Source: Candidatus Iainarchaeum sp. (GTDB lineage: Archaea; Iainarchaeota; Iainarchaeia; Iainarchaeales; JAFGBZ01). From it: DNA of 55,133 bases. Positions 1 to 55,133 of the stretch are shown piece by piece. Position numbers and translations under genes: made by a program. The notes beneath the pieces were generated by a model, which was not told the origin of the DNA, did not search any database, and saw nothing but the letters and a program-made list of their open reading frames with translations. The first letter of the stretch is position 1, and the number at the start of each line of letters is the position of its first letter. The stretch spans positions 1 to 55,133 of the forward strand of contig JAFGBZ010000021.1 of NCBI GenBank assembly GCA_016932875.1. Reading direction: 5' to 3'.

Positions 1-118
1 CGCTTCCACCAATTGCATAATCAAATACTGCAGATAAAACTAAAATAAAAAAAAAGAATGATATGAATAAAATGAGTGTTTTTGTTTTATTGGATGAAAT
101 TTCTTCATAAAAACTCAT
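1..118 (-). CDS. Partial CDS (N-terminal 39 codons, runs off the window): membrane protein, possibly an HtpX/M48-type protease
   Basis: Minus-strand ATG at 118, preceded by GAGTGA. Translation is MSFYEEISSNKTKTLILFISFFFFILVLSAVFDYAIGGS, a polar head plus a TM helix, as at the N-terminus of HtpX-like proteases that often follow lemA. Too short to be sure. Confidence 0.35.
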   Translation of the reverse strand, partial: MSFYEEISSNKTKTLILFISFFFFILVLSAVFDYAIGGS

Positions 119-156
119 TTTACTCACTCAATTATTTTTTCTGCAAATCATTTTAT

Positions 157-723
157 TTACAAATCTGAAAAATCTGCTTTCACTACTTCTTTTTTTCCTT
201 CGGGAGCATCAAAGAATTCTTTTTCTCTGAAACCAAAGATTCCTGCAAAAATTACTCCTGGAAACTGTGCTATTGCCGTATTGAATCTCATTACAATATC
301 GTTGTAGAATTGTCTTGCATAAGAAATTTTATTTTCAGTTGAAGAAAATTCTTCCTGTAATTTTAAAAAATTCTGATTTGCTTTCAAATCAGGATATGCT
401 TCTGATACAGCAAAAACTGATTTTAATGCTCCGCTTAAAATATTGTCTGCTTGAGCGCTTTCTTTAGGGGTTTTTGCATTAACTATTGCTGCTCTTGCTT
501 CAGTTACTGCTTGCAAAGTTTTTTTCTCAAATTTCGCATAACCTTTAACTGTTTCAATTAAATTAGGAATTAAATCAGCTCTCCTGTTTAACTGAACTTC
601 AATTTGCGCCCATGCATTTTCCACTTTTTTCTGCATTGAAACAAATGAATTATACATCAAAATTACTGCCACAATAAGCACTAAAATGACTACAATCAAT
701 CCAATCAAAATTAATTCAATCAT
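157..723 (-). CDS. lemA: LemA family membrane protein
   Basis: N-terminal TM helix, then YNSFVSMQKKVENAWAQIEVQLNRRADLIPNLIETVKGYAKFEKKTL, the typical LemA signature. Confidence 0.85.
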   Translation of the reverse strand: MIELILIGLIVVILVLIVAVILMYNSFVSMQKKVENAWAQIEVQLNRRADLIPNLIETVKGYAKFEKKTLQAVTEARAAIVNAKTPKESAQADNILSGALKSVFAVSEAYPDLKANQNFLKLQEEFSSTENKISYARQFYNDIVMRFNTAIAQFPGVIFAGIFGFREKEFFDAPEGKKEVVKADFSDL

Positions 724-807
724 TGAATTACCTCCATAAAAGTAAAATAATTAAGAGAATAAAAGGAATAAAAAAGAATCGTTGATAAAAAAAGAATTAT
801 TACTAAA

Positions 808-1116
808 TCAGATTTTCATTTTTGGTGGGCATTTTTCTTTTGCACACCATGAAAAGCATTTTTTGCAGTAATGTTTTCCGTTTTCTTCTTTAAGATATTT
901 GCATTCATTCCAAGAATTAGCTATAGGAGTATCGCCTATAATAAATCTTGTTTCTTCTTTTCTTTGAAGAGATTCATTTACAACTCTTGAAGCAATGCTT
1001 CCAATTGATTCTTTTGTTGTTCCTGCGCTGTTCTGCGAAGCTCTTTGAAGTGCAGCAGTCTGAACTCTTGGCACATTCCTTGAACGCGCAGCGGAAATAA
1101 TACTATCCAAAGGCAT
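808..1116 (-). CDS. Hypothetical small protein with a Cys-rich C-terminus (possible zinc-binding)
   Basis: 102-aa ORF. The C-terminus CKYLKEENGKHYCKKCFSWCAKEKC has 5 Cys. No family recognised. Confidence 0.45.
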   Translation of the reverse strand: MPLDSIISAARSRNVPRVQTAALQRASQNSAGTTKESIGSIASRVVNESLQRKEETRFIIGDTPIANSWNECKYLKEENGKHYCKKCFSWCAKEKCPPKMKI

Positions 1117-1170
1117 AGCGTATATTTACATCAAACATATTAATAAACTTTTTCAAAAAAGGTAAAAGAA

Positions 1171-2055
1171 TTATCCAAAAATTATTTTATGAATTTGTTC
1201 TTTTACTTTTTCATCATCTTTTACAATAAAATCAGCCATTCTTAATCTTGTTGAAACTGTTTGAATTAAGTCAGGATTTTCTTTGTTTGTAATCAGAATC
1301 GAGGGCATTTTTTTAATTAATTCAATGTCCCCATAGCCGTCAGTGATGAATAAAATCTGATTTAAATTAAATTCCCAGTTTTTTTCTTTAAGCAGTTCCT
1401 GCAATGCATCAAATTTTGAAATAATTTTTTTTCCTTCAACTTCTCTTGATTCCATTCCCACAACTTTAATTAAATGAATTACTTTTCCTTCTTCATTGAA
1501 TTCCATTTCTGAACCAATTATGGAATCAAATCTGAATCCAATTGATTCAAATAAGTAATCTTCAAGCATTTCACCGAATTTTTTTGAAGAAAAAGTTGCA
1601 AGAATTATTTTAGCATTTTTTTCTTTCTGAATTTCTTTCAAAGATTCAATTAATTCAGTTCTAAGATAAGGTTTTACTTTTTCAAAAACTGTTTTAATAT
1701 CAGTAATTGAAAACCCGCGATTTTTCAGCAAAGCAGTTCCTTTAATCATTGCTTCATCAATGCTCATTGTTCCTTCAATTATTGAATTAATCATTTTACG
1801 GTAAATTAATTCTCCTGCAGTTGAATCCCTTATTTTTTCAGGAAACATTAAATTCAATGCTTCAAGACTTGAATCAGTGCGGAAAATAGTTCCATCCATA
1901 TCAACTACAACTGCTTTTAATTCATTTGCATAAAATCTGCGTTTCTTTAAAGGACGTTTTACATTAACAACAAGCGAATCCTTTACTATTGAGCCGGCAA
2001 GCTTTGCTTTATGCATTCTTTTCTGCAGTGCTTTCTTCAAACCCATTGAAACCAA
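1171..2055 (-). CDS. HAD-superfamily hydrolase (phosphoserine-phosphatase-like) with a basic N-terminal extension
   Basis: HAD motif I VVVDMDGTIF. Distal ITDGYGDIE resembles motif IV. Confidence 0.7.
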   Translation of the reverse strand: MVSMGLKKALQKRMHKAKLAGSIVKDSLVVNVKRPLKKRRFYANELKAVVVDMDGTIFRTDSSLEALNLMFPEKIRDSTAGELIYRKMINSIIEGTMSIDEAMIKGTALLKNRGFSITDIKTVFEKVKPYLRTELIESLKEIQKEKNAKIILATFSSKKFGEMLEDYLFESIGFRFDSIIGSEMEFNEEGKVIHLIKVVGMESREVEGKKIISKFDALQELLKEKNWEFNLNQILFITDGYGDIELIKKMPSILITNKENPDLIQTVSTRLRMADFIVKDDEKVKEQIHKIIFG

Positions 2056-2107
2056 TAAATTAAATAATTAAACTCATTTAATAATTAAGCGGAAGAAAGT
2101 GATTGAA

Positions 2108-3268
2108 TTGAATGACTACCAATCAATTATATTAGGAGCCGGGCCGGCAGGGTGTTTTACTGCATTAAAGCTATCTGAAAAAGGAATTAAAACTGCTTTA
2201 ATTGAAGAGCATTCAGAAATAGGAAGCCCTGTTCACTGCGGAGAATGCTTATCTGAATTTGCAGTAAAAAATCTGAAAATTGAATTGCCTGAAAAAGTTA
2301 TTTCAAAAAACGTGAAAGGAATTAAAGTTATTTTTCCTAACGGAAAAGAATTTTTTACCCATGAAAACGGATATGTTTTAGAAAAAGATTTATTTGAAAA
2401 ATGGATTGCTGAAAAAGCAGAAAAAAAAGGAACTGAAATTTTTCTGAATACAAGAGTTAATGGAATTGAAAAAAAAGAAAAAGGAATTGAATTAAAAACA
2501 AACAAGCATTCTTACACTGCAGATTTTTTAATTGATGGTTCAGGAGTTTCACAGGTTTCTTCAAGACTGCTTGGATTAAACAAGCCAAGCGAAACAGTTA
2601 TTGGAATGCAGTATTTAATGGAAGAAATCCCAAATGAAGGATGGCTTGAATTTTATTTATGGCCTGATTTAGCACCGGAAGGATATTTATGGATTATTCC
2701 TAAAAAAGACGGCAAAGCAAATGTTGGTTTAACAACCACTAATAAAAATCAGGCAAAAAAATTACTGGATAAATTCATTGAAGAAAAAAAACTTGGAAAC
2801 AAAATAGTGAAATCATTCGGAGGATTAATTCCTCATTCAGGGCCGCTGGAAAAAACTTTTGATGAAAGAATTTTACTTATAGGAGATGCAGCAGGATTTA
2901 CTTCGCCAATGTTTGAAGGAGGCTCACAATTAGCAATGAAATCAGCTGAATTCGCTTCAGTTATAGGATTTGAAGCAGTACATAATAATAATTATTCAAA
3001 AGAATTTTTTTCAGCTTATCAAAGAATGTGGAAAAAAGAATTCCCCCCATATGAAAAGCTTTTGAAAGCAAAAAAAGAATTTTATTCACTGAGTTCAAAT
3101 GAATTAAACAAGTTTTCAGAAGACTTGCCCTATAATTTAAGTTCATTGACAAAAAAAGAAAAAGCAATTTATGGATTAAAATTAGCATTAAAGCACCCGC
3201 ATCTAATGCCTAAAATAAAAATGTATGATTCATTCAAATATTCTTTAAGCAAATTTTATGGCTGGTAA
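2108..3268 (+). CDS. Geranylgeranyl reductase family flavoprotein (digeranylgeranylglycerophospholipid reductase-like)
   Basis: FAD fingerprint ILGAGPAGC near the N-terminus, LLIGDAAGFTSP motif, and typical length. The track start is GTG 2099. I prefer TTG 2108 because AGTGA (2098-2102) then sits 5 nt upstream, as at other genes here. Confidence 0.8.
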   Translation: MNDYQSIILGAGPAGCFTALKLSEKGIKTALIEEHSEIGSPVHCGECLSEFAVKNLKIELPEKVISKNVKGIKVIFPNGKEFFTHENGYVLEKDLFEKWIAEKAEKKGTEIFLNTRVNGIEKKEKGIELKTNKHSYTADFLIDGSGVSQVSSRLLGLNKPSETVIGMQYLMEEIPNEGWLEFYLWPDLAPEGYLWIIPKKDGKANVGLTTTNKNQAKKLLDKFIEEKKLGNKIVKSFGGLIPHSGPLEKTFDERILLIGDAAGFTSPMFEGGSQLAMKSAEFASVIGFEAVHNNNYSKEFFSAYQRMWKKEFPPYEKLLKAKKEFYSLSSNELNKFSEDLPYNLSSLTKKEKAIYGLKLALKHPHLMPKIKMYDSFKYSLSKFYGW

Positions 3269-3962
3269 AAAAATGATTACTGAAACAAAAGCAAAAATAA
3301 TTGAAATAAAAGAAGAAGCAAAAGAAATCAGAACATTTACATTACAGTTAGAAAAAAAAATTGATTATAACCCAGGAGAATTTATTTTTGTATGGTTTCC
3401 TGAACAACCTGAAATCAAAAGAGCTTATTCAATTGCAGGTTATTCAAAAGATAATTTAATGAAGCTTACAATTCAAAAAGTGGAAGAAGGAAAATTTACA
3501 ACAGAATTATTTAATGCAAAAAAAGGAAAAGAAATAATTGTTAAAGGTTCTTTTGGAAGCATGAAATATGAAGGAGAAAAAAAAATTGTAATGCTTGCAG
3601 CAGGAACAGGAATTGCTCCGTTTATGGGTTTTATGGATTATTTTAAAACCATGAAATGCCCTGAAAAAGCTTATTTATTTTATTCATTCAAACATCCGAA
3701 TAAAAAAGTTGATTTAACTGAACATTTAAAAGGAATCAAGTGCATGGAAATAATTTTAACCTGTCCTAAAGCAGGAAAAGAATGCATTCAATGGAACGGA
3801 TTAAAGGAATACATTGATGCAAAAGTAATGAAAAGATTTATTCCAAACTTAAATGAATTCACTTTCTTTTTATGCGGTTCACATAAACTAGTTGAAGAAG
3901 TAACAAACACATTAATAGAAGAAGGAATTCCAGAAGAAAAAATCAAGCATGAAAAGTTTTAA
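3258..3962 (+). CDS. FNR-family (ferredoxin-NADP reductase-like / PyrK-like) FAD/NAD(P)-binding oxidoreductase, without an obvious Fe-S tail
   Basis: RAYSIA (RxYS FAD motif), AAGTGIAPF (NAD(P) motif) and FLCGS near the C-terminus. Overlaps the GGR gene by 11 nt. Confidence 0.7.
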   Translation: MAGKKMITETKAKIIEIKEEAKEIRTFTLQLEKKIDYNPGEFIFVWFPEQPEIKRAYSIAGYSKDNLMKLTIQKVEEGKFTTELFNAKKGKEIIVKGSFGSMKYEGEKKIVMLAAGTGIAPFMGFMDYFKTMKCPEKAYLFYSFKHPNKKVDLTEHLKGIKCMEIILTCPKAGKECIQWNGLKEYIDAKVMKRFIPNLNEFTFFLCGSHKLVEEVTNTLIEEGIPEEKIKHEKF

Positions 3963-3970
3963 GGAATTAT

Positions 3971-4210
3971 TTATCCAACCTCAATGAAAAACAAATCAAC
4001 AAAAGCCAGTGAAAAAACTGAAAAAATTCCTAAAGGAGTGAACATTATTTCGGGAAAGAATTCAAAATCAAAAGCAAACAATAAAACAAGCAATATAATG
4101 TAAATTGACACAGTAATTGTGAAAGCATTTGAAAAAACAGTGAATACTTTCATTTTAAAACCCCACAAAAAGTGCGCAACCAACAAGCAGGAAAATAAAA
4201 GAAACTTCAT
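3971..4210 (-). CDS. Hypothetical small membrane protein
   Basis: 79-aa hydrophobic ORF. Overlaps the upstream ORF by 56 nt in another frame. Confidence 0.35.
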   Translation of the reverse strand: MKFLLFSCLLVAHFLWGFKMKVFTVFSNAFTITVSIYIILLVLLFAFDFEFFPEIMFTPLGIFSVFSLAFVDLFFIEVG

Positions 4211-4517
4211 TAATTAACGCCATTTTATTTGAAAGAGAAGGAGTTGTTTCTGCAAATTTAAGCAAAACAAGTTTCAAAATATAATTTAATCCTAAAAACA
4301 TTGCCCCCATAATAATGAAACCGCTTAATTCCTGAAATTGAATCCAGACAAAAACAGTTGCAATCATCAAAAAAGTATTCTTCAAAACTTTTTTTCCACC
4401 ACTAAAAAAATACATTAAAGCAGTTAAAGCAAATAAAATAAAAATGCTGCCACTAAACCAATCAATAAAGAAGCCAATGTCTAAATTCATTAAATGATAA
4501 AGCGCTTCAAATAACAC
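4155..4517 (-). CDS. Hypothetical membrane protein
   Basis: 120-aa ORF with several predicted TM helices. Confidence 0.45.
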   Translation of the reverse strand: MLFEALYHLMNLDIGFFIDWFSGSIFILFALTALMYFFSGGKKVLKNTFLMIATVFVWIQFQELSGFIIMGAMFLGLNYILKLVLLKFAETTPSLSNKMALINEVSFIFLLVGCALFVGF

Positions 4518-4572
4518 TTTTAACCCCTATATATTACCCATTCAAAAATATATAAAGTAATCGGTTAACTGA

Positions 4573-4652
4573 AAATAGTTAATTTAATCTATGAAATAGT
4601 TAATTAGTTTAACTAAAAGAGTTTTAGCAAAAAGAACAAAGTATTAGCAAAA
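4573..4652. promoter_or_regulatory. Two pairs of direct repeats upstream of the RHH gene (candidate operators)
   Basis: AAATAGTTAATT occurs at 4573-4584 and 4594-4605, 21 bp apart. TTAGCAAAA occurs at 4624-4632 and 4644-4652, 20 bp apart. Both pairs lie just upstream of the TATA-like box. Confidence 0.4.
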
Positions 4653-4658
4653 GATAGA

Positions 4659-4666
4659 TTTATATA
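4659..4666 (+). promoter_or_regulatory. TATA-box-like element for a leaderless RHH transcript
   Basis: TTTATATA centred about 27 nt upstream of ATG 4690, with no SD in between. Confidence 0.45.
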
Positions 4667-4689
4667 CACAATAAATACACATTAGATAT

Positions 4690-4968
4690 ATGAATAGTGT
4701 TTTAGTTAATTTAAGGCTTGAAAAAAATATGCTGAAAGAAATTGATTTAATTGCAAAAAAATCATTTTATAAATCTCGCACTGAATTCATTAGAGAAGCG
4801 TTAAGGAAACTGCTTGAAGAACAAAGAACTAAAGAAGCATTAAAAATCGCTGAAGAGAATTTTGGCAGAGGAAAAAGAGAAGGAATTAAAGAACCGACAA
4901 AAGAAGAAATGATTAAAATAAAAGAAAAAGTTGGAAATGAATTATTGAAAAAACATGGCTTACTCTAA
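4690..4968 (+). CDS. Ribbon-helix-helix (CopG/antitoxin-like) DNA-binding protein
   Basis: VLVNLRLEKNMLKEIDLIAKKSFYKSRTEFIREALRKLL fits a beta-strand, helix, helix RHH pattern. Confidence 0.7.
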   Translation: MNSVLVNLRLEKNMLKEIDLIAKKSFYKSRTEFIREALRKLLEEQRTKEALKIAEENFGRGKREGIKEPTKEEMIKIKEKVGNELLKKHGLL

Positions 4969-5382
4969 ATCTTCAGGTTTCAATGTTTCTGCAAAATCAT
5001 TTAATTCATTGAAATGAAAATCTCTTGAAACAATTAAAAGATTTTCTTCATGAGCAATAATTGCCTGAACACAATCCACAACAGGAAGATTTCTTTCTAA
5101 AGATAATTTTCTTGCTTTAATCACTTGTTCAGTTGTTTCCTCAATTATTTCAAATTTATTTCTTTTGATTAATCCTTTGAATACTTTTTCATTTAATTCA
5201 AATTCTGAAAAACCCAATTTATCTTTTACTTCACCAATAACTGAACTAGAAACAATAACCAAATATTTACAACCAATAGCTTCCTGAATAAATCTAAATG
5301 CGAATTCTCCTATTGGGATTAAACCATCACTTCGATTCAAATAATAATCCAGAAAAATATTTGAATCAACTAATACTTTCAT
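4960..5382 (-). CDS. PIN-domain protein (VapC-like ribonuclease)
   Basis: MKVLVDSNIFLDYY (first acidic PIN motif), later acidic residues (VVDCVQ, SRDFHF), about 140 aa. Confidence 0.75.
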   Translation of the reverse strand: MKVLVDSNIFLDYYLNRSDGLIPIGEFAFRFIQEAIGCKYLVIVSSSVIGEVKDKLGFSEFELNEKVFKGLIKRNKFEIIEETTEQVIKARKLSLERNLPVVDCVQAIIAHEENLLIVSRDFHFNELNDFAETLKPEDLE

Positions 5383-5469
5383 GAAAGAAAAAAGAATTTT
5401 TTGTTTTTAAACTTCTGTTAGGTTGTCTGCCGGTGCCGAGTACACCTCAACTAATACATAGGTACTGTT

Positions 5470-5898
5470 TTACATCACTGGTGTTTTTGGGATATTATCT
5501 TTTTCTTCAAACAGCATTTTTACAGCTTTCATTGCATTTATTCCTGCATTTTCAGCTCTTTCAATTGCTTGATTTAAAGTCATTCCAGGGCCAGTAATTC
5601 CTAATCCTAATGGTTTCCTGTGAGTTAAACTTAATTCCTGTAATGTTTTAAGCGTGCTGAAAGCAATTGCTTCATCATGTTTTGTTTCGCCTTTAATTAT
5701 TGCCCCTAAAACAATCACTGCATCAATTTCAGGATTAAAATAAAGCCTTTGCACAGCAAAAGGAGAATCAAATGCACCAAAAACTTCAATTACTTCAATT
5801 ACTTTATCTTCTTGCTTTTCAGCCTGCTTTTTTGCTGCTTCAAAAGATTTTGAAGTAATTTCAGAATTAAATTTACTTAACACAATACCAATATTCAT
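5470..5898 (-). CDS. ribH: 6,7-dimethyl-8-ribityllumazine synthase
   Basis: MNIGIVLSKFNSEIT, FGAFDSPFAV and IKGETKHDEAI motifs. Start moved from GTG 5907 to ATG 5898, which lies behind GGAGTG/GGTGT. Confidence 0.8.
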   Translation of the reverse strand: MNIGIVLSKFNSEITSKSFEAAKKQAEKQEDKVIEVIEVFGAFDSPFAVQRLYFNPEIDAVIVLGAIIKGETKHDEAIAFSTLKTLQELSLTHRKPLGLGITGPGMTLNQAIERAENAGINAMKAVKMLFEEKDNIPKTPVM

Positions 5899-5939
5899 AC
5901 ACCACACACTCCAAAGTATACATAATACTTGATTAATGT

Positions 5940-6404
5940 TTAATCAATTCCTCCAACATTTTCAAATCCCTGCCTTTCACCAGTTCCTGCTCTTTTCGAT
6001 AATTCTTCAGGATTTTTAATCATCCATACTGCATTAATTGAATGTTTTTTTACTCTGTTAAAAACAATTTGTTTTAATCCTTCATCATTTTTTGCTTCGT
6101 TTTCAAAAACAAATATTCCTAAAGCAGGTTTTTTTGCAAGCACTTGAGCATAAATTATTCCTAGTGATGCTTCATGGGCGCATTGAGAATCAATTGCTTC
6201 TTTGCCAGGCATTCCTAAAGCTAAAACAATATCACAGTTTTTATCTTCCAGTAAAATTCTTACCTGCACCGCTAAATCTTTTATTCCTGGAACTGTTATT
6301 TTTTCCAGTTCAATTTCAGGAGCAATTTCTTTAATTGTTTCTTCAGCTATTTTGCCCATATTAATTCTTGCAAACATTGTGTCAATTAATCCTATTTTCA
6401 TCAA
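5940..6404 (-). CDS. ribC: Archaeal-type riboflavin synthase
   Basis: The N-terminus MKIGLIDTMFARINMG matches the archaeal riboflavin synthase pattern (GxxDTTFARxDM). About 154 aa. Confidence 0.75.
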   Translation of the reverse strand: MMKIGLIDTMFARINMGKIAEETIKEIAPEIELEKITVPGIKDLAVQVRILLEDKNCDIVLALGMPGKEAIDSQCAHEASLGIIYAQVLAKKPALGIFVFENEAKNDEGLKQIVFNRVKKHSINAVWMIKNPEELSKRAGTGERQGFENVGGID

Positions 6405-6416
6405 ATCACTTTTTCA

Positions 6417-7079
6417 TCATACTATTAGTTCAAAATAAATTTCAGAACCATCTTTCAAATTTAATTTCTTCCTTAAATTATATGGTGCAATAAGTTCAAC
6501 AATATTTCGTGAATGCGAAGTTCTTTCAGGAAAAACAATCCCTGCAATAATTTTACCATTAATTTTTGCCTTAAAGCATTCCAATGCACCAAAAGTTCTT
6601 TTAGCTGTTTTAAATCCTTCAAGCTTTAAAGGATTTAATCCAAGCAATGCTGCATTAAGTTCATTTTCATTTACTTCAACATTAAGCGTTCCACAGAAAG
6701 GACTAAAACCTAATTTTTTCTGAAACTGCAGAGAATAATTTTTCTGACAAATATAATAAGCGCCCTGCCCCATTCCTGAAACAATTTTTCCCTGAATCTT
6801 TGCATTGATTTGAGTAAAACATTTATTCATTTTAAAATAAACTGTTTTAAGAGAATAAACTGCTTTTTTAGTTAAAATTAATTCACTTCCATTAACAGAA
6901 GATTTTTTTTCAATTAAATCAGCTTTCCTTAATTCCATTATTTTTCTTGAAACACTCTGCTGGGAAATTCCAAGTGATTCAGCAATTCTTGTAGTAGATG
7001 AATCCATTGAACCTGTTTTTTTTGACTGTTCAAATACCAGCAAAAGCAGAAAAAAATTACTAAAAAAAATTTTATTCAT
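6417..7079 (-). CDS. rbkR: RbkR-type fusion: winged-HTH regulator plus CTP-dependent riboflavin kinase
   Basis: N-terminal TRIAESLGISQQSVSRKIMELRKADLIEKK (wHTH). C-terminal GKIVSGMGQGAYYI ... FCGTLNVEV matches the archaeal RibK fold signature. Confidence 0.7.
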   Translation of the reverse strand: MNKIFFSNFFLLLLVFEQSKKTGSMDSSTTRIAESLGISQQSVSRKIMELRKADLIEKKSSVNGSELILTKKAVYSLKTVYFKMNKCFTQINAKIQGKIVSGMGQGAYYICQKNYSLQFQKKLGFSPFCGTLNVEVNENELNAALLGLNPLKLEGFKTAKRTFGALECFKAKINGKIIAGIVFPERTSHSRNIVELIAPYNLRKKLNLKDGSEIYFELIV

Positions 7080-7101
7080 AAAATAATAAAAAAAGGAAAA
7101 A

Positions 7102-7135
7102 TACTTAAATCTGATTAATTACTCAAATTTAAGTA
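7102..7135. promoter_or_regulatory. Perfect 9-bp inverted repeat overlapping the predicted rbkR TATA box
   Basis: TACTTAAAT (7102-7110) and ATTTAAGTA (7127-7135), 16 nt apart. The proximal arm reads ATTTAAGTA on the minus strand, centred about 27 nt upstream of the rbkR ATG (7079). Confidence 0.4.
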
Positions 7136-7163
7136 AAAACTCATTTTAACTGATTTGTTAAAT

Positions 7164-8246
7164 TCATTTCTGCAGATAAACTGTCTGCGTAGGGTAAGCA
7201 AATTCAAGTTTTTCTTTTTCAAATAATTCCATTATCTTGAAATTCACTTCATCTTTTATGCGCAAGTAATCATCTGTTTTACTTAAAAAATACATTATCT
7301 GTAATTCAAGCGAACTGTCGGCAAATGCATCAAAAGTTACTTTGGTTTTTTCCGGAACAGTTCCATTAACTTCTGCAACTGCTTTTTCAATTAATTCTTT
7401 TGCTTTCATTAATTTTTTCTGTGTTGTTCCATAAACTACGCCTAATTTGAATTTAATTCTTCTCGGCTTAGCCATGGAAACATTTGTAATAATGTCTTTT
7501 GAAATAAGTGAATTTGGAACAGTAATAAACTGATTTTCAAAATCCTTTAATTTTGTTGTTCTTATTCCAACCTGGGTTACTGTTGCATCAACTCCTTTGA
7601 ACTGAACTCTGTCCCCAATTGTAAAAGGTTTATCAACAAAAATTGCTACTCCTCCAAATAAATTTGCAATTGTATCCTGCGCTGCAAAAGCAACTGCCAA
7701 TCCTCCAATACCTAGTCCAGCAATTAAGGCAGTAACATCATAACCAAATCCATTCAAAACAATTATTCCTGCAAGAGAAATCAAAGCAATTTTTAATCCC
7801 TTTGAAAGAATCGGAATTAACTGGTCATCTAATTTTGAATCAGTTTTATCAGCTAAAGGAATCAAATAATGTTTTATTATTACATCAATTAATCTTACTG
7901 CAAACCATGCAACAGTTGCAACAATAAGTGAACTGACTAATTTATCAAAAAACCATAGAAGAAATTCTGAATCAGGAGTTAAAAACCGAAATCCAATAAA
8001 TAAACCAATAACTATTACAAGCAAAACCAACGGCTCTTCAACAATATCAACTAACATATCATCTAATTCTGTTTTAGTTTTAGCAGTTAAACGCCTTACC
8101 TGATTTTTCATAACAAAATAAATAATTTTTCCAATAACTGCAAACAAAATAAGTATTCCAAAAAAAACAGCATACTGTCCAATGCTTGAACCAAAATAAG
8201 ATTCAGGAAACATTTCATTAATTTTAATTAAAATATCTTCAAACAT
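7164..8246 (-). CDS. mscS: MscS-family mechanosensitive channel
   Basis: Multiple N-terminal TM helices, then NLFGGVAIFVDKPFTIGDRV and the beta-domain pattern of small-conductance channels. Confidence 0.8.
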   Translation of the reverse strand: MFEDILIKINEMFPESYFGSSIGQYAVFFGILILFAVIGKIIYFVMKNQVRRLTAKTKTELDDMLVDIVEEPLVLLVIVIGLFIGFRFLTPDSEFLLWFFDKLVSSLIVATVAWFAVRLIDVIIKHYLIPLADKTDSKLDDQLIPILSKGLKIALISLAGIIVLNGFGYDVTALIAGLGIGGLAVAFAAQDTIANLFGGVAIFVDKPFTIGDRVQFKGVDATVTQVGIRTTKLKDFENQFITVPNSLISKDIITNVSMAKPRRIKFKLGVVYGTTQKKLMKAKELIEKAVAEVNGTVPEKTKVTFDAFADSSLELQIMYFLSKTDDYLRIKDEVNFKIMELFEKEKLEFAYPTQTVYLQK

Positions 8247-8358
8247 AAAAACACCTTTAAATTCAAAAACTAAAAAGAATTTAAATAAAACCTATATAGA
8301 TTAGAAAAGTATTTTAAGTGAAATCAACACATATTATTTATATTTTTGGAGGAATAAA

Positions 8359-8982
8359 ATGAATTTAAAAAAATCAATAATCATTTCATTAATTTTATTA
8401 ATTTTTATGTTTGGCTGCACCCAGTCAACAGGTGAAGCAAAAGGACTGCTTGGAGCAAGTGAAAATCAGGAAAATTTAAACGCACCTACTGGAAACAATA
8501 ATGAATTAAATGAACAAACCCAAACTCAGCAAACTCAAAACCCAGTTCCTGTCTTGGAAGCAGTTACCAACTGTATTGATTCAGATACAGGAAAAAATTA
8601 TTTTGAAAAAGGAACAACATTTCTCAAAAAAGGAACCATAACAAGTGGAGCTCAAACAGATTACTGTAATGGTTCAACCTTGCATGAAAAATACTGTGAA
8701 AATAATACAGTAAAAGATGAAATATACAACTGTGAAAGCGGTTGCTTAGAAGGAGCATGCAAATTAAATTCATCAGAATCAACAATTCCTTTACCCAATC
8801 CAATTGAAGAAGGAGAACTTCCAATAGAAGAACAAAAAGGAAATGAATATTATCAAGAATCAGAAGGAAGCACCCCTGTTGAAGAAATAGAATTGCCAGT
8901 TGAAGAAACTCCAATTCAAAGTCCTGTATCACAATCACAGGATTTCTTTGGATGGATTATGAATTTTTTTGGCTTTAATTAA
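8359..8982 (+). CDS. Secreted or lipoprotein-like protein with a Cys-rich module and an acidic, low-complexity tail
   Basis: Signal peptide with a lipobox-like LIFMFGC. Also CIDSDTGKNYFEKG...DYCNGSTLHEKYCENN...CESGCLEGAC. Confidence 0.55.
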   Translation: MNLKKSIIISLILLIFMFGCTQSTGEAKGLLGASENQENLNAPTGNNNELNEQTQTQQTQNPVPVLEAVTNCIDSDTGKNYFEKGTTFLKKGTITSGAQTDYCNGSTLHEKYCENNTVKDEIYNCESGCLEGACKLNSSESTIPLPNPIEEGELPIEEQKGNEYYQESEGSTPVEEIELPVEETPIQSPVSQSQDFFGWIMNFFGFN

Positions 8983-9166
8983 AAGCCAAATTTTCATTTC
9001 TTCCAGTTAGCTTTTTATTCCTTTCCCTTGTTAAATATCTAATTAATTTTATTATTCTGCGGATTGGGTTAATGTTTAAGGCGCGCTAAGGGTTATAAAG
9101 TGTTTTTTGCATTTTTAGCCAAACCCATGCATTTGCAGAATTAAAAGCTAAGGATGGGGTTGTTTT

Positions 9167-9400
9167 TTGGTTCTGAAAAAAGTTGCTGATCATTATCTTG
9201 TTCCAAAACATGAAATTGTTTCAAAGGAAAGAGTTCCTGAACTTCTTGAAAAATTAGGTAAATCAATTGATGTATTACCTAAAATTTCAGCAGAAGATCC
9301 AGCAGTAATTGAAATAGGCGCTGAATCAGGAGACATATTGAAAATTTCAAGAAAAAGCCCTACAGCAGGCGAAACCTATTATTTTAGGATTGTGTTTTAA
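9167..9400 (+). CDS. rpoH: RNA polymerase subunit H (Rpo5)
   Basis: HYLVPKHEIVSKERVPELLEKLG...LPKISAEDPAV. TTG start. Sits at the head of the rpo cluster. Confidence 0.85.
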   Translation: MVLKKVADHYLVPKHEIVSKERVPELLEKLGKSIDVLPKISAEDPAVIEIGAESGDILKISRKSPTAGETYYFRIVF

Positions 9401-9412
9401 GGACGTGATTTG

Positions 9413-10876
9413 ATGCAGGGCGGATGGGATTTAATTTATTCTTATTTTAAAGGCAAAAATTTTGCTCAAATGGAAATTAATTCATTCAATCAGTTTGTTG
9501 ATGATAAATTAAATGAAATTGTAAAAGAAAACGATGAAATTGTTCCAAAAATAGAGGAAGTAAAAATTGAATTAGAAAACATTGAACTGCATAAACCAAA
9601 ATTAGTTGAAGCAGATGGAAGTCCAAGAAATAATTTTTTTCCAATGGAATCAAGATTAAGAAACAGAACTTATTCTGGTGCATTATATTTAACAATGAAA
9701 TTATTGAGAAGAGATGTTGAACAAGATTTAAAACAAGCATATATTGGAGAATTGCCAATAATGCTGAAATCAAATCGATGCTGGCTTGAAGGAAAAACAG
9801 CAGAAGAATTAATTGAAATGAATGAAGACCCAATGGATTTCGGCGGATACTTTATTGTTAATGGTTCAGAAAAAGCTTTAATGAGTCAAGAAGTTTTAGC
9901 TTCAGACAGAGTAATGGTTTCAGAACAATTAGATAAAATTGTTACTGAAGTAATTTCAACTAAAGGCGCTTTCAAAGGAAGAGTCAGAATTCTTAGAAAT
10001 CCTGATGGAACACTTAATGTTACTTTTCCTGCTTCTCCAAGAAAATTAAAATTATTTGATTTACTTATTGCTTTAGGATTAAAAAACACTAAAGACCAGA
10101 TTGAAGCATTTGATGATACTCAGGAAATTCAGAATGAAGTATTAATTAATATTGAAAATACTGATATTAAAACAGAAAAAGAAGCATTAGATAAATTAGG
10201 AAAATATGTTGCTCCAGGACAAGTAGAAGAATACAGATTAAGAAGAGCACAAGAAGTAATTGATGCATTTTTACTGCCTCATATTGGACAGGAACCAAAA
10301 GACAGATTAGCAAAAGCTTATTACTTAACCATGATGGCTTCAAAAGCAATTGAAAGAGCTTATAATTTAAGAGAAGAAGATGACAAAGACCATTACGCAA
10401 ATAAAAGAATTGAATTAAGCGGAAAATTAATGGAACACTTATTCAGATATTCATTTAAGTATTTTATTAAAGATTTAAAATTCCAGATTGACAGAACAGT
10501 TACAAGAAGAAGAAAATTAAATATTTCAACAATTGTAAGACCAGGAGCAATAACTGAAAGAATTCGTTTTGCAATGAGCACAGGAAACTGGATTGGCAGA
10601 GCTACTGGAGTTTCAAAATTTATGGACAGAATTAATTATTTAAGTCCTTTAACTGATTTAAGAAAAATTAAATCTCCTTTGGATAAAAACAGAGAATTAT
10701 ATGAAGCAAGAAGTGTTCACGGAACTCACTGGGGAAGATTATGTCCAGTTGAAACTCCTGACGGCCCTCAATGTGGTTTGGTTAAAAATCTTGCATTGTT
10801 AAGCGAAGTAACAGTTGACACAGATGAAAAACCAGTTGAAAAGGCATTGGAAGAAATGGGAGTAAAATTAAAGTGA
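9413..10876 (+). CDS. rpoB2: RNA polymerase subunit B'' (N-terminal part of the split B subunit)
   Basis: FNQFVDDKLNEIV, GYFIVNGSEKAL and HGTHWGRLCPVETPDGPQCGLVKNLA. ATG 9413 lies 4 nt behind CGTGA. Confidence 0.9.
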   Translation: MQGGWDLIYSYFKGKNFAQMEINSFNQFVDDKLNEIVKENDEIVPKIEEVKIELENIELHKPKLVEADGSPRNNFFPMESRLRNRTYSGALYLTMKLLRRDVEQDLKQAYIGELPIMLKSNRCWLEGKTAEELIEMNEDPMDFGGYFIVNGSEKALMSQEVLASDRVMVSEQLDKIVTEVISTKGAFKGRVRILRNPDGTLNVTFPASPRKLKLFDLLIALGLKNTKDQIEAFDDTQEIQNEVLINIENTDIKTEKEALDKLGKYVAPGQVEEYRLRRAQEVIDAFLLPHIGQEPKDRLAKAYYLTMMASKAIERAYNLREEDDKDHYANKRIELSGKLMEHLFRYSFKYFIKDLKFQIDRTVTRRRKLNISTIVRPGAITERIRFAMSTGNWIGRATGVSKFMDRINYLSPLTDLRKIKSPLDKNRELYEARSVHGTHWGRLCPVETPDGPQCGLVKNLALLSEVTVDTDEKPVEKALEEMGVKLK

Positions 10877-10882
10877 TTTTTT

Positions 10883-12700
10883 ATGGCAACTAAATCAAAG
10901 GTTTACATTAACGGAAGATTAATTGGATTTCATCCTAATCCAGCGAAACTGAAAACTGAATTAATTGAAAAAAGAAGAAAAAATGAATTAAGTTCTCATA
11001 TAAATATTTCTTTTGATGAAAAAACAAATGAAGTTTACATTAATACTGATGCAGGAAGAATTCAAAGACCAGTAATTGTTGTGAAAAACGGAAAACCAAT
11101 GTTTACTGCAGAACATTTACAGAAAATAAAAAACAAGGAAATCACTTGGGATAAATTACTTGAAGAAGGAGTAATTGAATACATTGATGCAGAAGAAGAA
11201 GAAAATACTTTAATTGCAGTTGATGAAGAAAGCTTAACAAAAGAACATACTCACATTGAAATTGACGGAGTAGGAACTCTTTCAGTAATCACTTCATTAA
11301 TTCCTTATCTTGAACATGACATGGGCGGAAAAGTACTTCATGGTGCAAAAATGTTCAAACAAGCTCAAGGAATTAATGGAATAAATTATAATTTAAGAAC
11401 TGATACAGAAGGATATCTTTTATATTATCCTCAGATTCCTTTGGTTAAAAGCAAATCATATGATTTACTTAATTTAACTAAACGTCCTTCAAATCAGAAT
11501 TTTGTTGTAGCAATAATGTCTTACAAAGGATTCAATTTATTGGATGCAATTGTATTAAATAAAGGCGCAGTTGAACGCGGATTAGGAAGAAGCTCTTATT
11601 TACGCACTTATGAAGCAATGGAAACCAGATATCCAGGTGGACAAATTGATAGATTTGAAATACCTAAAGAAGATGCAGTAGGATATATGGGTGAAGAAGC
11701 ATACAAAAGTTTAGGCGCTGATGGATTAGCAAATTTAGAATCTTATGCTGATTCAAAAACAGTTATTGCAGGAAGAACTTCTCCTCCAAGATTTATTGAA
11801 GAAGTAAATGAATTTGAATTAGGAGAAGAAAAAAGACGCGAATCAAGTGTTACAGTGCGTTCAGGAAAACCAGGAAATGTTGATAAAATATTTATTACTG
11901 AAGCTGAAAGTGGAAACAAATTAGTTAAAATAAAACTTAGAAGCAATATGGTTCCTGCAACAGGAGATAAATTTTCTTCAAAGCACGGACAAAAAGGAGT
12001 TGTAGGAGCAATTATTCCTGAAGAAGATATGCCTTTTACAGCAGAAGGAATACGCCCTGATTTAATTTTAAATCCTCACTCAATTCCTTCAAGAATGACT
12101 ATTGGACACTTAATTGAAATGCTTGGAGGAAAAGCATCAGCATTAGACGGAAGATTAATTGATGGAACTCCTTTCAGCAGTGAAAGCAGAGAATCATTAG
12201 GAAAAATACTGCATTCATATGGATTAAGAAATGACGGAAAAGAAGCATTCTATGATGGAGTTACAGGAGAAAAAATTTACGGTGAAATATTTACTGGAAT
12301 TGTTGCTTATAGAAGATTATTCCATATGAGTTCACATAAAATACAGGCTCGTGCAAGAGGCCCAGTACAAATTTTAACACGCCAGCCAACTGAAGGAAAA
12401 GAAAAAGAAGGTGGATTAAGATTTGGTGAAATGGAAGGCGAAACACTTATTGGACACGGAGCAGCAATGCTTTTACATGAAAAATTAATTGAAGATTCAG
12501 ATAAAACAGTTAAATTAGTCTGCGAAAAATGCGGAGTAATAGGCGTGCATGATATGATTAGAAACAAAAAACAATGCCCTTTATGCAATTCAACAAAAGT
12601 TTATCCAGTTGAAATGAGTTACGGCTTCAAATTATTATTGGATGAATTAAAAGCATTAGGCGTGCTGCCAAAATTAAAAATAGCGGATAAGGTGGAATAA
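10883..12700 (+). CDS. rpoB1: RNA polymerase subunit B' (C-terminal part of the split B subunit)
   Basis: GDKFSSKHGQKGVVG, RMTIGHLIEMLGGK and GLRFGEMEGE, plus a C-terminal zinc ribbon CEKCG...CPLC. Confidence 0.92.
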   Translation: MATKSKVYINGRLIGFHPNPAKLKTELIEKRRKNELSSHINISFDEKTNEVYINTDAGRIQRPVIVVKNGKPMFTAEHLQKIKNKEITWDKLLEEGVIEYIDAEEEENTLIAVDEESLTKEHTHIEIDGVGTLSVITSLIPYLEHDMGGKVLHGAKMFKQAQGINGINYNLRTDTEGYLLYYPQIPLVKSKSYDLLNLTKRPSNQNFVVAIMSYKGFNLLDAIVLNKGAVERGLGRSSYLRTYEAMETRYPGGQIDRFEIPKEDAVGYMGEEAYKSLGADGLANLESYADSKTVIAGRTSPPRFIEEVNEFELGEEKRRESSVTVRSGKPGNVDKIFITEAESGNKLVKIKLRSNMVPATGDKFSSKHGQKGVVGAIIPEEDMPFTAEGIRPDLILNPHSIPSRMTIGHLIEMLGGKASALDGRLIDGTPFSSESRESLGKILHSYGLRNDGKEAFYDGVTGEKIYGEIFTGIVAYRRLFHMSSHKIQARARGPVQILTRQPTEGKEKEGGLRFGEMEGETLIGHGAAMLLHEKLIEDSDKTVKLVCEKCGVIGVHDMIRNKKQCPLCNSTKVYPVEMSYGFKLLLDELKALGVLPKLKIADKVE

Positions 12701-15307
12701 ATGCTTACCAAAAAAATTTCAGGAATTGAATTCAGTATTTTAGGACCAATACACATAAGAAAAATGAGTGTAATTGAAATCAAATCACCTGAAACATATG
12801 ATAAAGACGGCTATCCAATGGAAGACGGATTAATGGACCACCATTTAGGAGTAATCACTCCTGGATTAAGATGTAAAACCTGCGGACAAAAAATGAAGGA
12901 ATGCCCTGGACACTTTGGACACATTGAATTATTCAGACCAGTAGTGCATTCAGAATTCGGTAAAAGACTTGAAACATTAATGCATGCAACATGCGAAAAA
13001 TGCGGACGCATTTTAATTGAAGATGAAAAACTAGAAGAATTAAGACCATTAATTTTTAATCCAAATATTGATGTTGAAAAAAAAATACTTGCAAAAACAA
13101 AAAAATTAAAAAAATGTCCAAGATGCGGAGAAGCACATGACACAGTATTATTAGATAAACCAACAAATTTCTTCAGAGGAAATGAAAGAATTTATCCAAC
13201 TGAAATAAGAGCATGGGCTGAAAAAATTCCTGACTCAGATTTAGAATTCTTTGGATATAACTCAAAAAGAGTCCGCCCTGAATGGTTTGTATTAACAGTA
13301 TTACAAGTTCCACCAATAAACATTCGTCCTTCAATTACATTAGATTCAGGAATTAAATCAGAAGATGATTTAACACATAAATTAGTTGACATTATAAGAA
13401 TTAATTTAAGATTAAAAGACAACATTGAAGCAGGCGCTCCTCAATTAATTATTGAAGATTTATGGGATTTACTGCAATATCATGTAACAACTTATTTTGA
13501 TAATAATACTGCAGGAGTTCCTCCGGCAAAACACAGAAGCGGAAGAGCATTAAGAACAATAGTTCAAAGACTGCAAGGAAAAAAAGGAAGATTCAGATAT
13601 AATTTAACAGGAAAAAGAGTTAACTTCGGAGCACGTTCAATTATTACTCCTGATTTAAATATTTCAATAAATGAATTAGGAGTTCCAGAAAAAGTAGCAG
13701 ACACATTAACTGTTCCACAGTATTTAACAGACGAAAACATGAAAGACATAAAACAATTTATAAAAGACGGAAAAGTGGAATATGTAATTCGTCCAAATGG
13801 ATTAAGAAAAAGAATAACTGAAACAAACAAAGAAGAAGTTTTAGAAGAACTTGAAGCAGGATTTAAAATTGAAAGAAAACTAAAAAACGGAGACATAGTT
13901 TTATTCAACAGACAGCCTTCACTGCACAGATTATCAATGCTTGCACACCGTGCAAGAGTAATGCCAGGAAATACTTTCAGAATTAATCCAATTGTCTGCA
14001 AACCATACAATGCAGATTTTGATGGAGATGAAATGAACATGCATGTGCCTCAAACAGAGGAAGGCATTGCAGAAGCAAAAGAATTAATGATGGTTGAAAA
14101 AAATATTTTAAGCCCGCGTTATGGTGCACCAGTAGTAATACTTGATGAAGACGGAGTAACAGGTTCATTTATTTTAACCCTTGAATCAACAGTATTTGAA
14201 AAAGAAAAAGCAATGGAATATCTTCATTCAATTGGAATAACTGAACTTCCAAAACCAGACAGAGGAAAAAATTATTCAGGAAAACTTATTTTCTCACAAT
14301 TACTTCCAAAAGACTTAAATTTAGCATATAAATCAAAATTAGGAAAAACACTTGAAAAAATACTTTCAGGATATGTCTGCGAACCAGGAGACAAATACAA
14401 CACTTATGTGCAGATAAAAAACGGTGAATTAATTACAGGAGTAATAGATGAATCAAGTTTAGGTGAAGGAAGAGGAAAACTTGTAAGCGAATTAGCAAAA
14501 AATTATCCTCCTGAAGTAATTGCAAATTTTTATGATAAAATAGGAAAAATAGTGCAAGACATAGTTTACAAAAAAGGCGTAACAGTTGGATTAGATGAAT
14601 TTGAAATGAGCAAAGAAGCAAAATCCATAAGAACACGCGCAATAAAAGAAGAAGAACAAATAGCAGAAAAACTGCTTAAAGAATTTGAGAAAAAAACACT
14701 TGAAATAATTCCAGGAAGAACTTTAGAAGAATCATTTGAAGTAAAAATGATGCAGTTAGGTGCAAGAATTAAATCAAAAGTTGAAACACAATTAATGAAA
14801 GAAAAAATTGATGCATTAATAGGCGAAAACCCAGTGTTTGATTCAAAAATTATGATTGTAAGTGGTTCAAGAGGAAGCGCAACAAATTTAACAAATATTT
14901 CCGGATTATGGGGACAGGCAGCAGTAAGAGAAGGACGCCCTAAAAAAGGATTTTATAAAAGATTAATTTCAGCAAATAAACCAAAAGACATTGGAGTAAA
15001 AGCAGGAGGCTTTATTGAAAGCAATTTCATGGATGGATTAAATCCATTTGAATACTTTTACCATGCAATGGGTGGACGTCAAGGAGAAGTTGACACAGGT
15101 GTTTCAACAAAAGTTTCAGGTTACTTATACAGAAGACTTGCAAACTCATTGAAAGACTTGGTTGTAAACAGTGATTACACAGTAAGAACTCCAGATAAAA
15201 GAGTAATTCAATTCATAAGCGGAGAAGACAAAGTATTTTCCGGAAATTCCTCAAAAGGAAAAACAATGAATCTGAAAAGGGAATTAAAAAAATTCAAGGG
15301 GAAGTGA
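12701..15307 (+). CDS. rpoA1: RNA polymerase subunit A'
   Basis: Zn motifs CKTCG...CPGHFGHIEL, the active site NADFDGDEMNMHVPQ, and NRQPSLHRLSM. Confidence 0.95.
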   Translation: MLTKKISGIEFSILGPIHIRKMSVIEIKSPETYDKDGYPMEDGLMDHHLGVITPGLRCKTCGQKMKECPGHFGHIELFRPVVHSEFGKRLETLMHATCEKCGRILIEDEKLEELRPLIFNPNIDVEKKILAKTKKLKKCPRCGEAHDTVLLDKPTNFFRGNERIYPTEIRAWAEKIPDSDLEFFGYNSKRVRPEWFVLTVLQVPPINIRPSITLDSGIKSEDDLTHKLVDIIRINLRLKDNIEAGAPQLIIEDLWDLLQYHVTTYFDNNTAGVPPAKHRSGRALRTIVQRLQGKKGRFRYNLTGKRVNFGARSIITPDLNISINELGVPEKVADTLTVPQYLTDENMKDIKQFIKDGKVEYVIRPNGLRKRITETNKEEVLEELEAGFKIERKLKNGDIVLFNRQPSLHRLSMLAHRARVMPGNTFRINPIVCKPYNADFDGDEMNMHVPQTEEGIAEAKELMMVEKNILSPRYGAPVVILDEDGVTGSFILTLESTVFEKEKAMEYLHSIGITELPKPDRGKNYSGKLIFSQLLPKDLNLAYKSKLGKTLEKILSGYVCEPGDKYNTYVQIKNGELITGVIDESSLGEGRGKLVSELAKNYPPEVIANFYDKIGKIVQDIVYKKGVTVGLDEFEMSKEAKSIRTRAIKEEEQIAEKLLKEFEKKTLEIIPGRTLEESFEVKMMQLGARIKSKVETQLMKEKIDALIGENPVFDSKIMIVSGSRGSATNLTNISGLWGQAAVREGRPKKGFYKRLISANKPKDIGVKAGGFIESNFMDGLNPFEYFYHAMGGRQGEVDTGVSTKVSGYLYRRLANSLKDLVVNSDYTVRTPDKRVIQFISGEDKVFSGNSSKGKTMNLKRELKKFKGK

Positions 15308-15312
15308 AATAA

Positions 15313-16572
<1,260 letters not shown>

Positions 16573-16578
16573 TAAAAT

Positions 16579-16878
16579 TTGGATGCAAACAAAGAAATCA
16601 GACGTGCTGTTGACACAGGAAAAATAGTTTTTGGATTCAAAGAAACAGAAAAAGAATCCATGATTGGAAAAGCCAAAATGATTATTCTGGCAAAAAACAT
16701 TGAACAAGATAAAAAAGAAAAAATGGAAAATTATTCTAAAATAGGAAAAATTCCAATTTACTCTTTTGAAGGAACAGCAAAAGAATTAGGTGCAATCTGC
16801 GGTAAACCATTCCACATAAACACACTTGCAGTGCTTGACAAAGGAAAAAGCGATGTACTAAAATTAACAGCTAAATAA
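16579..16878 (+). CDS. rpl30e: Ribosomal protein eL30 (L30e)
   Basis: AVDTGKIVFGFKETEKE...AKMIILAKN. TTG start 6 nt after GGTGA. Canonical position after rpoA''. Confidence 0.85.
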   Translation: MDANKEIRRAVDTGKIVFGFKETEKESMIGKAKMIILAKNIEQDKKEKMENYSKIGKIPIYSFEGTAKELGAICGKPFHINTLAVLDKGKSDVLKLTAK

Positions 16879-16891
16879 ACAAGGGCTTTCA

Positions 16892-17293
16892 ATGAAATTA
16901 AACCGCGAAGAAATAGAATACCTTAACCTGCTTGAAAAAGAATGCAATCAAAACGCAACAGCATGCGTTATAACAGAAAATGCAGTTGTTTTCTTTGCAG
17001 AAAAAGGAAAAGTCGGAGCAGTGGTAGGAAAAAACGGAGAAAATGCAAAAAAAATGAGTTCATTAATAGGAAAACAAGTAGAAGTATTTGAATACAGCGG
17101 AAACCCAGAAGAATTTGCAAAAAAAGCATTCAATAAAACAGAAGTCGAAGCAAAAGCTTTAAAAAACGCTTTAAGCATTAAATTCGTTTCCGCAGAAGAC
17201 AAAAAAAAAGCATTAATGAATAAAAGAAGAATTTCATTGATTAAAGAGATATTAAATAAATGTTTCGGAATAAAAAAAGTTATGATTAACTAG
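16892..17293 (+). CDS. nusA: Archaeal NusA-like KH-domain protein
   Basis: Two KH-like GxxG segments (VVGKNGENAKKM). About 133 aa, in the canonical position between L30e and S12. Confidence 0.75.
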   Translation: MKLNREEIEYLNLLEKECNQNATACVITENAVVFFAEKGKVGAVVGKNGENAKKMSSLIGKQVEVFEYSGNPEEFAKKAFNKTEVEAKALKNALSIKFVSAEDKKKALMNKRRISLIKEILNKCFGIKKVMIN

Positions 17294-17358
17294 CTTTTCT
17301 TTTAAAAAAAGAAAAGCTAAGTTCGCAAAAGAAAAAGTTTTTTTGCTTCGCAAAAAAG
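17292..17358 (+). repeat. Copy A of a bipartite palindromic element (12-bp perfect hairpin plus tandem GTTCGCAAAAG-type boxes)
   Basis: AGCTTTTCTTTT-AAA-AAAAGAAAAGCT (17292-17318), followed by AAGTTCGCAAAAGAAAAAGTTTTTTTGCTTCGCAAAAAAG. 44 of 46 nt match copy C, and the full length is collinear with copy D. Confidence 0.8.
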
Positions 17359-17400
17359 AAAAAAACTTATAATTAAAATCAGAAAAAAAGGATTGATAAA

Positions 17401-17826
17401 ATGGCTAGTGGAGAATTTGCAGCAGGCTCTTTGGAAAAAAAGAGAAAAAAATGGAATAAAAAAGATCCAAGACAGAAAAAAAAGAAAAAACAAGCAAAGA
17501 AAAAAGACTTGCTTAAAGGAAGCCCTCAAGGAAGAGGAATTGTATTAGAAAAAAGAGGAGTAACTGCAAGACAGCCAAATTCAGGAATAAGAAAATGTGT
17601 TAGAGTTCAATTAATTAAAAACGGAAAGCAGTTAACTGCTTTAGCCCCAAAAGACGGCGCAATAAAATTCATTGAAGAACATGATGAAGTAATGGTTGAA
17701 GGATTAGGCGGAAGAAAACACGGAGCAAAAGGAGATCTTTGGGGAGTAAAATATAAAGTAATTAAAGTGAACAATCAATCACTTGAAATGCTTAGAACAG
17801 GAAGAAAAGAGAAAAGCAAGAGGTAA
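17401..17826 (+). CDS. rps12: Ribosomal protein uS12
   Basis: [35 protein letters not shown]...DEHDEV. Confidence 0.95.
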
Positions 17827-17830
17827 TTCG

Positions 17831-17871
17831 GCTTTCTTTTAAAAAAAGAAAGCACGGTTGCAAAGAAAAAG
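17831..17871 (+). repeat. Copy B (diverged) of the palindromic element
   Basis: GCTTTCTTTT-AAA-AAAAGAAAGC (17831-17853), then GTTGCAAAGAAAAAG (17857-17871). Confidence 0.65.
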
Positions 17872-17931
17872 CAATCCTGCTACGCAGAATTGGAAAGAAA
17901 AAATTGAAATTAAAAGTAAGAGGTAATTAAC

Positions 17932-18531
17932 TTGAAAGTATTTGACAAATGGGAAACAAAAGACGTTAAAATAAATGATATTTCTTTATCAAAATACATT
18001 TCACTGGACACAACAGCAGTGCCTCATTCATTTGGAATCAAAACAAGAAAAAGATTCAAAAAATCAGAAGTAAGCATTGTTGAAAGATTAGTAAACAAAT
18101 TAATGCGTTCAGGACAAGGAAAAAGAAAACTTTCAGGAAAATACATGCGTCATAGATTAGGATGCGGAAAAAAATTCCAGTCAATGGAAATAGTTGAAGA
18201 AGCATTTGATAAAATAGAAAAACAAACAAAACAAAACCCAATTCAAATATTAGTGCAGGCAATAGAAAAATCAGGTCCAAGAGAAGATGTAACAAGAATA
18301 AAAAAAGGCGGAATAAGTTACACTCAATCAGTTGATGTTGCACCAATCAAAAGAATTGATGAATCACTTAAAAATATTGCTTTAGCAACTTTTGCTTCAA
18401 GTTATAAAACAAAAAAAACTGCTTCAATTGCTTTAGCAGAAGAATTAATCAAAGCAGCAAAATCAGATCCAAGCTCAACAGCAATAAAAAGAAGAGACGA
18501 AGTAGAAAGAATTGCAAAAAGCAGCAGATAA
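17932..18531 (+). CDS. rps7: Ribosomal protein uS7
   Basis: VERLVNKLMRSG...GKK and ALAEELIKAA. TTG start 7 nt after GAGGT. Confidence 0.9.
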   Translation: MKVFDKWETKDVKINDISLSKYISLDTTAVPHSFGIKTRKRFKKSEVSIVERLVNKLMRSGQGKRKLSGKYMRHRLGCGKKFQSMEIVEEAFDKIEKQTKQNPIQILVQAIEKSGPREDVTRIKKGGISYTQSVDVAPIKRIDESLKNIALATFASSYKTKKTASIALAEELIKAAKSDPSSTAIKRRDEVERIAKSSR

Positions 18532-18535
18532 ATAA

Positions 18536-18570
18536 AGTTCAAGATTAATTCTTGAACTAACACTTTTTTT
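18536..18570. terminator. Hairpin plus T7 tract between the convergent rps7 and the minus-strand ORF (bidirectional terminator-like)
   Basis: AGTTCAAGA-TTAAT-TCTTGAACT (9-bp stem), then T7 at 18564-18570. The minus-strand view is also followed by a T-rich run. Confidence 0.5.
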
Positions 18571-19105
18571 ATTTCTTAAAAAAATGATCTAACAGTGCTT
18601 TGTTTTCTTCAAGAAAGTTCTGCGGATTATTTGAAGCAATCAAGCCATCTCTAAAAGAAATTAATTGAATAAAAGTTTTTGTTAAACTTGCTAAATTTTC
18701 TTCAATTAATTTCTTATCTTTTTCAAAAAAAGAAGCATCCACTGCTTTTTTTTTAGCTATTTCAATAGATTTATTTAATGACTGAATATTGGCTCTTAAT
18801 TTAATTACTTGTTCATTAACTGAATTAAATTTTCTTAAAAATTTTGAAAGCGGAAAAAAATAATCTGTTCCCGTTAAATTATCTAAAATTAATCTAAATT
18901 TAAGTGATTTTTTTGCTTCAATTACTTCTTCATTAAAAGAAGGAGAATGCAAACTAATTTCTTTCATTTTATTTCGAATCATTATTCTTTGTTCAGGAGT
19001 TAAATCTGTTCGTCCAACAAATCCTTCTGCTACAGAATTAGCAATTTTAGTTAAATCTCTTTCTCTTTTTTTAGGATTTGAACCAGGTTTTCTTATTTGA
19101 GGCAT
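18569..19105 (-). CDS. Hypothetical protein (basic N-terminus, helical)
   Basis: 178-aa ORF with no recognisable family. It interrupts the usually contiguous S7-fusA junction on the opposite strand. Confidence 0.5.
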   Translation of the reverse strand: MPQIRKPGSNPKKRERDLTKIANSVAEGFVGRTDLTPEQRIMIRNKMKEISLHSPSFNEEVIEAKKSLKFRLILDNLTGTDYFFPLSKFLRKFNSVNEQVIKLRANIQSLNKSIEIAKKKAVDASFFEKDKKLIEENLASLTKTFIQLISFRDGLIASNNPQNFLEENKALLDHFFKK

Positions 19106-19124
19106 TAAATCACACCATTTCTTA

Positions 19125-19132
19125 TTTAAATA
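19125..19132 (+). promoter_or_regulatory. TATA-box-like element upstream of the aEF-2 gene
   Basis: TTTAAATA lies about 50 nt upstream of TTG 19182. The leader contains a GAGGGG SD. Confidence 0.35.
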
Positions 19133-19181
19133 TTGTGTAATGGATTATATAAATTACACTTAATATTATGAGGGGATTTTT

Positions 19182-21377
19182 TTGGCGAGAAAAGAAGATG
19201 TTGTTAAAATGGCGCAATTATTAATGGATACACGTGAAACTATCAGAAATATTGGAATTGTTGCACATATTGATCATGGAAAAACTACTTTAACAGATAA
19301 TTTGATTGCTTCTTCAGGTTTAATGAGCCAAGAATTAGCAGGAAAACAATTATTAATGGATTCCGAAGACCAGGAACAGGCTAGAGGAATTACAATTAAT
19401 GCAGCAAATATTTCAATAGTGCATAATTACAACAACAAAGAACATTTGATTAATATTATTGATACTCCTGGACATGTTGATTTTGGCGGAGACGTTATTA
19501 GAGCAATGCGTGCAGTTGACGGAGTTGTATTAGTTGTTGATGCAGTTGAAGGAGTAATGCCTCAAACTGAAACAGTTGTAAGACAGGCTTTAAGAGAATA
19601 TGTTAAACCGGTTTTATTTATCAATAAAGTTGACAGATTAGTGAATGAATTACAGGTAACAAAAGAAGAAATGATGAACAGATTTGTAAAAGTAATTGCT
19701 TCAGTTAATGATTTAATTAAAAAAAATGTTCCAAAAGAATTTGAATCAACATGGAAAGTAAGCCCTGAAAACGGTTCAGTTGTTTTTGGTTCAGCTTATA
19801 ATAATTGGGCAATAAGTGTTCCGCAAATGCAGAGAACTGGAGTAAAAATTGCTGATTTATATGAATACTGTAAAAATGAAAAACAAAAAGAATTAGCTCA
19901 AAAATCTCCATTATATACTGCTTTACTTGAAATGATTATCACTCATTTACCAAACCCAGTAATTGCACAAAAATACAGAATTCCAATTATCTGGGAAGGA
20001 GATCATGAAGAAGAAATATTCAAACAAATGACTTCATGTGATAAAAGTGGAAGTTTTTCAATGATGGTAACAGATGTTTCAGTTGACAAACATGCAGGAG
20101 ATATTGCAACAGGAAGAATTTATTCAGGACAAATAAAAAAAGGAATGAAAGTAAAATTAGTCGGCGGAAAAAAAGATGTTGTAATACAAAAAGTAGGAAT
20201 ATTCATGGGACCTGATTTTGTTGAAGCAGAAAGAGTTCCAGCAGGAAACATTGCAGCATTAATCGGATTAAAAGAAGTTTATACTGGAGAAACAATTGCT
20301 GAAAATGAAATACATGAATTTGAATCATTCATGACTCAAACAGAACCAGTAATAACAATTTCAATTGAAGCAAAAAACACAAAGGACTTACCAAAATTAA
20401 TTGAAGTAATAAAACAATTAACAAAAGAAGACCCAAATTTAGTGGCTTCATTAAATCAAGAAACAGGAGAACATTTGCTTTCAGGAATGGGAGAACTTCA
20501 CTTAGAAATAATGCAGTACAGAATTGAAAAACATCACAATGTTCCAGTAACAGTTTCACCACCAATAGTTGTATACCATGAAACAATAACCAAAAATGAA
20601 ACACCAGTAATTGAAGCAAAAAGCCCTAACAAACACAACAAATTCAAAATGAAAGTAGAATTATTATCAAAAGAAATCCAAGAAGGATTACGTGAACAAA
20701 GAATTAACGGAAAAATAAAACCAAAAGACAAAGAAATGATTGAAAAATTAAAGAAAGCAGGATTCAATACAGATGATTCAAAAAGAATTTGGGCTGTGCA
20801 TAACCAATGTGTTTTGCTTGATGCAACCCGTGGAATACAAGCATTACATGAAATTCGTGAATTAGTAATTCAAGGATTTACTGATGCAATGAATGAAGGA
20901 CCTTTAGCAAAAGAAAAATGCTTTGGAGTAATGATTGTATTAGAAGATGCAACATTACATGAAGATGCAATTCATCGCGGTCCAGCACAAATACTTCCTG
21001 CAATCACAAGAGGATGCTATGCATGCATGCTTTTAGCTCAACCGGTTTTATTTGAACCAAAACAAAGATTAACAATCACAGTAGCAGAAGCATACATGGG
21101 TTCAGTTTCAAAAGAATTAGGAAGCAGAAGAGCACAAATAAATGAAATGCGCACAGAAGGAGACAGTGCAATAATTATTGCTAAAGCACCAGTAAAAGAA
21201 TTAATTGGCTTTTCTCAAAGCATTCGTTCTGCAACGCAAGGAAGAGCATTATGGACAGCAGAATATTTAGGATATGAAATGCTTCCAAGAGAAATGCAAC
21301 ATGAAGTAATTAAACAGGTAAGAACAAGAAAAGGAATGGATCCAGAACCAAAACCAGCAGAATTCTTCATGGATTAA
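19182..21377 (+). CDS. fusA: Translation elongation factor aEF-2
   Basis: IRNIGIVAHIDHGKTTLTDNL, DTPGHVDFGG, and the diphthamide-region HEDAIHRGPAQ. The TTG start fits the conserved N-terminus. Confidence 0.95.
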   Translation: MARKEDVVKMAQLLMDTRETIRNIGIVAHIDHGKTTLTDNLIASSGLMSQELAGKQLLMDSEDQEQARGITINAANISIVHNYNNKEHLINIIDTPGHVDFGGDVIRAMRAVDGVVLVVDAVEGVMPQTETVVRQALREYVKPVLFINKVDRLVNELQVTKEEMMNRFVKVIASVNDLIKKNVPKEFESTWKVSPENGSVVFGSAYNNWAISVPQMQRTGVKIADLYEYCKNEKQKELAQKSPLYTALLEMIITHLPNPVIAQKYRIPIIWEGDHEEEIFKQMTSCDKSGSFSMMVTDVSVDKHAGDIATGRIYSGQIKKGMKVKLVGGKKDVVIQKVGIFMGPDFVEAERVPAGNIAALIGLKEVYTGETIAENEIHEFESFMTQTEPVITISIEAKNTKDLPKLIEVIKQLTKEDPNLVASLNQETGEHLLSGMGELHLEIMQYRIEKHHNVPVTVSPPIVVYHETITKNETPVIEAKSPNKHNKFKMKVELLSKEIQEGLREQRINGKIKPKDKEMIEKLKKAGFNTDDSKRIWAVHNQCVLLDATRGIQALHEIRELVIQGFTDAMNEGPLAKEKCFGVMIVLEDATLHEDAIHRGPAQILPAITRGCYACMLLAQPVLFEPKQRLTITVAEAYMGSVSKELGSRRAQINEMRTEGDSAIIIAKAPVKELIGFSQSIRSATQGRALWTAEYLGYEMLPREMQHEVIKQVRTRKGMDPEPKPAEFFMD

Positions 21378-21389
21378 AATCCATGAAGA
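21364..21389 (+). terminator. Perfect 12-bp palindrome with the fusA stop codon at its apex
   Basis: TCTTCATGGATT-AA-AATCCATGAAGA. The stop codon TAA is at 21375-21377. T-rich sequence follows. Confidence 0.35.
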
Positions 21390-21417
21390 TAATTCAATTC
21401 CTTTTATATAATACCTT

Positions 21418-21424
21418 TTTAAAT
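21418..21424 (+). promoter_or_regulatory. TATA-like box shared with the L3 operon promoter region
   Basis: CCTTTTTAAATGTTTTAGTAAAGAAT here versus CCTATTTAAATGTTTCCAGCAAAGAAT at 30193-30219. Confidence 0.4.
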
Positions 21425-21511
21425 GTTTTAGTAAAGAATAATGTAATGGCTAAACATGGCCATCGTTGGTGGGAATATTATATTTAACCTATAAAATTGG
21501 AGGTAATGAAA

Positions 21512-22780
<1,269 letters not shown>

Positions 22781-22812
22781 CTGAATTTAATTTTTTTTTT
22801 TCAGTGAAAAAA

Positions 22813-23130
22813 ATGGCGACACAAAAAGCAAGAATCAAATTAACCAGTCCGGAATATGAAAAAGTTGAAGAAGTTGCTTCAAAAATCATTGAAGTAGCAG
22901 ACAGAACCGGAGTAAAACATTCAGGGAAAATTCCTTTACCAACAAAAAAAATAGTTATTCCAACACGCAAAAGTCCTTGCGGTGGCGGAACAGAAACATA
23001 TGATAAATGGCAAATGAGAATTCATAAAAGACTAATTGATATTGAAGCAGATGAACGCACTTTAAGAATGGTGATGAGAGTAGAAATCCCAGAAAACGTT
23101 CACGTTGAAATAGAATTAAAAGAAAAATAA
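22813..23130 (+). CDS. rps10: Ribosomal protein uS10
   Basis: MATQKARIKLTS...GKIPLPTKK...YDKWQMRIHKRLIDI. ATG lies 5 nt after AGTGA. The longer track ORF overlaps tuf and is not credible. Confidence 0.9.
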   Translation: MATQKARIKLTSPEYEKVEEVASKIIEVADRTGVKHSGKIPLPTKKIVIPTRKSPCGGGTETYDKWQMRIHKRLIDIEADERTLRMVMRVEIPENVHVEIELKEK

Positions 23131-23161
23131 GAGAATAAAAATTCTCTTTCCTACTAATTTT
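23129..23161 (+). terminator. Hairpin plus T-run after rps10
   Basis: AAGAGAAT-AAAA-ATTCTCTT (8-bp stem), then T5 at 23157-23161. Confidence 0.45.
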
Positions 23162-23208
23162 TAATCAAACTATTTCTTTTAAAGGAAGAAAAAGACTATA
23201 AAGTGTAT

Positions 23209-23504
23209 ATGGCAAATAATCCAATAAAAAAAAATCAAATTTAATTAAATTTAAAAGACGCACTGCATTTAATCACGGAATTCAATCAGACGAATATATA
23301 CTGCAATATCAAAAAGCAGAAAAAACAGATGCAGTAAAATTCTGGACAGGAAAAGATAATTCATTAAATTTAATTCAAATAACTCCTTTACTTGAAGGAG
23401 AAAAAACAAAATTTTTAGTTAAAATAGGAAAAACAACAATACTTAATTCACAAGGTCAGACAGAATTCCTGCCTTACCGGATTAAAACAGAATTAATTGA
23501 ATAA
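23209..23504 (+). pseudogene. ORF of about 95 codons with no in-frame start; an ATG is reachable only through a frameshift in an A9 tract
   Basis: An open frame runs 23220-23504 (...KFKRRTAFNHGIQSDEYILQYQKAEKTDAVKFWTGKD...RIKTELIE) with no ATG, GTG or TTG. ATG 23209 is in the other frame and is separated from it by A9 (23226-23234). Confidence 0.3.
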
Positions 23505-23565
23505 ATAATTAATTAACCAGAAAGAATTAAAAGAAGAAAGAAATATAAATAATATGTGAAGAAAA

Positions 23566-24300
23566 ATGGTTAATGCAAAAAGAAACAAAGTAAGAAAAGA
23601 AGGAACGCAAACAGGACAAGCAATAGCTCAAAATTATTTAAGAACAAAAGGAATTACTGCAACAGGAAGAAAATTACCACAAAAAATGGCTGAATTAATT
23701 AAACAAACACAAAGATTAGCTAGATTAGAGAAACTAAAAAAAACAAATCCAGAAAAATTTAAACAAATACAACAAAGATATAAAAGAATGAAAGCAAACC
23801 GAGAAGCACAAGAAGAAATTAAAAGAATTAAAAGAGAACAAGGAATACAAACAGCTGAACCACTTAAAAAATTTTATCCTTCATTAGAAAAAGAAATAGT
23901 TATTGAACCAGAAGCAATACGCAAAACAACAAAACCTGAAATTAAAATAGTTAAAGTTGAAGATTTCATTTCAAGAAATATTGGATTAAATGCAAATCCG
24001 CAAAGCGATGTTCGTGTTTTGTATAATCATGCAGAAGAAATAAATAAATGGCTTTCAAGAAAAAAAATTTTTGTTGAAGAACCAAAAATTGCAGAGACAG
24101 CCTCACACGAAGTAATGCTTTACTTTGGATTAAAAAAAGGAAATCAAAGAGGACAATTTGAAATAAAACAAATTAGAAATCCTAATGACGGCTGGTATTG
24201 GAGAGAAACACTGCAAATGCCTGAAAGCACTACTACTGTTTTTCGTGATTCGAAAGGAAAAATAATCCCTAAACCAGAAAGAAAACTAAGAACCTTTTAA
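23566..24300 (+). CDS. Hypothetical protein (Lys/Arg-rich N-terminal half, globular C-terminal half)
   Basis: 244-aa ORF with no recognisable family. Confidence 0.5.
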   Translation: MVNAKRNKVRKEGTQTGQAIAQNYLRTKGITATGRKLPQKMAELIKQTQRLARLEKLKKTNPEKFKQIQQRYKRMKANREAQEEIKRIKREQGIQTAEPLKKFYPSLEKEIVIEPEAIRKTTKPEIKIVKVEDFISRNIGLNANPQSDVRVLYNHAEEINKWLSRKKIFVEEPKIAETASHEVMLYFGLKKGNQRGQFEIKQIRNPNDGWYWRETLQMPESTTTVFRDSKGKIIPKPERKLRTF

Positions 24301-24330
24301 TTTTTTATTCTAATGCATTACTAATCAATC

Positions 24331-24756
24331 ATGTCATTTGAATTATTTGAGCATACTGCTGATATTGGTTTAAGAGGAAAAGGTAAAACATTGGAAGAAG
24401 CTTTTTCAGAGTGCGGAAATGCTTTATTGGAAGTAATGAGTTTTCGTAATAAAACTGATGAAAAGAAATCAATTGAAGTTAATTGTTCAGCTGAAAGCAA
24501 AGAAAATCTTTTAGTGAATTACTTAAATGAATTATTATACATAATGGATTCAAAGGATTATTTATTCAAAAGAATTGAAGTTAAAAGTATTTTAGAAAAG
24601 GAAGCAAAGTTTTTCCTTAAAGCAGAATGTTTTGGTGAAAAGCTTGATTTTAGTAAACACGAGCTTAAAACAGAGGTTAAAGCAGCAACTTATTCAGGAT
24701 TAAAAATTCAGAAGAAAAACAATGAATTTATTGCTGAATGCATTGCGGATGTGTGA
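24331..24756 (+). CDS. Archease (RtcB activator)
   Basis: MSFELFEHTADIGLRGKGKTLEEAF and VKAATYSGLKI are typical archease N- and C-terminal motifs. Confidence 0.85.
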   Translation: MSFELFEHTADIGLRGKGKTLEEAFSECGNALLEVMSFRNKTDEKKSIEVNCSAESKENLLVNYLNELLYIMDSKDYLFKRIEVKSILEKEAKFFLKAECFGEKLDFSKHELKTEVKAATYSGLKIQKKNNEFIAECIADV

Positions 24757-24764
24757 GAAAAACA

Positions 24765-24771
24765 TTTAAAA
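24765..24771 (+). promoter_or_regulatory. TATA-like box about 26 nt upstream of the antitoxin ATG (possible internal leaderless promoter)
   Basis: TTTAAAA at 24765-24771, ATG at 24794, no SD between them. Confidence 0.35.
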
Positions 24772-24793
24772 CAATCGATACTTATTGATATCT

Positions 24794-25048
24794 ATGGCTA
24801 CTAAACAAATTAATCTGAAAATACCTTCAAACCTTTATGTCACAGCTGAATCTTTTGCTGAAACTTACGGGTACAGAAATGTTCAAGATTTGGCACTAGA
24901 ATCATTAAGGGAAAAACTTTTTGAAAAAAATGAATATGATGAAAGCTTTTCTGAAAAAGAAATTGAATTAATTGATGAACTGATTGAAAAGTCAATTAAA
25001 AAAAAGAAATTTATTTCTGAAGAAGAATTCTTGAAGGCAACTCAATGA
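24794..25048 (+). CDS. RHH-like antitoxin candidate
   Basis: KQINLKIPSNLYVTAESFAETYGYRNVQDLALESLREKL fits a strand-helix-helix pattern, followed by an acidic tail. 4-nt ATGA overlap with the downstream toxin ORF. Confidence 0.55.
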   Translation: MATKQINLKIPSNLYVTAESFAETYGYRNVQDLALESLREKLFEKNEYDESFSEKEIELIDELIEKSIKKKKFISEEEFLKATQ

Positions 25049-25335
25049 GCTTTAAAATCACTGTTTTAGAAACTCTAGTTGAACAAGTAAAAAAATTAAA
25101 TGAAAAAAGCAAAAGAATAATAGCAGAAAAAATAGAACTGATTAAAGAAAATCCTTTCAGGTTCAAAAGAATTCATTCAAAGAAATTTAATAAAGTTTTC
25201 AGAGTAAGATTAAATATTGAAAACAATGAAACAAGACTGATTTATGTTGTTCTTGAACCAAACATAATTTTAGTTTGCTTGCTTGAAAGAAAAAAAGATT
25301 ATAAAGATTTAGAAAAATATTTATCAAAAATTTAA
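25045..25335 (+). CDS. RelE/ParE-superfamily toxin candidate
   Basis: 96 aa. ...NPFRFKRIHSKKFNKVFRVRLNIENNETRLIYVVLEPNIILVCLLERKKDY follows the RelE-type pattern (xRxRxGxxRxIYxV...I.I..I..R..AY). Confidence 0.6.
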   Translation: MSFKITVLETLVEQVKKLNEKSKRIIAEKIELIKENPFRFKRIHSKKFNKVFRVRLNIENNETRLIYVVLEPNIILVCLLERKKDYKDLEKYLSKI

Positions 25336-25345
25336 AGTGAAATAA

Positions 25346-26779
25346 ATGAGTGAATTAAATCAACTAGAGGGATTTGTCTGGGAAATGCCTAAAGAAGGAA
25401 ACATGAATGTTCCTGCAAGATTATATGTTGATAAAGAAATGATTGAAACATTAAAAGAAGAAGAAAAAACTAATTGGAGCACTTTAAGGCAGTTAAGGAA
25501 TGTTGCTTCTTTGCAGGGAATCCAAAAACATGCAATAGCTCTTTCAGACTGTCACCCTGGTTATGGCGCTCCAATAGGAGGAGTTGCTGCATTTGATTTA
25601 ATGGAAGGATTAATCACGTTTGGAATTGTTGGATTTGATATTAATTGCGGAGTCAGAACTTTAAGAACTAATTTAACTTCTGATGAAATTAATTCAAAGA
25701 AAAAAGAATTAAGTGAAGCTTTATTCAATGAAATTCCTGCTGGATTAGGAGTGAAAGGAAAGCTTGAATTAAAGCCAAATGAAATTGATGAATTATTAGA
25801 AAAAGGCGCTGAATATGTTGTTGAAAAAGGATTTGGATTGAAAAATGATTTAGAATTTATTGAAGAAAAAGGATGCGTTAAAGGAGCTAATCCTGAAAAT
25901 GTTTCAATGAAAGCAAAGCAAAGACAATTCAAGCAAATTGGAACTCTGGGTTCAGGAAATCATTATCTTGAAGTGCAGGAAGTTGAAGAAATATTTGATG
26001 AAAAAACAGCTAAAGCATTTGGATTAAAAGAAAAAGAATGTGTTGTTTCAATTCATTGCGGTTCACGCGCTTTAGGACATCAAATTGGAACAGATTATTT
26101 AGAGTTTCTTGAAAAAGCAGCAAAAAAATATAAAATTAAAATTCCTGATAAAGAATTAGTTTGCGCTCCAATTCAATCAAAAGAAGGACAAAAATATTTT
26201 TCAGCAGTGAATGCAGGAATTAATTGTGCTTTTGCAAATAGGCAGATGTTAACGCATTTAACAAGAACTGTTTTTTCAAAAGTTTTTGAACTCGAAGAAA
26301 AACAAATTCAAACTCTTTATGATGTAGGACATAATACTGCTAAAATTGAAAAACATGAAGGAAAAAAATTATTAGTGCAAAGAAAAGGTGCAACAAGAGG
26401 ATTTGGAGCAGGAAGAGAAGAAATTCCTGAAAAATACCGCGCATTTGGACAGCCTGTTTTAATTGGCGGAAGCATGGGAACAAATTCATTTATTTTAAGC
26501 GGAACTGAAAAAGCAATGCATGAAACTTTTGGTTCAACAATTCATGGGGCAGGTAGAAGCAAGTCAAGGGTTGCAGCAAAAAAAGAAGTTAATGCAGAAA
26601 ATGTTATTGAATCGCTTAACAGAAAAGGAATTATTGTTAAAGGACATTCAATGAAAGGGATTGAAGAAGAAGCACCTTCAGCTTACAAAAATATTCTTGA
26701 AGTAGTTGAAGTAGTGCATAAAACAGGAATAAGCAAAAAAACAGTTAAATTAAAACCATTAATCTGCATTAAAGGATAA
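25346..26779 (+). CDS. rtcB: RNA 3'-phosphate/5'-OH ligase RtcB (tRNA-splicing ligase)
   Basis: DCHPGYGAPIGGV, FDINCGVR, GSGNHYLEVQ, HCGSRALGHQ, HNTA and HGAGR motifs. No intein. Confidence 0.95.
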   Translation: MSELNQLEGFVWEMPKEGNMNVPARLYVDKEMIETLKEEEKTNWSTLRQLRNVASLQGIQKHAIALSDCHPGYGAPIGGVAAFDLMEGLITFGIVGFDINCGVRTLRTNLTSDEINSKKKELSEALFNEIPAGLGVKGKLELKPNEIDELLEKGAEYVVEKGFGLKNDLEFIEEKGCVKGANPENVSMKAKQRQFKQIGTLGSGNHYLEVQEVEEIFDEKTAKAFGLKEKECVVSIHCGSRALGHQIGTDYLEFLEKAAKKYKIKIPDKELVCAPIQSKEGQKYFSAVNAGINCAFANRQMLTHLTRTVFSKVFELEEKQIQTLYDVGHNTAKIEKHEGKKLLVQRKGATRGFGAGREEIPEKYRAFGQPVLIGGSMGTNSFILSGTEKAMHETFGSTIHGAGRSKSRVAAKKEVNAENVIESLNRKGIIVKGHSMKGIEEEAPSAYKNILEVVEVVHKTGISKKTVKLKPLICIKG

Positions 26780-26859
26780 AGAAAATAAATTAAGTTTGCA
26801 TTAAAAATAAAAAACCAGTAAAAGATAAGATTAAATAAAAAACAAGTGTACTTTAATTA

Positions 26860-27342
26860 ATGAAAAAAATTATTTTATTAATTGGATTAATTCTTTTTTC
26901 TTTAATAGTTTATTCAACTGCATTTAATGGTTCAGAAGTTGAATTCAAAGAATTTTATTCTTATACAAAAGAGAATTTAAGCCCAGTTGAAAAAATCAAA
27001 AAAGAAGTTTTTTTTAAAGATGAAGAATTATGGGTTTACATTGAATTGAACAAAAAATCAGCAAATATGGTTGCAGGTTATTTTGATGCAGAAAAAAGAA
27101 GCGATTTTTCTTCCCTACCAGAAACAACAATTAATTCACCATATAATTTAAACTTAACAGGACTTGAACCAGGAAATTATACTTTCAGAGCAGAAGTATA
27201 TGAAAGCAAAGATGCAAAAACAATCCGTGAAATGAATTTTACTGTGCTTGAAACAAGTAAAACAATTGAAGTGCCTGAAACTAACCCAATGCTCATAATA
27301 GGGCTTTTAATAGGAATAATAGCCATAATTCATAGAAATTAA
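26860..27342 (+). CDS. Membrane-anchored secreted protein
   Basis: N-terminal signal/TM (KKIILLIGLILFSLIVYS) and a C-terminal TM (PMLIIGLLIGIIAIIHRN). Confidence 0.5.
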   Translation: MKKIILLIGLILFSLIVYSTAFNGSEVEFKEFYSYTKENLSPVEKIKKEVFFKDEELWVYIELNKKSANMVAGYFDAEKRSDFSSLPETTINSPYNLNLTGLEPGNYTFRAEVYESKDAKTIREMNFTVLETSKTIEVPETNPMLIIGLLIGIIAIIHRN

Positions 27343-27365
27343 CTAATTAGAGTGAAAAAGTAAGC

Positions 27366-27373
27366 TTTAAATA
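27366..27373 (+). promoter_or_regulatory. TATA box for a leaderless surface-protein transcript
   Basis: TTTAAATA centred about 27 nt upstream of ATG 27397. The same TTTAAATACTTGT string occurs at 52288. Confidence 0.5.
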
Positions 27374-27396
27374 CTTGTTCTGCACTATTATTACTG

Positions 27397-29598
27397 ATGA
27401 ATAGTAATTTTTTTGGTGGGGGAATGAATTTAAAATATTTTTTAATTCTGGCTTTTTTCGTGTTATTTGTTGGAAATGCTTTTGCATCAAATTGGTATTT
27501 TGGTTATGGCAATGGCGATTATTATTTTGAAATAAGCAATAACGGCTCATGGCATAGAACTTCAACACCTTATTCATTTTATTATGACGGGTATTATTTC
27601 TTCGATAATTCTTTCAGATATTATTACAACGGCGCATATAATTACTATCCTTCAGGATGGTATGATTTAGGTGCATGGAATTACAATCCTTACACCAGCT
27701 CAGGCGCATGGACTTATAATCCATGGGATGGAAGCTATGCTTCATATTATTCTCCTTACTATTATTACTGGGAATATGACTGGCAGTATAATCCTTCATG
27801 GACTAATATTTATGCAGGAACTTATTACAATTATTATCCTTCAAATTATATTCCTTCAGGAAATTATTACGGTTACAATGGACAAGGATATTATAATTCA
27901 GGAGACATGACTGGAAGTGGTTACACGTATGAACAAGAAGCATCATGCAGTGAATTATATATTTCAAGTCCAAGCATAACAATTAATCCGAATGAAACAA
28001 AAGAAATTGAAATTAATGCAAAAAATAATTCGGATTATTATTTTTATTTAAGCAATGCAACAGTTTACATTGATTCATGGAATGTAAATGCTAAAGTAAT
28101 TAAATTTGATAAAGAAATTGCAAACGGAAAAACAGGAAAAATAAAAATTGAATTAACTGCTGATGAAGATGCAGAAAAAGAAAATACTTATTTAAGAATT
28201 AAATTAAACGGAAGATTTGCAGACACAGTTAATTGTTCAAGCGATGATTTACAGAAAAAAATTTCAATTAATGTAAATGGAAACAGTTCAACTAATTCAG
28301 GAAACCAAACTGCTTACAGTTACACATATTATGGAAGCTATGATTCCTATGAAGAACCAGGAACATGGAAAGATTCAAGCAATTATTATTTTGAAGAAGA
28401 TGAAGAAGAAATAATTGAACCTGAATTAAATGATGCACCTAATCCAAACATGGTTTCAATTCATACACATTCAATTTCAGTTGAAGCGGGAAAAACAGCT
28501 TACACTACATTTATTTTACAGAACATGAGTTCATGGGATTTGCTTGTTGATTCAGTTGAATTAGAAGAGCAAGGAAATAATTATTCAGCAGGAGCAAAAA
28601 TGGTTGACAGAATACTTGTTCCGGCAAAAGGATTTGGAAGCATTCAAGTAAATGTTTCAGCACAAAATGTTTCAGAAGAAACAGTTTCATATGGAAGATT
28701 AATTGTTAATGCTCATTTCAGGGAAGGAACTCCTGTTTATACTGAAGAAGGAGTAAATGTATACATAAGCAAGAAAGAGAATGTTGCTGAATTCAAGGAA
28801 AAAATTGAATCATTTGAATTAATTGCTCCAAAAGAAGTGAATTATGATTCAGGAGCTGAATTTGCAGTTTATTTAAATAATCCTTTTGATTCACAAGCAA
28901 GAGTTTATGTTTCATGCGATAACTGCACTTTAAATAAAGATAAAATTCTTATTGAAGGAAAAGAAAAGAAAACAGAAATAATTAAAGTCTCAGGAGTTTC
29001 AAAGGATTCAGTTATTACTTATTCAATCAGAATGAGCGGAAAATATTTCCAAAATAAATTAACTAATGTGAATTTTATTGAAGAAGAATTGATTGAAGAA
29101 GAAAATAATTCAGATGAAAAACAAGGATTTGTTTCAATTCAAAAAATGAATTCAGTTGTAAATGAAAATAATGAATTCATTAAAATTACTTTGAAAAATT
29201 ATTCAAATAAAGAAAAAGAAATTGAACTTAATTTTGAAGAAATTAAAGGAAAAGTTTTAATTGATTCAATGAAAATAATTCTTAAAGCAAACGAATCAAA
29301 GGAATTAATTATTCCATTTAAAGTAAAAGAATTTACTGAAGGAAAAGCTGAAATTATTTTATTAATGAATTATGATAACGGCTTTGATTCAAGAAAAATT
29401 GAATTCATTGAAGAAAAAACAGCAAAAGAAAACAATGAAGAATCAACCGCAGGATTAATGGGAACAGCTTTCACTGTATTAGGAAACAACACATTGCTTG
29501 GATTAATCTTAATTTTTATAACATTAATTATTTTTATAGCATACAAACAATACAAAAAAACAAAACAAGAAGAAATAATTGTAATGGAAACAAATTAA
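27397..29598 (+). CDS. Large cell-surface protein: signal peptide, Tyr/Asn/Trp-rich low-complexity domain, about four beta-sandwich-like modules, C-terminal TM anchor
   Basis: Signal peptide ...LILAFFVLFVGNAFA. Residues about 32-182 are roughly 27% Tyr. Repeated modules have an ...ITINPNETKEIEI.../...ISVEAGKTAYTTF... pattern. C-terminal LLGLILIFITLIIFIAYKQYKK. Confidence 0.6.
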   Translation: MNSNFFGGGMNLKYFLILAFFVLFVGNAFASNWYFGYGNGDYYFEISNNGSWHRTSTPYSFYYDGYYFFDNSFRYYYNGAYNYYPSGWYDLGAWNYNPYTSSGAWTYNPWDGSYASYYSPYYYYWEYDWQYNPSWTNIYAGTYYNYYPSNYIPSGNYYGYNGQGYYNSGDMTGSGYTYEQEASCSELYISSPSITINPNETKEIEINAKNNSDYYFYLSNATVYIDSWNVNAKVIKFDKEIANGKTGKIKIELTADEDAEKENTYLRIKLNGRFADTVNCSSDDLQKKISINVNGNSSTNSGNQTAYSYTYYGSYDSYEEPGTWKDSSNYYFEEDEEEIIEPELNDAPNPNMVSIHTHSISVEAGKTAYTTFILQNMSSWDLLVDSVELEEQGNNYSAGAKMVDRILVPAKGFGSIQVNVSAQNVSEETVSYGRLIVNAHFREGTPVYTEEGVNVYISKKENVAEFKEKIESFELIAPKEVNYDSGAEFAVYLNNPFDSQARVYVSCDNCTLNKDKILIEGKEKKTEIIKVSGVSKDSVITYSIRMSGKYFQNKLTNVNFIEEELIEEENNSDEKQGFVSIQKMNSVVNENNEFIKITLKNYSNKEKEIELNFEEIKGKVLIDSMKIILKANESKELIIPFKVKEFTEGKAEIILLMNYDNGFDSRKIEFIEEKTAKENNEESTAGLMGTAFTVLGNNTLLGLILIFITLIIFIAYKQYKKTKQEEIIVMETN

Positions 29599-29603
29599 AC
29601 GGT

Positions 29604-30125
29604 TTAGGATTTTTTCTTAGATAACAGTTCAGTATACAACGAAATCAAAGTTGAATAATTATAATATTTTGTTTTAAGAGTATCTAATGAGTTAATTTCT
29701 CCATTAAGTAATTTTTCTCGACCTGATTTTAATTCTTCTAAAAATTTTAATTCTATATCGCCTTGATGTGCATATTCCCCGTTAAGTTTAGAAAAAATTT
29801 CTTTAAATCCTTTAAGCAATGCTTCTGCTTTTTCTGCATTTGCGATATGCATTTCCCTAAATGCTCTGTTGTTTTGATTTAAATCACCAAAAATATCTTT
29901 ATTAACAAATTCAAACAACCCAGCATTAGAAATTTTTGTTTTTGCCACTGGTTTGAGTTGAATCCCCCACTTAGGCATAAACCCATGTCTGTTCATTGCT
30001 TCAGTTATTTCTATTGAAACTCTTTTTTGGTCTTTAACCGCTTGTCTTCGTCCTTTCCATTTTTTACTCCAAGGATTAGCAGTTTGAAAAAAATTTCCTA
30101 TTTTTTCTCTTATTTTTCCAGCCAT
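29604..30125 (-). CDS. Hypothetical protein
   Basis: 173-aa ORF with no recognisable family. Convergent with the surface-protein gene (5-nt gap). Confidence 0.5.
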   Translation of the reverse strand: MAGKIREKIGNFFQTANPWSKKWKGRRQAVKDQKRVSIEITEAMNRHGFMPKWGIQLKPVAKTKISNAGLFEFVNKDIFGDLNQNNRAFREMHIANAEKAEALLKGFKEIFSKLNGEYAHQGDIELKFLEELKSGREKLLNGEINSLDTLKTKYYNYSTLISLYTELLSKKKS

Positions 30126-30196
30126 TTAATTCACCACTAAAAGTAATGTTTTAAGGGTTTTTAATTGTTTTTTTGAAAAAATGAAAGAGTAACCTA

Positions 30197-30203
30197 TTTA
30201 AAT
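30197..30203 (+). promoter_or_regulatory. TATA-like box of the L3 operon (leader of about 130-150 nt)
   Basis: TTTAAAT within CCTATTTAAATGTTTCCAGCAAAGAAT, matching the tuf upstream box. Confidence 0.4.
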
Positions 30204-30354
30204 GTTTCCAGCAAAGAATTAGTACTATATATTTAGTAAACTGTATTCGTGGAGAACCTTTGCGGATATAACTACTAGAAAACAGATGCTGTTTTTTAGT
30301 TTGAATTTAATGATTCCAGAGTTTTTTCTGGATTTAGGCTAAGGAGAATTAAAG

Positions 30355-31377
30355 ATGAATGAAATACATAAACCGCGTTCAGGTAGTCTTGCCTATTACC
30401 CTAAAGTAAGGGCAAAAAAGCATACTCCTAGCTTCAGCTCTTTTTTACTTAATTCTGATTCAGATGCAATGCCTGTAAATTTTATGGGTTATAAAGCAGG
30501 AATGACAACTGTTTTTGCTTTAAATCAACAGCAGAAGTCACCTAAATTTAATATGGAAATTCCTGTTCCAGCAACAGTAATTGAATGCCCTCCAATAAAA
30601 GTTTTTGGAATAAGAGCTTATACAAATACATTGCAGGGAAAAAAAGTTTTAATTGATGTTTTAACTGATAAAACAGATAAGGAAATGAGTAAAAAAATCC
30701 ATTCATTCCTTAATTCAAAGAAAAAAGATAATAAGAAAAACTCTGTTTTAGATATTGAAAAAGATATAAAAGAAGTTTCAGAAATAAGATTGCTTGCATT
30801 TACTCAGCCAAAATTAACTGGAATTGGCAAAAAAAAGCCTGATTTAACTGAAATTGCATTGAATGGAACTGTTGAAAAACAATTTACTTTTGCAAAGGAA
30901 AAGCTTGGAAAAGAACTTAAAGCAAGTGAAATATTTAAACAAAACCAGCAGGTTGATGTTAAAGCAGTTGATAAAGGCAAAGGATTTGTTGGTGTTGTTA
31001 AAAGAGCAGGCGTTAAAGTTCACCGCCCTAAAGCTAAAAAGCATAGAATTGTTGGTTCGATTGGCCCATGGAAACCAGCTACAATAATGTGGACTGTTGC
31101 AAGACCAGGACAATTAGGTTATCAGAATAGAACTGAATTCAATAAAATGATTTTAATTATTTCAGATGAAACAGTAAAAGTCAATCCAAAAAAAGGATTC
31201 GGCAAATATGGTTTGGTTAAAAATGAATTTATTTTATTAACTGGTTCAGTGCCTGGAGCAGTAAAAAGACCTATTGCAATCAGAAACGCAATAAGGGCTG
31301 ATGAAAAAACAAGGCCTAGATTAAGTGAAATAACTTCTTTTTCTCATTTAACTGAAAAACAGGGAGTCAAAGCATAA
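30355..31377 (+). CDS. rpl3: Ribosomal protein uL3
   Basis: HKPRSGSLAYYPKVRAKK and FMGYKAGMT. AAGGAG SD. Confidence 0.92.
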   Translation: MNEIHKPRSGSLAYYPKVRAKKHTPSFSSFLLNSDSDAMPVNFMGYKAGMTTVFALNQQQKSPKFNMEIPVPATVIECPPIKVFGIRAYTNTLQGKKVLIDVLTDKTDKEMSKKIHSFLNSKKKDNKKNSVLDIEKDIKEVSEIRLLAFTQPKLTGIGKKKPDLTEIALNGTVEKQFTFAKEKLGKELKASEIFKQNQQVDVKAVDKGKGFVGVVKRAGVKVHRPKAKKHRIVGSIGPWKPATIMWTVARPGQLGYQNRTEFNKMILIISDETVKVNPKKGFGKYGLVKNEFILLTGSVPGAVKRPIAIRNAIRADEKTRPRLSEITSFSHLTEKQGVKA

Positions 31378-31388
31378 AGTGATTTTTA

Positions 31389-32174
31389 ATGAATGCAAGT
31401 GTTTACTCTATTACCGGAACTAAAGGAAAGGAAATAAAACTTCCAAAATCATTTGCTTCAAAAGTTGATTTTGAATTGATTAAAAGAAGCTTTGTTACAA
31501 TGCAAAGCAATTTAATTCAAAGAAACGGTCCTTCAAGAAGATCTGGACGAGAAAATACAGCAAGATATGTTGGAAGAAGAAGCAGTAGAGATAAAATAAT
31601 TAATACAGAACATGCAAGACTTCCAAGAATGAGAAACAGAAGAAGCATTCTTGCAGGAACTGTTGCAGGTGTTTCACATGCAGTCGGCGGTCCAAGAGCA
31701 CATAGATTAACTCCAGATAAAATAACTGAAGAAAAAATGAACAGAAAAGAAAACAGAAAAGCAATTGATTCAGCTATTGCTGCAACAACTAAAATTGAAC
31801 TTATAAAACAAAAACATTTAATTAACGAAAATCTTTCACTTCCATTAATTGTTGAAGCAAAATTTGAAGAATTAACTAAAACAACTGAAGTGAAAAAAGT
31901 GCTTGAAGCATTAAATGTTTATATGGACATAGAAAATTCAAAAGATAAAAGAAAAATACGTGCAGGAAAAGGAAAAATGCGCGGAAGAAAATACAAGCAT
32001 AAAAAATCATTGCTTATTGTTGCTGAAAAAACAGATAATATTTTCAGAGCTGCAAGAAACCTTGAAGGTGTTGAAGTAGTAAAAGCAAAGGATTTGAATG
32101 CAATGCTTTTAGCTCCAGGCGGAGTTCCTGGAAGATTAACTTTATGGACTGAAAATGCAATTAATTCAATGTGA
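31389..32174 (+). CDS. rpl4: Ribosomal protein uL4
   Basis: VYSITGTKGKEIKLP... and GRENTARYVGRRS...ARLPR. Confidence 0.9.
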   Translation: MNASVYSITGTKGKEIKLPKSFASKVDFELIKRSFVTMQSNLIQRNGPSRRSGRENTARYVGRRSSRDKIINTEHARLPRMRNRRSILAGTVAGVSHAVGGPRAHRLTPDKITEEKMNRKENRKAIDSAIAATTKIELIKQKHLINENLSLPLIVEAKFEELTKTTEVKKVLEALNVYMDIENSKDKRKIRAGKGKMRGRKYKHKKSLLIVAEKTDNIFRAARNLEGVEVVKAKDLNAMLLAPGGVPGRLTLWTENAINSM

Positions 32175-32180
32175 TGATTT

Positions 32181-32561
32181 ATGGCAGAAAAAAAAATTAA
32201 AACAAAAAAAGAAGAAAAAGTTAAGGCATCAGTTGAAAAGCCTAAAACTGAAGAAAAAAAAATTAAAACTAAAATGCCTGAAGCATCAAGAGAAGAATTA
32301 ATCAAAGCATATGATATTTTAAAGCATCCATTGATTACTGAAAAAGCAGTTGGATTTATTGAAAGTGAAAACAAGCTTTCATTTATTGTTGAAAATACTG
32401 CAACTAAACCAGAAATAAAAAAAGCAGTTGAAGATTTATTTCAGGTTAAAGTACAGGAAATTAATATTTTAAGAGATACTAAAGCAAGAAAAAAAGCATT
32501 TGTAAGAATTTCAAAGGAATTTAAAGCAAGCGATGTTGCAACTAAATTAGGTGTATTATAA
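32181..32561 (+). CDS. rpl23: Ribosomal protein uL23 with a Lys-rich N-terminal extension
   Basis: ILKHPLITEKAV...NKLSFIV...KPEIKKAVEDLFQVKV. Confidence 0.9.
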   Translation: MAEKKIKTKKEEKVKASVEKPKTEEKKIKTKMPEASREELIKAYDILKHPLITEKAVGFIESENKLSFIVENTATKPEIKKAVEDLFQVKVQEINILRDTKARKKAFVRISKEFKASDVATKLGVL

Positions 32562-33274
32562 TGGCAAGACGAACTCGAACTCAAAGAGCAGGAAAAGGCG
32601 GAAATACTTATAAGGCAACAATTCATTCAAGAGCTAAAGCAAAATACCCGCAGGCAAAAGAAGAATTGTTTTCAGGAGAAGTAATGAATTTAGTTACTGA
32701 TCCAAGCAAAAGCGGAATTCTTGCAGAAATTGAACTTGATAATAAATTAAAATTTTACACTATTGCAGCAGAAGGAATTTATGTAGGACAAAAAATCCAA
32801 CTTGGAAAAAAATCAGAACTTAATATTGGAAACGTTATTCCTTTAATGGATTTGCCTGAAGGTGCACCAGTATTTAATATTGAAAAAACTCCAGGAGACG
32901 GAGGAAAATTTATTCGTTCAAGCGGAGCTTATGCTTTAATTATTACTAAAGATAACAAAAATGTTTACTTAAAAATGCCTTCAGGAAAAAACAAGGCATT
33001 TAATCCAGAATGCCGTGCAACAATTGGTTTAAGTGCCTGCGGCGGAAGAACTGGAAAACCATTAGTTAAAGCAGGAAACGCATTTTTTGCAAAAAAAGCA
33101 AAAGGACATAAATGGCCTACAGTACGCGGAGTAGCAATGAATGCAATAGACCATCCATTTGGTGGTTCACAGCATCATGCAGGTAAATCAAAATCAACTG
33201 CAAGAAATGCTCCGCCAGGAAGAAAAGTAGGTGCAATTGCATCAAAGAGAACTGGAAGGAGAAAGAAAAATTAA
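32561..33274 (+). CDS. rpl2: Ribosomal protein uL2
   Basis: WPTVRGVAMNAIDHPFGGSQHHAGKSKSTARNAPPGRKVG. Confidence 0.95.
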   Translation: MARRTRTQRAGKGGNTYKATIHSRAKAKYPQAKEELFSGEVMNLVTDPSKSGILAEIELDNKLKFYTIAAEGIYVGQKIQLGKKSELNIGNVIPLMDLPEGAPVFNIEKTPGDGGKFIRSSGAYALIITKDNKNVYLKMPSGKNKAFNPECRATIGLSACGGRTGKPLVKAGNAFFAKKAKGHKWPTVRGVAMNAIDHPFGGSQHHAGKSKSTARNAPPGRKVGAIASKRTGRRKKN

Positions 33275-33285
33275 AGTGATTTAAT

Positions 33286-33690
33286 ATGGCAAAGGAATTT
33301 ACATTCAAAGGAAAAACAATTCAGGAATTACAGGCAATGAGCATTAATGATTTTGCAAAGCTTATTCCAAGCCGTGCAAGAAGAACACTTGAAAGAAACG
33401 GAATGGATAAAACAGTTCTTGAAAAAATAGGAAAAGCAAGAAAATCAGCTGATGCAGGAAAATACCCTAAACCAATAAGAACTCATTTAAGAGACCAAGT
33501 AATTATTCCTTCAATGATCGGATTAAATTTCGCTGTTTACAATGGAAAAGAATTCAGCGTATTTGAAATAAAACAAGGAATGTTAGGACATTGCTTGGGA
33601 GAATTTTCATTTACTAGAAAAAGATTAACCCACGGAAAAGCAGGAATCGGTGCAACAAGATCAAGCACTGCAATAACCGCAAGAGGATGA
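33286..33690 (+). CDS. rps19: Ribosomal protein uS19
   Basis: FAVYNGKEFSVFEIKQGMLGHCLGEFSFTRK. Confidence 0.92.
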   Translation: MAKEFTFKGKTIQELQAMSINDFAKLIPSRARRTLERNGMDKTVLEKIGKARKSADAGKYPKPIRTHLRDQVIIPSMIGLNFAVYNGKEFSVFEIKQGMLGHCLGEFSFTRKRLTHGKAGIGATRSSTAITARG

Positions 33691-34163
33691 TTGAATTGGC
33701 TAAAAAAAATTATCACTGTGAATTCAATGAAAAAACAGATGCAAGAGCAGTTGCTTCAAACCAGCCTGCTTCACTGAAATACTCAACTCAAATAATCAGA
33801 GAAATAAAAGGAAAAACAATGAAAAGAGCAGAAGCATTTCTTCAAAATGTCACTGAAAGAAAGGAATTTATTCCATTAGTTAAATACACTTCAGGTGCAG
33901 GACATAAAAAAGGAGATGCAAAAAACGGAGCAAAAGCAGGACGTTATTCAGACAGAACCTGCGAAGTATTTTTGAATTTACTTAATTCAGTTAAAGCAAA
34001 CGCAGATTACAAAGGATTAGATAAAGAAAAACTTTTGATTAAAAATGTTTTTGCTTCAACAGGATACCAAAAAATAAGTTACCAGAAACAAGGAAGAATT
34101 GCAGGAAAAAGAAGAAAAAGAAAATCAGTGCATTTAGAAATAGTTGTAACGGAGGCGAAATAA
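33687..34163 (+). CDS. rpl22: Ribosomal protein uL22
   Basis: ARAVASNQPASLKYSTQIIREIKGKTMKRAEAFLQNV. The start could instead be TTG 33696. Confidence 0.88.
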   Translation: MIELAKKNYHCEFNEKTDARAVASNQPASLKYSTQIIREIKGKTMKRAEAFLQNVTERKEFIPLVKYTSGAGHKKGDAKNGAKAGRYSDRTCEVFLNLLNSVKANADYKGLDKEKLLIKNVFASTGYQKISYQKQGRIAGKRRKRKSVHLEIVVTEAK

Positions 34164-34164
34164 A

Positions 34165-35001
34165 TTGATTGAAAAAACATTCCTCAAACAGTCGCTTAAA
34201 AGAGTTGAATTAGAAGATTATTTAAAAAAAGAACTTGAAAAAGCAGGATTCACAAAATCAGAAATAGTGAAAACGCCTTTAGTAACAAGAATTGTAGTTA
34301 ATGTAACTCGCCCTGGATTAGCAATAGGAAAAGCAGGAGCAAACATAAAACAAATAACAACCACAATCCATGAAAGATTTGGAATTGAAAATCCACAGTT
34401 AGAAATAAAGGAAATAACTGTTCCTGAACTGGATGCACAGGCAGTAGCAAATAAAATAAAATCATTAATTGAAAGCGGTTATTCATGGAGAAGCGTTGTA
34501 TTTAAAATAGTAAAACAAATAACTGACAAAAATGCTCAAGGAGTAGAAATTGTTGTATCAGGAAAACTTGCAGGAAAAAGCGGAAGAAAAAGAAAACAAA
34601 GAATTGCATCAGGATACATGAAAAAAGTCGGTTATCAGACAAAGTTTGTTGATTATGGAAAAGCATCAGCTTATCCTAAAGTAGGAGCAATAGGAATAAA
34701 AGTAAGAATTGTAAAACCAGACACCGTATTCCCAGATAAAATAAATATTCCTGCATTGCTTGATTCAAGAGAAGCAAAAAAAGCTGAAAAAGAAATAATT
34801 GAAGAAAAACCAAAAGAAGAAAAAAAGGAAAAAGAACATAAAGAAGAAAAGAAAAAAGAAACAAAACAGGAAAAACCAAAAGAAGAAGTGAAAAAACAAG
34901 TTAAAGAAGAAAAACATAAAATCAGCGAAAAAAAGGAAAAACCAAAAGAAAAAAAAGAACATAAAGAAGAAAAGAAAAAAGAAGTGCATAAAGAAAAGTG
35001 A
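34165..35001 (+). CDS. rps3: Ribosomal protein uS3 with a Lys/Glu-rich C-terminal tail of about 80 aa
   Basis: KH domain VTRPGLAIGKAGANIKQIT and GVEIVVSGKLAG. TTG start after GGAGG. Confidence 0.92.
   Translation: MIEKTFLKQSLKRVELEDYLKKELEKAGFTKSEIVKTPLVTRIVVNVTRPGLAIGKAGANIKQITTTIHERFGIENPQLEIKEITVPELDAQAVANKIKSLIESGYSWRSVVFKIVKQITDKNAQGVEIVVSGKLAGKSGRKRKQRIASGYMKKVGYQTKFVDYGKASAYPKVGAIGIKVRIVKPDTVFPDKINIPALLDSREAKKAEKEIIEEKPKEEKKEKEHKEEKKKETKQEKPKEEVKKQVKEEKHKISEKKEKPKEKKEHKEEKKKEVHKEK
34831..34983 (+). repeat. In-frame exact 30-nt direct repeat inside the uS3 tail
   Basis: AAAGAACATAAAGAAGAAAAGAAAAAAGAA occurs at 34831-34860 and 34954-34983. The 123-nt offset equals 41 codons. Each copy encodes KEHKEEKKKE. 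Confidence 0.85.
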
Positions 35002-35219
35002 TGATTATGGGAAAACAATCAAAAGATTTTCGCGCAATGGCTAAAGAAGAGCTTGAAGAAAAGCTCATTGGATTAAGAGCAGAGCTCGCAAAAGAACGCG
35101 CTGCAATAGCTTCAGGAACAAGACCTGAAAAGCCATCCAAAATAAAAAACGCGAAAAAAAATATTGCAAGAATTTTAACCATTTTAAAAGAAAAGGAGGT
35201 TAAAGCAACCCATGGATGA
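35001..35219 (+). CDS. rpl29: Ribosomal protein uL29
   Basis: FRAMAKEELEEKLIGLRAELAKERA. The start is ambiguous (GTG 34998, ATG 35001 or ATG 35007). Confidence 0.88.
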   Translation: MIMGKQSKDFRAMAKEELEEKLIGLRAELAKERAAIASGTRPEKPSKIKNAKKNIARILTILKEKEVKATHG

Positions 35220-35514
35220 AATTTGTGAAATCTGCGGTTTACCCAAAAATCTTTGCGTATGCAAAGAAATGAGTAAAGACCAGCAAAAAATTAATATAAA
35301 GCTTGTCAATCGCAGGTTCAAAAAAACAATAACCCTAGTATCAGGATTTGAAAATGAAAAAGAAGCAAAGGAATTCGGAAAAGAACTTAAAAGAACTCTT
35401 GCATGCGGGGGAACAGTAAAAGATAAAATAATTGAATTGCAAGGAAACCATAAAAAGAAAGTAAAAGATTTTTTGATAAAAAAGGGATTCAAAGAGGAAT
35501 TGATAAATGATTAA
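35212..35514 (+). CDS. sui1: Translation initiation factor SUI1 (aIF1)
   Basis: CEICGLPKNLCVC, TLVSGF and LACGGTVKDKIIELQGNH. Confidence 0.88.
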   Translation: MDEICEICGLPKNLCVCKEMSKDQQKINIKLVNRRFKKTITLVSGFENEKEAKEFGKELKRTLACGGTVKDKIIELQGNHKKKVKDFLIKKGFKEELIND

Positions 35515-35809
35515 AGGAGAAAATTACTGCATTACCCCTGAAAACATTTTAATGCATGAATTCACGGGAATTGAATGCAAAGTAATTCAAAGCACAGATA
35601 AAAACAAAAAAAAAATTAAAGGAAAAATAATCAAAGAAACAAAAAATACAATAATAATGGAAACAAATGAAGGAAAAAAAATAATTCCAAAAAAAGAAGT
35701 TGAACTTGAATTTAAATTAAATGAAGAAAAAGTAAAAGTAAACGGAAAAAAAATTATAGGAAAAAGCGAGGACAGAATAAAACTTAACTGGAGGAAAAAA
35801 AATGAGTGA
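35507..35809 (+). CDS. rnp1: RNase P protein component 1 (Rpp29/Pop4)
   Basis: ENILMHEFTGIECKVIQS...IKGKIIKETKNTIIMET. Canonical position before S17. Confidence 0.8.
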   Translation: MIKGENYCITPENILMHEFTGIECKVIQSTDKNKKKIKGKIIKETKNTIIMETNEGKKIIPKKEVELEFKLNEEKVKVNGKKIIGKSEDRIKLNWRKKNE

Positions 35810-36083
35810 AAAAAAAGACAAACCATTAAGCATCAGAGGAAATGTTTTCACTGGAAAAGTCGTTTCGGCTAAAGCAAACAAAACAGTTACCATTGAAAGA
35901 ACACTTACACAATTCAATGCAAAATATGAAAGATACAAAAAAATAAAATCAAAAATTGCTGCACACAATCCTCCGGAAATAAACGCAAAAGAAGGCGACA
36001 CAGTTAAAGTTGGAGAAACAAGAAAAATAAGCAAAACAAAATCATTTATTGTACTTGAAAAAATAGGGGAAGAAAAAAAATGA
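35802..36083 (+). CDS. rps17: Ribosomal protein uS17
   Basis: FTGKVVSAKANKTVTIER...YERYKK...EGDTVKVGETRKISKTKSF. Confidence 0.9.
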   Translation: MSEKKDKPLSIRGNVFTGKVVSAKANKTVTIERTLTQFNAKYERYKKIKSKIAAHNPPEINAKEGDTVKVGETRKISKTKSFIVLEKIGEEKK

Positions 36084-36478
36084 AAGCAATTACTGCAAGC
36101 GCAACAAAAGGATTAACCCTGAGATCATGGTGCACATGCGCAGATAACAGCGGTGCAAAAGAAGTTTACATTATGGGAGTTATGGGTTCTAAAGGAAGAA
36201 GAAGAATGAGCCCAAAAGCAGGAATCGGAGACATAGTTAAAGTAGTAATAAAAAAAGGAAAACCTGAAATGAGAAAAAAAGTTGAAAAAGCAGTAGTAAT
36301 ACGCGTAAAAAAAGAATACAGACGAGCAACAGGTGAAAGAATAAAATTTGAAGACAATGCAGTTGTATTGGTTGATGATAAAGGCTTGCCGAAAGCATCA
36401 GAAATAAAAGGAGTAGTCGCAAAAGAAGCGGCTGAAAGATTCCCTAAATTAGCAGGAATCTCGGCAGGAGTGGTTTAA
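36080..36478 (+). CDS. rpl14: Ribosomal protein uL14
   Basis: CADNSGAKEVYIMGV...GDIVKVVIKKG...IKFEDNAVVLVD. Confidence 0.93.
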   Translation: MKAITASATKGLTLRSWCTCADNSGAKEVYIMGVMGSKGRRRMSPKAGIGDIVKVVIKKGKPEMRKKVEKAVVIRVKKEYRRATGERIKFEDNAVVLVDDKGLPKASEIKGVVAKEAAERFPKLAGISAGVV

Positions 36479-36847
36479 ATGACTAACATTAAAAGCAAGA
36501 AACCTTCAAAGCAAAGAAAAAAAAGATTCACATCAAAACAACATGAAAAAGTAAAATTATACAGAGTCCATGTAAGCAAGGAACTGCAGAAAACAATTAA
36601 GAAAAAAACAATTGGACTGAAAAAAGAAGATAAAGTAAAAGTAATGCGCGGAGCACAGAAAGGAAAAACAGGAAAAGTAATGCGCATTAACAGAAATAAA
36701 GAACAAGTGTTTATTGAAAAAATTGTAAGAAAAAAATCAGATGGAACCGAAACAATGATACCAATTCATCCATCAAATTTATTATTATTAGAATCAAAAG
36801 ATGAAAAAAGCAAACCACAGCCAAAAAAAGAAGAAAAGGTGAAATAA
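36479..36847 (+). CDS. rpl24: Ribosomal protein uL24
   Basis: KOW motif KKEDKVKVMRGAQKGKTGKVMRI...IPIHPSNLLLL. Confidence 0.9.
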   Translation: MTNIKSKKPSKQRKKRFTSKQHEKVKLYRVHVSKELQKTIKKKTIGLKKEDKVKVMRGAQKGKTGKVMRINRNKEQVFIEKIVRKKSDGTETMIPIHPSNLLLLESKDEKSKPQPKKEEKVK

Positions 36848-37585
36848 ATGGCAAAAAAAGGAAGCAATAAAAAACAAAAAACAATGTCTGCAACAAAAGC
36901 AAGAGCAATTGAAAGAAAAACAACAGTATGGACATTAAAAGATGTTCCTGGAGCGCACAACAAAAATAATTCAGTGCCATTGGCTTTTGCATTAAGAAAT
37001 CTTCTTAAAATTGCTGAAACAGTAAAAGAAGCAAAAAAAATCCTTTCACAAAGAAAAATAAAAGTAAACGGAATAATAAGAACTGAAAAAAGATTTGCTT
37101 TAGGTTTATTTGATTTGGTTGAAATTGAAACAGAAAAAGAAAAAAAATATTACAGGGTAATGCTTGACTCAAAAAGAAGAATAAAATTAATTGAAACAAC
37201 AGGAAAAGAACAAGCAAAAATATGCAGAATTGAAAAAAAGAAAACAATTAAAGGAAAAAAAACACAGTACACATTCAATGATGGTTCAACACACACAGAT
37301 GAAAAACTTAAATTAAAAGTAGGAGACAGCGTGAAAATAGAACTGCCTTCAAAAAAAATACTTGAAAAAATTGAATTAAAGGAAGGAAATACTGCATTTA
37401 TTTTAAGCGGAAAACACACTGCAAAAATAGTTAAAATAAAATCAATACTTCCTGGAACCCAGCAAAGAGATAAAATCGCTGAATTTGATTTTAAAGATAA
37501 AACATTCAGAACAAAAACAGAAAATATTTTCATAATCGGAAAAGAAAAAGCAGACAAAACACTGGAGCTGAATGAAAATGAGTAA
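36848..37585 (+). CDS. rps4e: Ribosomal protein eS4
   Basis: VPGAHNKNNSVPLAFALRNLLKIAETVKEAKKIL...IKVNG. Confidence 0.9.
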   Translation: MAKKGSNKKQKTMSATKARAIERKTTVWTLKDVPGAHNKNNSVPLAFALRNLLKIAETVKEAKKILSQRKIKVNGIIRTEKRFALGLFDLVEIETEKEKKYYRVMLDSKRRIKLIETTGKEQAKICRIEKKKTIKGKKTQYTFNDGSTHTDEKLKLKVGDSVKIELPSKKILEKIELKEGNTAFILSGKHTAKIVKIKSILPGTQQRDKIAEFDFKDKTFRTKTENIFIIGKEKADKTLELNENE

Positions 37586-38084
37586 AATGAATGAAGTGCT
37601 TATAGAAAAAGTAACAGTCAACATGGGAGTAGGACAGCCAGGAGAAGAGCTTGACAAAGCAATTGAAATACTTCAATTGATTACAGGAGCTAAACCAGTT
37701 AAAACAAAAGCAAAAATAAAACAACCAGGATGGGGAATAAGAGAAGGACTTACAATTGGCACTAAAGTTACGTTAAGAAAAGAAAAAGCAAAAGATTTTC
37801 TTAAAAGAGCACTTGAAGCAAAAGAAAAAAAATTAAATGAAAAAAATTTTGACAGAAGCGGAAATTTCGGCTTCGGAATAAGAGAATACATTGATTTGCC
37901 AGGAATAAAATATGATCCTTCAAAAGGAATCCGCGGATTTGATGTATTAGTTACACTTAAAAAACCAGGATACAGAGTAAAAATAAGAAAAATAAACAAG
38001 AAAAAAATTCCAGCAAGACACCGCGTAACAAAAGAAGATGCAATTGAATTTATGAAAAAAAATTTCGGGGTTGAAATAAAATGA
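37572..38084 (+). CDS. rpl5: Ribosomal protein uL5
   Basis: IEKVTVNMGVGQPGEELDKA and GNFGFGIREYIDLPGIKYDP. The start may be ATG 37578 or 37587. Confidence 0.9.
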   Translation: MKMSKMNEVLIEKVTVNMGVGQPGEELDKAIEILQLITGAKPVKTKAKIKQPGWGIREGLTIGTKVTLRKEKAKDFLKRALEAKEKKLNEKNFDRSGNFGFGIREYIDLPGIKYDPSKGIRGFDVLVTLKKPGYRVKIRKINKKKIPARHRVTKEDAIEFMKKNFGVEIK

Positions 38085-38245
38085 CCGGAAAAGGAACAAA
38101 ACAGGAAAAGAAAAGAAAACGCGACAAAAGAGAATGCACCAGATGCGGAGCAAATGACGCGGTAATGAGCAGATATAATTTGAATTTATGCAGGCGCTGC
38201 TTCAAAGAAGTGGCTCCAATGCTTGGATTTAAGAAAAATGATTAA
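38081..38245 (+). CDS. rps14: Ribosomal protein uS14 (zinc type), 54 aa; absent from the ORF track
   Basis: Hand translation gives MTGKGTKQEKKRKRDKRECTRCGANDAVMSRYNLNLCRRCFKEVAPMLGFKKND, with CxxC...CxxC. ATGA overlap with rpl5. Canonical slot between L5 and S8. Confidence 0.88.
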   Translation: MTGKGTKQEKKRKRDKRECTRCGANDAVMSRYNLNLCRRCFKEVAPMLGFKKND

Positions 38246-38257
38246 GGAGTTGAAAAA

Positions 38258-38647
38258 ATGAGCATGGACCCTATTGCAGACGGACTCATAAACCTGAAAA
38301 ACCAGGAAAGCGCGGCAAAAAAACAATGCAGTGTCAGGCCGGCATCAAAGTTATTAGGAGAAATATTCAGGGTAATGCAGGAAACAGGATTCATTACAGC
38401 ATATGAATTTGTTGAAGACCAAAGAGAAGGAACATATAAAGTAAAAATCGGCGGAAAAATAAATTCATGCAAAGCAATCAAACCAAGATATGCAGTAAAA
38501 AAAGACGGGTTTGAAAAATATGAAAAAAGATATTTGCCTGCAAAAGATGTTGGATTATTGATTGTTTCAACTCCAAAAGGAGTAATGAGCCATATTCAGG
38601 CAAAAAAACAAAATATTGGCGGAAGGCTTTTAGCCTATGTTTATTAA
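38258..38647 (+). CDS. rps8: Ribosomal protein uS8
   Basis: MDPIADGLINLKNQESAAKK...GGRLLAYVY. Confidence 0.92.
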   Translation: MSMDPIADGLINLKNQESAAKKQCSVRPASKLLGEIFRVMQETGFITAYEFVEDQREGTYKVKIGGKINSCKAIKPRYAVKKDGFEKYEKRYLPAKDVGLLIVSTPKGVMSHIQAKKQNIGGRLLAYVY

Positions 38648-38657
38648 GGTGAAATAA

Positions 38658-39200
38658 GTGAAAACAGAAAAAGAAATCATAATAGAACTTCCTTCAGGAG
38701 TAACCGGAGAAATACAGGATAAAAAAGTAACTCTTACAGGAAACGGAAAAACTGTTTCAAAACAGTTCAAAGCAACAACCATTCAGTTAAGCATTGAAGG
38801 AAACAAAGTAAAAATTTATTCAGCAATCACCAACAGAAAAATAAATGCAGTAATGAATGCATTTGACTCACATATAAAAAATTTAATCAACGGACTAAAA
38901 GAAGAATATGTTTACAAAATGGAAATAGTTTACTCTCACTTTCCAATGACTGTTGCAATAAAAGGAAAAGAAGTTGAAATAAATAATCTTGCAGGAGCAA
39001 AAAGTCCAAGAAAAGCAAAAATAAAAGGAAATACTAAAGTTGAAGTAAAAGGAAAAGATGTAACAGTTAAAGGAAACAATAAAGAAGAAACCGGTCAGAC
39101 AGCAGCCAATATTGAAAATGCTACAAAAATAAGAGGCCGAGACATAAGGGTTTTCCAAGATGGAATATACATTACTGAAAAACCAACAAAGGCAGTGTGA
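38658..39200 (+). CDS. rpl6: Ribosomal protein uL6
   Basis: ELPSGVTGEIQDKKVTLTGNGKTVSKQF and YSHFPMTV. GTG start behind GGTGAAATAA. Confidence 0.9.
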   Translation: MKTEKEIIIELPSGVTGEIQDKKVTLTGNGKTVSKQFKATTIQLSIEGNKVKIYSAITNRKINAVMNAFDSHIKNLINGLKEEYVYKMEIVYSHFPMTVAIKGKEVEINNLAGAKSPRKAKIKGNTKVEVKGKDVTVKGNNKEETGQTAANIENATKIRGRDIRVFQDGIYITEKPTKAV

Positions 39201-39204
39201 TTAA

Positions 39205-39696
39205 ATGAATAAAGAAACAAAAAAACCAGCAAAAAAAGAAGCAAAAACAGTTCAGAAAAAAGAGGCAAAGCCAGCAGTAAAAAAACAAAAAACAATTAAA
39301 GCTAAAAGCACTGCAAAAAAAAGCATTGAAACAAAAAAAATTCAATTAAAATTAAAGAAAAAATCAAAACCAGTTTTCAGAGGAAGATTTGGAAAAAGAG
39401 GAAGCGCTAGAAGCATTAAAAAAGACAAATGGAATAAATGGAGAGTTCCAAGAGGAATAGATGTAGTGCTTAATAAAGACAGCGGAAAAATTCCTTCAAT
39501 AGGATTTCGTACTCCAAAAAAATTCCGCGGACTGCATCCTTCAGGATACAAAGAAATAATTGTAAGAAATGTAAAAGAACTTGAAGCAATAAAAGAAGGA
39601 TTTGCAGCAAAAATTTATTCAAACACAGGAAAAAAGAAAAGAAAGGAAATAACAAAAAAAGCGCAGGAAAAAGGAATAATTGTTTTAAACAGGTGA
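39205..39696 (+). CDS. rpl32e: Ribosomal protein eL32 with a Lys-rich N-terminal extension of about 55 aa
   Basis: KWRVPRGIDVVLNKDSGKIPSIGFRTPKKFRGLHPSGY. Confidence 0.88.
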   Translation: MNKETKKPAKKEAKTVQKKEAKPAVKKQKTIKAKSTAKKSIETKKIQLKLKKKSKPVFRGRFGKRGSARSIKKDKWNKWRVPRGIDVVLNKDSGKIPSIGFRTPKKFRGLHPSGYKEIIVRNVKELEAIKEGFAAKIYSNTGKKKRKEITKKAQEKGIIVLNR

Positions 39697-39700
39697 AGAA

Positions 39701-40144
39701 ATGAATTTAACACAAATAAAAAGAATTGCAGCACAAATCCTTAAAGTCGGAGAAACAAAAATATGGATTAATCCTGAAAAAACAAAAGAAGCAAAGGAAG
39801 CAATGACAAAAGAAGATGTGCGCGGATTAATTAAAGAAAAAATTGTTTTAAAAAGAAAAGAAAACCTGCAGTCAAGAGGAGCTGCAAGAATACTTAAAGA
39901 AAAGAAAAAGAAAGGAAGAAAAAAAGGAAAAGGAAAAAAAACAGGAACAAAAAAAGCACGCGCAAAGAAAAAAGAATCATGGATGAAAAACGTGCGAGCT
40001 CAAAGAAAAACACTTAAAAAAATGAAAGAAGAAGGAATCAAAACAGAAATTCCTTACAGAGAAATATACAATAGAATTAAAGGCGGATATTTTAAAGGAA
40101 AAAAATATATTTCTGCTCTTGAAAAAGGAGGGAAAAAGAAATGA
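39701..40144 (+). CDS. rpl19e: Ribosomal protein eL19
   Basis: QIKRIAAQILKVGETKIWINPE...EDVRGLIKEKIV. Confidence 0.9.
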   Translation: MNLTQIKRIAAQILKVGETKIWINPEKTKEAKEAMTKEDVRGLIKEKIVLKRKENLQSRGAARILKEKKKKGRKKGKGKKTGTKKARAKKKESWMKNVRAQRKTLKKMKEEGIKTEIPYREIYNRIKGGYFKGKKYISALEKGGKKK

Positions 40145-40662
40145 AAGCAAGCTGTACTTACACTGTACCATTCAGAAGAAGAAAAGAACAGAAAACCAAT
40201 TACAAAAAAAGACTGGCGGCAGTCAAATCAGGAAAACCCCGCCTTGTAGTAAGAGGTTCAAATAAAAGTTTCATTGCAGAAATAATTGTTTACAAACCAG
40301 AAGGAGACAATGTAATCTGCTACACACATTCAAATGAATTAAAAAAATTCGGATGGAAACATCATAACGGAAACATTCCGGCAGCATATTTAACTGGATT
40401 TTTGTGCGCAAAAAAAGGAATGCAGAAAAAAATAGAAGAAGCAATACTTGACATTGGATTAACAACTCCAGTGCATGGTTCAAGAGTTTTTTCAGCATTA
40501 AAAGGCGCGATAGATGCAGGAATTAAAATAAATGCAGAAGAAGTTTACCCTAAAGAAGAAAGAATTAAAGGAAAACACTGCTCTGCAGACCTTGAAAAAG
40601 ATTTTGAAACAGTAAAAAAACAGATTCAAGAAAAAACCGGAACGGTGAAATCAAATGAATAA
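40141..40662 (+). CDS. rpl18: Ribosomal protein uL18
   Basis: FRRRKEQKTNYKKRL...PRLVVRGSNKSFIAEII. Confidence 0.9.
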   Translation: MKASCTYTVPFRRRKEQKTNYKKRLAAVKSGKPRLVVRGSNKSFIAEIIVYKPEGDNVICYTHSNELKKFGWKHHNGNIPAAYLTGFLCAKKGMQKKIEEAILDIGLTTPVHGSRVFSALKGAIDAGIKINAEEVYPKEERIKGKHCSADLEKDFETVKKQIQEKTGTVKSNE

Positions 40663-41356
40663 ACGCGAAAATAGAAATAAAAGAGAAGAAAGAAAAAACC
40701 GCAAAGAAGAAGAAAAAAAACAGACAATTGAAAACTGGGTTCCTCAAACTTCGCTTGGAAAAAAAGTAAAAAACGGAGAAATAGAAACACTTGAAGAAAT
40801 ATTTAACAGAGGAGAAAAAATACTTGAACCAGAAATTGTTGACATGCTTGTACCAGAATTAGAAGAAAAACTAGTTGATTTCACTAAAACAACAAAAGTA
40901 AGAAGAGCAGGAAGAATGTTTTCATTCAGAGCAGCAGTTCTTGTAGGAGACTCAAAACAGTTTGTAGGTTTTGGAACAGCAAAAGACAGAGAAAGATGGC
41001 CTGCAATAAAAAAAGCAACCAGACAGGCAAAATTAAATTTATTTAAAATAAGAAAAGGAAACGGTTCATGGGAATCAACCGCTTCAACAGGAACATCAAT
41101 TCCATTTAAAGTAAACGGAAAAAGCTCTTCAGTAAGAGTTGAATTAATTCCTGCACCAGAAGGAACAGGATTAGTATGCGGAGAAAAAATAAAGGATGTA
41201 ATGAAATTCTGCGGAATTAAAGATATCTGGAGCAAAAGTGCAGGAAACACCAGCTCAACACTTGATTTCATTAAAGCAGGAATTGATGCATTAAATAAAA
41301 CAACCCGCATGAAAATATCAACACAATTAAAAGAAAAAATGGAAAGGAGTAAATGA
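40655..41356 (+). CDS. rps5: Ribosomal protein uS5
   Basis: WVPQTSLGKKVKNGEI... and RAGRMFSFRAAVLVGD...GFGTAKDRE. Confidence 0.92.
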   Translation: MNKRENRNKREERKNRKEEEKKQTIENWVPQTSLGKKVKNGEIETLEEIFNRGEKILEPEIVDMLVPELEEKLVDFTKTTKVRRAGRMFSFRAAVLVGDSKQFVGFGTAKDRERWPAIKKATRQAKLNLFKIRKGNGSWESTASTGTSIPFKVNGKSSSVRVELIPAPEGTGLVCGEKIKDVMKFCGIKDIWSKSAGNTSSTLDFIKAGIDALNKTTRMKISTQLKEKMERSK

Positions 41357-41820
41357 AAATGCTTGCAGTAATAAAAGTAAGAGGAGTAATAGGCGCTTCA
41401 TATGACTTAAAGCACACGCTTAATCTTATTAATCTGACTAAAACAAATCATTTGGTTTTAATTCAGGATACAGCACAAATGAAAAAAATGGTGCATAAAG
41501 TAAAAGACTATGTTACATATGGAGAAATAAGCAAAGAAATGCTTGCAAAAGTTCTTGAAAAAAAAGCACGAATAACTGAAACAAAAAAACTTACTTTAGA
41601 AGCATTAAAAGAAATGAAAATTAAAGATTACAATGAATTAGCAGAACAATTAATTTCAGGAAAAACAACATTGAAAAAACTTGGAATAAAAAGAGTTTTC
41701 AGATTAAAAGCACCAAGAAAAGGATATGGAAGACAAGGAACAGGAAAACCATTCAAAATAGGCGGAGCTCTTGGATACAGAGCAACAGCAATAGATGATT
41801 TAATTAAAAAAATGATTTAA
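41353..41820 (+). CDS. rpl30: Ribosomal protein uL30
   Basis: MLAVIKVRGVIGASYDLKHTLNLINL. The start may be ATG 41359. Confidence 0.88.
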   Translation: MKMLAVIKVRGVIGASYDLKHTLNLINLTKTNHLVLIQDTAQMKKMVHKVKDYVTYGEISKEMLAKVLEKKARITETKKLTLEALKEMKIKDYNELAEQLISGKTTLKKLGIKRVFRLKAPRKGYGRQGTGKPFKIGGALGYRATAIDDLIKKMI

Positions 41821-41829
41821 AGTGATAAA

Positions 41830-42300
41830 ATGGATTCAAAAAGAAAGAAAAAAGAAAAAATGCGCGGGCACAGAAGCCATGGAAAAGGAAACACTAAAAA
41901 CAAAAGAGGAGCAGGATGCAGAGGCGGACGCGGAAAAGGCGGTTCAAAAAAACATAAATTCACAAAATATTACATGGAATTCGGCGCAAAAAGAACACTT
42001 AAAGCAAAACCACAAGGAAAAGCAATAAATTTAAGCGAAATAAATTTCTTACTTGAAAAAATACAAGAAAAAGAAAACGGATTTATTGTATTTGACGGAA
42101 TAAAAACAGGTTATTCAAAAATACTTTCAAAAGGAACATTAAATCAAAAAGTTTTATTCAAAAATGTAACAGCTTCAAAAAAAGCAATTGAAAAAATAAA
42201 TGAATCAGACTCAAAAATACAAGGATTAGAAGAAACTGAATTTGCAGAAGACGAAGAATTTGAAGCAGAAGAAGAAACTGATAAAAGGGAGGAAGAATAA
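41830..42300 (+). CDS. rpl15: Ribosomal protein uL15 with an acidic C-terminal tail
   Basis: MRGHRSHGKGNTKNKRGAGCRGGRGKGG. Confidence 0.9.
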   Translation: MDSKRKKKEKMRGHRSHGKGNTKNKRGAGCRGGRGKGGSKKHKFTKYYMEFGAKRTLKAKPQGKAINLSEINFLLEKIQEKENGFIVFDGIKTGYSKILSKGTLNQKVLFKNVTASKKAIEKINESDSKIQGLEETEFAEDEEFEAEEETDKREEE

Positions 42301-43731
42301 TTGGGTTTCCTTGATTTATTTGTTCCCTTATACAGGATGCTTCCGACAGTAAAACAAGCGGAAAAACAGCCAACATTAAACCAGAAATTAATTACAAGCG
42401 CTACAGTGCTTATATTATTCTTTATAATGGGAGCAATCCCAGTAATTGGTTTAAGTACTTCAAACGCAGGATACTTGCAACAATTACAAGTAATTCTTGC
42501 AAGCAATATTGGAACAATTATTTCAGTAGGAATAGGTCCAATTGTATTGGCTTCAATTATACTTCAATTACTTGTAGGCGGAGGATTACTTAACCTTGAT
42601 TTAACAAACCAAGAAGACAAAGCAAAATACATGGCAGTGCAAAAAATATTTGCAATAGTTTTATGTTTTTTTGAAGCAGCAGCATACTCAATGACAGGAA
42701 TGCTTATTCCAGCAGAAGGAATGCTTATATGGGTTATACTGCAGGTTGCATTTGGTTCAATTTTATTAATGTATTTAGATGAAATTGTATCAAAATGGGG
42801 AATTGGTTCAGGAATAAGTTTATTCATTGCAGGCGGAGTAGCACAAAATGTTTTATGGATAGTATTCAATCCATTTGATGCAACAAAAGCACTTGCATTC
42901 CTTGGAGGACAAGGATTACTTTTCTTATTTATTCAAAACATTGGCTCAAATTTATTAAGCACAATTAATTTATACCTGCTTCCAATAATTTTCACAATAC
43001 TTGTTTTTTTAGTAGTTGTTTTTGCAGAAGGAATGCATGTAAATATTCCAATTACAATGGGGCAAAGAGGCACTGGAGGAAGATTTCCAGTAAAATTCCT
43101 TTATGTTTCAAACATCCCAGTAATTCTTGCAGCAGCATTATTCGCAAATGTAAAACTCTGGGCATCACTTGCAAAAGACATTCCATTCATCGGAACAATT
43201 CTTGACAGAGTTTCAACACTAGTAATAGCACCATATGGAATAAGAGAAACAATGATAAGCCAACTGCTTGCAACAAACCCAATAACTCTTGCAATAAATA
43301 TAGGAAATGAAATAATCCAAAGCTTTATGAGTCTGCAATTAATTGGATTAGGCGGAGAAGTAATTCATGCAATATTTTATTTAATTATTTTAGTAGCAAC
43401 ATGTGCAGTATTTGGAAAATTCTGGGTTGAAATGGCAGGACAAGGACCAGAAGCAGTTGCAAAACAATTGCAGTCAAGCGGAATGTATATTCCTGGATTC
43501 AGAAGAGATCCAAGAATAATCAGAAAAGTATTAGATAAATATATTCCTCCAATAACAATTCTTGGTTCAATTTTTGTTGGATTGCTTGCAGGATTTGCTG
43601 ACTTAACAGGAGCAGTAGGTTCAGGAACAGGAATTTTATTAACAGTAGGAATAGTTTACAGATTATATGAAGAACTGGCAAAAGCCCAGTTAAGCGAAAC
43701 AAACCCATTGCTTGCAAAGCTTTTAGGGTAG
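42301..43731 (+). CDS. secY: Preprotein translocase subunit SecY
   Basis: 10-TM pattern, LPTVKQAEKQPTLNQKL, and GISLFIAGGV. The TTG start directly follows the rpl15 stop. Confidence 0.93.
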   Translation: MGFLDLFVPLYRMLPTVKQAEKQPTLNQKLITSATVLILFFIMGAIPVIGLSTSNAGYLQQLQVILASNIGTIISVGIGPIVLASIILQLLVGGGLLNLDLTNQEDKAKYMAVQKIFAIVLCFFEAAAYSMTGMLIPAEGMLIWVILQVAFGSILLMYLDEIVSKWGIGSGISLFIAGGVAQNVLWIVFNPFDATKALAFLGGQGLLFLFIQNIGSNLLSTINLYLLPIIFTILVFLVVVFAEGMHVNIPITMGQRGTGGRFPVKFLYVSNIPVILAAALFANVKLWASLAKDIPFIGTILDRVSTLVIAPYGIRETMISQLLATNPITLAINIGNEIIQSFMSLQLIGLGGEVIHAIFYLIILVATCAVFGKFWVEMAGQGPEAVAKQLQSSGMYIPGFRRDPRIIRKVLDKYIPPITILGSIFVGLLAGFADLTGAVGSGTGILLTVGIVYRLYEELAKAQLSETNPLLAKLLG

Positions 43732-43774
43732 GAATTTAAAGTAATGGGAAGAAAAAATATAAAAAGTGAAAAAA

Positions 43775-44257
43775 ATGGTGTTCATTGATTCAGGAATAGA
43801 AATAATTGGAATAACTTTGCTGTTAAGTGTTGCAAGTCAAATGCTTAGAAGAAAATATGCTCATCCAAAAGAAATGAAAATACAACAGGATAAAATGAAA
43901 GAAATAGGAAAAAAACAAAAAGAATTAATGGCTAAAACCGACGATAAATCAAAAAAAGAATCAGAAAATTTGCAGAATGAAATGTTTCAAATAATGGGAG
44001 AAATGAATGGAAAATTAATGAAAAATATGATGGTTTCAATGGTATTATTTCTTCCAGCATTATTTGTATTAAGAACATTCTATGAAGGAATTATTTTTGG
44101 TTTGCCAATACCAATTCCATGGTTTGGAGAAAACTGGAGCATTCAATTATACAATGAAACAAACTGGCTTGGATTATATGCATTGCTTTCATTAATATTT
44201 GGATTAATATTAAATATTATAATTAATATAATTGAAAAAAATAAGGAAGGGAAATAA
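43775..44257 (+). CDS. DUF106/EMC3-like membrane protein (archaeal Oxa1/YidC-superfamily candidate)
   Basis: TM helix, then a coiled-coil region (KMKEIGKKQKELMAK...LQNEMFQIMGEM), then further TM helices. Canonical position downstream of secY. ATG lies 5 nt after AGTGA. Confidence 0.65.
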   Translation: MVFIDSGIEIIGITLLLSVASQMLRRKYAHPKEMKIQQDKMKEIGKKQKELMAKTDDKSKKESENLQNEMFQIMGEMNGKLMKNMMVSMVLFLPALFVLRTFYEGIIFGLPIPIPWFGENWSIQLYNETNWLGLYALLSLIFGLILNIIINIIEKNKEGK

Positions 44258-44593
44258 ATGCCGACACCAGGAGAAAGAAGCAAGAAAAAAAAGTTTGTGC
44301 GCGTAATAAGCAAAACAAAAATAATGCATCCAAAGAAAAAAGCAAGCAAACACATTGACCCAATAACCGGAAAACCATTAGCAGGAGTGCCTCATGGAAA
44401 AAAAAGAGGAAAACTTAATATTGCAAAAACAAAAAAAAGACCTAGTGCAGTATTCGGCGGAGTATTAAGCGGAGAAAGCAGAAGAAAAGTAATTGAAGAA
44501 GCCGCAAAAGTAAAATTAGGATTAAAAAAAATTGAAGATGTTCCAATGAAAGAAAGAAAATTCGTGGAACAGGCAATGAAAAAAATAGAGTGA
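44258..44593 (+). CDS. rpl34e: Ribosomal protein eL34
   Basis: Basic 111-aa protein with ...DPITGKPLAGVPHGKK.... Canonical position. Confidence 0.75.
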   Translation: MPTPGERSKKKKFVRVISKTKIMHPKKKASKHIDPITGKPLAGVPHGKKRGKLNIAKTKKRPSAVFGGVLSGESRRKVIEEAAKVKLGLKKIEDVPMKERKFVEQAMKKIE

Positions 44594-44814
44594 TTAAAAT
44601 GGCAATAATGGAAGCAGGAAGAATATGCATTAAAACAACAGGAAAAGATGCAGGAAAAAAAATAGTAATACTTTCAGTTGAAAAAGAAAACAAAGCAGTA
44701 ATAGAAGGAATAGGAATTAAGAAAAAAAAATGCAATATAAGGCATTTGATTCCTACTGAAGAAAAAACAGAAGCAACAACAAAAGAAGGAATAATTAAAG
44801 CGCTTAAAAGGTGA
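44590..44814 (+). CDS. rpl14e: Ribosomal protein eL14
   Basis: EAGRICIKTTGKDAGKKIVILSV (KOW) and ...KKCNIRHLIPTEEK. Confidence 0.8.
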   Translation: MIKMAIMEAGRICIKTTGKDAGKKIVILSVEKENKAVIEGIGIKKKKCNIRHLIPTEEKTEATTKEGIIKALKR

Positions 44815-44819
44815 ATCAA

Positions 44820-45392
44820 TTGGGTAAAAATAAAGAAAAAGAAATGCAAGCAAAAAAAGAAGAAGGAAAAAAAGAAAAAAAAGCAGTGGTAAAAAAACCA
44901 ATGCTTGCAAAAAGAAAAGACATCGGAGCAGATGCAAGATATATTGTAAGAATAGTTAACAAAGATTTAGACGGAACAAAAACAATTAAAATGGCTTTAA
45001 CTGACATGAAAGGAATAGGAATAAGAACCGCAGACATGCTTGCAAAAGTATTTGAAAAAGAAACAGGAATAAAAAAAGAAGAATATTTAGGAAAAATACC
45101 TGAAGATAAAGATAAAGTGCTTGAAGAAATAGTATTAAATCCAGCAAAATATGGATTGCCTGAATGGACACTTAACAGAAGAAACGATGTTGAAACAGGA
45201 GAAAGCAAACACCTAGTAATGGGAGACCTTGATTTCACAAAAAGAAATGATTACCAAAGATTAAGTGAAGTAAAATCATACCGCGGAATAAGATTATCCT
45301 TAGGACTGACTGTAAGAGGGCAAAGAACCAAAAGCACTCACAGAGGAAAAGGCGGTACAGTCGGAGTACTTAAAAAGGATGCAAAAAAATAA
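44820..45392 (+). CDS. rps13: Ribosomal protein uS13 with a Lys-rich N-terminal extension
   Basis: RYIVRIVNKDLDGTKTIKMALTDMKGIGIRTADML. TTG 44820 lies 5 nt after GGTGA. The track start is GTG 44811. Confidence 0.9.
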   Translation: MGKNKEKEMQAKKEEGKKEKKAVVKKPMLAKRKDIGADARYIVRIVNKDLDGTKTIKMALTDMKGIGIRTADMLAKVFEKETGIKKEEYLGKIPEDKDKVLEEIVLNPAKYGLPEWTLNRRNDVETGESKHLVMGDLDFTKRNDYQRLSEVKSYRGIRLSLGLTVRGQRTKSTHRGKGGTVGVLKKDAKK

Positions 45393-45402
45393 GGTGAATT
45401 AA

Positions 45403-46023
45403 ATGGGCGATACAAGGAAACCAAAAAAACAATATGAAACCCCAAGAAAACGATGGGACAAAAACAGAATTGACTCAGAAAGAAAAGTAAAAAACAATTA
45501 CGGGCTTAAAAATAAAAAAGAATTAAGAAGAATAGAATTAATTATTAAAAAGAAAAGAGAAAATGCAAAAAAACTTCTTGCACTTACAACAGACCAAAGA
45601 AAAGAACGCGAACAAGAACTTCTTTCAAGCCTTGAAAGATTAGGAGTGCTTCCAAAAAACAGTTCTCTTTCAGATGTGCTTGGATTAACAGTAACAGAAT
45701 TTCTTGAAAGAAGATTTGAAACACTTGCATGGAGAAAAAATTTTGCATCAACACCAAAACAAGCAAGACAATTCATTACTCATGGACACTTAATGATTGA
45801 CGGACAAAAAATAACTGCACCAGGATATTTAGTAAAAAAAGAAGAAGAAAACAAAATTCAATGGGCAAAAAAACCATTAGAATTACAGCCTAAATTAAAA
45901 AAAGAAATAAAAAAAGAATTTGAAGAAGCAAAACCAAAAGAACAAAGCCAAAAAGAAAAATTTGAAGAAGCAAAACCTGAAGCAGAAAATACTGAACCAG
46001 AAAAAGAAGGAAAAGGTGAATAA
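45403..46023 (+). CDS. rps4: Ribosomal protein uS4 with a Lys/Glu-rich C-terminal tail
   Basis: KKQYETPRKRWDKNRIDSE...YGLKNKKELRRIE and QARQFITHGHLMIDGQKI. The tail contains a 17-nt repeat (45919-45935 and 45961-45977) encoding FEEAKP. Confidence 0.9.
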   Translation: MGDTRKPKKQYETPRKRWDKNRIDSERKVKNNYGLKNKKELRRIELIIKKKRENAKKLLALTTDQRKEREQELLSSLERLGVLPKNSSLSDVLGLTVTEFLERRFETLAWRKNFASTPKQARQFITHGHLMIDGQKITAPGYLVKKEEENKIQWAKKPLELQPKLKKEIKKEFEEAKPKEQSQKEKFEEAKPEAENTEPEKEGKGE

Positions 46024-46500
46024 ATGGGATCACAAAGAATAAAAGACGAAGCACCAATTGAATTCAAAGACATTAAAAAACCTAAAGCACTGGAAGAAAG
46101 TGAAAGAAAAAAAGAAAAAGCAAAACAAGGAATAATTCATATTTATGCTTCACACAATAATACAATAATGCTTTTAACAGATGTTACAGGCGCAGAAACA
46201 ATTGCTAAATGTTCAGGCGGAATGGTTGTAAAAGCACAGCACAAAGAAGGAAGCCCTTATGCTGCAATGAAAGTAGCAGAAATACTTGTAGAAAAAGCAA
46301 GAGAAAGAAATATTGATGAAGTTTTTGTAAAAATCCGCGGGCAAGGAGGAATACGCCCGAAATCACCAGGACAAGGAGCAGAAGCAGCAATAGTTTCATT
46401 AACAAGAAACGGAATAAGAATAATAGGAATACAAAATGTTACTCCAGTACCACATGACGGATGCAGAAGAAAAAAAAGACACAGAAGCAAAAAAAATTAA
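46024..46500 (+). CDS. rps11: Ribosomal protein uS11
   Basis: GIIHIYASHNNTIMLLTDVTGAETIAKCSGGMVVK...PYAAM. Confidence 0.92.
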   Translation: MGSQRIKDEAPIEFKDIKKPKALEESERKKEKAKQGIIHIYASHNNTIMLLTDVTGAETIAKCSGGMVVKAQHKEGSPYAAMKVAEILVEKARERNIDEVFVKIRGQGGIRPKSPGQGAEAAIVSLTRNGIRIIGIQNVTPVPHDGCRRKKRHRSKKN

Positions 46501-46509
46501 GGTGAAATA

Positions 46510-47256
46510 ATGGAAATAAAAAAATTAAGTTCAGGAAAAAATTCAGTTGATTTGCTGATAAAAGACAGCAACTATGCATTTGTTAATGCAATAAGAAGAA
46601 CAATAATGAATTCAATTCCTGTTCTTGCAGCAGAAAATATAATTATTTATGAAAATTCATCAGTTTTATTCGATGAATTTTTAGGACAAAGAATTGCAAT
46701 GCTTCCAATTAAAACAGATACAAAAAGATACAAAGAAGGAGAAACAGTAAAATTAGTTCTTGAAACAGAAGGCCCAGGAACAGTTTACTCAAAAGACATT
46801 AAATCAACAGACCCTAACTGTGAAATAGCAGAAGGAAATATTCCATTAGCAAAATTAAAAGAAGGACAAAAAATAAAACTTGAAATAGAAGCAGTAATGG
46901 GAAAAGGAAAAGATCATGTAAAATGGCAGCCAGCAAATGCCTATTACAGAAATATAGCAAAAATTTCAACAAAAGCAGGAAAAGAACAACTCAAAAAAAT
47001 AGTTGAATCATGCCCTAAAAATATTCTTGAAATAAAATCAGACAAACTTGTTTTCGCAGATGCATACAAATGCGATTTATGCGGAAAATGCAGAGATGCA
47101 AGCAATAATGAAGTAAATTTAAGCTATGATGAAAATTCATTTATTTTTACAATAGAAAACCATGGAAATATTTCAGCAGAAGAAATATTTTCAGGCGCAG
47201 TAAAAGAAATAAAAAACAAACTAGAGGAGTTAAAAAAAGAAATTAAAAAAATATAA
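46510..47256 (+). CDS. rpoD: RNA polymerase subunit D (Rpo3), retaining a 4-Cys Fe-S-type motif
   Basis: FVNAIRRTIMNSIPVLAAENIIIYENSSVLFDEFLGQRIAMLPIK. The Cys pattern is C-x19-C-x2-C-x2-C (CPKN...KCDLCGKC). Confidence 0.9.
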   Translation: MEIKKLSSGKNSVDLLIKDSNYAFVNAIRRTIMNSIPVLAAENIIIYENSSVLFDEFLGQRIAMLPIKTDTKRYKEGETVKLVLETEGPGTVYSKDIKSTDPNCEIAEGNIPLAKLKEGQKIKLEIEAVMGKGKDHVKWQPANAYYRNIAKISTKAGKEQLKKIVESCPKNILEIKSDKLVFADAYKCDLCGKCRDASNNEVNLSYDENSFIFTIENHGNISAEEIFSGAVKEIKNKLEELKKEIKKI

Positions 47257-47264
47257 TGCTTACC

Positions 47265-47442
47265 GCGGAGGTACCCAAGCGGTCAACGGGGCAGGACTTA
47301 AGCGAGCTTTTCTTTTAAAAAAAGAAAAGCTACGTTCGCAAAAGAAAAAATTTAAAAAAAAGAACGTCAGGGAAAAATTAGGACCCTTGAGAAGAGATCC
47401 TGTGGCTTAGTGCCTTCGGGAGTTCAAATCTTCCCCTCCGCA
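47265..47442 (+). tRNA. tRNA-Leu (anticodon UAA) with a 94-nt intron at the canonical 37/38 position (intron 47303-47396)
   Basis: Hand-folded. Acceptor GCGGAGG/CCTCCGC plus discriminator A. D-arm CCC..GGG. Anticodon stem CAGGA/TCCTG with loop CT-TAA-G[intron]A. Long variable arm TGGCTTAGTGCCTTC. T-arm GGGAG-TTCAAAT-CTTCC. No encoded CCA. Confidence 0.85.
47305..47350 (+). repeat. Copy C of the palindromic element, inside the tRNA-Leu intron
   Basis: AGCTTTTCTTTT-AAA-AAAAGAAAAGCT (47305-47331, identical to copy A), then ACGTTCGCAAAAGAAAAAA. Begins 2 nt after the 5' splice site. Confidence 0.85.
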
Positions 47443-47445
47443 TCG

Positions 47446-47509
47446 AGCTTTCTTTTAGAAAAAGAAAGCTACGTTCGCAAAGAAAAAAGTTTTTTGCTTT
47501 GCAAAAAAG
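47446..47509 (+). repeat. Copy D of the palindromic element, 3 nt after the tRNA-Leu 3' end
   Basis: AGCTTTCTTTT-AGA-AAAAGAAAGCT (47446-47470), then ACGTTCGCAAAGAAAAAAGTTTTTTGCTTTGCAAAAAAG. A further GTTGCAAGAAAAGAAG box lies at 47529-47544. Confidence 0.8.
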
Positions 47510-47551
47510 AATTAAAAAATAAAAAAAAGTTGCAAGAAAAGAAGTGATGAA

Positions 47552-47908
47552 ATGAATAAAAAGAAAACAACAAAAGAATTAATCCAAATATTAGAAAAAA
47601 AAGCAGAAAAAGGAAAGAATAACATTTATTCAGCTTTAGCTAAAATTCTTTCAAAGCCAAGAAAAAGCATTGCAAAAGTAAATTTATGGAAATTAAGCAA
47701 AATAGCTGAAAAAAACACAGGAAAAACATTAATTGTATGCGGAAAAATACTTGCAACAGGAAATGCTTCAGCAAAAATAAATGCATATGCATTTGAATTT
47801 TCTGAAAATGCAGCAAAAAAAATAAATGAAGCAAAAGGAAAAATAAATTTAATTGAAGAATTATTTAAAGAAAAAATCAAGGAAGAAAAACTTTTACTGG
47901 TGAAATAA
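47552..47908 (+). CDS. rpl18e: Ribosomal protein eL18
   Basis: ELIQILEKKAEKGKNNIYSALAKILSKPRKSIAKVNLWKLSKIA. Confidence 0.88.
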   Translation: MNKKKTTKELIQILEKKAEKGKNNIYSALAKILSKPRKSIAKVNLWKLSKIAEKNTGKTLIVCGKILATGNASAKINAYAFEFSENAAKKINEAKGKINLIEELFKEKIKEEKLLLVK

Positions 47909-48334
47909 ATGGTTGTAATTGACGGAAACGAATTAGTAATGGGACGCGCCTGCTCGGAAATCGCCAAAATACTTTCAAAAGGAGCAAAAGTTGATTTAAT
48001 TAATTCAGAAAAAATAATTATTTTAGGAACAAAAAAAGACATTTTTGCAAAATACACTGTACGCAGAAATATGAAAGGAAAAGGAAACCCTGAAATAGGC
48101 CCTAAATTTCCAAGAACAACTCAAGGAATATTTAAAAGAAGCTTAAGAGGAATGCTTCCAAAAACAGCAAGAGGAAGAGAAATGCTGAAAAAATTTAAAG
48201 CATATACAGGAATTCCAAAAGAATTTGAAGGAAAAGAAAAAAAAGAATTAATGCATTCAAAAGCAAATTCACTTCATAAATTTATTACATTAAAAGAATT
48301 AAGTTCACTTCTGGGGGCAAAACAATATGAGTAA
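47909..48334 (+). CDS. rpl13: Ribosomal protein uL13
   Basis: VVIDGNELVMGRACSEIAKIL and ...RGMLPKTARGREMLKKFKAY. Confidence 0.92.
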   Translation: MVVIDGNELVMGRACSEIAKILSKGAKVDLINSEKIIILGTKKDIFAKYTVRRNMKGKGNPEIGPKFPRTTQGIFKRSLRGMLPKTARGREMLKKFKAYTGIPKEFEGKEKKELMHSKANSLHKFITLKELSSLLGAKQYE

Positions 48335-48749
48335 GAAAAAAGGAAAAGGCTCTACAACAAAAGCAAAAAAGAAATGCGCAGTAGCAAGAGCAAGAGTAAC
48401 AAAATCAAAAACAGATGAAACAAAAATAAGAATAAACAATAAACCAGTTGAACTAATTCAGCCAATTGCACTTAAAAGAATGGTTTATGAACCAATAGAA
48501 TTAGCAGGAGAAAGCGCCAAAGGATTAGACATTAATGTAACAGTTAAAGGCGGAGGATTTGTATCACAAGCAATTGCAGCAAGAGGCGCAATAGCAAAAT
48601 CAATTGTTGAATACAGACATAATGATACATTAAAAGAAAAAATGCTTGCTTATGACAGACTTTTACTGGTAGATAATCCAAGAAGAGTTGAATCCAAGAA
48701 ACAGCTTGGACCAAAAGCAAGAAAAAAGAAACAAAAAAGCAAGAGGTAA
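48327..48749 (+). CDS. rps9: Ribosomal protein uS9
   Basis: [22 protein letters not shown] and ...[25 protein letters not shown]. Confidence 0.92.
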
Positions 48750-48754
48750 ATAAA

Positions 48755-48946
48755 ATGATTACGCCAATAAGATGTTTTTCATGCGGAAATTTGATAGGAA
48801 ATAAAGCAGAAGAATTCGCTGAACGCATTAAAAAAGAAGATCCAAAAAAAGTACTTGATGAATTAGGAATAAAAAAATCCTGCTGTAGAAGAATGCTTTT
48901 AAGCCACGTGGAATTAATTGATGACGTGATGAAATACGATATGTGA
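48755..48946 (+). CDS. rpoN: RNA polymerase subunit N (Rpo10)
   Basis: [15 protein letters not shown]...[14 protein letters not shown]. Confidence 0.9.
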
Positions 48947-48955
48947 GGGACTTAA

Positions 48956-49660
48956 ATGACTAAAAAACCAGAAACAAATCCAGAAGAAAACATGCTTGTT
49001 TTAACAGAAAAATACCTTAAAACAGGAAGCCACATAGGAACAAAATTCAAGTCAGGAGACATGAAAAAATTCATTTTCAAAACAAGAAAAGACGGATTAA
49101 AAGTACTTGACATACCAGTAATAGATGAAAGAATAAAAATTGCAGCAAAATTCATTGCAAAACACACTGATAAACCAGAAGAAATAGTTGTTGTTTCAAG
49201 AAAACTTTACGGACACACTCCATCACAACAATTTGCAAAATTAATCGGCGCACATTTTATTACAGGAAGATTTGTTCCAGGAACATTCACTAATTCAAGC
49301 TCCCGCAGATTCATTGAACCAAAAATGATTATTATAACAGAACCAGAATCAGACGGACAAGCAATAAAAGAAGCAAACATAATCAGAGTACCAGTAATAG
49401 CTTTATGCAGTACAAACAATTCATTCAAGGATACTGATTTAGTTATTCCAGTAAATAATAAAGGAAGAAAAAGTTTAGCTTTAGTTTACTGGCTTCTTGC
49501 AAGAGAATACTTTAAAGAAAAAGGAATTCAAATAAATGAAAAAGACTTTGAAGAAAAACTTGAATTATTTGAACAACAAGTAAAAGAAGTAAAAGAAAGA
49601 CCACAACAAGAACAACGCCCAAGACATTTCAGAGGAAGAAAACCACAAAGAAGAGACTAA
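48956..49660 (+). CDS. rps2: Ribosomal protein uS2
   Basis: YLKTGSHIGTKFKSGDMKKFIFKTRKDGLKVLDI and ITEPESDGQAIKEANIIRVPVIALCSTNN. Confidence 0.92.
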   Translation: MTKKPETNPEENMLVLTEKYLKTGSHIGTKFKSGDMKKFIFKTRKDGLKVLDIPVIDERIKIAAKFIAKHTDKPEEIVVVSRKLYGHTPSQQFAKLIGAHFITGRFVPGTFTNSSSRRFIEPKMIIITEPESDGQAIKEANIIRVPVIALCSTNNSFKDTDLVIPVNNKGRKSLALVYWLLAREYFKEKGIQINEKDFEEKLELFEQQVKEVKERPQQEQRPRHFRGRKPQRRD

Positions 49661-49703
49661 CACCCGTCACGTCGGGCGATGGACATACTCTCCGAGCACA
49701 AGT

Positions 49704-49754
49704 GCACTGCTTCAGCAGTGCTTAATTAATTCCGCTTAACTTTTTTTATTTTTT
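49704..49754 (+). terminator. GC-rich 7-bp hairpin followed by T7 and T6 tracts after rps2
   Basis: GCACTGC-TTCA-GCAGTGC (49704-49721), then ...CTTAACTTTTTTTATTTTTT. Confidence 0.5.
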
Positions 49755-49832
49755 CAATTGCATTAACTGCTTCGCACCGGCAATTTACTCTCCAAATCTT
49801 TAAAAAGTACTCAAACCTTATTCTTCTGGTGG

Positions 49833-50675
49833 TTGGAATTGGAGAAAGAAAATGCTTTAGCCGTATTTGAAGGAAAAAAAATAAGAAAAACATGGCATAA
49901 AGAAGAATGGTTTTTTTCGGTTATTGATGTCATATGGGCGTTAACTGAAAGCAATAATCCAAGAAGATATTGGAGCGATTTAAAAATTAAATTAACTAAT
50001 GAAGGTGCATATGAGTTGTACGATAAAATCGTACAACTGAAACTTGTTTCTTCAGATAGAAAAAAATATGAAACTGACTGTGTTAACACTGAAAGTGCAT
50101 TCCGTTTAATTCAATCAATTCCTTCTCCTAAAGCTGAGCCATTCAAATTATGGCTTGCAAGAGTAGGATATGAAAGAGTGCAAGAAATAGAAAATCCTGA
50201 ATTAGCGCAGAACAGAGCAAAAGAATACTATGAACTAAAAGGATACCCTAAACCATGGATTGAAAAAAGATTAAGAGGAATTACAGTAAGACAAGAATTA
50301 ACAGATGAATGGAAAGAACGCGAAATCAAAGGAAATGAATTCGGAATTTTAACTGATGAAATTCATTCAGCAGCATTTGATGTAAACACTAAACAGCATA
50401 AAAAAATCAAAGGATTAAATGCGAAAAATAAAAACCAGAATTTACGCGATCATATGAATGATTTAGAACTAATTTTTTCAATGTTAGGTGAAAAGGTTGC
50501 AACAGAAATAACTAAAAAAGAAAACTCGCAAGGGATGAAAAAATGTAAAACTTCAGCTAAAAGAGGCGGTACTGTTGCAAAAAAAGCAAGAATTGAAACA
50601 GAAAAAGAACTAGGAAAACCAGTTGTTTCAAAAGAAAATTACCTGCATTTAAAAGAAAAGAAAAAATTAAATTAA
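49833..50675 (+). CDS. Bro-N domain / DinD-like (DNA-damage-inducible protein D family) protein
   Basis: N-terminal FEGKKIRKTWHKEEWFFSVIDVIWALTES resembles a Bro-N pattern. The C-terminal part (KGLNAKNKNQNLRDHMNDLELIF...AKRGGTVAKKARIETEKELGKPV) resembles E. coli DinD from memory. TTG start, so the exact start is uncertain. Confidence 0.6.
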   Translation: MELEKENALAVFEGKKIRKTWHKEEWFFSVIDVIWALTESNNPRRYWSDLKIKLTNEGAYELYDKIVQLKLVSSDRKKYETDCVNTESAFRLIQSIPSPKAEPFKLWLARVGYERVQEIENPELAQNRAKEYYELKGYPKPWIEKRLRGITVRQELTDEWKEREIKGNEFGILTDEIHSAAFDVNTKQHKKIKGLNAKNKNQNLRDHMNDLELIFSMLGEKVATEITKKENSQGMKKCKTSAKRGGTVAKKARIETEKELGKPVVSKENYLHLKEKKKLN

Positions 50676-50713
50676 ACCAAACAATTTAATTTAATTCAAT
50701 GCATTAATATTTC

Positions 50714-51508
50714 ATGCTCCGCGAATTAGCTGTTCAGGAAAGCTTTTATCCAAAAGGAAAAAAACTTGAATTAATGCTAAAAGAATTTTTTTTAAACACA
50801 AAAAAAGATTCATGCAATGCAGTTATTTGCCCGCATGCAGGATTAATTTATTCAGGAAAAACAGCAGCAAAAGCAATTACAGCACTAAAAAAAAGAAAAG
50901 TATACATAATATTGTGTCCTAATCATACTGGGATAGGAGAAAAAATAAGTATTTATCCTGAAGGAAAATGGATTAATCCATTAAATGAAAAAAAAAATAA
51001 AATTAATTCTTTTTTAGCTGAAAAATTAAAAGAAAAATTAAAAATTGATTTTGATGAATTAGCTCATATTGGAGAACATTCAATTGAAGTAATTCTTCCT
51101 TTTTTAAGTTATTTGAATTCAGATTATGAAATTGTTGCAATTGCTTTAGCAGAATATGATTATAAAAAATTAGCTGAACTGGGAAAAATTTTAAGTGAAT
51201 TATTTAATGAAAAAAAATTTTCTTTAATTGCTTCAAGTGATTTCACTCATTTTGAATCAGAAAAAAAAGCAAAAGAAACTGATTTCAAGGCAATTGAATT
51301 CATTAAAAAACTGGATTCAAAAGGATTTCATGAATTTGTAACTGAAAATAATGCTTCAATTTGCGGGTTTACAGGAATTACTGTTGCAATTGAATTTTCT
51401 AAAAGAATTGGCTTAAATAAAGCTGAATTAATTGAATATACTTCAAGCGCAGCAGTTACAAACGATAAAAACAATGTTGTTGCATATGCAGGAATAAAAT
51501 TTAAGTGA
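50714..51508 (+). CDS. Memo-like protein (AmmeMemoRadiSam system protein B family)
   Basis: FYPKGKKLELML..., VICPHAGLIYSGKTAAKA, ILCPNHTG, EHSIEVILPFL and SSDFTHF. Confidence 0.75.
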   Translation: MLRELAVQESFYPKGKKLELMLKEFFLNTKKDSCNAVICPHAGLIYSGKTAAKAITALKKRKVYIILCPNHTGIGEKISIYPEGKWINPLNEKKNKINSFLAEKLKEKLKIDFDELAHIGEHSIEVILPFLSYLNSDYEIVAIALAEYDYKKLAELGKILSELFNEKKFSLIASSDFTHFESEKKAKETDFKAIEFIKKLDSKGFHEFVTENNASICGFTGITVAIEFSKRIGLNKAELIEYTSSAAVTNDKNNVVAYAGIKFK

Positions 51509-51513
51509 AAAAA

Positions 51514-52209
51514 ATGGAAGTAAATAAAATTTACTGGATAACTCATCCTGCTTTTTATTTAAGCTGGACAACAGAAACATACAAAAAAAAAGATATTGAA
51601 AAATATTTTGAAAAAAGACTTTATCCTTTAATTGAACAAGCAAAAAAAGAAAACGCAGTAATTGTTTTTGTTTCAAGCCCAACATATTTTACATTAAATC
51701 CAGACAGAATAAAAAGAAACAATGAAATATCAGAACTTGAAAATGCATTTAAGAAAAAAATTAAAGAAGAACTTGGAAAAAAAGCGATAATCACCACAAG
51801 AAAAGAGCACATCGTTCCAGAACATGGGTTGGATTTAAATCCTGAATTAATAGCAAATGAAGTTAAAGCACGATTAAAAGAAAATAGATTTAAAACAAGC
51901 CATAAAACAGAAGTATATGGATTTGGAAGCGATTGGAGATATTGTTCTAGAGATTATCCTTTTTTATTTCGCGAAACAACAAAAATCAAAGGCGGTTTTC
52001 ACATCCCTGTTTGGGGCTCACTAATGAGTAAACCAAGTGAAGCAAATAAAGAAAAAAGATTGAATGCATTAAAACAAAGAAATTTATTCAGAGAATATCA
52101 AGATATTCCTAAATCAAGAGTTTATTCTCCTGAATCGCTTTCCCAAAACTATAAAGCCCGCAAAAATCACCAAAAATCAAAGAAACCAAAAGCCTTAAAA
52201 CCACGTTAA
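51514..52209 (+). CDS. Hypothetical protein, translationally coupled to the Memo-like gene
   Basis: ATG lies 5 nt after AGTGA, which overlaps the upstream stop codon. No family recognised. Basic C-terminal tail. Confidence 0.5.
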   Translation: MEVNKIYWITHPAFYLSWTTETYKKKDIEKYFEKRLYPLIEQAKKENAVIVFVSSPTYFTLNPDRIKRNNEISELENAFKKKIKEELGKKAIITTRKEHIVPEHGLDLNPELIANEVKARLKENRFKTSHKTEVYGFGSDWRYCSRDYPFLFRETTKIKGGFHIPVWGSLMSKPSEANKEKRLNALKQRNLFREYQDIPKSRVYSPESLSQNYKARKNHQKSKKPKALKPR

Positions 52210-52287
52210 AATGCTTTTAAATGCTTTTTTGAAGCAAAATAAGCAAAAAAAGGGCTTTTTCTTAATTTAATCACTGAAAGCAGTAAA

Positions 52288-52295
52288 TTTAAATA
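52288..52295 (+). promoter_or_regulatory. TATA box upstream of the TrmB-like regulator gene
   Basis: TTTAAATACTTGT, the same 13-mer as at 27366. Confidence 0.4.
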
Positions 52296-52355
52296 CTTGT
52301 CTTGTGCTAATATATAGTATATTAAAAATACGTCATTTTAGGCGGGTTGGCTTCA

Positions 52356-53099
52356 ATGAATGAAAAAAATATTAATCTTTTTATTGAAAGACTTGGTTTA
52401 ACTGAATATGAATCCAAGACTTTAACTGCATTATTTACTTTACGTGAAGCTGAAGCTCCTGAAATTTCAAGACATGCACAGGTTCCTAAAACCCGTGTTT
52501 ATGATGTATTGGATAAATTAACTAAAAATAATTTAATTATTGAAATTGCCGGACGCCCAAAAAAATATCGTTCAGTTGAACCTGACAGAGTTTTTGCTAA
52601 ATTAATTGAAGAAAAAAGAAAAGAATTAGGATTGCTTGAAGAAAAATCAAAAGAAATCACTGAATTATTAAGCGTTGCTGAAATTGATTCAAGCATTAAT
52701 GAAAAAGTAATGAAAGTAAAAGAAAAACAGGATTTTTTTAAAATTCTTTCACAGGAATTAGAGAAAGCAAATGATTCAGTTAATGCTTTTACAAATCATT
52801 CAAAAGATTATTATTCTTTAAAGGAATCAATTAAAGCTAATCCAAATAAATTAAATGTAAAAATTTTAGGAAAAAATTCAGTTGAAAACGCAAAAAATGC
52901 ATTGGAAATAACTTCTTTAGGCGGAAAAATCAAAGAAGCAGAACACGGAATGCATGCCTATGTAATTGATGATAAAAAAGTCATTATGGCTTTAAGTGAT
53001 TTCAATTTAGATAAACCAGAATATCACTTTACTATTTGGCCTGAAAACAAACCATTAGCAAACACATTAAACCACTATTTTGACAAATTCTGGGGATAA
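52356..53099 (+). CDS. TrmB-family transcriptional regulator
   Basis: LGLTEYESKTLTALFTLREAEAPEISRHAQVPKTRVYDVLDKLTKNNLI (wHTH of TrmB type). The start is ATG 52356 or TTG 52347. Confidence 0.7.
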   Translation: MNEKNINLFIERLGLTEYESKTLTALFTLREAEAPEISRHAQVPKTRVYDVLDKLTKNNLIIEIAGRPKKYRSVEPDRVFAKLIEEKRKELGLLEEKSKEITELLSVAEIDSSINEKVMKVKEKQDFFKILSQELEKANDSVNAFTNHSKDYYSLKESIKANPNKLNVKILGKNSVENAKNALEITSLGGKIKEAEHGMHAYVIDDKKVIMALSDFNLDKPEYHFTIWPENKPLANTLNHYFDKFWG

Positions 53100-53105
53100 T
53101 TTATT

Positions 53106-53366
53106 TTAGAGATATGCTTCATCGTGATGAACAAATTTATCAAAAATCACAGTATCTTCTTCTACTTTAAACATTAATACATAGCTTCCAATGTGAACTC
53201 TTTTGAATTCATTTAATGGTTTTCTTAAATTTTTAAAGTGATGGATTGTTTGTTTATCTAATTCTGCTATTTGAATTATTTTTTTTTGAAGCGCGTTGAA
53301 TAAAGAAATGTCTTTTTTCTTTAGTTTCTTCAAAGTGTCTTCTAAAGCAGAGACATCTATTTTCAA
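53106..53366 (-). CDS. RelE/ParE-superfamily toxin
   Basis: ...LRKPLNEFKRVHIGSYVLMFKVEEDTVIFDKFVHHDEAY. 86 aa, with a 4-nt overlap with the upstream ORF. Confidence 0.65.
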   Translation of the reverse strand: MKIDVSALEDTLKKLKKKDISLFNALQKKIIQIAELDKQTIHHFKNLRKPLNEFKRVHIGSYVLMFKVEEDTVIFDKFVHHDEAYL

Positions 53367-53668
53367 AGTAAATCACACCATTTAATAAATTCCTTTGAAT
53401 TCATTGGCTTGATTTCACCTGATTTAATTTTTTTGCTTGTTTTTTCAATGGATTTAATTACTTCTTTAGCAATTTCTTCTTTAATTTCTCTTTTATCCGA
53501 ATCACTTATTTCAGATAATTCCCTTACTTTTTTCATTGCCTGCAAAGCTTCAACATCAGTTAAAGTTTCCGCAAAAGCACCTCTTGCAACAGAAGACCAA
53601 TTAACCCAATCAGTTGCATCCATTTTTGCTTTTAAATCATCTGAAACCGATAAAGTAATAGTAGCCAT
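53363..53668 (-). CDS. Antitoxin candidate (RHH-like N-terminus)
   Basis: MATITLSVSDDLKAKMDATDW... then an acidic, helical tail. Lies upstream of and overlaps the toxin ORF. Confidence 0.5.
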   Translation of the reverse strand: MATITLSVSDDLKAKMDATDWVNWSSVARGAFAETLTDVEALQAMKKVRELSEISDSDKREIKEEIAKEVIKSIEKTSKKIKSGEIKPMNSKEFIKWCDLL

Positions 53669-53762
53669 AAAATCACCTACAAGTATATTATTTGTAAATA
53701 CATATTATAAAAACAATTTAAATTAGTTACTGTTTTCAAGTACTTACTGAAAACCCAAGTTA

Positions 53763-53769
53763 TTTAAAC
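53763..53769 (+). promoter_or_regulatory. TATA-like box for a leaderless gltX transcript
   Basis: TTTAAAC centred about 27 nt upstream of ATG 53793, with no SD. Confidence 0.4.
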
Positions 53770-53792
53770 TTCTTTCTTGAATTAATTTATTT

Positions 53793-55133
53793 ATGAATGT
53801 TTCTGAAGTTAAAGAAAATGCTTTTCGTTATGGAGTAAAGAATGCTTTTCTGCATGAAGGAAAAGCAGATATTGGCGCAATTATTGGTAAATTAAAGGCA
53901 TTAGATAAAGAGTTGAATATTAAGAATGTAATGCCTGAAGTAATTGAAACAGTTAAAGAAATTAATGCTTTGCCTTTCAGTGAAATTGAAAAAAAATTTC
54001 ATGAATTTGAAGGAAGTTATGAATTAAAGGTTCAAGAAAAAAAAGAAGGCTTGCCTGAATTAGATTGGGCTGAAAAAGAACCAGTTGTAACAAGATATGC
54101 TCCTAATCCTAATGGGCCGTTTCATTTAGGTAATGCAAGAGCAGCAATTGTTTCCTATGAATATGCAAGAAAATATAATGGAAAATTTATTTTAAGATTT
54201 GATGACACTGATCCGAAAGTAAAAAAATCAATGAGTAATGCAGAAGAAATATTTAACAGGGATTTAAACTGGCTTGGAATTAAAGTTGATGAAACTTTTT
54301 TTGCTTCAGACAGAATTGAAATTTATTATGAACACATGAAAAAAATAATTGATTTAGATAAAGCTTATGTATGCACTTGTGATTCAGAGGAATGGAGAAA
54401 ATTAATTACTGAAAAAACTGCTTGTCCTTGCAGGGAACTGGATAAAAAAGAGCAAAGAAAAAGATTTGATAAAATGCTTTCCCATGAATTCAAGGAAGGG
54501 CAGGCTGTTTTAAGAATTAAAACTGATTTAAACCATGTTGATCCAAGCATTCGTGATTGGTGGGCTGCAAAAATAGTTGACTGGCCTAATCATCCAAGAG
54601 TAAAACAAAAATATATTTTATGGCCAAGCTATAATTTTGCTTCAGCAATTGATGATCATTTATTAGGAGTTACATTAATTATTCGCGGACAAGAACATGA
54701 ACAGAATATGACTAAACAAAAATATTTATATGAATTTTTTGGGTGGGTTTATCCGCATGCAGTTCATTTTGGAAGAATTAAATTAGGTGAAATGGTTTTA
54801 AGCACTTCAAAAATATCTAAAGGAATTGAAGAAGGACTTTATACTGGATGGGATGATGTAAGATTAGGAACTATTTGTGCTTTAAGGAAAAGAGGATTTG
54901 AACCAGAAGCATTAAAGCATGCAATACTTGATTTAGGAATTAATACTAATGATGCAACAATTGAAATGAATAAATTAGCTGATTTAAATAAAAAAATAAT
55001 TGAACCAAAAGCAAAAAGAGCAACATTTATTGCTAATCCTGTTCAGCTTGAAGTAAATTACTGTAAGGAAAAAGAAATAGAAAAATACGGGCAAAAATAT
55101 TTGCTTAAAGCAAATGAAAAATTCATGGTTGAA
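53793..55133 (+). CDS. gltX: Glutamyl-tRNA synthetase, archaeal type (partial; the C-terminus lies beyond the window). Absent from the ORF track
   Basis: Hand translation is open from ATG 53793 to the window end (447 codons). HIGH-type motif PNPNGPFHLGNA. Also RFDDTDP, and VLSTSK as the KMSKS equivalent. Confidence 0.9.
   Translation, partial: MNVSEVKENAFRYGVKNAFLHEGKADIGAIIGKLKALDKELNIKNVMPEVIETVKEINALPFSEIEKKFHEFEGSYELKVQEKKEGLPELDWAEKEPVVTRYAPNPNGPFHLGNARAAIVSYEYARKYNGKFILRFDDTDPKVKKSMSNAEEIFNRDLNWLGIKVDETFFASDRIEIYYEHMKKIIDLDKAYVCTCDSEEWRKLITEKTACPCRELDKKEQRKRFDKMLSHEFKEGQAVLRIKTDLNHVDPSIRDWWAAKIVDWPNHPRVKQKYILWPSYNFASAIDDHLLGVTLIIRGQEHEQNMTKQKYLYEFFGWVYPHAVHFGRIKLGEMVLSTSKISKGIEEGLYTGWDDVRLGTICALRKRGFEPEALKHAILDLGINTNDATIEMNKLADLNKKIIEPKAKRATFIANPVQLEVNYCKEKEIEKYGQKYLLKANEKFMVE

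Follow-up and report, generated by a model that had tools for sequence, protein, structure and literature searches.

A small structured repeat, probably mobile, in ribosomal operon junctions and at a tRNA-Leu gene of a DPANN archaeon

Potential intrastrand triplex (PIT) elements are known from enterobacteria and cyanobacteria as the BoxC and TM_ECO repeats (Hoyne and Maher 2000; Holder et al. 2015, PMC4666352). They are multi-copy intergenic sequences with conserved stems and variable loops. One strand of a PIT element carries a pyrimidine arm, a purine arm, and a mirror purine block (class II), and the complementary strand corresponds to class IV. The copy number of these repeats varies between close strains and has been linked to genomic instability (PMC4666352). 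Formation of the TM_ECO triplex was examined by CD, UV melting, NMR or chemical footprinting. Evolutionary evidence for intrastrand triplex repeats has been scarce so far, and no function is known for them.

Another relevant system is the transposition of tRNA introns in Thermoproteales. According to the summary of Fujishima et al. 2010 given in PMC4090602, the spread of these introns is presumed to occur at the DNA level, and its mechanism is described there as unknown. Since those observations, the way in which archaeal tRNA introns pass from gene to gene has been an open question.

REP/BIME and Correia repeats are structured repeats that lie between cistrons. They are co-transcribed, can alter mRNA stability or processing, and are not essential. 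REPs are served by a transposase of their own (RAYT), and Correia elements are marked by inverted terminal repeats and a TA duplication. A structural parallel of a different kind is provided by triplexes of the MALAT1 / PAN ENE type, which follow the ENE+A logic and combine a U-rich Hoogsteen block, a U-rich Watson-Crick block, and an A-rich block.

We analyzed a stretch of 55,133 nucleotides from Candidatus Iainarchaeum sp. (contig JAFGBZ010000021.1), below called the window. It has 30.7% GC and is rich in A-runs. The initial annotation of this DNA described a palindromic element in two unusually long ribosomal operon junctions and two further copies at a tRNA-Leu gene. The junction lengths given there agree with the coordinates: 107 nt separate the end of nusA (17293) from the start of S12 (17401), and 105 nt lie between the end of S12 (17826) and the start of S7 (17932). 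The perfect hairpins reported for junction copies A and B are present, and the other two copies are located in the tRNA intron (C) and just past the tRNA end (D). Judged jointly, copies A and B are probably recent insertions into the nusA|S12 and S12|S7 junctions and belong to a small non-coding mobile repeat, which is non-autonomous, has no terminal inverted repeats, and is tolerated in transcribed non-coding niches. The features discussed below are as follows.

17290-17358, plus strand: copy A core, 69 nt (CTA, hairpin 1, spacer, box, hairpin 2)
17292-17318, plus strand: copy A hairpin 1, AGCTTTTCTTTT-AAA-AAAAGAAAAGCT, a perfect 12-bp stem with an AAA loop
17325-17337, plus strand: copy A box GCAAAAGAAAAAG, putative third strand mirroring the purine arm AAAAGAAAAGC
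17338-17358, plus strand: copy A hairpin 2, TTTTTTTGC-TTC-GCAAAAAAG
17272-17289, plus strand: copy A left target duplication AAAAAAAGTTATGATTAA, final nusA codons, flush with the 5' end of the element
17359-17376, plus strand: copy A right target duplication AAAAAAACTTATAATTAA, 16/18, directly adjoining hairpin 2
17829-17892, plus strand: copy B core, 64 nt
17831-17853, plus strand: copy B hairpin 1, GCTTTCTTTT-AAA-AAAAGAAAGC
17860-17871, plus strand: copy B box
17872-17892, plus strand: copy B hairpin 2, CAATCCTGC-TAC-GCAGAATTG
17812-17828, plus strand: copy B left target duplication AAAAGCAAGAGGTAATT, S12 C-terminal codons, stop, and S7 Shine-Dalgarno
17912-17928, plus strand: copy B right target duplication AAAAGTAAGAGGTAATT, 16/17, of which 11 perfect
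47265-47442, plus strand: tRNA-Leu(UAA), exons 47265-47302 and 47397-47442, intron 47303-47396 (94 nt)
47303-47352, plus strand: copy C, hairpin 1 at 47305-47331, box at 47338-47350
47443-47509, plus strand: copy D, 67 nt, hairpin 1 at 47446-47470, box at 47477-47489, hairpin 2 at 47490-47508

The core of the element is 64-70 nt long. It starts with C-N-R-GC and includes hairpin 1, in which the 5' arm is pyrimidine and the 3' arm purine, then an A-rich box, and hairpin 2, whose final base is the end of the core; copy C has no hairpin 2. There is no ORF in the core. A covariance model of the core, applied to the whole window, found four copies, scoring 90.3 (A), 76.3 (D), 66 (B), and 65.9 bits (C), and none beyond them; in DPANN loci elsewhere it recovered many more. 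A repeat search recovered A, C, and D as one family, with A and C 96% identical over 49 nt. The core of C is 94% identical to A, and the core of D is 97% identical to an intron copy at another locus (L065). A 25-mer occurs at both 17293 and 47306, with 0.00 expected from 100 shuffles. The pattern of the box has 8 matches versus 1.8 expected, the best three being copies A, C, and D.

Comparison of the orthologous junctions, proposed as a check in the initial annotation, revealed empty sites, in agreement with its view that the elements had been inserted. The S12|S7 junction is 5 nt long in six related contigs (L002, L240, L241, L242, L243, and L244). The nusA|S12 junction does not exceed 15 nt in three of these (L002, L242, and L243), and copy A is absent there. 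In L002, the S12 gene is 98.6% identical to that of the window at the nucleotide level, and the junctions are 13 nt (nusA|S12) and 5 nt (S12|S7) long. Contigs of an independent assembly break within the element, which we took as a sign of multiple copies. Copy A is less tidy than this picture would have it: the 7 nt past its right duplication lack a counterpart in the empty site of L002.

Target duplications flank copy A (18 nt, 16/18) and copy B (17 nt, 16/17) and are flush with the core; in copy B, 19 nt (17893-17911) separate hairpin 2 from the right duplication. Only 5 of 55028 window positions reach a match equal to that at copy A, and 1 of 55010 does for copy B, whose pair is unique in the window. 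Relatives show duplications at two further, independent insertions, one of 18/18 (L080, 775-844) and one of 46/49 (L240, 1078-1141; score 42 versus a shuffle maximum of 18). In total, duplications were detected at four of the 50 covariance-model copies tested, namely these two and the window copies A and B; at the other 46 none was detectable. A separate examination of copy D gave no duplication either. A search for decayed duplications in 11 tRNA genes (end of the 5' exon versus 3' end of the intron) gave nothing above shuffles, and we therefore dropped the matches found by eye for copy C, L080, and L081.

In copy A, the CTAG of the element rebuilds the end of nusA, namely the last base of its final codon (Asn) and its TAG stop. 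The duplication of copy B restores the stop of S12 as well as the S7 Shine-Dalgarno, GAGGT, and that of L240 restores the S12 Shine-Dalgarno, the ATG, and six codons. Insertion duplicates approximately 17-18 bp of the target (46-49 bp in one relative), and the insertions that survive are those in which the interrupted sequence is made good, either by the duplicated target or by the element. Insertion would do no harm in the niches that the family occupies because they are transcribed but non-coding, and copies in tRNA genes would be excised by bulge-helix-bulge (BHB) splicing. The operon copies may be neutral or, at most, add stable hairpins to a polycistronic mRNA.

Among the roles suggested initially, that of a MITE-like mobile repeat turned out to be the best of the four, except that terminal inverted repeats are lacking. 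Like MITEs, the element is small, non-coding, and multi-copy, shows presence/absence polymorphism, target-site duplication and strong secondary structure, and often lies between genes of an operon. In contrast to MITEs, its ends are two different hairpins: CTAGC/CGGC... at the left and ...GCAAAAAAG/...GCAGAATTG at the right are not reverse complements. The duplication is also long (17-18 bp, once 46-49), and no parent IS is known. A Pfam scan of 10 non-ribosomal ORFs of the window detected no transposase, integrase or reverse transcriptase, and the 18-bp duplication matches none of the transposase families tested. Elements derived from IS200/IS605 (PATE/REP-like) also have hairpins at both ends, but here 17-18 bp duplications are present, and the left flanks differ (TTAA, AATT, ATTT) instead of providing a fixed 4-5 nt target. 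REP/BIME and Correia repeats are similar in being structured and inserted between cistrons; unlike the present element, they are not of the triplex type.

The box proved to be a mirror image of the purine arm of hairpin 1 and to covary with it, which is a new finding. The initial annotation had pointed out a compensated stem indel. The indel is real, and the length of the box shifts along with the stem: a long stem is accompanied by A4 before G in 27 of 28 copies, and a short stem by A3 in all 43. For asymmetric arms of nine types, the downstream box is a mirror in 36 cases and a direct copy in three, and there are no mirror boxes upstream; L240 contributes a tenth arm type. In bacteria, 27 of 68 sites have a box behind the hairpin, and bacterial loci show 21 mirror boxes versus 0 direct ones. 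Watson-Crick pairing of the box with the 5' arm, as an alternative helix, was rejected on the basis of the asymmetric arms, which precede mirror boxes and not direct copies (36 versus 3). The earlier suggestion of selection on structure is thus supported by covariation of stem and box and also by hairpin 2, in which compensatory changes occur at all nine pairs. An alignment of 41 hairpin and box copies made with MAFFT put short and long stems out of register and was kept out of the model. For copy A, the second hairpin is better supported as TTTTTTTGC-TTC-GCAAAAAAG than as the initially proposed pairing of the box with the T-run, although the single-sequence MFE does pick the latter. Fold energies are -21 and -19 kcal/mol (z of -2.6 and -2.8). 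C/D-box sRNAs, K-turns, and pseudoknots were ruled out as candidates: the cores have no C/D boxes, and a variable loop of 3 nt is too short for a second stem.

Mirror covariation of this kind looks like the sequence signature of an intrastrand triple helix and not of Watson-Crick pairing. Pyrimidine, purine, and mirror purine blocks follow each other on one strand in the class II order of PIT elements and ITxF. The blocks are exact mirrors of 8-11 nt, and a stem of at least 8 nt is the criterion for this motif. Loop 1 is 3 nt long. Loop 2 has 6-11 nt; it exceeds the ITxF limits for the second loop (1-6 nt) and mostly falls within those of Hoyne and Maher (0-10 nt) (PMC4666352). The element further differs from PIT elements in being A/T-rich (A.A-T and one G.G-C) and not G/C-rich, in having a second covarying hairpin and 17-18 bp flanking target duplications, and in its occurrence in DPANN archaea, within tRNA introns and tRNA 3' flanks, in a nearly fixed orientation. 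With ten arm types, each having a matching mirror box, the family offers unusually clean natural covariation for a three-stranded fold.

The purine-motif triplex of the sense strand was reported not to form in RNA (PMC4666352). The strand that folds is more probably the bottom one, which is rich in pyrimidines. That strand has the same block order as MALAT1 / PAN, with one C+.G-C among U.A-U triples, and likewise adjoins a tRNA or tRNA-like structure. However, the transcribed strand is nearly always the other one, with one U-rich and two A-rich blocks, an arrangement that is not known to form in RNA. The triplex-capable module may be recognized by a mobility machinery or by a template-switching polymerase.

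The tRNA-Leu(UAA) gene of the window is detected by ARAGORN solely if introns are allowed; its exons then yield a complete cloverleaf. The intron follows tRNA position 37. Copy C makes up its 5' part, and the first base of the copy coincides with the first base of the intron, i.e., with the 5' splice site. By hand, a BHB can be drawn at the splice sites, in which C32-U34 pair with GAA at the intron end and an A.G pair comes next; AG|A forms the 3' bulge, and the inner helix CGAG/CUUG has one G.U. Compared with the standard motif of two 3-nt bulges and a 4-bp helix, it is a relaxed form only, and the MFE structure pairs otherwise. The related locus L121 has a better BHB than the window gene. 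An RtcB ligase is encoded in the window at 25346-26779. The module is shared by the tRNA-Leu(UAA) introns of L121, L013, and the window. Copy D begins one nucleotide past the discriminator base, and L121 does not have it. To read the intron in terms of a split tRNA, with a terminator plus an internal promoter, is speculation.

The module is present in at least five named DPANN groups. Among 45 sampled archaeal copies, 32 are linked to tRNA genes, where they occupy introns (canonical, T-loop or D-loop) or 3' flanks. Their orientation is sense in 31 of the 32; the exception (L013) is reversed and adjoins the 3' splice site. Other niches are 3' flanks of 16S and RNase P RNA genes and spacers following stop codons. 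The module starts 0-7 nt past the mature 3' ends of tRNA-Gly, Trp, Ala, Pro, Arg, and Leu, of 16S, and of RNase P RNA (in L074, after 16S at 2022 and after RNase P RNA at 6671), and 3-6 nt past 5' splice sites in introns. Between genomes with 81% identity in the S7 protein, the cores share 93-97% identity. The mirror relation of the box, the start of copy C at the 5' splice site, and this wide spread of the family had been missed initially.

Rfam returned no family at gathering scores for the window and 18 loci except rRNA, tRNA, and RNase P, and matches at E<=10 were at the chance level. A metagenome scan with AAAGCTAMGTTCGCAAA gave 117 loci, all of them chance matches without the hairpin. 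A scan of viral contigs with the hairpin pattern gave one match, without the box, so that a viral origin is unsupported.

The spread of the module along RNA genes could also reflect a function for the host. The hairpin and the A-rich box would then act in cis on highly expressed RNAs, signaling the formation of 3' ends, processing or stability, and would serve behind tRNA, 16S, and RNase P RNA, behind stop codons, and at the ends of exons. Spread by insertion would be secondary, as in REP/BIME or Correia elements with an effect on mRNA decay. The positions just past mature 3' ends and 5' splice sites, the near-constant sense orientation, the sharing among three tRNA-Leu(UAA) introns, the high core identity across diverged genomes, and the stable folds all speak for a signal. 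Six related contigs nevertheless have this essential operon without the element, which is thus dispensable there; insertions are accompanied by target duplications, one intron copy is inverted (L013), no Rfam family corresponds to it, and a mirror box has no known role in RNA processing. We regard a host signal as possible but rather unlikely. It is quite improbable that the element is a combined terminator and promoter, as suggested initially, in which T-rich arms stop RNA polymerase and the A/T-rich 3' part restarts it for S12, S7, and L18e. Oligo-T is the archaeal termination signal, and hairpin 1 contains T4CT4, while hairpin 2 has T7 in copy A and T6 in copy D; TATA-like stretches lie past the core in A, B, and D, and the module after tRNA-Ala in L074 precedes small ORFs and not 23S directly. 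The reported 43-nt spacing, which favors this proposal, does hold in A and D (17358+43=17401, 47509+43=47552), but a conserved leader or promoter cassette does not follow from it. In A, the first 18 of the 42 nt before the ATG, including the TATA-like stretch, are the duplicated 3' end of nusA, and the last 16 nt are unchanged at the empty site of L002, i.e., are host sequence. In D, the stretch opens with GAATTAAAAAA, which also precedes L18e in a distant relative lacking copy D. The TATA-like hairpin loop is not general either: other loops are CAG, TGG, GCG, etc. Hairpin 2 lacks a T-run in copy B and the copies closest to it, relatives operate the operon with junctions of 5-15 nt, and termination inside the tRNA introns that carry copies would abolish the tRNA. 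Unlike a bacterial-type intrinsic terminator, in which a T-run follows a G+C-rich hairpin, both hairpins consist largely of A/T and precede A-rich sequence.

An operator, at which a protein binding palindromic hairpin DNA or RNA would co-regulate ribosomal-protein operons and tRNA genes, is more improbable still. The palindrome is perfect, copies lie upstream of S12, S7, and L18e, and the S12-S7 spacer is the site of S7 autoregulation in E. coli. The site is missing in close relatives, however, and most members of the family are found in tRNA introns or flanks of unrelated genes, some of them in bacteria; besides, mirror repeats are not read by dimeric proteins. As for chance low-complexity sequence, which an A/T-rich genome of 31% GC full of A-runs might suggest, it is already refuted by the shuffle expectation, the scores of 66-90 bits, the covariation in two helices and the box, and the 93-97% identical element in other genomes.

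Reading the junction copies as insertions of a mobile repeat leads to a bolder and more tentative proposal, which we hold to be possible though well short of probable. The family may be the means by which archaea gain tRNA introns at the DNA level, an "archaeal introner" inserted with a staggered duplication of approximately 18 bp. Landings in tRNA genes would be rescued by a splicing endonuclease of broad specificity, and a genuine triplex would be used by the insertion machinery or by a stalled polymerase. For the likeness to the Thermoproteales introns, as far as these are summarised in PMC4090602, the locus pairs L047/L068 and L007/L105 are cited. The present introns, 58-190 nt long, differ from them, to the extent of that summary, in sharing a structured module and in that the family sequence also occurs outside tRNA genes as fresh duplication-flanked insertions, which gives direct evidence for an insertion step at the DNA level. 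As one family is caught both as a tRNA intron and as a fresh insertion between protein genes, this step becomes directly testable. For annotation, the element explains oversized junctions in tight ribosomal operons and tRNA genes missed by default finders. The proposal extends to CPR and other bacteria, in which the same triplex module would be at work.

The G+C content of the window is 30.7%, and its gene clusters include an archaeal rpoB-rpoA1-rpoA2-L30e-nusA-S12-S7 cluster and large ribosomal protein operons. Junctions in the ribosomal operons are 0-15 nt long nearly throughout; the outliers are nusA|S12 (17294-17400, 107 nt) and S12|S7 (17827-17931, 105 nt). Every sequence that the initial annotation reported for the element is present at its position. 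The 25-nt hairpin core occurs exactly twice in the window (expectation from shuffles 0.00). Copies A, C, and D were the best matches of a box pattern search and were grouped together by a repeat search. A covariance model of the core (the whole element, 64-70 nt) detected exactly four copies in the window, with 90 (A), 76 (D), 66 (B), and 66 (C) bits:

17290-17358, core of copy A, 69 nt, between nusA and S12
17829-17892, core of copy B, 64 nt, between S12 and S7
47303-47352, copy C, hairpin 1 and box only, in the tRNA-Leu(UAA) intron
47443-47509, core of copy D, 67 nt, after tRNA-Leu

A full copy consists of five parts in the following order: C-N-R (two to four bases), hairpin 1 (GC-T3-4-C-T4, a 3-nt loop, A4-G-A3-4-GC), a spacer of 6-8 nt, the box (GC-A3-4-G-A5-6), and hairpin 2. 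The duplication-flanked cases described below (copies A and B, L080, and L240; L-numbers denote comparison loci or contigs from other genomes or assemblies) fix the limits of the element as C-N-R-GC at the 5' end and the final base of hairpin 2 at the 3' end. Hairpin 2 is predicted by RNAalifold from ten copies of the Iainarchaeial subfamily, and all nine of its pairs have compensatory double changes, e.g., CAATTCTGC/GCAGAATTG, CTTTTTTGC/GCAAAAAAG, CTTTTCGC/GCGAAAAG, and GAAATTCA/TGAATTTC; its tip is GC-TTY-GC in most copies.

The orthologous nusA-S12-S7 junctions, whose comparison the initial annotation had proposed, lack copy A in L002, L242, and L243 and copy B in L002 and L240-L244. All compared relatives are metagenome assemblies. 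The JGI contig L002 encodes an identical S12 protein (98.6% gene identity in DNA); its nusA|S12 junction is nusA-TAA-aaggattgataaa-ATG (13 nt) and its S12|S7 junction is gaggTAAttaacTTG (5 nt). Among further relatives gathered through S7 (81-86% identity), S12|S7 measures 5 nt in L240, L241, L242, L243, and L244, while nusA and S12 overlap in L242 and are 15 nt apart in L243. These comparisons indicate that the copies flanking S12 are insertions. Copy B is also present in an independent assembly of the population that the window comes from (Logan SRR13394437). In that assembly, contigs (L001, L003, L004) end inside copy A from both sides and at copy D, where the end falls within the 3' exon of tRNA-Leu, shortly before the copy and 151 nt upstream of L18e. 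Such breaks are the expected behavior of a repeat.

The insertions are flanked by target duplications. The flanks of copy B, AAAAGCAAGAGGTAATT and AAAAGTAAGAGGTAATT, share 11 perfect bases; the left duplication is the end of S12, and the right one restores the GAGGT Shine-Dalgarno sequence, which relatives have inside the final S12 codons. The flanks of copy A, AAAAAAAGTTATGATTAA and AAAAAAACTTATAATTAA, are flush with the element on both sides, and the copy's own CTAG completes the final nusA codon and supplies the stop. Nothing in L002 corresponds to the 7 nt past the right duplication of copy A. Equally good flank pairs, the true site counted, occur at 5 of 55,028 window positions for the geometry of copy A and at 1 of 55,010 for that of copy B. 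The sole other matches in this control are direct repeats (at least 16/18, 87 nt apart) at 38952-39062, within a ribosomal protein gene (38658-39200).

L080 and L240 show independent insertions in other genomes that are also duplication-flanked. In L080 (775-844, Iainarchaeum MAG JBDRGO01) the duplication is perfect (18/18, AAACAATACCTTTTAATT). In L240 (1078-1141, GCA_054474055.1) a 64-nt element lies within the S12 start, and a 46/49-nt duplication re-creates the Shine-Dalgarno sequence, the ATG, and six codons. The duplicated start and the element form a 38-codon upstream ORF (1053-1172); its stop codon TAA shares bases with the authentic S12 start codon (TAATG), an arrangement in which translation could be coupled. 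A second hairpin, degenerate and with an A-run behind it (976-1030, CAACTTTTT-AGA-AAAAAGTTG), separates the nusA stop codon from this insertion. This hairpin is possibly an older copy, in which case the nusA|S12 junction there would be a repeated target.

A hairpin-pattern scan of species-representative genomes yielded at least 116 loci. Among the matches listed, an A-rich box stands just 3' of the hairpin at 45 of 52 archaeal and 27 of 68 bacterial sites, and the archaeal hosts are DPANN: Iainarchaeia/Diapherotrites, Micrarchaeota (including Norongarragalinales), Aenigmatarchaeota, Nanoarchaeota, and Woesearchaeota. Core identity between the window and JBDRGO01 is 93-97%, with 81% S7 protein identity for the same pair. 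Nine of the 45 archaeal copies among the matches listed lie in canonical introns called by ARAGORN, eight begin 1-7 nt past a tRNA 3' end, and about 15 more, read from flanks, are in introns of the T-loop or D-loop or in canonical introns that ARAGORN did not call. The tRNA-linked copies listed are all in tRNA-sense orientation except L013, an inverted module (hairpin 1 plus box) adjoining the 3' splice site of a tRNA-Leu(UAA) intron. In L074 the module is found directly 3' of 16S rRNA, tRNA-Ala, and RNase P RNA. In this locus (2440-2970), about 800 nt separate tRNA-Ala from 23S rRNA and apparently hold two small hydrophobic ORFs, so the 16S-tRNA-Ala unit and 23S may not form one operon.

Default ARAGORN and Rfam at gathering score detected no tRNA in the window. 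Once introns of up to 300 nt were allowed, ARAGORN called a tRNA-Leu(UAA) (47265-47442) in which position 37 is followed by a 94-nt intron. The first base of copy C is the first base of this intron, and copy D begins one base past the tRNA. Hand folding gave a bulge-helix-bulge in relaxed form only. The window encodes an RtcB tRNA-splicing ligase (25346-26779, 477 aa ORF, Pfam E 7e-163), with the EF-1alpha region on one side and the ribosomal operons on the other. In the relative L121 (L18e 62% identical), rpoD, tRNA-Leu(UAA), and L18e follow one another as in the window. ARAGORN gives the tRNA an intron of 61 nt, which holds a mini-module that a fair bulge-helix-bulge closes; a counterpart of copy D is absent from this locus. 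The tRNA-Tyr of L065 (Iainarchaeum MAG) has copies at 3181-3253 and 3343-3417, one intronic and the other just past the 3' end, a layout matching copies C and D.

At the sequence level the box mirrors the purine arm of hairpin 1. Among the exact-pattern matches listed, the sequence after a long stem (A4-G-A4-GC) is C-A4-G-A4+ in 27 of 28 cases, and the one after a short stem (A4-G-A3-GC) is C-A3-G-A4+ in 43 of 43. Diverged hairpins at the same loci follow suit: A5GA4->A4GA5, A2GA5->A5GA2, A2GA4->A4GA2, A3GA4->A4GA3, A3GA6->A6GA3, A5GA3->A3GA5, A3GA5->A5GA3, and A5GA->AGA5. The L240 arm gives A4GA2->A2GA5, and that of a CPR bacterium AAAAAAGAGAA->AAGAGAAAAAA. In a blind count within 28 nt downstream of asymmetric arms, 36 exact mirrors were found versus 3 direct copies, with 0 mirrors upstream; bacterial loci gave 21 versus 0. 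To pair with the 5' arm in an alternative Watson-Crick helix, the box would have to be a direct copy; to lie as a third strand antiparallel to the purine arm, it has to be a mirror. From this covariation alone we infer that the element may form a triplex. In the scheme of Hoyne and Maher / Holder et al. (PMC4666352), its sense strand corresponds to a class II purine-motif intrastrand triplex and its bottom strand to a class IV pyrimidine-motif one (T.A-T or U.A-U and one C+.G-C). Holder et al. state that RNA adopts the pyrimidine motif but not the purine motif (PMC4666352). Most mismatches beside hairpin 1 read A.C or C.A on the sense strand and therefore G.U on the antisense strand, and in 31 of 45 copies the antisense strand gives the better fold (by a mean of 1.6 kcal/mol). 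Since the copies are non-independent, this is a weak hint and only a lead that the bottom strand may be favored as the folded strand.

The element is most likely a non-autonomous mobile repeat, as it is multi-copy, is present or absent between near-identical genomes, has four insertions with flush target duplications, and conserves a fold and not an ORF. Of the roles suggested initially, the small mobile repeat fits best, but the element is not a MITE in the strict sense: comparison of its ends with each other revealed no inverted repeat. The chief alternative is a host function exerted where RNAs end 3'. It may apply, since mobile repeats can be functional too, but it leaves unexplained why sites in an essential operon are empty. 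The terminator/promoter cassette and the conserved 43-nt leader, also proposed initially, are not supported: family members lie within tRNA introns, and in copy A the first 18 of the 42 nt come from the duplicated end of nusA, with the 16 nt directly ahead of the ATG being host sequence without any change. For the mobile repeat, copies would persist in harmless places: in introns that splicing removes, beside stable RNAs, and in stop-to-Shine-Dalgarno spacers whose cut the duplication would repair; the triplex-capable module could be the part serving mobility. The 18-bp stagger and the one 46-49 bp case did not fit any family among those tested. Polymerase template switching at a structure-forming donor might alternatively produce the duplications.

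Several minor observations were made. A 172-nt intergenic stretch of the window (49661-49832), by eye richer in G+C than its surroundings, contains hairpins (cacccgtcacgtcgggcg..., gcactgcttcagcagtgc) and a T-run and has no Rfam match at E<=1. In Chitinophagaceae (L006, L088, and L100 from one Ilyomonas genome; L012, L025, L028, L045, L049, L054, L066) there is a multi-copy unit that includes the same hairpin and mirror box. It is preceded by a gene end resembling a MutS mismatch-binding motif (..VKAGYRxAxCEP), and a conserved block TCATTTATTCTGCTACAAAGTTAGCC...GCTGCTGAAGCGGCAAGGGAATTTCCGGCATAAACC lies about 100 nt downstream. In L053 (96-190; Paceibacterota, CPR), two triplex-type modules stand in tandem; the arm of the second has two Gs, and its 11-nt mirror box is exact.

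Follow-up and report, generated by a model that had tools for sequence, protein, structure and literature searches.

A predicted RHH/RelE toxin-antitoxin cassette in the archease-rtcB operon of Candidatus Iainarchaeum, most likely lodged there by an accident of insertion

The archease-rtcB operon of a Candidatus Iainarchaeum sp. contig very probably houses a complete, stand-alone RHH/RelE type II toxin-antitoxin (TA) cassette that hitch-hiked into the operon, and does not represent a conserved damage/repair system. Our analysis covered the whole 55-kb stretch of DNA (55,133 nucleotides; hereafter the window) and followed up an earlier note on it that had proposed a physically coupled RNA-damage/RNA-repair cassette at this site. 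All four ORFs that the note had listed between 24331 and 26779, archease, the 84-aa and 96-aa ORFs and rtcB, were confirmed, as were their junctions: the antitoxin and toxin ORFs share the ATGA at 25045-25048, the stop codon of the toxin lies 10 nt before the rtcB ATG and the sequence TTTAAAA occupies its reported position (Table 1). Archease and RtcB are both full-length by Pfam and are encoded on the same strand with archease first; the nearest homologues of the RtcB are 79%, 78% and 68% identical to it. The gap between the two genes is 589 nt and holds two extra genes. The archease-rtcB operon is itself located within a conserved EF-1alpha / S10 ... L3 housekeeping block. Scans of the 55-kb window for tRNAs and Rfam families gave no matches.

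Table 1. Features of the archease-rtcB locus (window positions)
Feature	Position	Strand	Evidence or remarks
Archease	24331-24756	+	PF01951, E 3e-41, model 1-136 of 136; NCBIfam NF001617 above cutoff
Inserted TA cassette (promoter, operator, antitoxin, toxin)	24757-25335	+	~580 bp
TATA box TTTAAAA (predicted cassette promoter)	24765-24771	+	A-rich BRE-like stretch before it, 24758-24762
Putative operator, two GATAYC-type sites (GATACTTATT GATATCTATG)	24777-24796	+	10 bp spacing; second site overlaps the antitoxin start codon
Antitoxin, 84 aa	24794-25048	+	N-terminal RHH DNA-binding domain (~residues 3-45); C-terminal part helical, presumed toxin-binding
RelE-family toxin, 96 aa	25045-25335	+	AF2 pLDDT 89.7; Foldseek; 77-sequence profile
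rtcB ribosome-binding site, host-type (GTGA + 5-nt spacer)	25337-25345	+	Recurrent window motif
rtcB (3'-phosphate/5'-OH RNA ligase)	25346-26779	+	PF01139, E 7e-163, model 1-426 of 426

The 96-aa protein had been put forward as a RelE-family toxin, and fold prediction and profile searches both point to RelE. The AF2 model (pLDDT 89.7, pTM 0.79) shows the small alpha/beta fold of the superfamily, in which an N-terminal helical hairpin packs against an antiparallel beta-sheet, with the secondary structure order E-H-H-E-E-E-E-H, and the top 50 Foldseek matches all belong to the RelE/ParE superfamily. The best match was P. horikoshii aRelE (1wmi_A, E 4.6e-4, TM 0.64/0.69), with E. coli RelE (4fxe_E, TM 0.67/0.78) next to it at the top of the list and ParE structures from ranks 13-14 onward; sequence identity to the solved RelEs in these matches is only 13-20%. 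The lone sequence falls below every Pfam and NCBIfam threshold, its Pfam matches being to the Gp49 (22.5 bits vs a cutoff of 23.9), ParE-like and ParE models. Searches of PDB sequences with the toxin alone (phmmer) or with a 36-sequence profile returned nothing useful, whereas the widened 77-sequence profile (A7) succeeded: it reached E. coli RelE (E 6.7e-8) and aRelE (E 3.2e-5), then YoeB and other RelEs, with no ParE structure among its 15 PDB sequence matches. Similarity to RelE is thus found at the level of the family profile. Members of this extended family also match Pfam ParE_toxin PF05016 (18 of 77, best E 3.6e-11).

In the A7 alignment, toxin residues R53, R55, R64, R82 and Y86 fall on RelE K52, K54, R61, R83 and Y87, and R64 and R82 do not vary across the 77 sequences, while Y86 hardly does. 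Four of the RelE residues K52, K54, R61, R81 and Y87 therefore have conservative equivalents; R82 of the toxin pairs with R83, which leaves the counterpart of R81 uncertain. An hhalign comparison of A1 with an approximate E. coli RelE sequence was uninformative (probability 3.8%); its register is the same as that of the A7 alignment. Judged by these sequence and model comparisons, the most likely activity of the toxin is cleavage of mRNA on the ribosome.

The assignment of the 84-aa protein as an RHH antitoxin is likewise upheld, with AF2, Foldseek and a profile match in agreement. The AF2 model has a pLDDT of 78.7 overall and of ~90 over residues 11-40, and superposes on Arc (rmsd 1.3 Å over 45 aa) and NikR (1.1 Å over 44 aa), with a range of 1.1-1.4 Å over the superpositions. 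Nearly all of the top Foldseek matches are RHH proteins, PrpA/ParD first, with E-values that are not significant; the antitoxin profile matches the HicB3 antitoxin RHH domain (E 8.5e-4). Comparison of the protein with Pfam and NCBIfam assigned no family. An alternative TTG start at 24785 would give an 87-aa antitoxin, and the ATG is favoured because homologues have 83-86 aa.

The earlier note had also suggested a leaderless, probably autoregulated promoter that comes with the pair, and this is well supported by conserved sequence features at 81 loci of the cassette family. The centre of the TTTAAAA box is 26 nt 5' of the antitoxin ATG and the box starts at -29. Archaeal TATA boxes are centred ~26 nt 5' of the transcription start, so the spacing fits a leaderless transcript. 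A TATA-like hexamer, about 30 nt before the ATG, starts between -36 and -24 at 71 of the 81 loci, most commonly at -31 or -30. Downstream of the box lies the putative operator GATACTTATTGATATC, for which palindromes were reported. At least two GATAYC-type sites lie 3' of the TATA box and 5' of the ATG in 58/81 loci, and 79 of 81 spacings between sites are exactly 10 bp; a control region farther upstream contained paired sites in none of the 81 loci. The RHH evidence, the conserved TATA box and the predicted sites together suggest a DNA-binding antitoxin with an operator of its own.

Copies of the cassette elsewhere define it as a unit. An antitoxin homologue stands directly 5' of the toxin gene in all 84 other loci, and in 77 of these the two genes overlap by ATGA. 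Homology between copies runs from about -37 of the antitoxin ATG to the toxin stop, with no sequence conservation 3' of that stop. Toxin identity within the family is 55-80% across several archaeal phyla, and only 5 representatives with E <1e-30 were found among 1.84 billion proteins. The family is spread over DPANN archaea and some Methanosarcinales, and near-identical cassettes are present in many co-occurring archaea. By these comparisons, the predicted RelE/RHH family is very uniform and widespread in DPANN archaea, and is missed by current Pfam and NCBIfam models. A scan of viral contigs for the toxin family found no relatives and thus gave no support for a viral vehicle.

The neighbours of these copies speak against the coupled cassette. 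Neither archease nor rtcB was found within 6 kb of the cassette at any of the 84 other loci, and clustering of the neighbours of 81 copies for a conserved partner gene, for example one of RNA repair, yielded none, with no family present at more than 5/81. The largest neighbour clusters were artefacts, formed by the antitoxin itself when called as a long ORF and by an antisense ORF. Neighbours across the loci are unrelated and include other TA genes, an integrase and a tRNA 3' end. The same evidence tells against the companion proposal that RtcB has been placed under TA control, since 84/84 other loci lie elsewhere and the closest relatives have archease and rtcB adjacent.

We compared the insertion site with the five closest relatives that have readable, directly adjacent archease-rtcB junctions. 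The closest, L085 (RtcB 79% and archease 65% identical, downstream genes syntenic), has 2 nt between the archease TGA and the rtcB ATG and is missing the stretch 24757-25335. The other four (L169, L170, L172 and L173; RtcB 65-68% identical) have gaps of 24-74 nt and no insert. A wider metagenome scan, which served as a general survey of spacing and returned mostly distant RtcBs (47-59% identical, bacterial ones included) and few close ones, found archease 5' of rtcB and co-oriented with it in 69/84 RtcB loci, with a gap of more than 500 nt in only two. The survey of related loci for which the earlier note had called thus shows an insertion that does not recur, with a single, unrelated case of a TA pair alongside archease and rtcB in another genome (L128, below), and the note had itself named such a pattern as one that would count against its reading. 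Because the relatives are without the insert and the other copies lie elsewhere, the ~580-bp cassette appears to be mobile and to have entered the operon in this lineage only. Its unusually low GC (24.7%) also speaks for an insertion. On this comparison the insertion is specific to the lineage, in sense orientation and within a very short archease-rtcB spacer. It is also tidy: neither the stop codon of archease nor the ribosome-binding site of rtcB is disturbed. Selection for a working operon or for co-expression would leave an equally tidy arrangement. Neither repeats nor target duplications could be demonstrated at the cassette edges. GTGA occurs at both (GTGTGA/G... and ...TAA A/GTGA) and was considered as a target-site duplication, for which it is no evidence, GTGA being the ribosome-binding motif of the host as well.

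The motif also stands at the junction with rtcB. The earlier remark that this junction is the one used between ribosomal protein genes was correct, since several GTGAAATAAATG sites end exactly at ORF start codons in RNA-polymerase/ribosomal-protein clusters (for example at 12701, 15313, 36848 and 47909); a further site is present at the EF-1alpha/S10 junction (22813). With up to one mismatch allowed, the window has 13 occurrences of the motif vs 1.0 expected, and none of 100 shuffles reached 13. Other copies of the cassette have no rtcB-type ribosome-binding motif 3' of the toxin. Within the locus the geometry (same strand, 10-nt gap, GTGA site) permits rtcB to be driven by the cassette promoter and its translation to be coupled to that of the toxin, and we saw no obvious stop to read-through from the toxin gene into rtcB. 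A terminator between the toxin gene and rtcB was considered, but the only T5 run in the cassette is at 24918, inside the antitoxin gene, and is uninformative at a genome GC of 31%. Co-transcription of the cassette with rtcB is plausible on these grounds, and rtcB would now probably have two sources of transcript, read-through from the archease promoter and the predicted cassette promoter. For translation it would use its own GTGA ribosome-binding site, which is of the host type.

RelE toxins leave 2',3'-cyclic-phosphate/5'-OH RNA ends, which RtcB and archease seal. This match of chemistry speaks for functional coupling: the RelE toxin would cut RNA, RtcB plus archease would reseal it, and the linkage or co-transcription would have been selected so that repair rises upon de-repression. 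The sense orientation of the cassette, 10 nt from rtcB with the ribosome-binding site intact, is in keeping with such coupling, and so is a second, independent RelE/ParE pair between archease and rtcB in L128; no RelE-like gene besides this one was detected in the 84 other RtcB loci (621 kb). However, the L128 pair is unrelated to the window cassette and lies on the opposite strand, so that it cannot co-transcribe rtcB and breaks the operon, and its placement by chance has P ~0.1 (69 of ~665 junctions). The count of none among 84 cassette copies near rtcB or archease and the five relatives without an insert weigh against coupling as well. So does the high density of TA genes in the window, where RHH and PIN genes are found in addition to two or more RelE/ParE pairs. 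We therefore regard functional coupling as unlikely. The L128 pair still leaves a small probability of a real RelE TA/RtcB association. A broader proposal, in which RelE TA cassettes are recurrently and adaptively captured at the archease-rtcB junction in two independent events (sense in the window, antisense in L128), the linkage aids recovery from or tolerance of RelE cuts and rtcB is partly wired to de-repression of the cassette promoter, is in our judgement improbable. A selected RelE-RtcB/archease linkage, if true, would be the first case in archaea of a toxin tied directly to an enzyme able to reverse its damage, a natural archaeal 'cut-and-reseal' module that would give archaeal RtcB a physiological RNA-repair role beyond tRNA splicing.

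Two further readings concern the nature of the cassette and its place on the contig. The 96-aa protein might poison gyrase in the manner of ParE, or might have the RelE fold but be domesticated and inactive; in neither case would it be an mRNA endonuclease. The sub-threshold Pfam matches of the lone sequence, the ParE structures lower in the Foldseek list and the lack of an exact counterpart of RelE R81 speak for this reading. We consider this very unlikely, since the PDB profile matches are to RelE, aRelE and YoeB and not to ParE, the basic and tyrosine residues aligned to the catalytic ones of RelE are invariant or nearly so, and strict pairing with the antitoxin plus a conserved predicted operator argue for a live toxin. 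The cassette could also have come from another organism by mis-joining, given that the source is a metagenome-assembled genome, that near-identical cassettes occur in co-occurring archaea and that the cassette GC (24.7%) is at the 1.5th percentile among 580-nt windows of the 55-kb stretch. Such an artefact is extremely unlikely: both flanks continue one syntenic host operon within a single 55-kb contig, the stop codon of archease is undamaged, as are the start and ribosome-binding site of rtcB, a chimera would require two precise breakpoints 580 bp apart, and the cassette genes have a GC3 (0.16-0.19) that matches archease and rtcB (0.15-0.20).

The preferred reading remains a hitch-hiked, self-contained cassette. 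It would consist of a BRE/TATA promoter, two 10-bp-spaced GATATC-type sites over the transcription/translation start and the ATGA-overlapping genes. By analogy with RHH/RelE systems, antitoxin dimers aided by bound toxin would occupy the operator and repress the promoter, and upon loss of the antitoxin the toxin would cleave mRNA on the ribosome. The cassette would have landed sense-oriented and precisely between archease and rtcB, and the juxtaposition of "damage" and "repair" genes most likely arose by chance through this insertion, not by design. The locus is an ordinary TA system in an unusual place. We found no report in the literature of a TA pair inside archease-rtcB. The locus offers a clean, datable case of a minimal archaeal TA cassette inside an essential, tightly packed operon that was left unbroken, with the empty insertion site preserved in a close relative (L085), and a RelE/RHH family with a readable promoter and operator should be useful for annotation and for studies of archaeal leaderless, autoregulated promoters.

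Among known systems, the cassette shares its toxin fold with RelBE (E. coli RelE; P. horikoshii aRelE-aRelB, 1WMI; M. jannaschii RelE3, 3BPQ), with similarity at profile level to aRelE and to E. coli RelE (E 7e-8), conserved Arg/Arg/Arg/Arg/Tyr residues aligned to RelE K52, K54, R61, R83 and Y87, an antitoxin gene that comes first and overlaps the toxin gene, and operator repeats at the promoter. It differs in a toxin that is 13-20% identical to solved RelEs and sub-threshold in Pfam and NCBIfam, in an antitoxin with an RHH N-terminus and no Pfam match, whereas P. horikoshii aRelB wraps around its toxin, in a promoter of predicted archaeal TATA type with a probably leaderless start, and in unusual uniformity, with 55-80% identity across phyla. 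The order of an RHH antitoxin followed by a RelE/ParE-fold toxin, and PrpA/ParD as the top Foldseek match of the antitoxin, recall ParDE. The toxin profile, however, reaches RelE and YoeB and no ParE structure, and the toxin keeps residues that align with catalytic ones of RelE; ParE proteins are not known to have such residues.

That RtcB can undo toxin-made RNA cuts is, as a general idea, already published: in E. coli it re-ligates 16S rRNA cut by MazF (PMC5416887). RtcB2-PrfH acts against colicin E3 damage, and the linkage of the PrfH gene is conserved (PMC9223846). Those systems and the present locus have in common an endoribonuclease toxin that leaves cyclic-phosphate/5'-OH ends and a ligase that seals such ends, but there the link is functional and experimental, whereas here it is physical, in one genome and not conserved in 84 copies. 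With the canonical archease-rtcB operon of archaea and bacteria the locus shares both genes intact on the same strand with archease first, as in 69/84 loci; the usual gap of 2-100 nt is here one of 589 nt with two genes in it.

The window, a contig with a GC content of 31%, comes from a metagenome-assembled genome of 'Candidatus Diapherotrites', and the locus lies within a conserved block that holds RNA polymerase, EF-2, EF-1alpha, S10 and the ribosomal proteins from L3 on. All coordinates proposed earlier for the archease, the TTTAAAA box, the two small ORFs and rtcB were confirmed by the ORF calls and by the sequence itself. The sequence GTGAAATAAATG (at most one mismatch) was found at 13 sites in the window against 1.0 expected, e.g. 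at 12692, 15304, 22804, 25337, 36839 and 47900. Several copies terminate exactly at start codons of operon-internal ORFs, the EF-1alpha/S10 junction among them, and it therefore represents the host's usual GTGA-type ribosome-binding context. GTGA-N5-ATG is very stereotyped in this genome, beside leaderless-type promoters. A 244-aa lysine-rich ORF (23566-24300, + strand) without a significant Pfam match separates S10 from archease; in relatives its slot is occupied by an 893-aa CoA-ligase/acetyltransferase (locus L170) or a NUDIX gene (L173), or is empty (L172). The gene content between S10 and archease varies, within a block that is conserved elsewhere.

Features of the window and of the compared locus L128
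Feature	Position	Strand	Basis or remark
Archease	24331-24756	+	Pfam E 3e-41, full-length
TATA box TTTAAAA	24765-24771	+	raw sequence
84-aa ORF (antitoxin)	24794-25048	+	ORF table and raw sequence
96-aa ORF (toxin)	25045-25335	+	overlaps 84-aa ORF by ATGA
rtcB	25346-26779	+	Pfam E 7e-163, full-length; begins 10 nt past toxin stop
RHH_1 (CopG-type) gene, 92 aa	4690-4968	+	convergent with PIN gene
PIN-domain gene, 140 aa	4960-5382	-	convergent with RHH_1 gene
Second ParE/RelE pair	53106-53668	-	86-aa ParE_toxin match E 7e-5, just above Pfam cutoff
L128 RelE/ParE toxin	4410-4661	-	PF05016 E 1e-15
L128 antitoxin	4654-4926	-	DUF7557

As a single sequence, the 96-aa protein gave sub-threshold Pfam matches to the Gp49, ParE-like, ParE and YoeB models and no match in a PDB sequence search. 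Over 500 homologues share 55-80% identity with it; an AlphaFold model that drew on 36 of them was confident (pLDDT 89.7, pTM 0.79). Pyrococcus horikoshii archaeal RelE (1wmi_A) headed the structural matches together with E. coli RelE, and the best 50 were all RelE/ParE-superfamily toxins. When 1.84 billion representatives were searched exhaustively with a profile, a compact family emerged, with 123 representatives at E <=1e-3 and 5 at E <=1e-30. Across a 77-sequence alignment that includes distant members, P37, R64 and R82 are invariant and Y67 and Y86 nearly so. The corresponding profile (A7 HMM) matched E. coli RelE in the PDB (E 6.7e-8), then the P. horikoshii protein (3.2e-5), YoeB and other RelEs, with no ParE among its matches; Pfam ParE_toxin was matched by 18 of the 77 members. 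In the profile alignment R53, R55, R64, R82 and Y86 fall on RelE K52, K54, R61, R83 and Y87, residues with an established functional role.

The 84-aa protein matched no Pfam family. Its model was confident at residues 11-40, where a helix-helix layout follows an N-terminal strand-forming segment. Nearly all Foldseek matches were RHH proteins, none individually significant, including PrpA/ParD, Arc (1.3 A over 45 residues), NikR (1.1 A), AtaR, DinJ and CopG. The antitoxin profile also matched the RHH domain of the HicB3 antitoxin (E 8.5e-4). On these models and profiles, the assignment proposed earlier, an RHH antitoxin followed by a RelE-type toxin, holds.

We surveyed the cassette in 80 species-representative genomes and 4 further contigs (84 loci, 81 non-redundant). 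An antitoxin homologue lies directly upstream of the toxin in all 84, with an ATGA overlap in 77, and sequence conservation ends at the toxin stop codon. In 71 of 81 loci the antitoxin ATG is preceded by a TATA-like hexamer that starts between -36 and -24 (most often -31 or -30; -29 in the window). Downstream of the TATA box and ahead of the ATG, 58/81 have at least two GATAYC-type sites, and 79 of 81 spacings measure exactly 10 bp; the control region further upstream held such sites in none of the 81 loci. The two sites of the window, GATACT and then GATATC, have a 10-bp spacing, and GATATC overlaps the antitoxin ATG. That the pair brings its own promoter, as the earlier note suggested, is borne out by this conservation; a leaderless archaeal promoter, controlled by an operator and moving together with the two genes, is well supported as a prediction. 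Repression by the antitoxin would follow from how RHH antitoxins work. In copies binned as Methanosarcinales/ANME (L053, L054, L062, L064, L066, L078, L080 and L084) the toxin is 58-64% and the antitoxin only 43-47% identical, and ATACCAAT...ATTGGTAT-type palindromes upstream of the antitoxin start replace the GATATC repeats. This looks like antitoxin-operator co-variation; these copies possibly reflect transfer between DPANN archaea and the hosts of these, or mis-binning.

The earlier note had read the locus as a coupled RNA-damage/RNA-repair cassette, and had named absence of a conserved linkage as an outcome that would refute it. No conserved linkage emerged, from the cassette side or from the RtcB side, and the coupled-cassette reading is not supported. 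Neither archease nor rtcB was found within 6 kb of the cassette in any of the 84 other cassette loci, and no neighbour family recurred in over 5 of 81. Other toxin-antitoxin genes, an integrase and a tRNA 3' end are among the neighbours. One copy (L015, ~2060-2130) directly follows the 3' end of a putative tRNA gene (GGTTCAAATCCCAGTGACCCCA); another (L002, 1-420) lies ~4.5 kb from a phage-type integrase and adjoins a HEPN/nucleotidyltransferase pair. Integrated mobile elements typically occur in such surroundings. The IMG/VR viral contigs yielded no copy.

Archease lies upstream of rtcB on the same strand in 69 of 84 RtcB loci, almost always with a gap of <=200 nt. In the closest relative (L085), with RtcB 79% and archease 65% identical and matching genes downstream, the two genes are 2 nt apart (...GATGTGTGA AA ATG...) and no insert is present. 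In four others (L169, L170, L172 and L173; RtcB 65-68% identical) the gap measures 24-74 nt, and the synteny from EF-1alpha/S10 to L3 is that of the window. These relatives, adjacent at the junction and free of the insert, argue that the cassette (24757-25335, ~580 bp) is a lineage-specific insertion into the archease-rtcB operon. Its GC content (24.7%) ranks at the 1.5th percentile for the window; GC3 matches host genes. The insertion leaves the archease stop intact, the cassette in sense orientation and rtcB with a host-type GTGA ribosome-binding site. In a sister lineage with RtcB 65-67% identical (L087, 1344-3940; L171, 799-2934), a PKD-domain protein of 630-711 aa directly precedes rtcB, and in L087 this gene and an unannotated 199-aa minus-strand gene part archease from rtcB by 2.7 kb. 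Members of the clade have thus lost the archease-rtcB junction on more than one occasion. An intein (PF14890) is present in some RtcB relatives with 63-65% identity (P0141, P0151 and P0167; 614 aa) and absent from the window RtcB.

Only two RtcB loci have an archease-rtcB gap of >500 nt. One is L128 (metagenome contig Ga0247842_10007874), where 596 nt (4402-4997) are filled by an independent RelE/ParE pair, different from that of the window. It lies on the strand opposite archease and rtcB, and co-transcription with rtcB is therefore ruled out there. Apart from its toxin, no RelE-like ORF was detected across the 84 RtcB loci (621 kb, ~665 genes) by Pfam on 190 small ORFs (the larger set judged among the 25 best families listed), iterative local searches and the A7 HMM, which all agreed. 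Chance placement at such a junction has P ~0.1 (69 junctions/~665), so that L128 is suggestive, not significant. Toxin-antitoxin genes are also dense in the window genome, with an RHH gene, a PIN gene and a second ParE/RelE pair, in which a 101-aa ORF precedes the ParE_toxin gene with a 4-nt overlap; this pair was not matched by the A7 HMM and has no sequence relationship to the cassette. A genuine, recurrent association of RelE-type toxins with archease-rtcB retains a small probability.

The ends left by RelE-type cleavage, a cyclic phosphate and a 5'-OH, are of the kind that RtcB seals. The end-chemistry argument for coupling is sound and has a published functional precedent, as RtcB re-ligates 16S rRNA cut by MazF (PMC5416887; see also PMC9223846). 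Nothing suggests that the link of rtcB to the cassette was selected. Ancestrally coupled to archease, rtcB would now receive transcription from the cassette promoter as well as read-through that crosses the cassette, so that its level may partly follow toxin-antitoxin autoregulation. The cassette belongs to a new, unannotated family within a known kind, the RelE/RHH type II toxin-antitoxin systems, and is seen here inserted into an essential operon.

Follow-up and report, generated by a model that had tools for sequence, protein, structure and literature searches.

A two-hairpin repeat in the tRNA-Leu(UAA) intron, tRNA trailers and translation-gene spacers of AT-rich Iainarchaeia

The window, that is, the whole stretch of 55,133 nucleotides (55 kb) analysed here, carries between rpoD and rpl18e a tRNA-Leu(UAA) gene interrupted by an intron; two genes connected with tRNA splicing are found further upstream, and the main features of these loci are as follows.

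24331-24756, + strand: archease (Pfam)
25346-26779, + strand: RtcB tRNA-splicing ligase (Pfam)
46510-47256, + strand: rpoD (Pfam), ending 8 nt before the tRNA gene
47265-47302, + strand: 5' exon of tRNA-Leu(UAA), positions 1-37 (ARAGORN -i), its sequence conserved in all relatives
47303-47396, + strand: canonical 37/38 intron of tRNA-Leu, 94 nt, with three hairpins when folded
47397-47442, + strand: 3' exon of tRNA-Leu(UAA) up to discriminator A47442 (ARAGORN); CCA is not encoded
47552-47908, + strand: rpl18e, the first gene after copy D of the repeat described below (Pfam; synteny)

When introns are allowed, ARAGORN assigns the tRNA gene to 47265-47442, with an intron of 94 nt; neither default ARAGORN nor Rfam reports any tRNA in the window, the intron being the reason why its only tRNA gene escapes both scans, and it follows that the tRNA complements of DPANN MAGs of this kind are under-counted. 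The spliced tRNA is 84 nt long and folds into a good cloverleaf (ARAGORN -i). With AG present at both borders, the intron can be placed in three equivalent ways; in the canonical 37/38 placement it spans 47303-47396, and the position of the intron, shared by the orthologues, together with the normal cloverleaf obtained on its removal, assigns it to the canonical 37/38 tRNA introns.

A bulge-helix-bulge (BHB) motif consists of two 3-nt bulges separated by a 4-bp helix, with further helices on either side. The splice-site motif of tRNA-Leu(UAA) is relaxed: the 3' bulge AG-A adjoins the anticodon stem, the central helix is limited to 3 bp (CUU/AAG) plus an A·G mismatch, and the 5' site falls within a loop and lacks a clean outer helix; in the folded pre-tRNA, the cloverleaf-plus-bulge structure has an energy of -55.7 kcal/mol, compared with -58.1 for the minimum. 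The same A·G mismatch is found in the introns of relatives L004 and L005, which form the full BHB motif. Relaxed splice-site motifs have been linked to DPANN endonucleases with an L3 loop (PMC5829648). A gene for the splicing endonuclease is absent from the 55-kb window, while archease and RtcB (24331-26779) are the ligation machinery for the tRNA-Leu intron. No C box (RUGAUGA) or D box (CUGA) of a box C/D guide RNA occurs in 47303-47396, and no Rfam C/D family matches the intron. The stretch 44202-47430, including the copy of the repeat within the intron, is identical in an independent Logan assembly of SRR13394437.

This intron contains one of four copies of a repeat of ~65 nt, composed of two hairpins, which in the window is also found behind the same tRNA and on both sides of the gene for ribosomal protein S12; a covariance model of the repeat detects no further copies in the window. 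The unit consists, in this order, of hairpin 1 (a U-rich arm followed by an A-rich arm), a conserved purine tail (GCAAAAGAAAAAG) and hairpin 2, and the copies are arranged as follows.

17290-17358, + strand: copy A; hairpin 1 17292-17318, tail 17319-17337, hairpin 2 17338-17358; model score 92 bits
17829-17892, + strand: copy B; hairpin 1 17831-17853, tail 17854-17871, hairpin 2 17872-17892; 71.2 bits
17913-17928, + strand: 16-nt duplicate (AAAGTAAGAGGTAATT) of the 3' end of the S12 gene (17813-17828), at the 3' end of the insertion that holds copy B
47303-47350, + strand: copy C; CG foot, 12-bp hairpin 1 47305-47331, purine tail 47332-47350; 74.9 bits
47444-47509, + strand: copy D; hairpin 1 47446-47470, tail 47471-47489, hairpin 2 47490-47509; 84.9 bits

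Copy A follows nusA, whose stop codon TAG (17291-17293) lies inside the foot of hairpin 1; copy B, of a subtype resembling the L004 intron copy, starts 2 nt past the S12 stop codon; copy C is devoid of hairpin 2, its tail being closed into a loop by CGTTC/GAACG instead. The distance from the end of the preceding gene or exon to the start of the element is 0-4 nt for every copy, copy C starting at the first intron base and copy D at trailer position +2 when the paired CG foot is included. The first-pass annotation had reported the element both within the tRNA-Leu intron and directly behind the tRNA, and this is confirmed; the match of 44 of 46 nt between copies C (47305-47350) and A (17292-17337) also stands, except that their identical start extends over 28 nt rather than 27. 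Copy D (47446-47509), which begins 3 nt after discriminator A47442, is indeed collinear with copy A (59 of 64 aligned positions match, with three 1-nt gaps), and the CG dinucleotide noticed before copies C and D is a paired foot, counted here as part of the element.

Several sequence features are common to the copies: GCAAA(A)GAAAAAG is present in the single-stranded tail of all subtypes, usually presented in a helix-closed loop; a specific, non-repetitive core, GCTA(A/C)GTTCGC, is shared; the 5' arm contains T4CT4; and the head reads C(G/T)AGCT or CGGC. Behind protein genes hairpin 1 has a CT..AG foot, which provides the TAG stop; at tRNAs the foot is CG..CG, and both of the genomes discussed below agree in this. 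The hairpins are supported by compensatory changes, 12 of the 22 pairs changing on both sides, and by the proportion of paired cells (95%, versus at most 65% when the partners are slid); all copies are more stable than their shuffled counterparts (z between -3.7 and -2.7). Within one genome, two or three subtypes are found side by side, and hairpin 2 varies freely in sequence; hairpin-1 type and hairpin-2 class are combined differently in A, B and the copy at locus L002, a mosaic pattern showing, as far as sequence comparison can, that modules have been exchanged or recombined between copies. Covariance-model E-values range from 1e-11 to 1e-15; run also on 185 kb of collected sequence, the model adds only two hits, a tRNA-Tyr trailer copy with E = 6e-6 and, with E = 2e-3, a reversed module inside the intron of L012. 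No Rfam family corresponds to the element at gathering or E-value thresholds, in the whole window or in either element region; its 21-nt core has no match in metagenome contigs, and three scans of viral contigs gave no match to the element and hence no sign of a viral carrier.

The first-pass annotation had proposed a comparison of tRNA-Leu(UAA) introns among related genomes; this reveals a 37/38 intron of 39-123 nt in the orthologous gene of all ten lineages examined and, in most of them, a similar hairpin with a purine tail; a U-arm/A-arm hairpin followed by such a tail is present in L004, L005, L008 and L012, while loci L019 and L020 stop short of a tRNA gene. Both the intron and its hairpin are therefore old. 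Compared with the two closest relatives, copy D is a clean insertion of 67 nt, and it is absent at the orthologous site in L004, L005 and L006. Copy B lies within a 100-nt insertion (17829-17928), where the 16-nt duplicate restores the Shine-Dalgarno sequence of S7 and its spacing; L016 lacks it, its S12 and S7 genes being 5 nt apart, and JBMXPR01 has an uninterrupted AAGAGGTAATTAAATTG at the same site. On these alignments, the trailer copy D and the S12-S7 copy B are lineage-specific insertions. In L016, an element is found within the 5' end of the S12 gene, flanked by a perfect 52-nt duplication; the flanking duplications are thus irregular (16 nt at B, 52 nt in L016, none at D). Hairpins resembling hairpin 1 are positionally conserved after nusA and asnS in relatives, which fits a function better than chance insertion, and no copies are found in L014, L015 and L018, of a lineage with 52-55% G+C. 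It had been suggested that the intron arose from, or was expanded by, a mobile or duplicated element: the dispersal of the element, the insertion of D and the rearrangements at other sites bear out the mobile or duplicated character, while an origin of the intron itself by insertion does not hold, the intron being ancestral. Two further ideas about the insertions were discarded: hairpin 2 is not copied from the target at each event, given that one hairpin-2 class recurs in B, L002 and L016, whose sites are unrelated, and a mobile BHB intron spliced from mRNAs is not borne out, as a search for BHB motifs near copies A, B and D and those at L002 and L016 yields only low-complexity coincidences.

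The related MAG JBDRGO01 contains the element in the intron of tRNA-Tyr(GUA), which is 126 nt long and carries it 4 nt past the splice site, and behind asnS, in near-identical form (46-47 of 48 nt; 46 of 48 between the tRNA-Leu intron of the window and the tRNA-Tyr intron), as well as a diverged copy directly after the discriminator of the same tRNA-Tyr. Conservation of the element is therefore far above background, since near-neutral identity between the two genomes is 66% at third codon positions of EF-2 and ~60% in an orthologous spacer; for non-orthologous copies, such a difference requires either strong purifying selection or recent horizontal spread, and strong purifying selection, if it were the cause, would imply a real function and a trans-acting factor. 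The whole JBDRGO01 assembly holds only two strict copies, diverged ones being outside this count, and across the two genomes four of seven copies lie in or right behind intron-containing tRNA genes.

All eight independent placements of the element are in sense orientation (two-sided binomial probability ~0.008). The genome's own terminators consist of a hairpin followed by a T-run, a form taken only by the minus strand of the element, where hairpin 2 is followed by CUUUUUCUUU; on the sense strand no U-run follows either hairpin. Runs of T6-T7 are nevertheless present on the sense strand of some copies and introns (A, D and the tRNA-Tyr intron copy), so that some termination is possible; the same runs rule out an asymmetry of T-runs between strands as the cause of the orientation bias, leaving the hairpin-plus-U-run form as the only strand-specific feature. 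An attenuator-like pairing of the tail with the U-arm of hairpin 1 or 2 was also considered and rejected: B and L002 cannot form it, and tail and U-arm do not covary.

Taken together, these observations show that the element belongs to a small family of dispersed ~65-nt two-hairpin repeats in an AT-rich clade of Iainarchaeia (Diapherotrites), with copies that, on the evidence of the alignments, arise through insertion or duplication. The reading favoured here, to which a probability of roughly 0.55 is given, is that of a small REP/MITE-like hairpin repeat which is transcribed and either tolerated or used in spacers and intron loops. Comparison with relatives shows that the old canonical tRNA-Leu(UAA) intron already had such a hairpin and tail in its loop; in the window genome, the intron module is of the same subtype as the dispersed copies, and a second, full-length copy (D) was inserted directly behind the tRNA. 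To judge from operon context, the copies probably lie within translation-gene transcription units and are transcribed in the sense direction, in pre-tRNA or polycistronic RNA; each would fold on itself, leaving the tRNA body, the splice-site helix and the downstream ribosome-binding site free. Copies would persist only where a spacer begins or within the loop of an intron, and only in the orientation lacking the hairpin-then-U-run form; in antisense, hairpin 2 and the complement of the tail would resemble a hairpin-plus-U-run terminator. The hairpins may in addition protect the RNA ends that RNase Z, the splicing endonuclease or intercistronic cleavage generates, or block antisense transcription. 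That the hairpin caps RNA 5' ends produced by endonucleolytic cuts, as the first-pass annotation had suggested, may be the case; the intron/trailer pattern recurs at the tRNA-Tyr gene of the second genome, but the same hairpin also adjoins mRNA stop codons, where no cut is known, and in relatives its position is 6-7 nt inside the intron. Against the repeat reading stand the low apparent copy number and the fact that no terminal inverted repeats, regular target-site duplication or transposase were seen in the loci covered; the near-identity of non-orthologous copies in the two genomes, the conserved position of the hairpins after nusA and asnS and the possible termination at sense-strand T-runs also weigh against it.

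A different explanation, which appears rather unlikely, is that the element serves a translation regulon as its own cis-acting motif, in RNA or DNA, with copies that exist for function and not for mobility: a specific protein would bind the hairpin and purine tail in transcripts, or the palindromic DNA, at the nusA-S12-S7 operon, the L18e operon, asnS, tRNA-Leu and tRNA-Tyr. The identity of 46-47 of 48 nt between genomes, the conserved single-stranded tail usually presented in a closed loop, the hairpin position kept after nusA and asnS, the deep conservation of hairpin and tail in tRNA-Leu introns and the fact that every host gene belongs to the translation apparatus agree with this; the last point is weakened by the bias of the loci, as the window and the fetched loci are themselves ribosomal regions. 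Presence or absence at orthologous sites, however, varies, two copies have flanking duplications, subtypes coexist within one genome, hairpin 2 changes freely, and neither a known candidate binding protein nor an Rfam match is at hand.

It is improbable that the intron was the master copy: in this view the tRNA-Leu module, once cut out and probably closed into a circle by RtcB, would have given rise, by way of RNA or DNA, to the copies in other transcribed spacers and in the tRNA-Tyr intron. Of all its locations, the tRNA-Leu intron is the one where the module has its greatest age and widest occurrence, even at 48-52% G+C, while dispersed copies are seen only in the AT-rich clade; the four of seven copies at intron-containing tRNA genes compare with ~0.02 per genome expected by chance (a rough estimate), and RtcB and archease are encoded in the window. 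The dispersed copies, though, possess a hairpin 2 that the tRNA-Leu intron copies do not have, none of the 3' part of the intron is found in them, no BHB motif lies beside the non-tRNA copies and no reverse transcriptase is known here; moreover, the likeness to distant introns involves low-complexity sequence and may have arisen by convergence. A more far-reaching proposal, in which we have equally little confidence, makes the intron module a functional RNA with a trans-acting partner, the excised, probably circular and stable intron being the source of the trailer, tRNA-intron and spacer copies, or else a U-tract attenuator governing the proportions of tRNA 5' halves, of mature tRNA-Leu and of the downstream L18e operon; if true, the functional-intron-RNA reading would tie the dispersal of a non-coding element to the machinery of tRNA splicing.

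Very unlikely is a terminator-plus-promoter cassette, in which hairpin 1 and the T-tract would end a transcript, the A-rich tail would act as a BRE/TATA restart and the tRNA-Leu halves would be joined in trans. The start of the copies at gene or exon ends, the T4CT4 of the 5' arm, TTTAAAAAAAA (47351-47361) after the tail of copy C, ~25 nt upstream of the segment pairing with the anticodon loop, and the TATA-like CTTATAAT 3' of copy A (17364-17371) would suit such a cassette. With a promoter defined as a TATA of the genome's type (TTATATA or TTTATAT) ~25 nt upstream of a start, with a gene downstream, no copy qualifies: the TATA-like CTTATAAT follows copy A only, no such box is found in the element, after B or D, or in the L003, L004 and L005 introns, and none is conserved among the tRNA-Leu and tRNA-Tyr introns of the window, L003, L004 and L005. 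Convergent genes lie behind two copies (L002 and that of the tRNA-Tyr trailer); these, together with the missing conserved TATA, make both the promoter and the split-tRNA readings fail. Read-through must in fact occur, as S7 lies downstream of B and the L18e operon downstream of D with no TATA-like box between; in relatives L18e starts ~20 nt after the tRNA, with which it must be co-transcribed. The tRNA halves are contiguous, the intron can form a workable splice-site motif, and the sense strand lacks the form of the native terminators. The element is not a promoter and tRNA-Leu is not a split gene; the independently transcribed 3' half envisaged by the first-pass annotation is not supported. 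The generic low-complexity palindrome that the same annotation had named as a counter-explanation is refuted, notwithstanding a genome of 30.7% G+C with many A-rich low-complexity repeats, by the 14-mer GCTACGTTCGCAAA (3 matches with at most 2 mismatches versus 0.16 expected, a number reached by none of 100 shuffles), the close match of C and the collinearity of D with A, the shared non-repetitive core, the model E-values and the independent matches in the second genome.

The case described is a concrete one of a canonical archaeal tRNA intron sharing its content with tRNA trailers, mRNA spacers and a different tRNA intron of another genome; as such it bears on the growth of tRNA introns and on sequence exchange among them, and supplies, for a phylum without cultured members, a candidate RNA-processing or insulator element that is small and well defined.

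Among known systems, bacterial REP/BIME (REPIN) sequences and the Correia elements of Neisseria are short imperfect palindromes, dispersed and extragenic, which lie just behind genes or between cistrons and share their transcripts; their RNA hairpins can stabilise or process transcripts, they form subfamilies and mosaics, and their presence differs between relatives. The element of the window is likewise dispersed, intercistronic or 3' of genes, hairpin-forming, divided into mosaic subfamilies and variably present; it agrees with the REP/BIME definition (an imperfect palindrome of 20-40 nt, extragenic, near gene 3' ends), its transcription being deduced from operon context. Unlike them, the family is archaeal (DPANN), occurs also inside tRNA introns and seems to have very few copies: four in 55 kb of the window and two strict matches in the whole JBDRGO01 assembly, diverged copies uncounted, whereas a genome holds tens to hundreds of REP/BIME sequences. 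The family lacks the conserved GTAG head of REPs and, of the Correia features, both the terminal inverted repeats and the TA duplication, and in the parts of the genomes scanned neither a REP-type RAYT nor another transposase was identified.

The SM elements of Sulfolobus and the PATEs of Haloquadratum are archaeal MITEs or palindrome-associated elements, small, structured and non-coding, which insert in non-coding DNA, and in this respect the element is comparable. Its hairpins are internally palindromic, its ends not being inverted copies of each other, and the target-site duplications have no fixed length (0, 16 or 52 nt); a parent insertion sequence is not known and, unlike archaeal MITEs, all copies of the family point the same way and lie directly against the 3' end of the gene before them.

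In Thermoproteales, whole BHB-bounded introns transpose between tRNA genes (Fujishima et al. 2010, summarised in PMC4090602); near-identical sequences are here too found in the introns of different tRNAs (tRNA-Leu of the window and tRNA-Tyr of JBDRGO01), but the shared unit is only an internal module of the intron, present also in tRNA trailers and mRNA spacers, and the copies outside tRNAs have no flanking BHB motif. The split tRNA genes of Nanoarchaeum equitans (Randau et al. 2005, summarised in PMC4090602) resemble tRNA-Leu(UAA) in the break at 37/38, the relaxed splice motif and the gene-end-like element after the 5' half; in contrast with them, the two halves form one contiguous gene, the 3' half has no promoter of its own, GC-rich complementary leader and trailer sequences are lacking, and the orthologues are ordinary intron-containing genes. 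In Caldiarchaeum subterraneum, finally, a tRNA gene is disrupted by a 1.8-kb integrating element encoding a recombinase, and tRNA fragments are scattered (PMC3293823); as in that case, mobile or foreign DNA alters the intron content of a tRNA gene within a short evolutionary time, with the difference that the DNA involved here is a 65-nt non-coding hairpin module and that the tRNA gene remains intact.

The element constitutes a small, dispersed family of two-hairpin repeats, whose copies lie within transcription units of translation genes. The copies and other features of the window are:

17292-17337: copy A behind nusA (part aligned with copy C)
17829-17892: copy B, 2 nt past the S12 stop codon
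24331-24756: archease, near the EF-1α/S10 cluster
25346-26779: RtcB tRNA-splicing ligase, near the same cluster
upstream of tRNA-Leu: rpoD, product RpoD MBN2127055.1
47265-47442: tRNA-Leu(UAA)
47303-47396: its intron, in the canonical 37/38 placement
47305-47350: copy C, in the intron
47446-47509: copy D, behind tRNA-Leu
49661-52340: interval between S2 and a TrmB-family regulator, containing a 172-nt spacer, a BRO-N domain gene (49833-50675), a Memo-like gene and an unknown ORF

No tRNA is detected in the window (30.7% G+C) by default ARAGORN or by Rfam; tRNA-Leu(UAA), with its 94-nt intron, is retrieved by ARAGORN when introns are allowed and, AG being present at both intron borders, three intron placements are equivalent. 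The gene lies 8 nt after the end of rpoD and 109 nt before the start of rpl18e. The presence of one repeat both in the intron and in the trailer, as noticed in the first-pass annotation, is borne out by the alignment of the copies, by the core 14-mer (three matches in the window versus 0.16 expected by chance) and, for the intron copy, by an independent Logan assembly, identical to the window over 44202-47430. Copies C and A share 44 of 46 positions, as annotated, the identical prefix being 28 nt instead of 27; copy D is indeed collinear with A (59/64 positions, three 1-nt gaps), while copy B emerged from a hairpin scan.

The 5' arm of hairpin 1 (10-13 bp) is U-rich, GCUUU(U)CUUUU, and is joined through a loop of 3 nt to an A-rich 3' arm, while the foot extends across a bulged A; the hairpin is followed by an unpaired, conserved tail, A(C/A)G(T/G)T(C/G)GCAAA(A)GAAAAAG, and by hairpin 2 (8-9 bp; loop TTC, TTT or TAC), whose sequence varies among copies. 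In copy C the place of hairpin 2 is taken by CGTTC...GAACG, so that the tail forms a closed loop. Every copy is more stable than shuffled controls (z -2.7 to -3.7). When nine matches were aligned to a covariance model built on seven copies, 95% of the cells were paired, against at most 65% with the partners slid; 12 of the 22 pairs are changed on both sides, a figure biased towards the structure, since the alignment had been fitted to the model. The foot of hairpin 1 is CT...AG in the two copies behind protein genes (A and the asnS copy of the MAG JBDRGO01), where it provides the TAG stop codon, and CG...CG in the three copies associated with tRNAs (C, D and, in JBDRGO01, that of the tRNA-Tyr intron), a rule holding in both genomes; this covariation is especially telling. 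The highly expressed EF-2 and EF-1α genes end in unique hairpins overlapping the stop codon (21364-21389, a 12-bp stem with TAA in the loop, and 22755-22800, a 15-bp stem followed by T11, respectively), so that hairpins at gene ends seem to be general in this genome.

A scan of one genome per species with the strict element pattern returned two loci, both in JBDRGO01, whose AsnRS and EF-2 are 79% and 85% identical to those of the window MAG. At the first locus the element begins at the asnS TAG stop; at the second (L003) it lies 4 nt past the 5' splice site of tRNA-Tyr(GUA), in a 126-nt intron at 37/38, and a diverged copy (model E = 6e-6) directly follows the discriminator. The arrangement "intron plus trailer" therefore recurs at another tRNA in another genome. 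The downstream gene is convergent in both cases, that behind tRNA-Tyr encoding a Fic/DOC protein. This tRNA-Tyr (L003 3143-3341), matched by ARAGORN only once the intron was removed by hand, has the archaeal C1-G72 pair and an unusual T-loop (CGCACAT versus TTCRANY). A 13-nt duplicate of its 5' end (CCCGCCTTAGCTT) is found 66 nt upstream (L003 3077-3133), followed by an inverted copy, GCTAAGGCAGG, with which it forms a leader hairpin; this may be the remnant of a recombination or integration event at tRNA-Tyr.

The comparison of tRNA-Leu(UAA) introns among relatives, proposed in the annotation, was carried out on orthologues gathered via RpoD homologues and the exon pattern. A 37/38 intron of 39-123 nt is present in ten of ten lineages; it is ancestral, and the idea that it arose by insertion of the element is not borne out. 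The nearest relatives, JBMXPR01 (L004, intron 67 nt) and a JGI contig (L005, 61 nt), carry a homologous hairpin 1 and tail 6-7 nt inward of the splice site and enclosed by the strands of a regular bulge-helix-bulge motif, the L004 module being of the same subtype as copy B; in two more distant relatives (L008 and L012, ~50% G+C) the intron holds a U-arm/A-arm hairpin with a purine tail. The L012 intron (1165-1287), from a lineage with 49% G+C, is 123 nt long; it is made of two such modules, oppositely oriented, and folds whole as one long palindrome (-60.6 kcal/mol). Copy D does not occur in L004, L005 or L006, where 21-66 nt separate the tRNA from rpl18e, and is a clean 67-nt insertion by comparison with them.

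With cloverleaf, anticodon stem, CUU/AAG helix and 3' bulge AG|A enforced, the window pre-tRNA-Leu folds at -55.7 kcal/mol (-58.1 unconstrained); the 5' splice site falls in a loop beside hairpin 1, so that the motif is relaxed (bulge-helix-loop). In L004 and L005 the bulge-helix-bulge is complete, with the same A·G mismatch as in the window. L3-loop DPANN endonucleases have been linked to relaxed motifs and disrupted tRNA genes (PMC5829648). An intein is present in the RtcB gene of JBMXPR01 (L016 14240-17203) and, in several related lineages, in EF-2.

Insertion is also evident at S12, separated from S7 by 5 nt (AAGAGGTAATTAAATTG) in JBMXPR01 and, in the window, by a 100-nt insertion (17829-17928) that includes copy B; its last 16 nt repeat the 3' end of S12 and restore the S7 ribosome-binding site. 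In JBMXPR01 (L016) another element follows S12 codon 6, with one copy of a perfect 52-nt tandem duplication, comprising the S12 leader and first six codons, on either side of it (4518-4665); from the upstream pseudo-start a 35-codon ORF runs through the element, its TAA overlapping the true ATG (TAATG). The asnS gene of JBMXPR01 is followed by no more than an 8-bp hairpin-1-like stem at the TAG, its nusA gene by a diverged U/A hairpin. Judged by these comparisons, the intron module is ancestral and copies D and B are lineage-specific insertions, which agrees in part with the annotated reading of a mobile or duplicated element. Copies A, B and that behind asnS in JBDRGO01 are mosaics, combining hairpin-1 type and hairpin-2 class differently; non-orthologous copies of the window and JBDRGO01 are identical at 46-47 of 48 nt, against 66% at EF-2 third codon positions and ~60% in the orthologous EF-2/EF-1α spacer, which implies either that the constraint is strong or that the spread was recent.

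In all eight independent placements the element lies in sense orientation (binomial, ~0.008) and abuts the end of the preceding gene or exon. The element would be transcribed and fold autonomously, and may be tolerated only where the downstream gene keeps its signals and in the orientation permitting read-through; such limits would account for the sense bias and for the location at RNA "ends" with no function invoked. High conservation, the covarying foot and positionally conserved hairpins suggest that it has some role, for instance in processing, in protecting RNA ends or as antisense insulation, and a trans-acting partner. The least explained point is the link to tRNA genes: of the seven copies in the two genomes, four lie in or directly behind intron-containing tRNAs, which by chance would occur at ~0.02 per genome (a rough estimate, ~200 nt of roughly 3-4 kb of spacer), and these keep alive the alternative that the tRNA intron was the source of the dispersed copies.

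Native terminators of the window genome consist of a hairpin and a T-run, as behind EF-1α. The element is not a sense-strand terminator of this local type: neither of its hairpins precedes a U-run on the sense strand, and S7 and the L18e operon can be reached only by read-through. Read on the antisense strand, hairpin 2 with the CUUUUUCUUU behind it does resemble a terminator. The annotated promoter reading fails, as the asnS copy of JBDRGO01 and the tRNA-Tyr trailer copy face convergent genes; the clear TTATATA or TTTATAT boxes of this genome are absent from the element (among the copies only A has one downstream) and from the introns of L003, L004 and L005, and with its start 21 nt after the tRNA, the L004 rpl18e must be co-transcribed with it. 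The split-tRNA-like state likewise suggested for tRNA-Leu falls with it. The element fails the defining tests of split tRNAs, of MITEs and of mobile bulge-helix-bulge introns (no such motif flanks the non-tRNA copies).

Elsewhere, S2 is directly followed by the TrmB-family regulator in L004, while ~2.7 kb separate them in the window, possibly a small insertion, whose spacer is comparatively GC-rich and contains T-runs as well as a 7-bp GC hairpin. At 53106-53366 there is a gene for a ParE-like toxin. The direct-repeat output for the window is dominated by a low-complexity coding repeat rich in Lys and Glu (34780-34990, at the 3' end of ORF 34165-35001; AAAGAAGAAAAG-type, 9-15-nt register).

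The element matched no Rfam family and was not found in viral contigs. The nearest known kinds are the bacterial REP/BIME and Correia-type repeats and the archaeal MITE/PATE elements; with REP-like repeats it agrees in location and structure, but apparently not in copy number, nor in having a known mobilising enzyme. Literature searches brought up no account of an element of this kind in Diapherotrites or in the tRNA introns of DPANN archaea; within tRNA biology, the nearest cases are split tRNAs and the intron transposition of Thermoproteales (PMC4090602) and the tRNA disrupted by a mobile element in Caldiarchaeum (PMC3293823).
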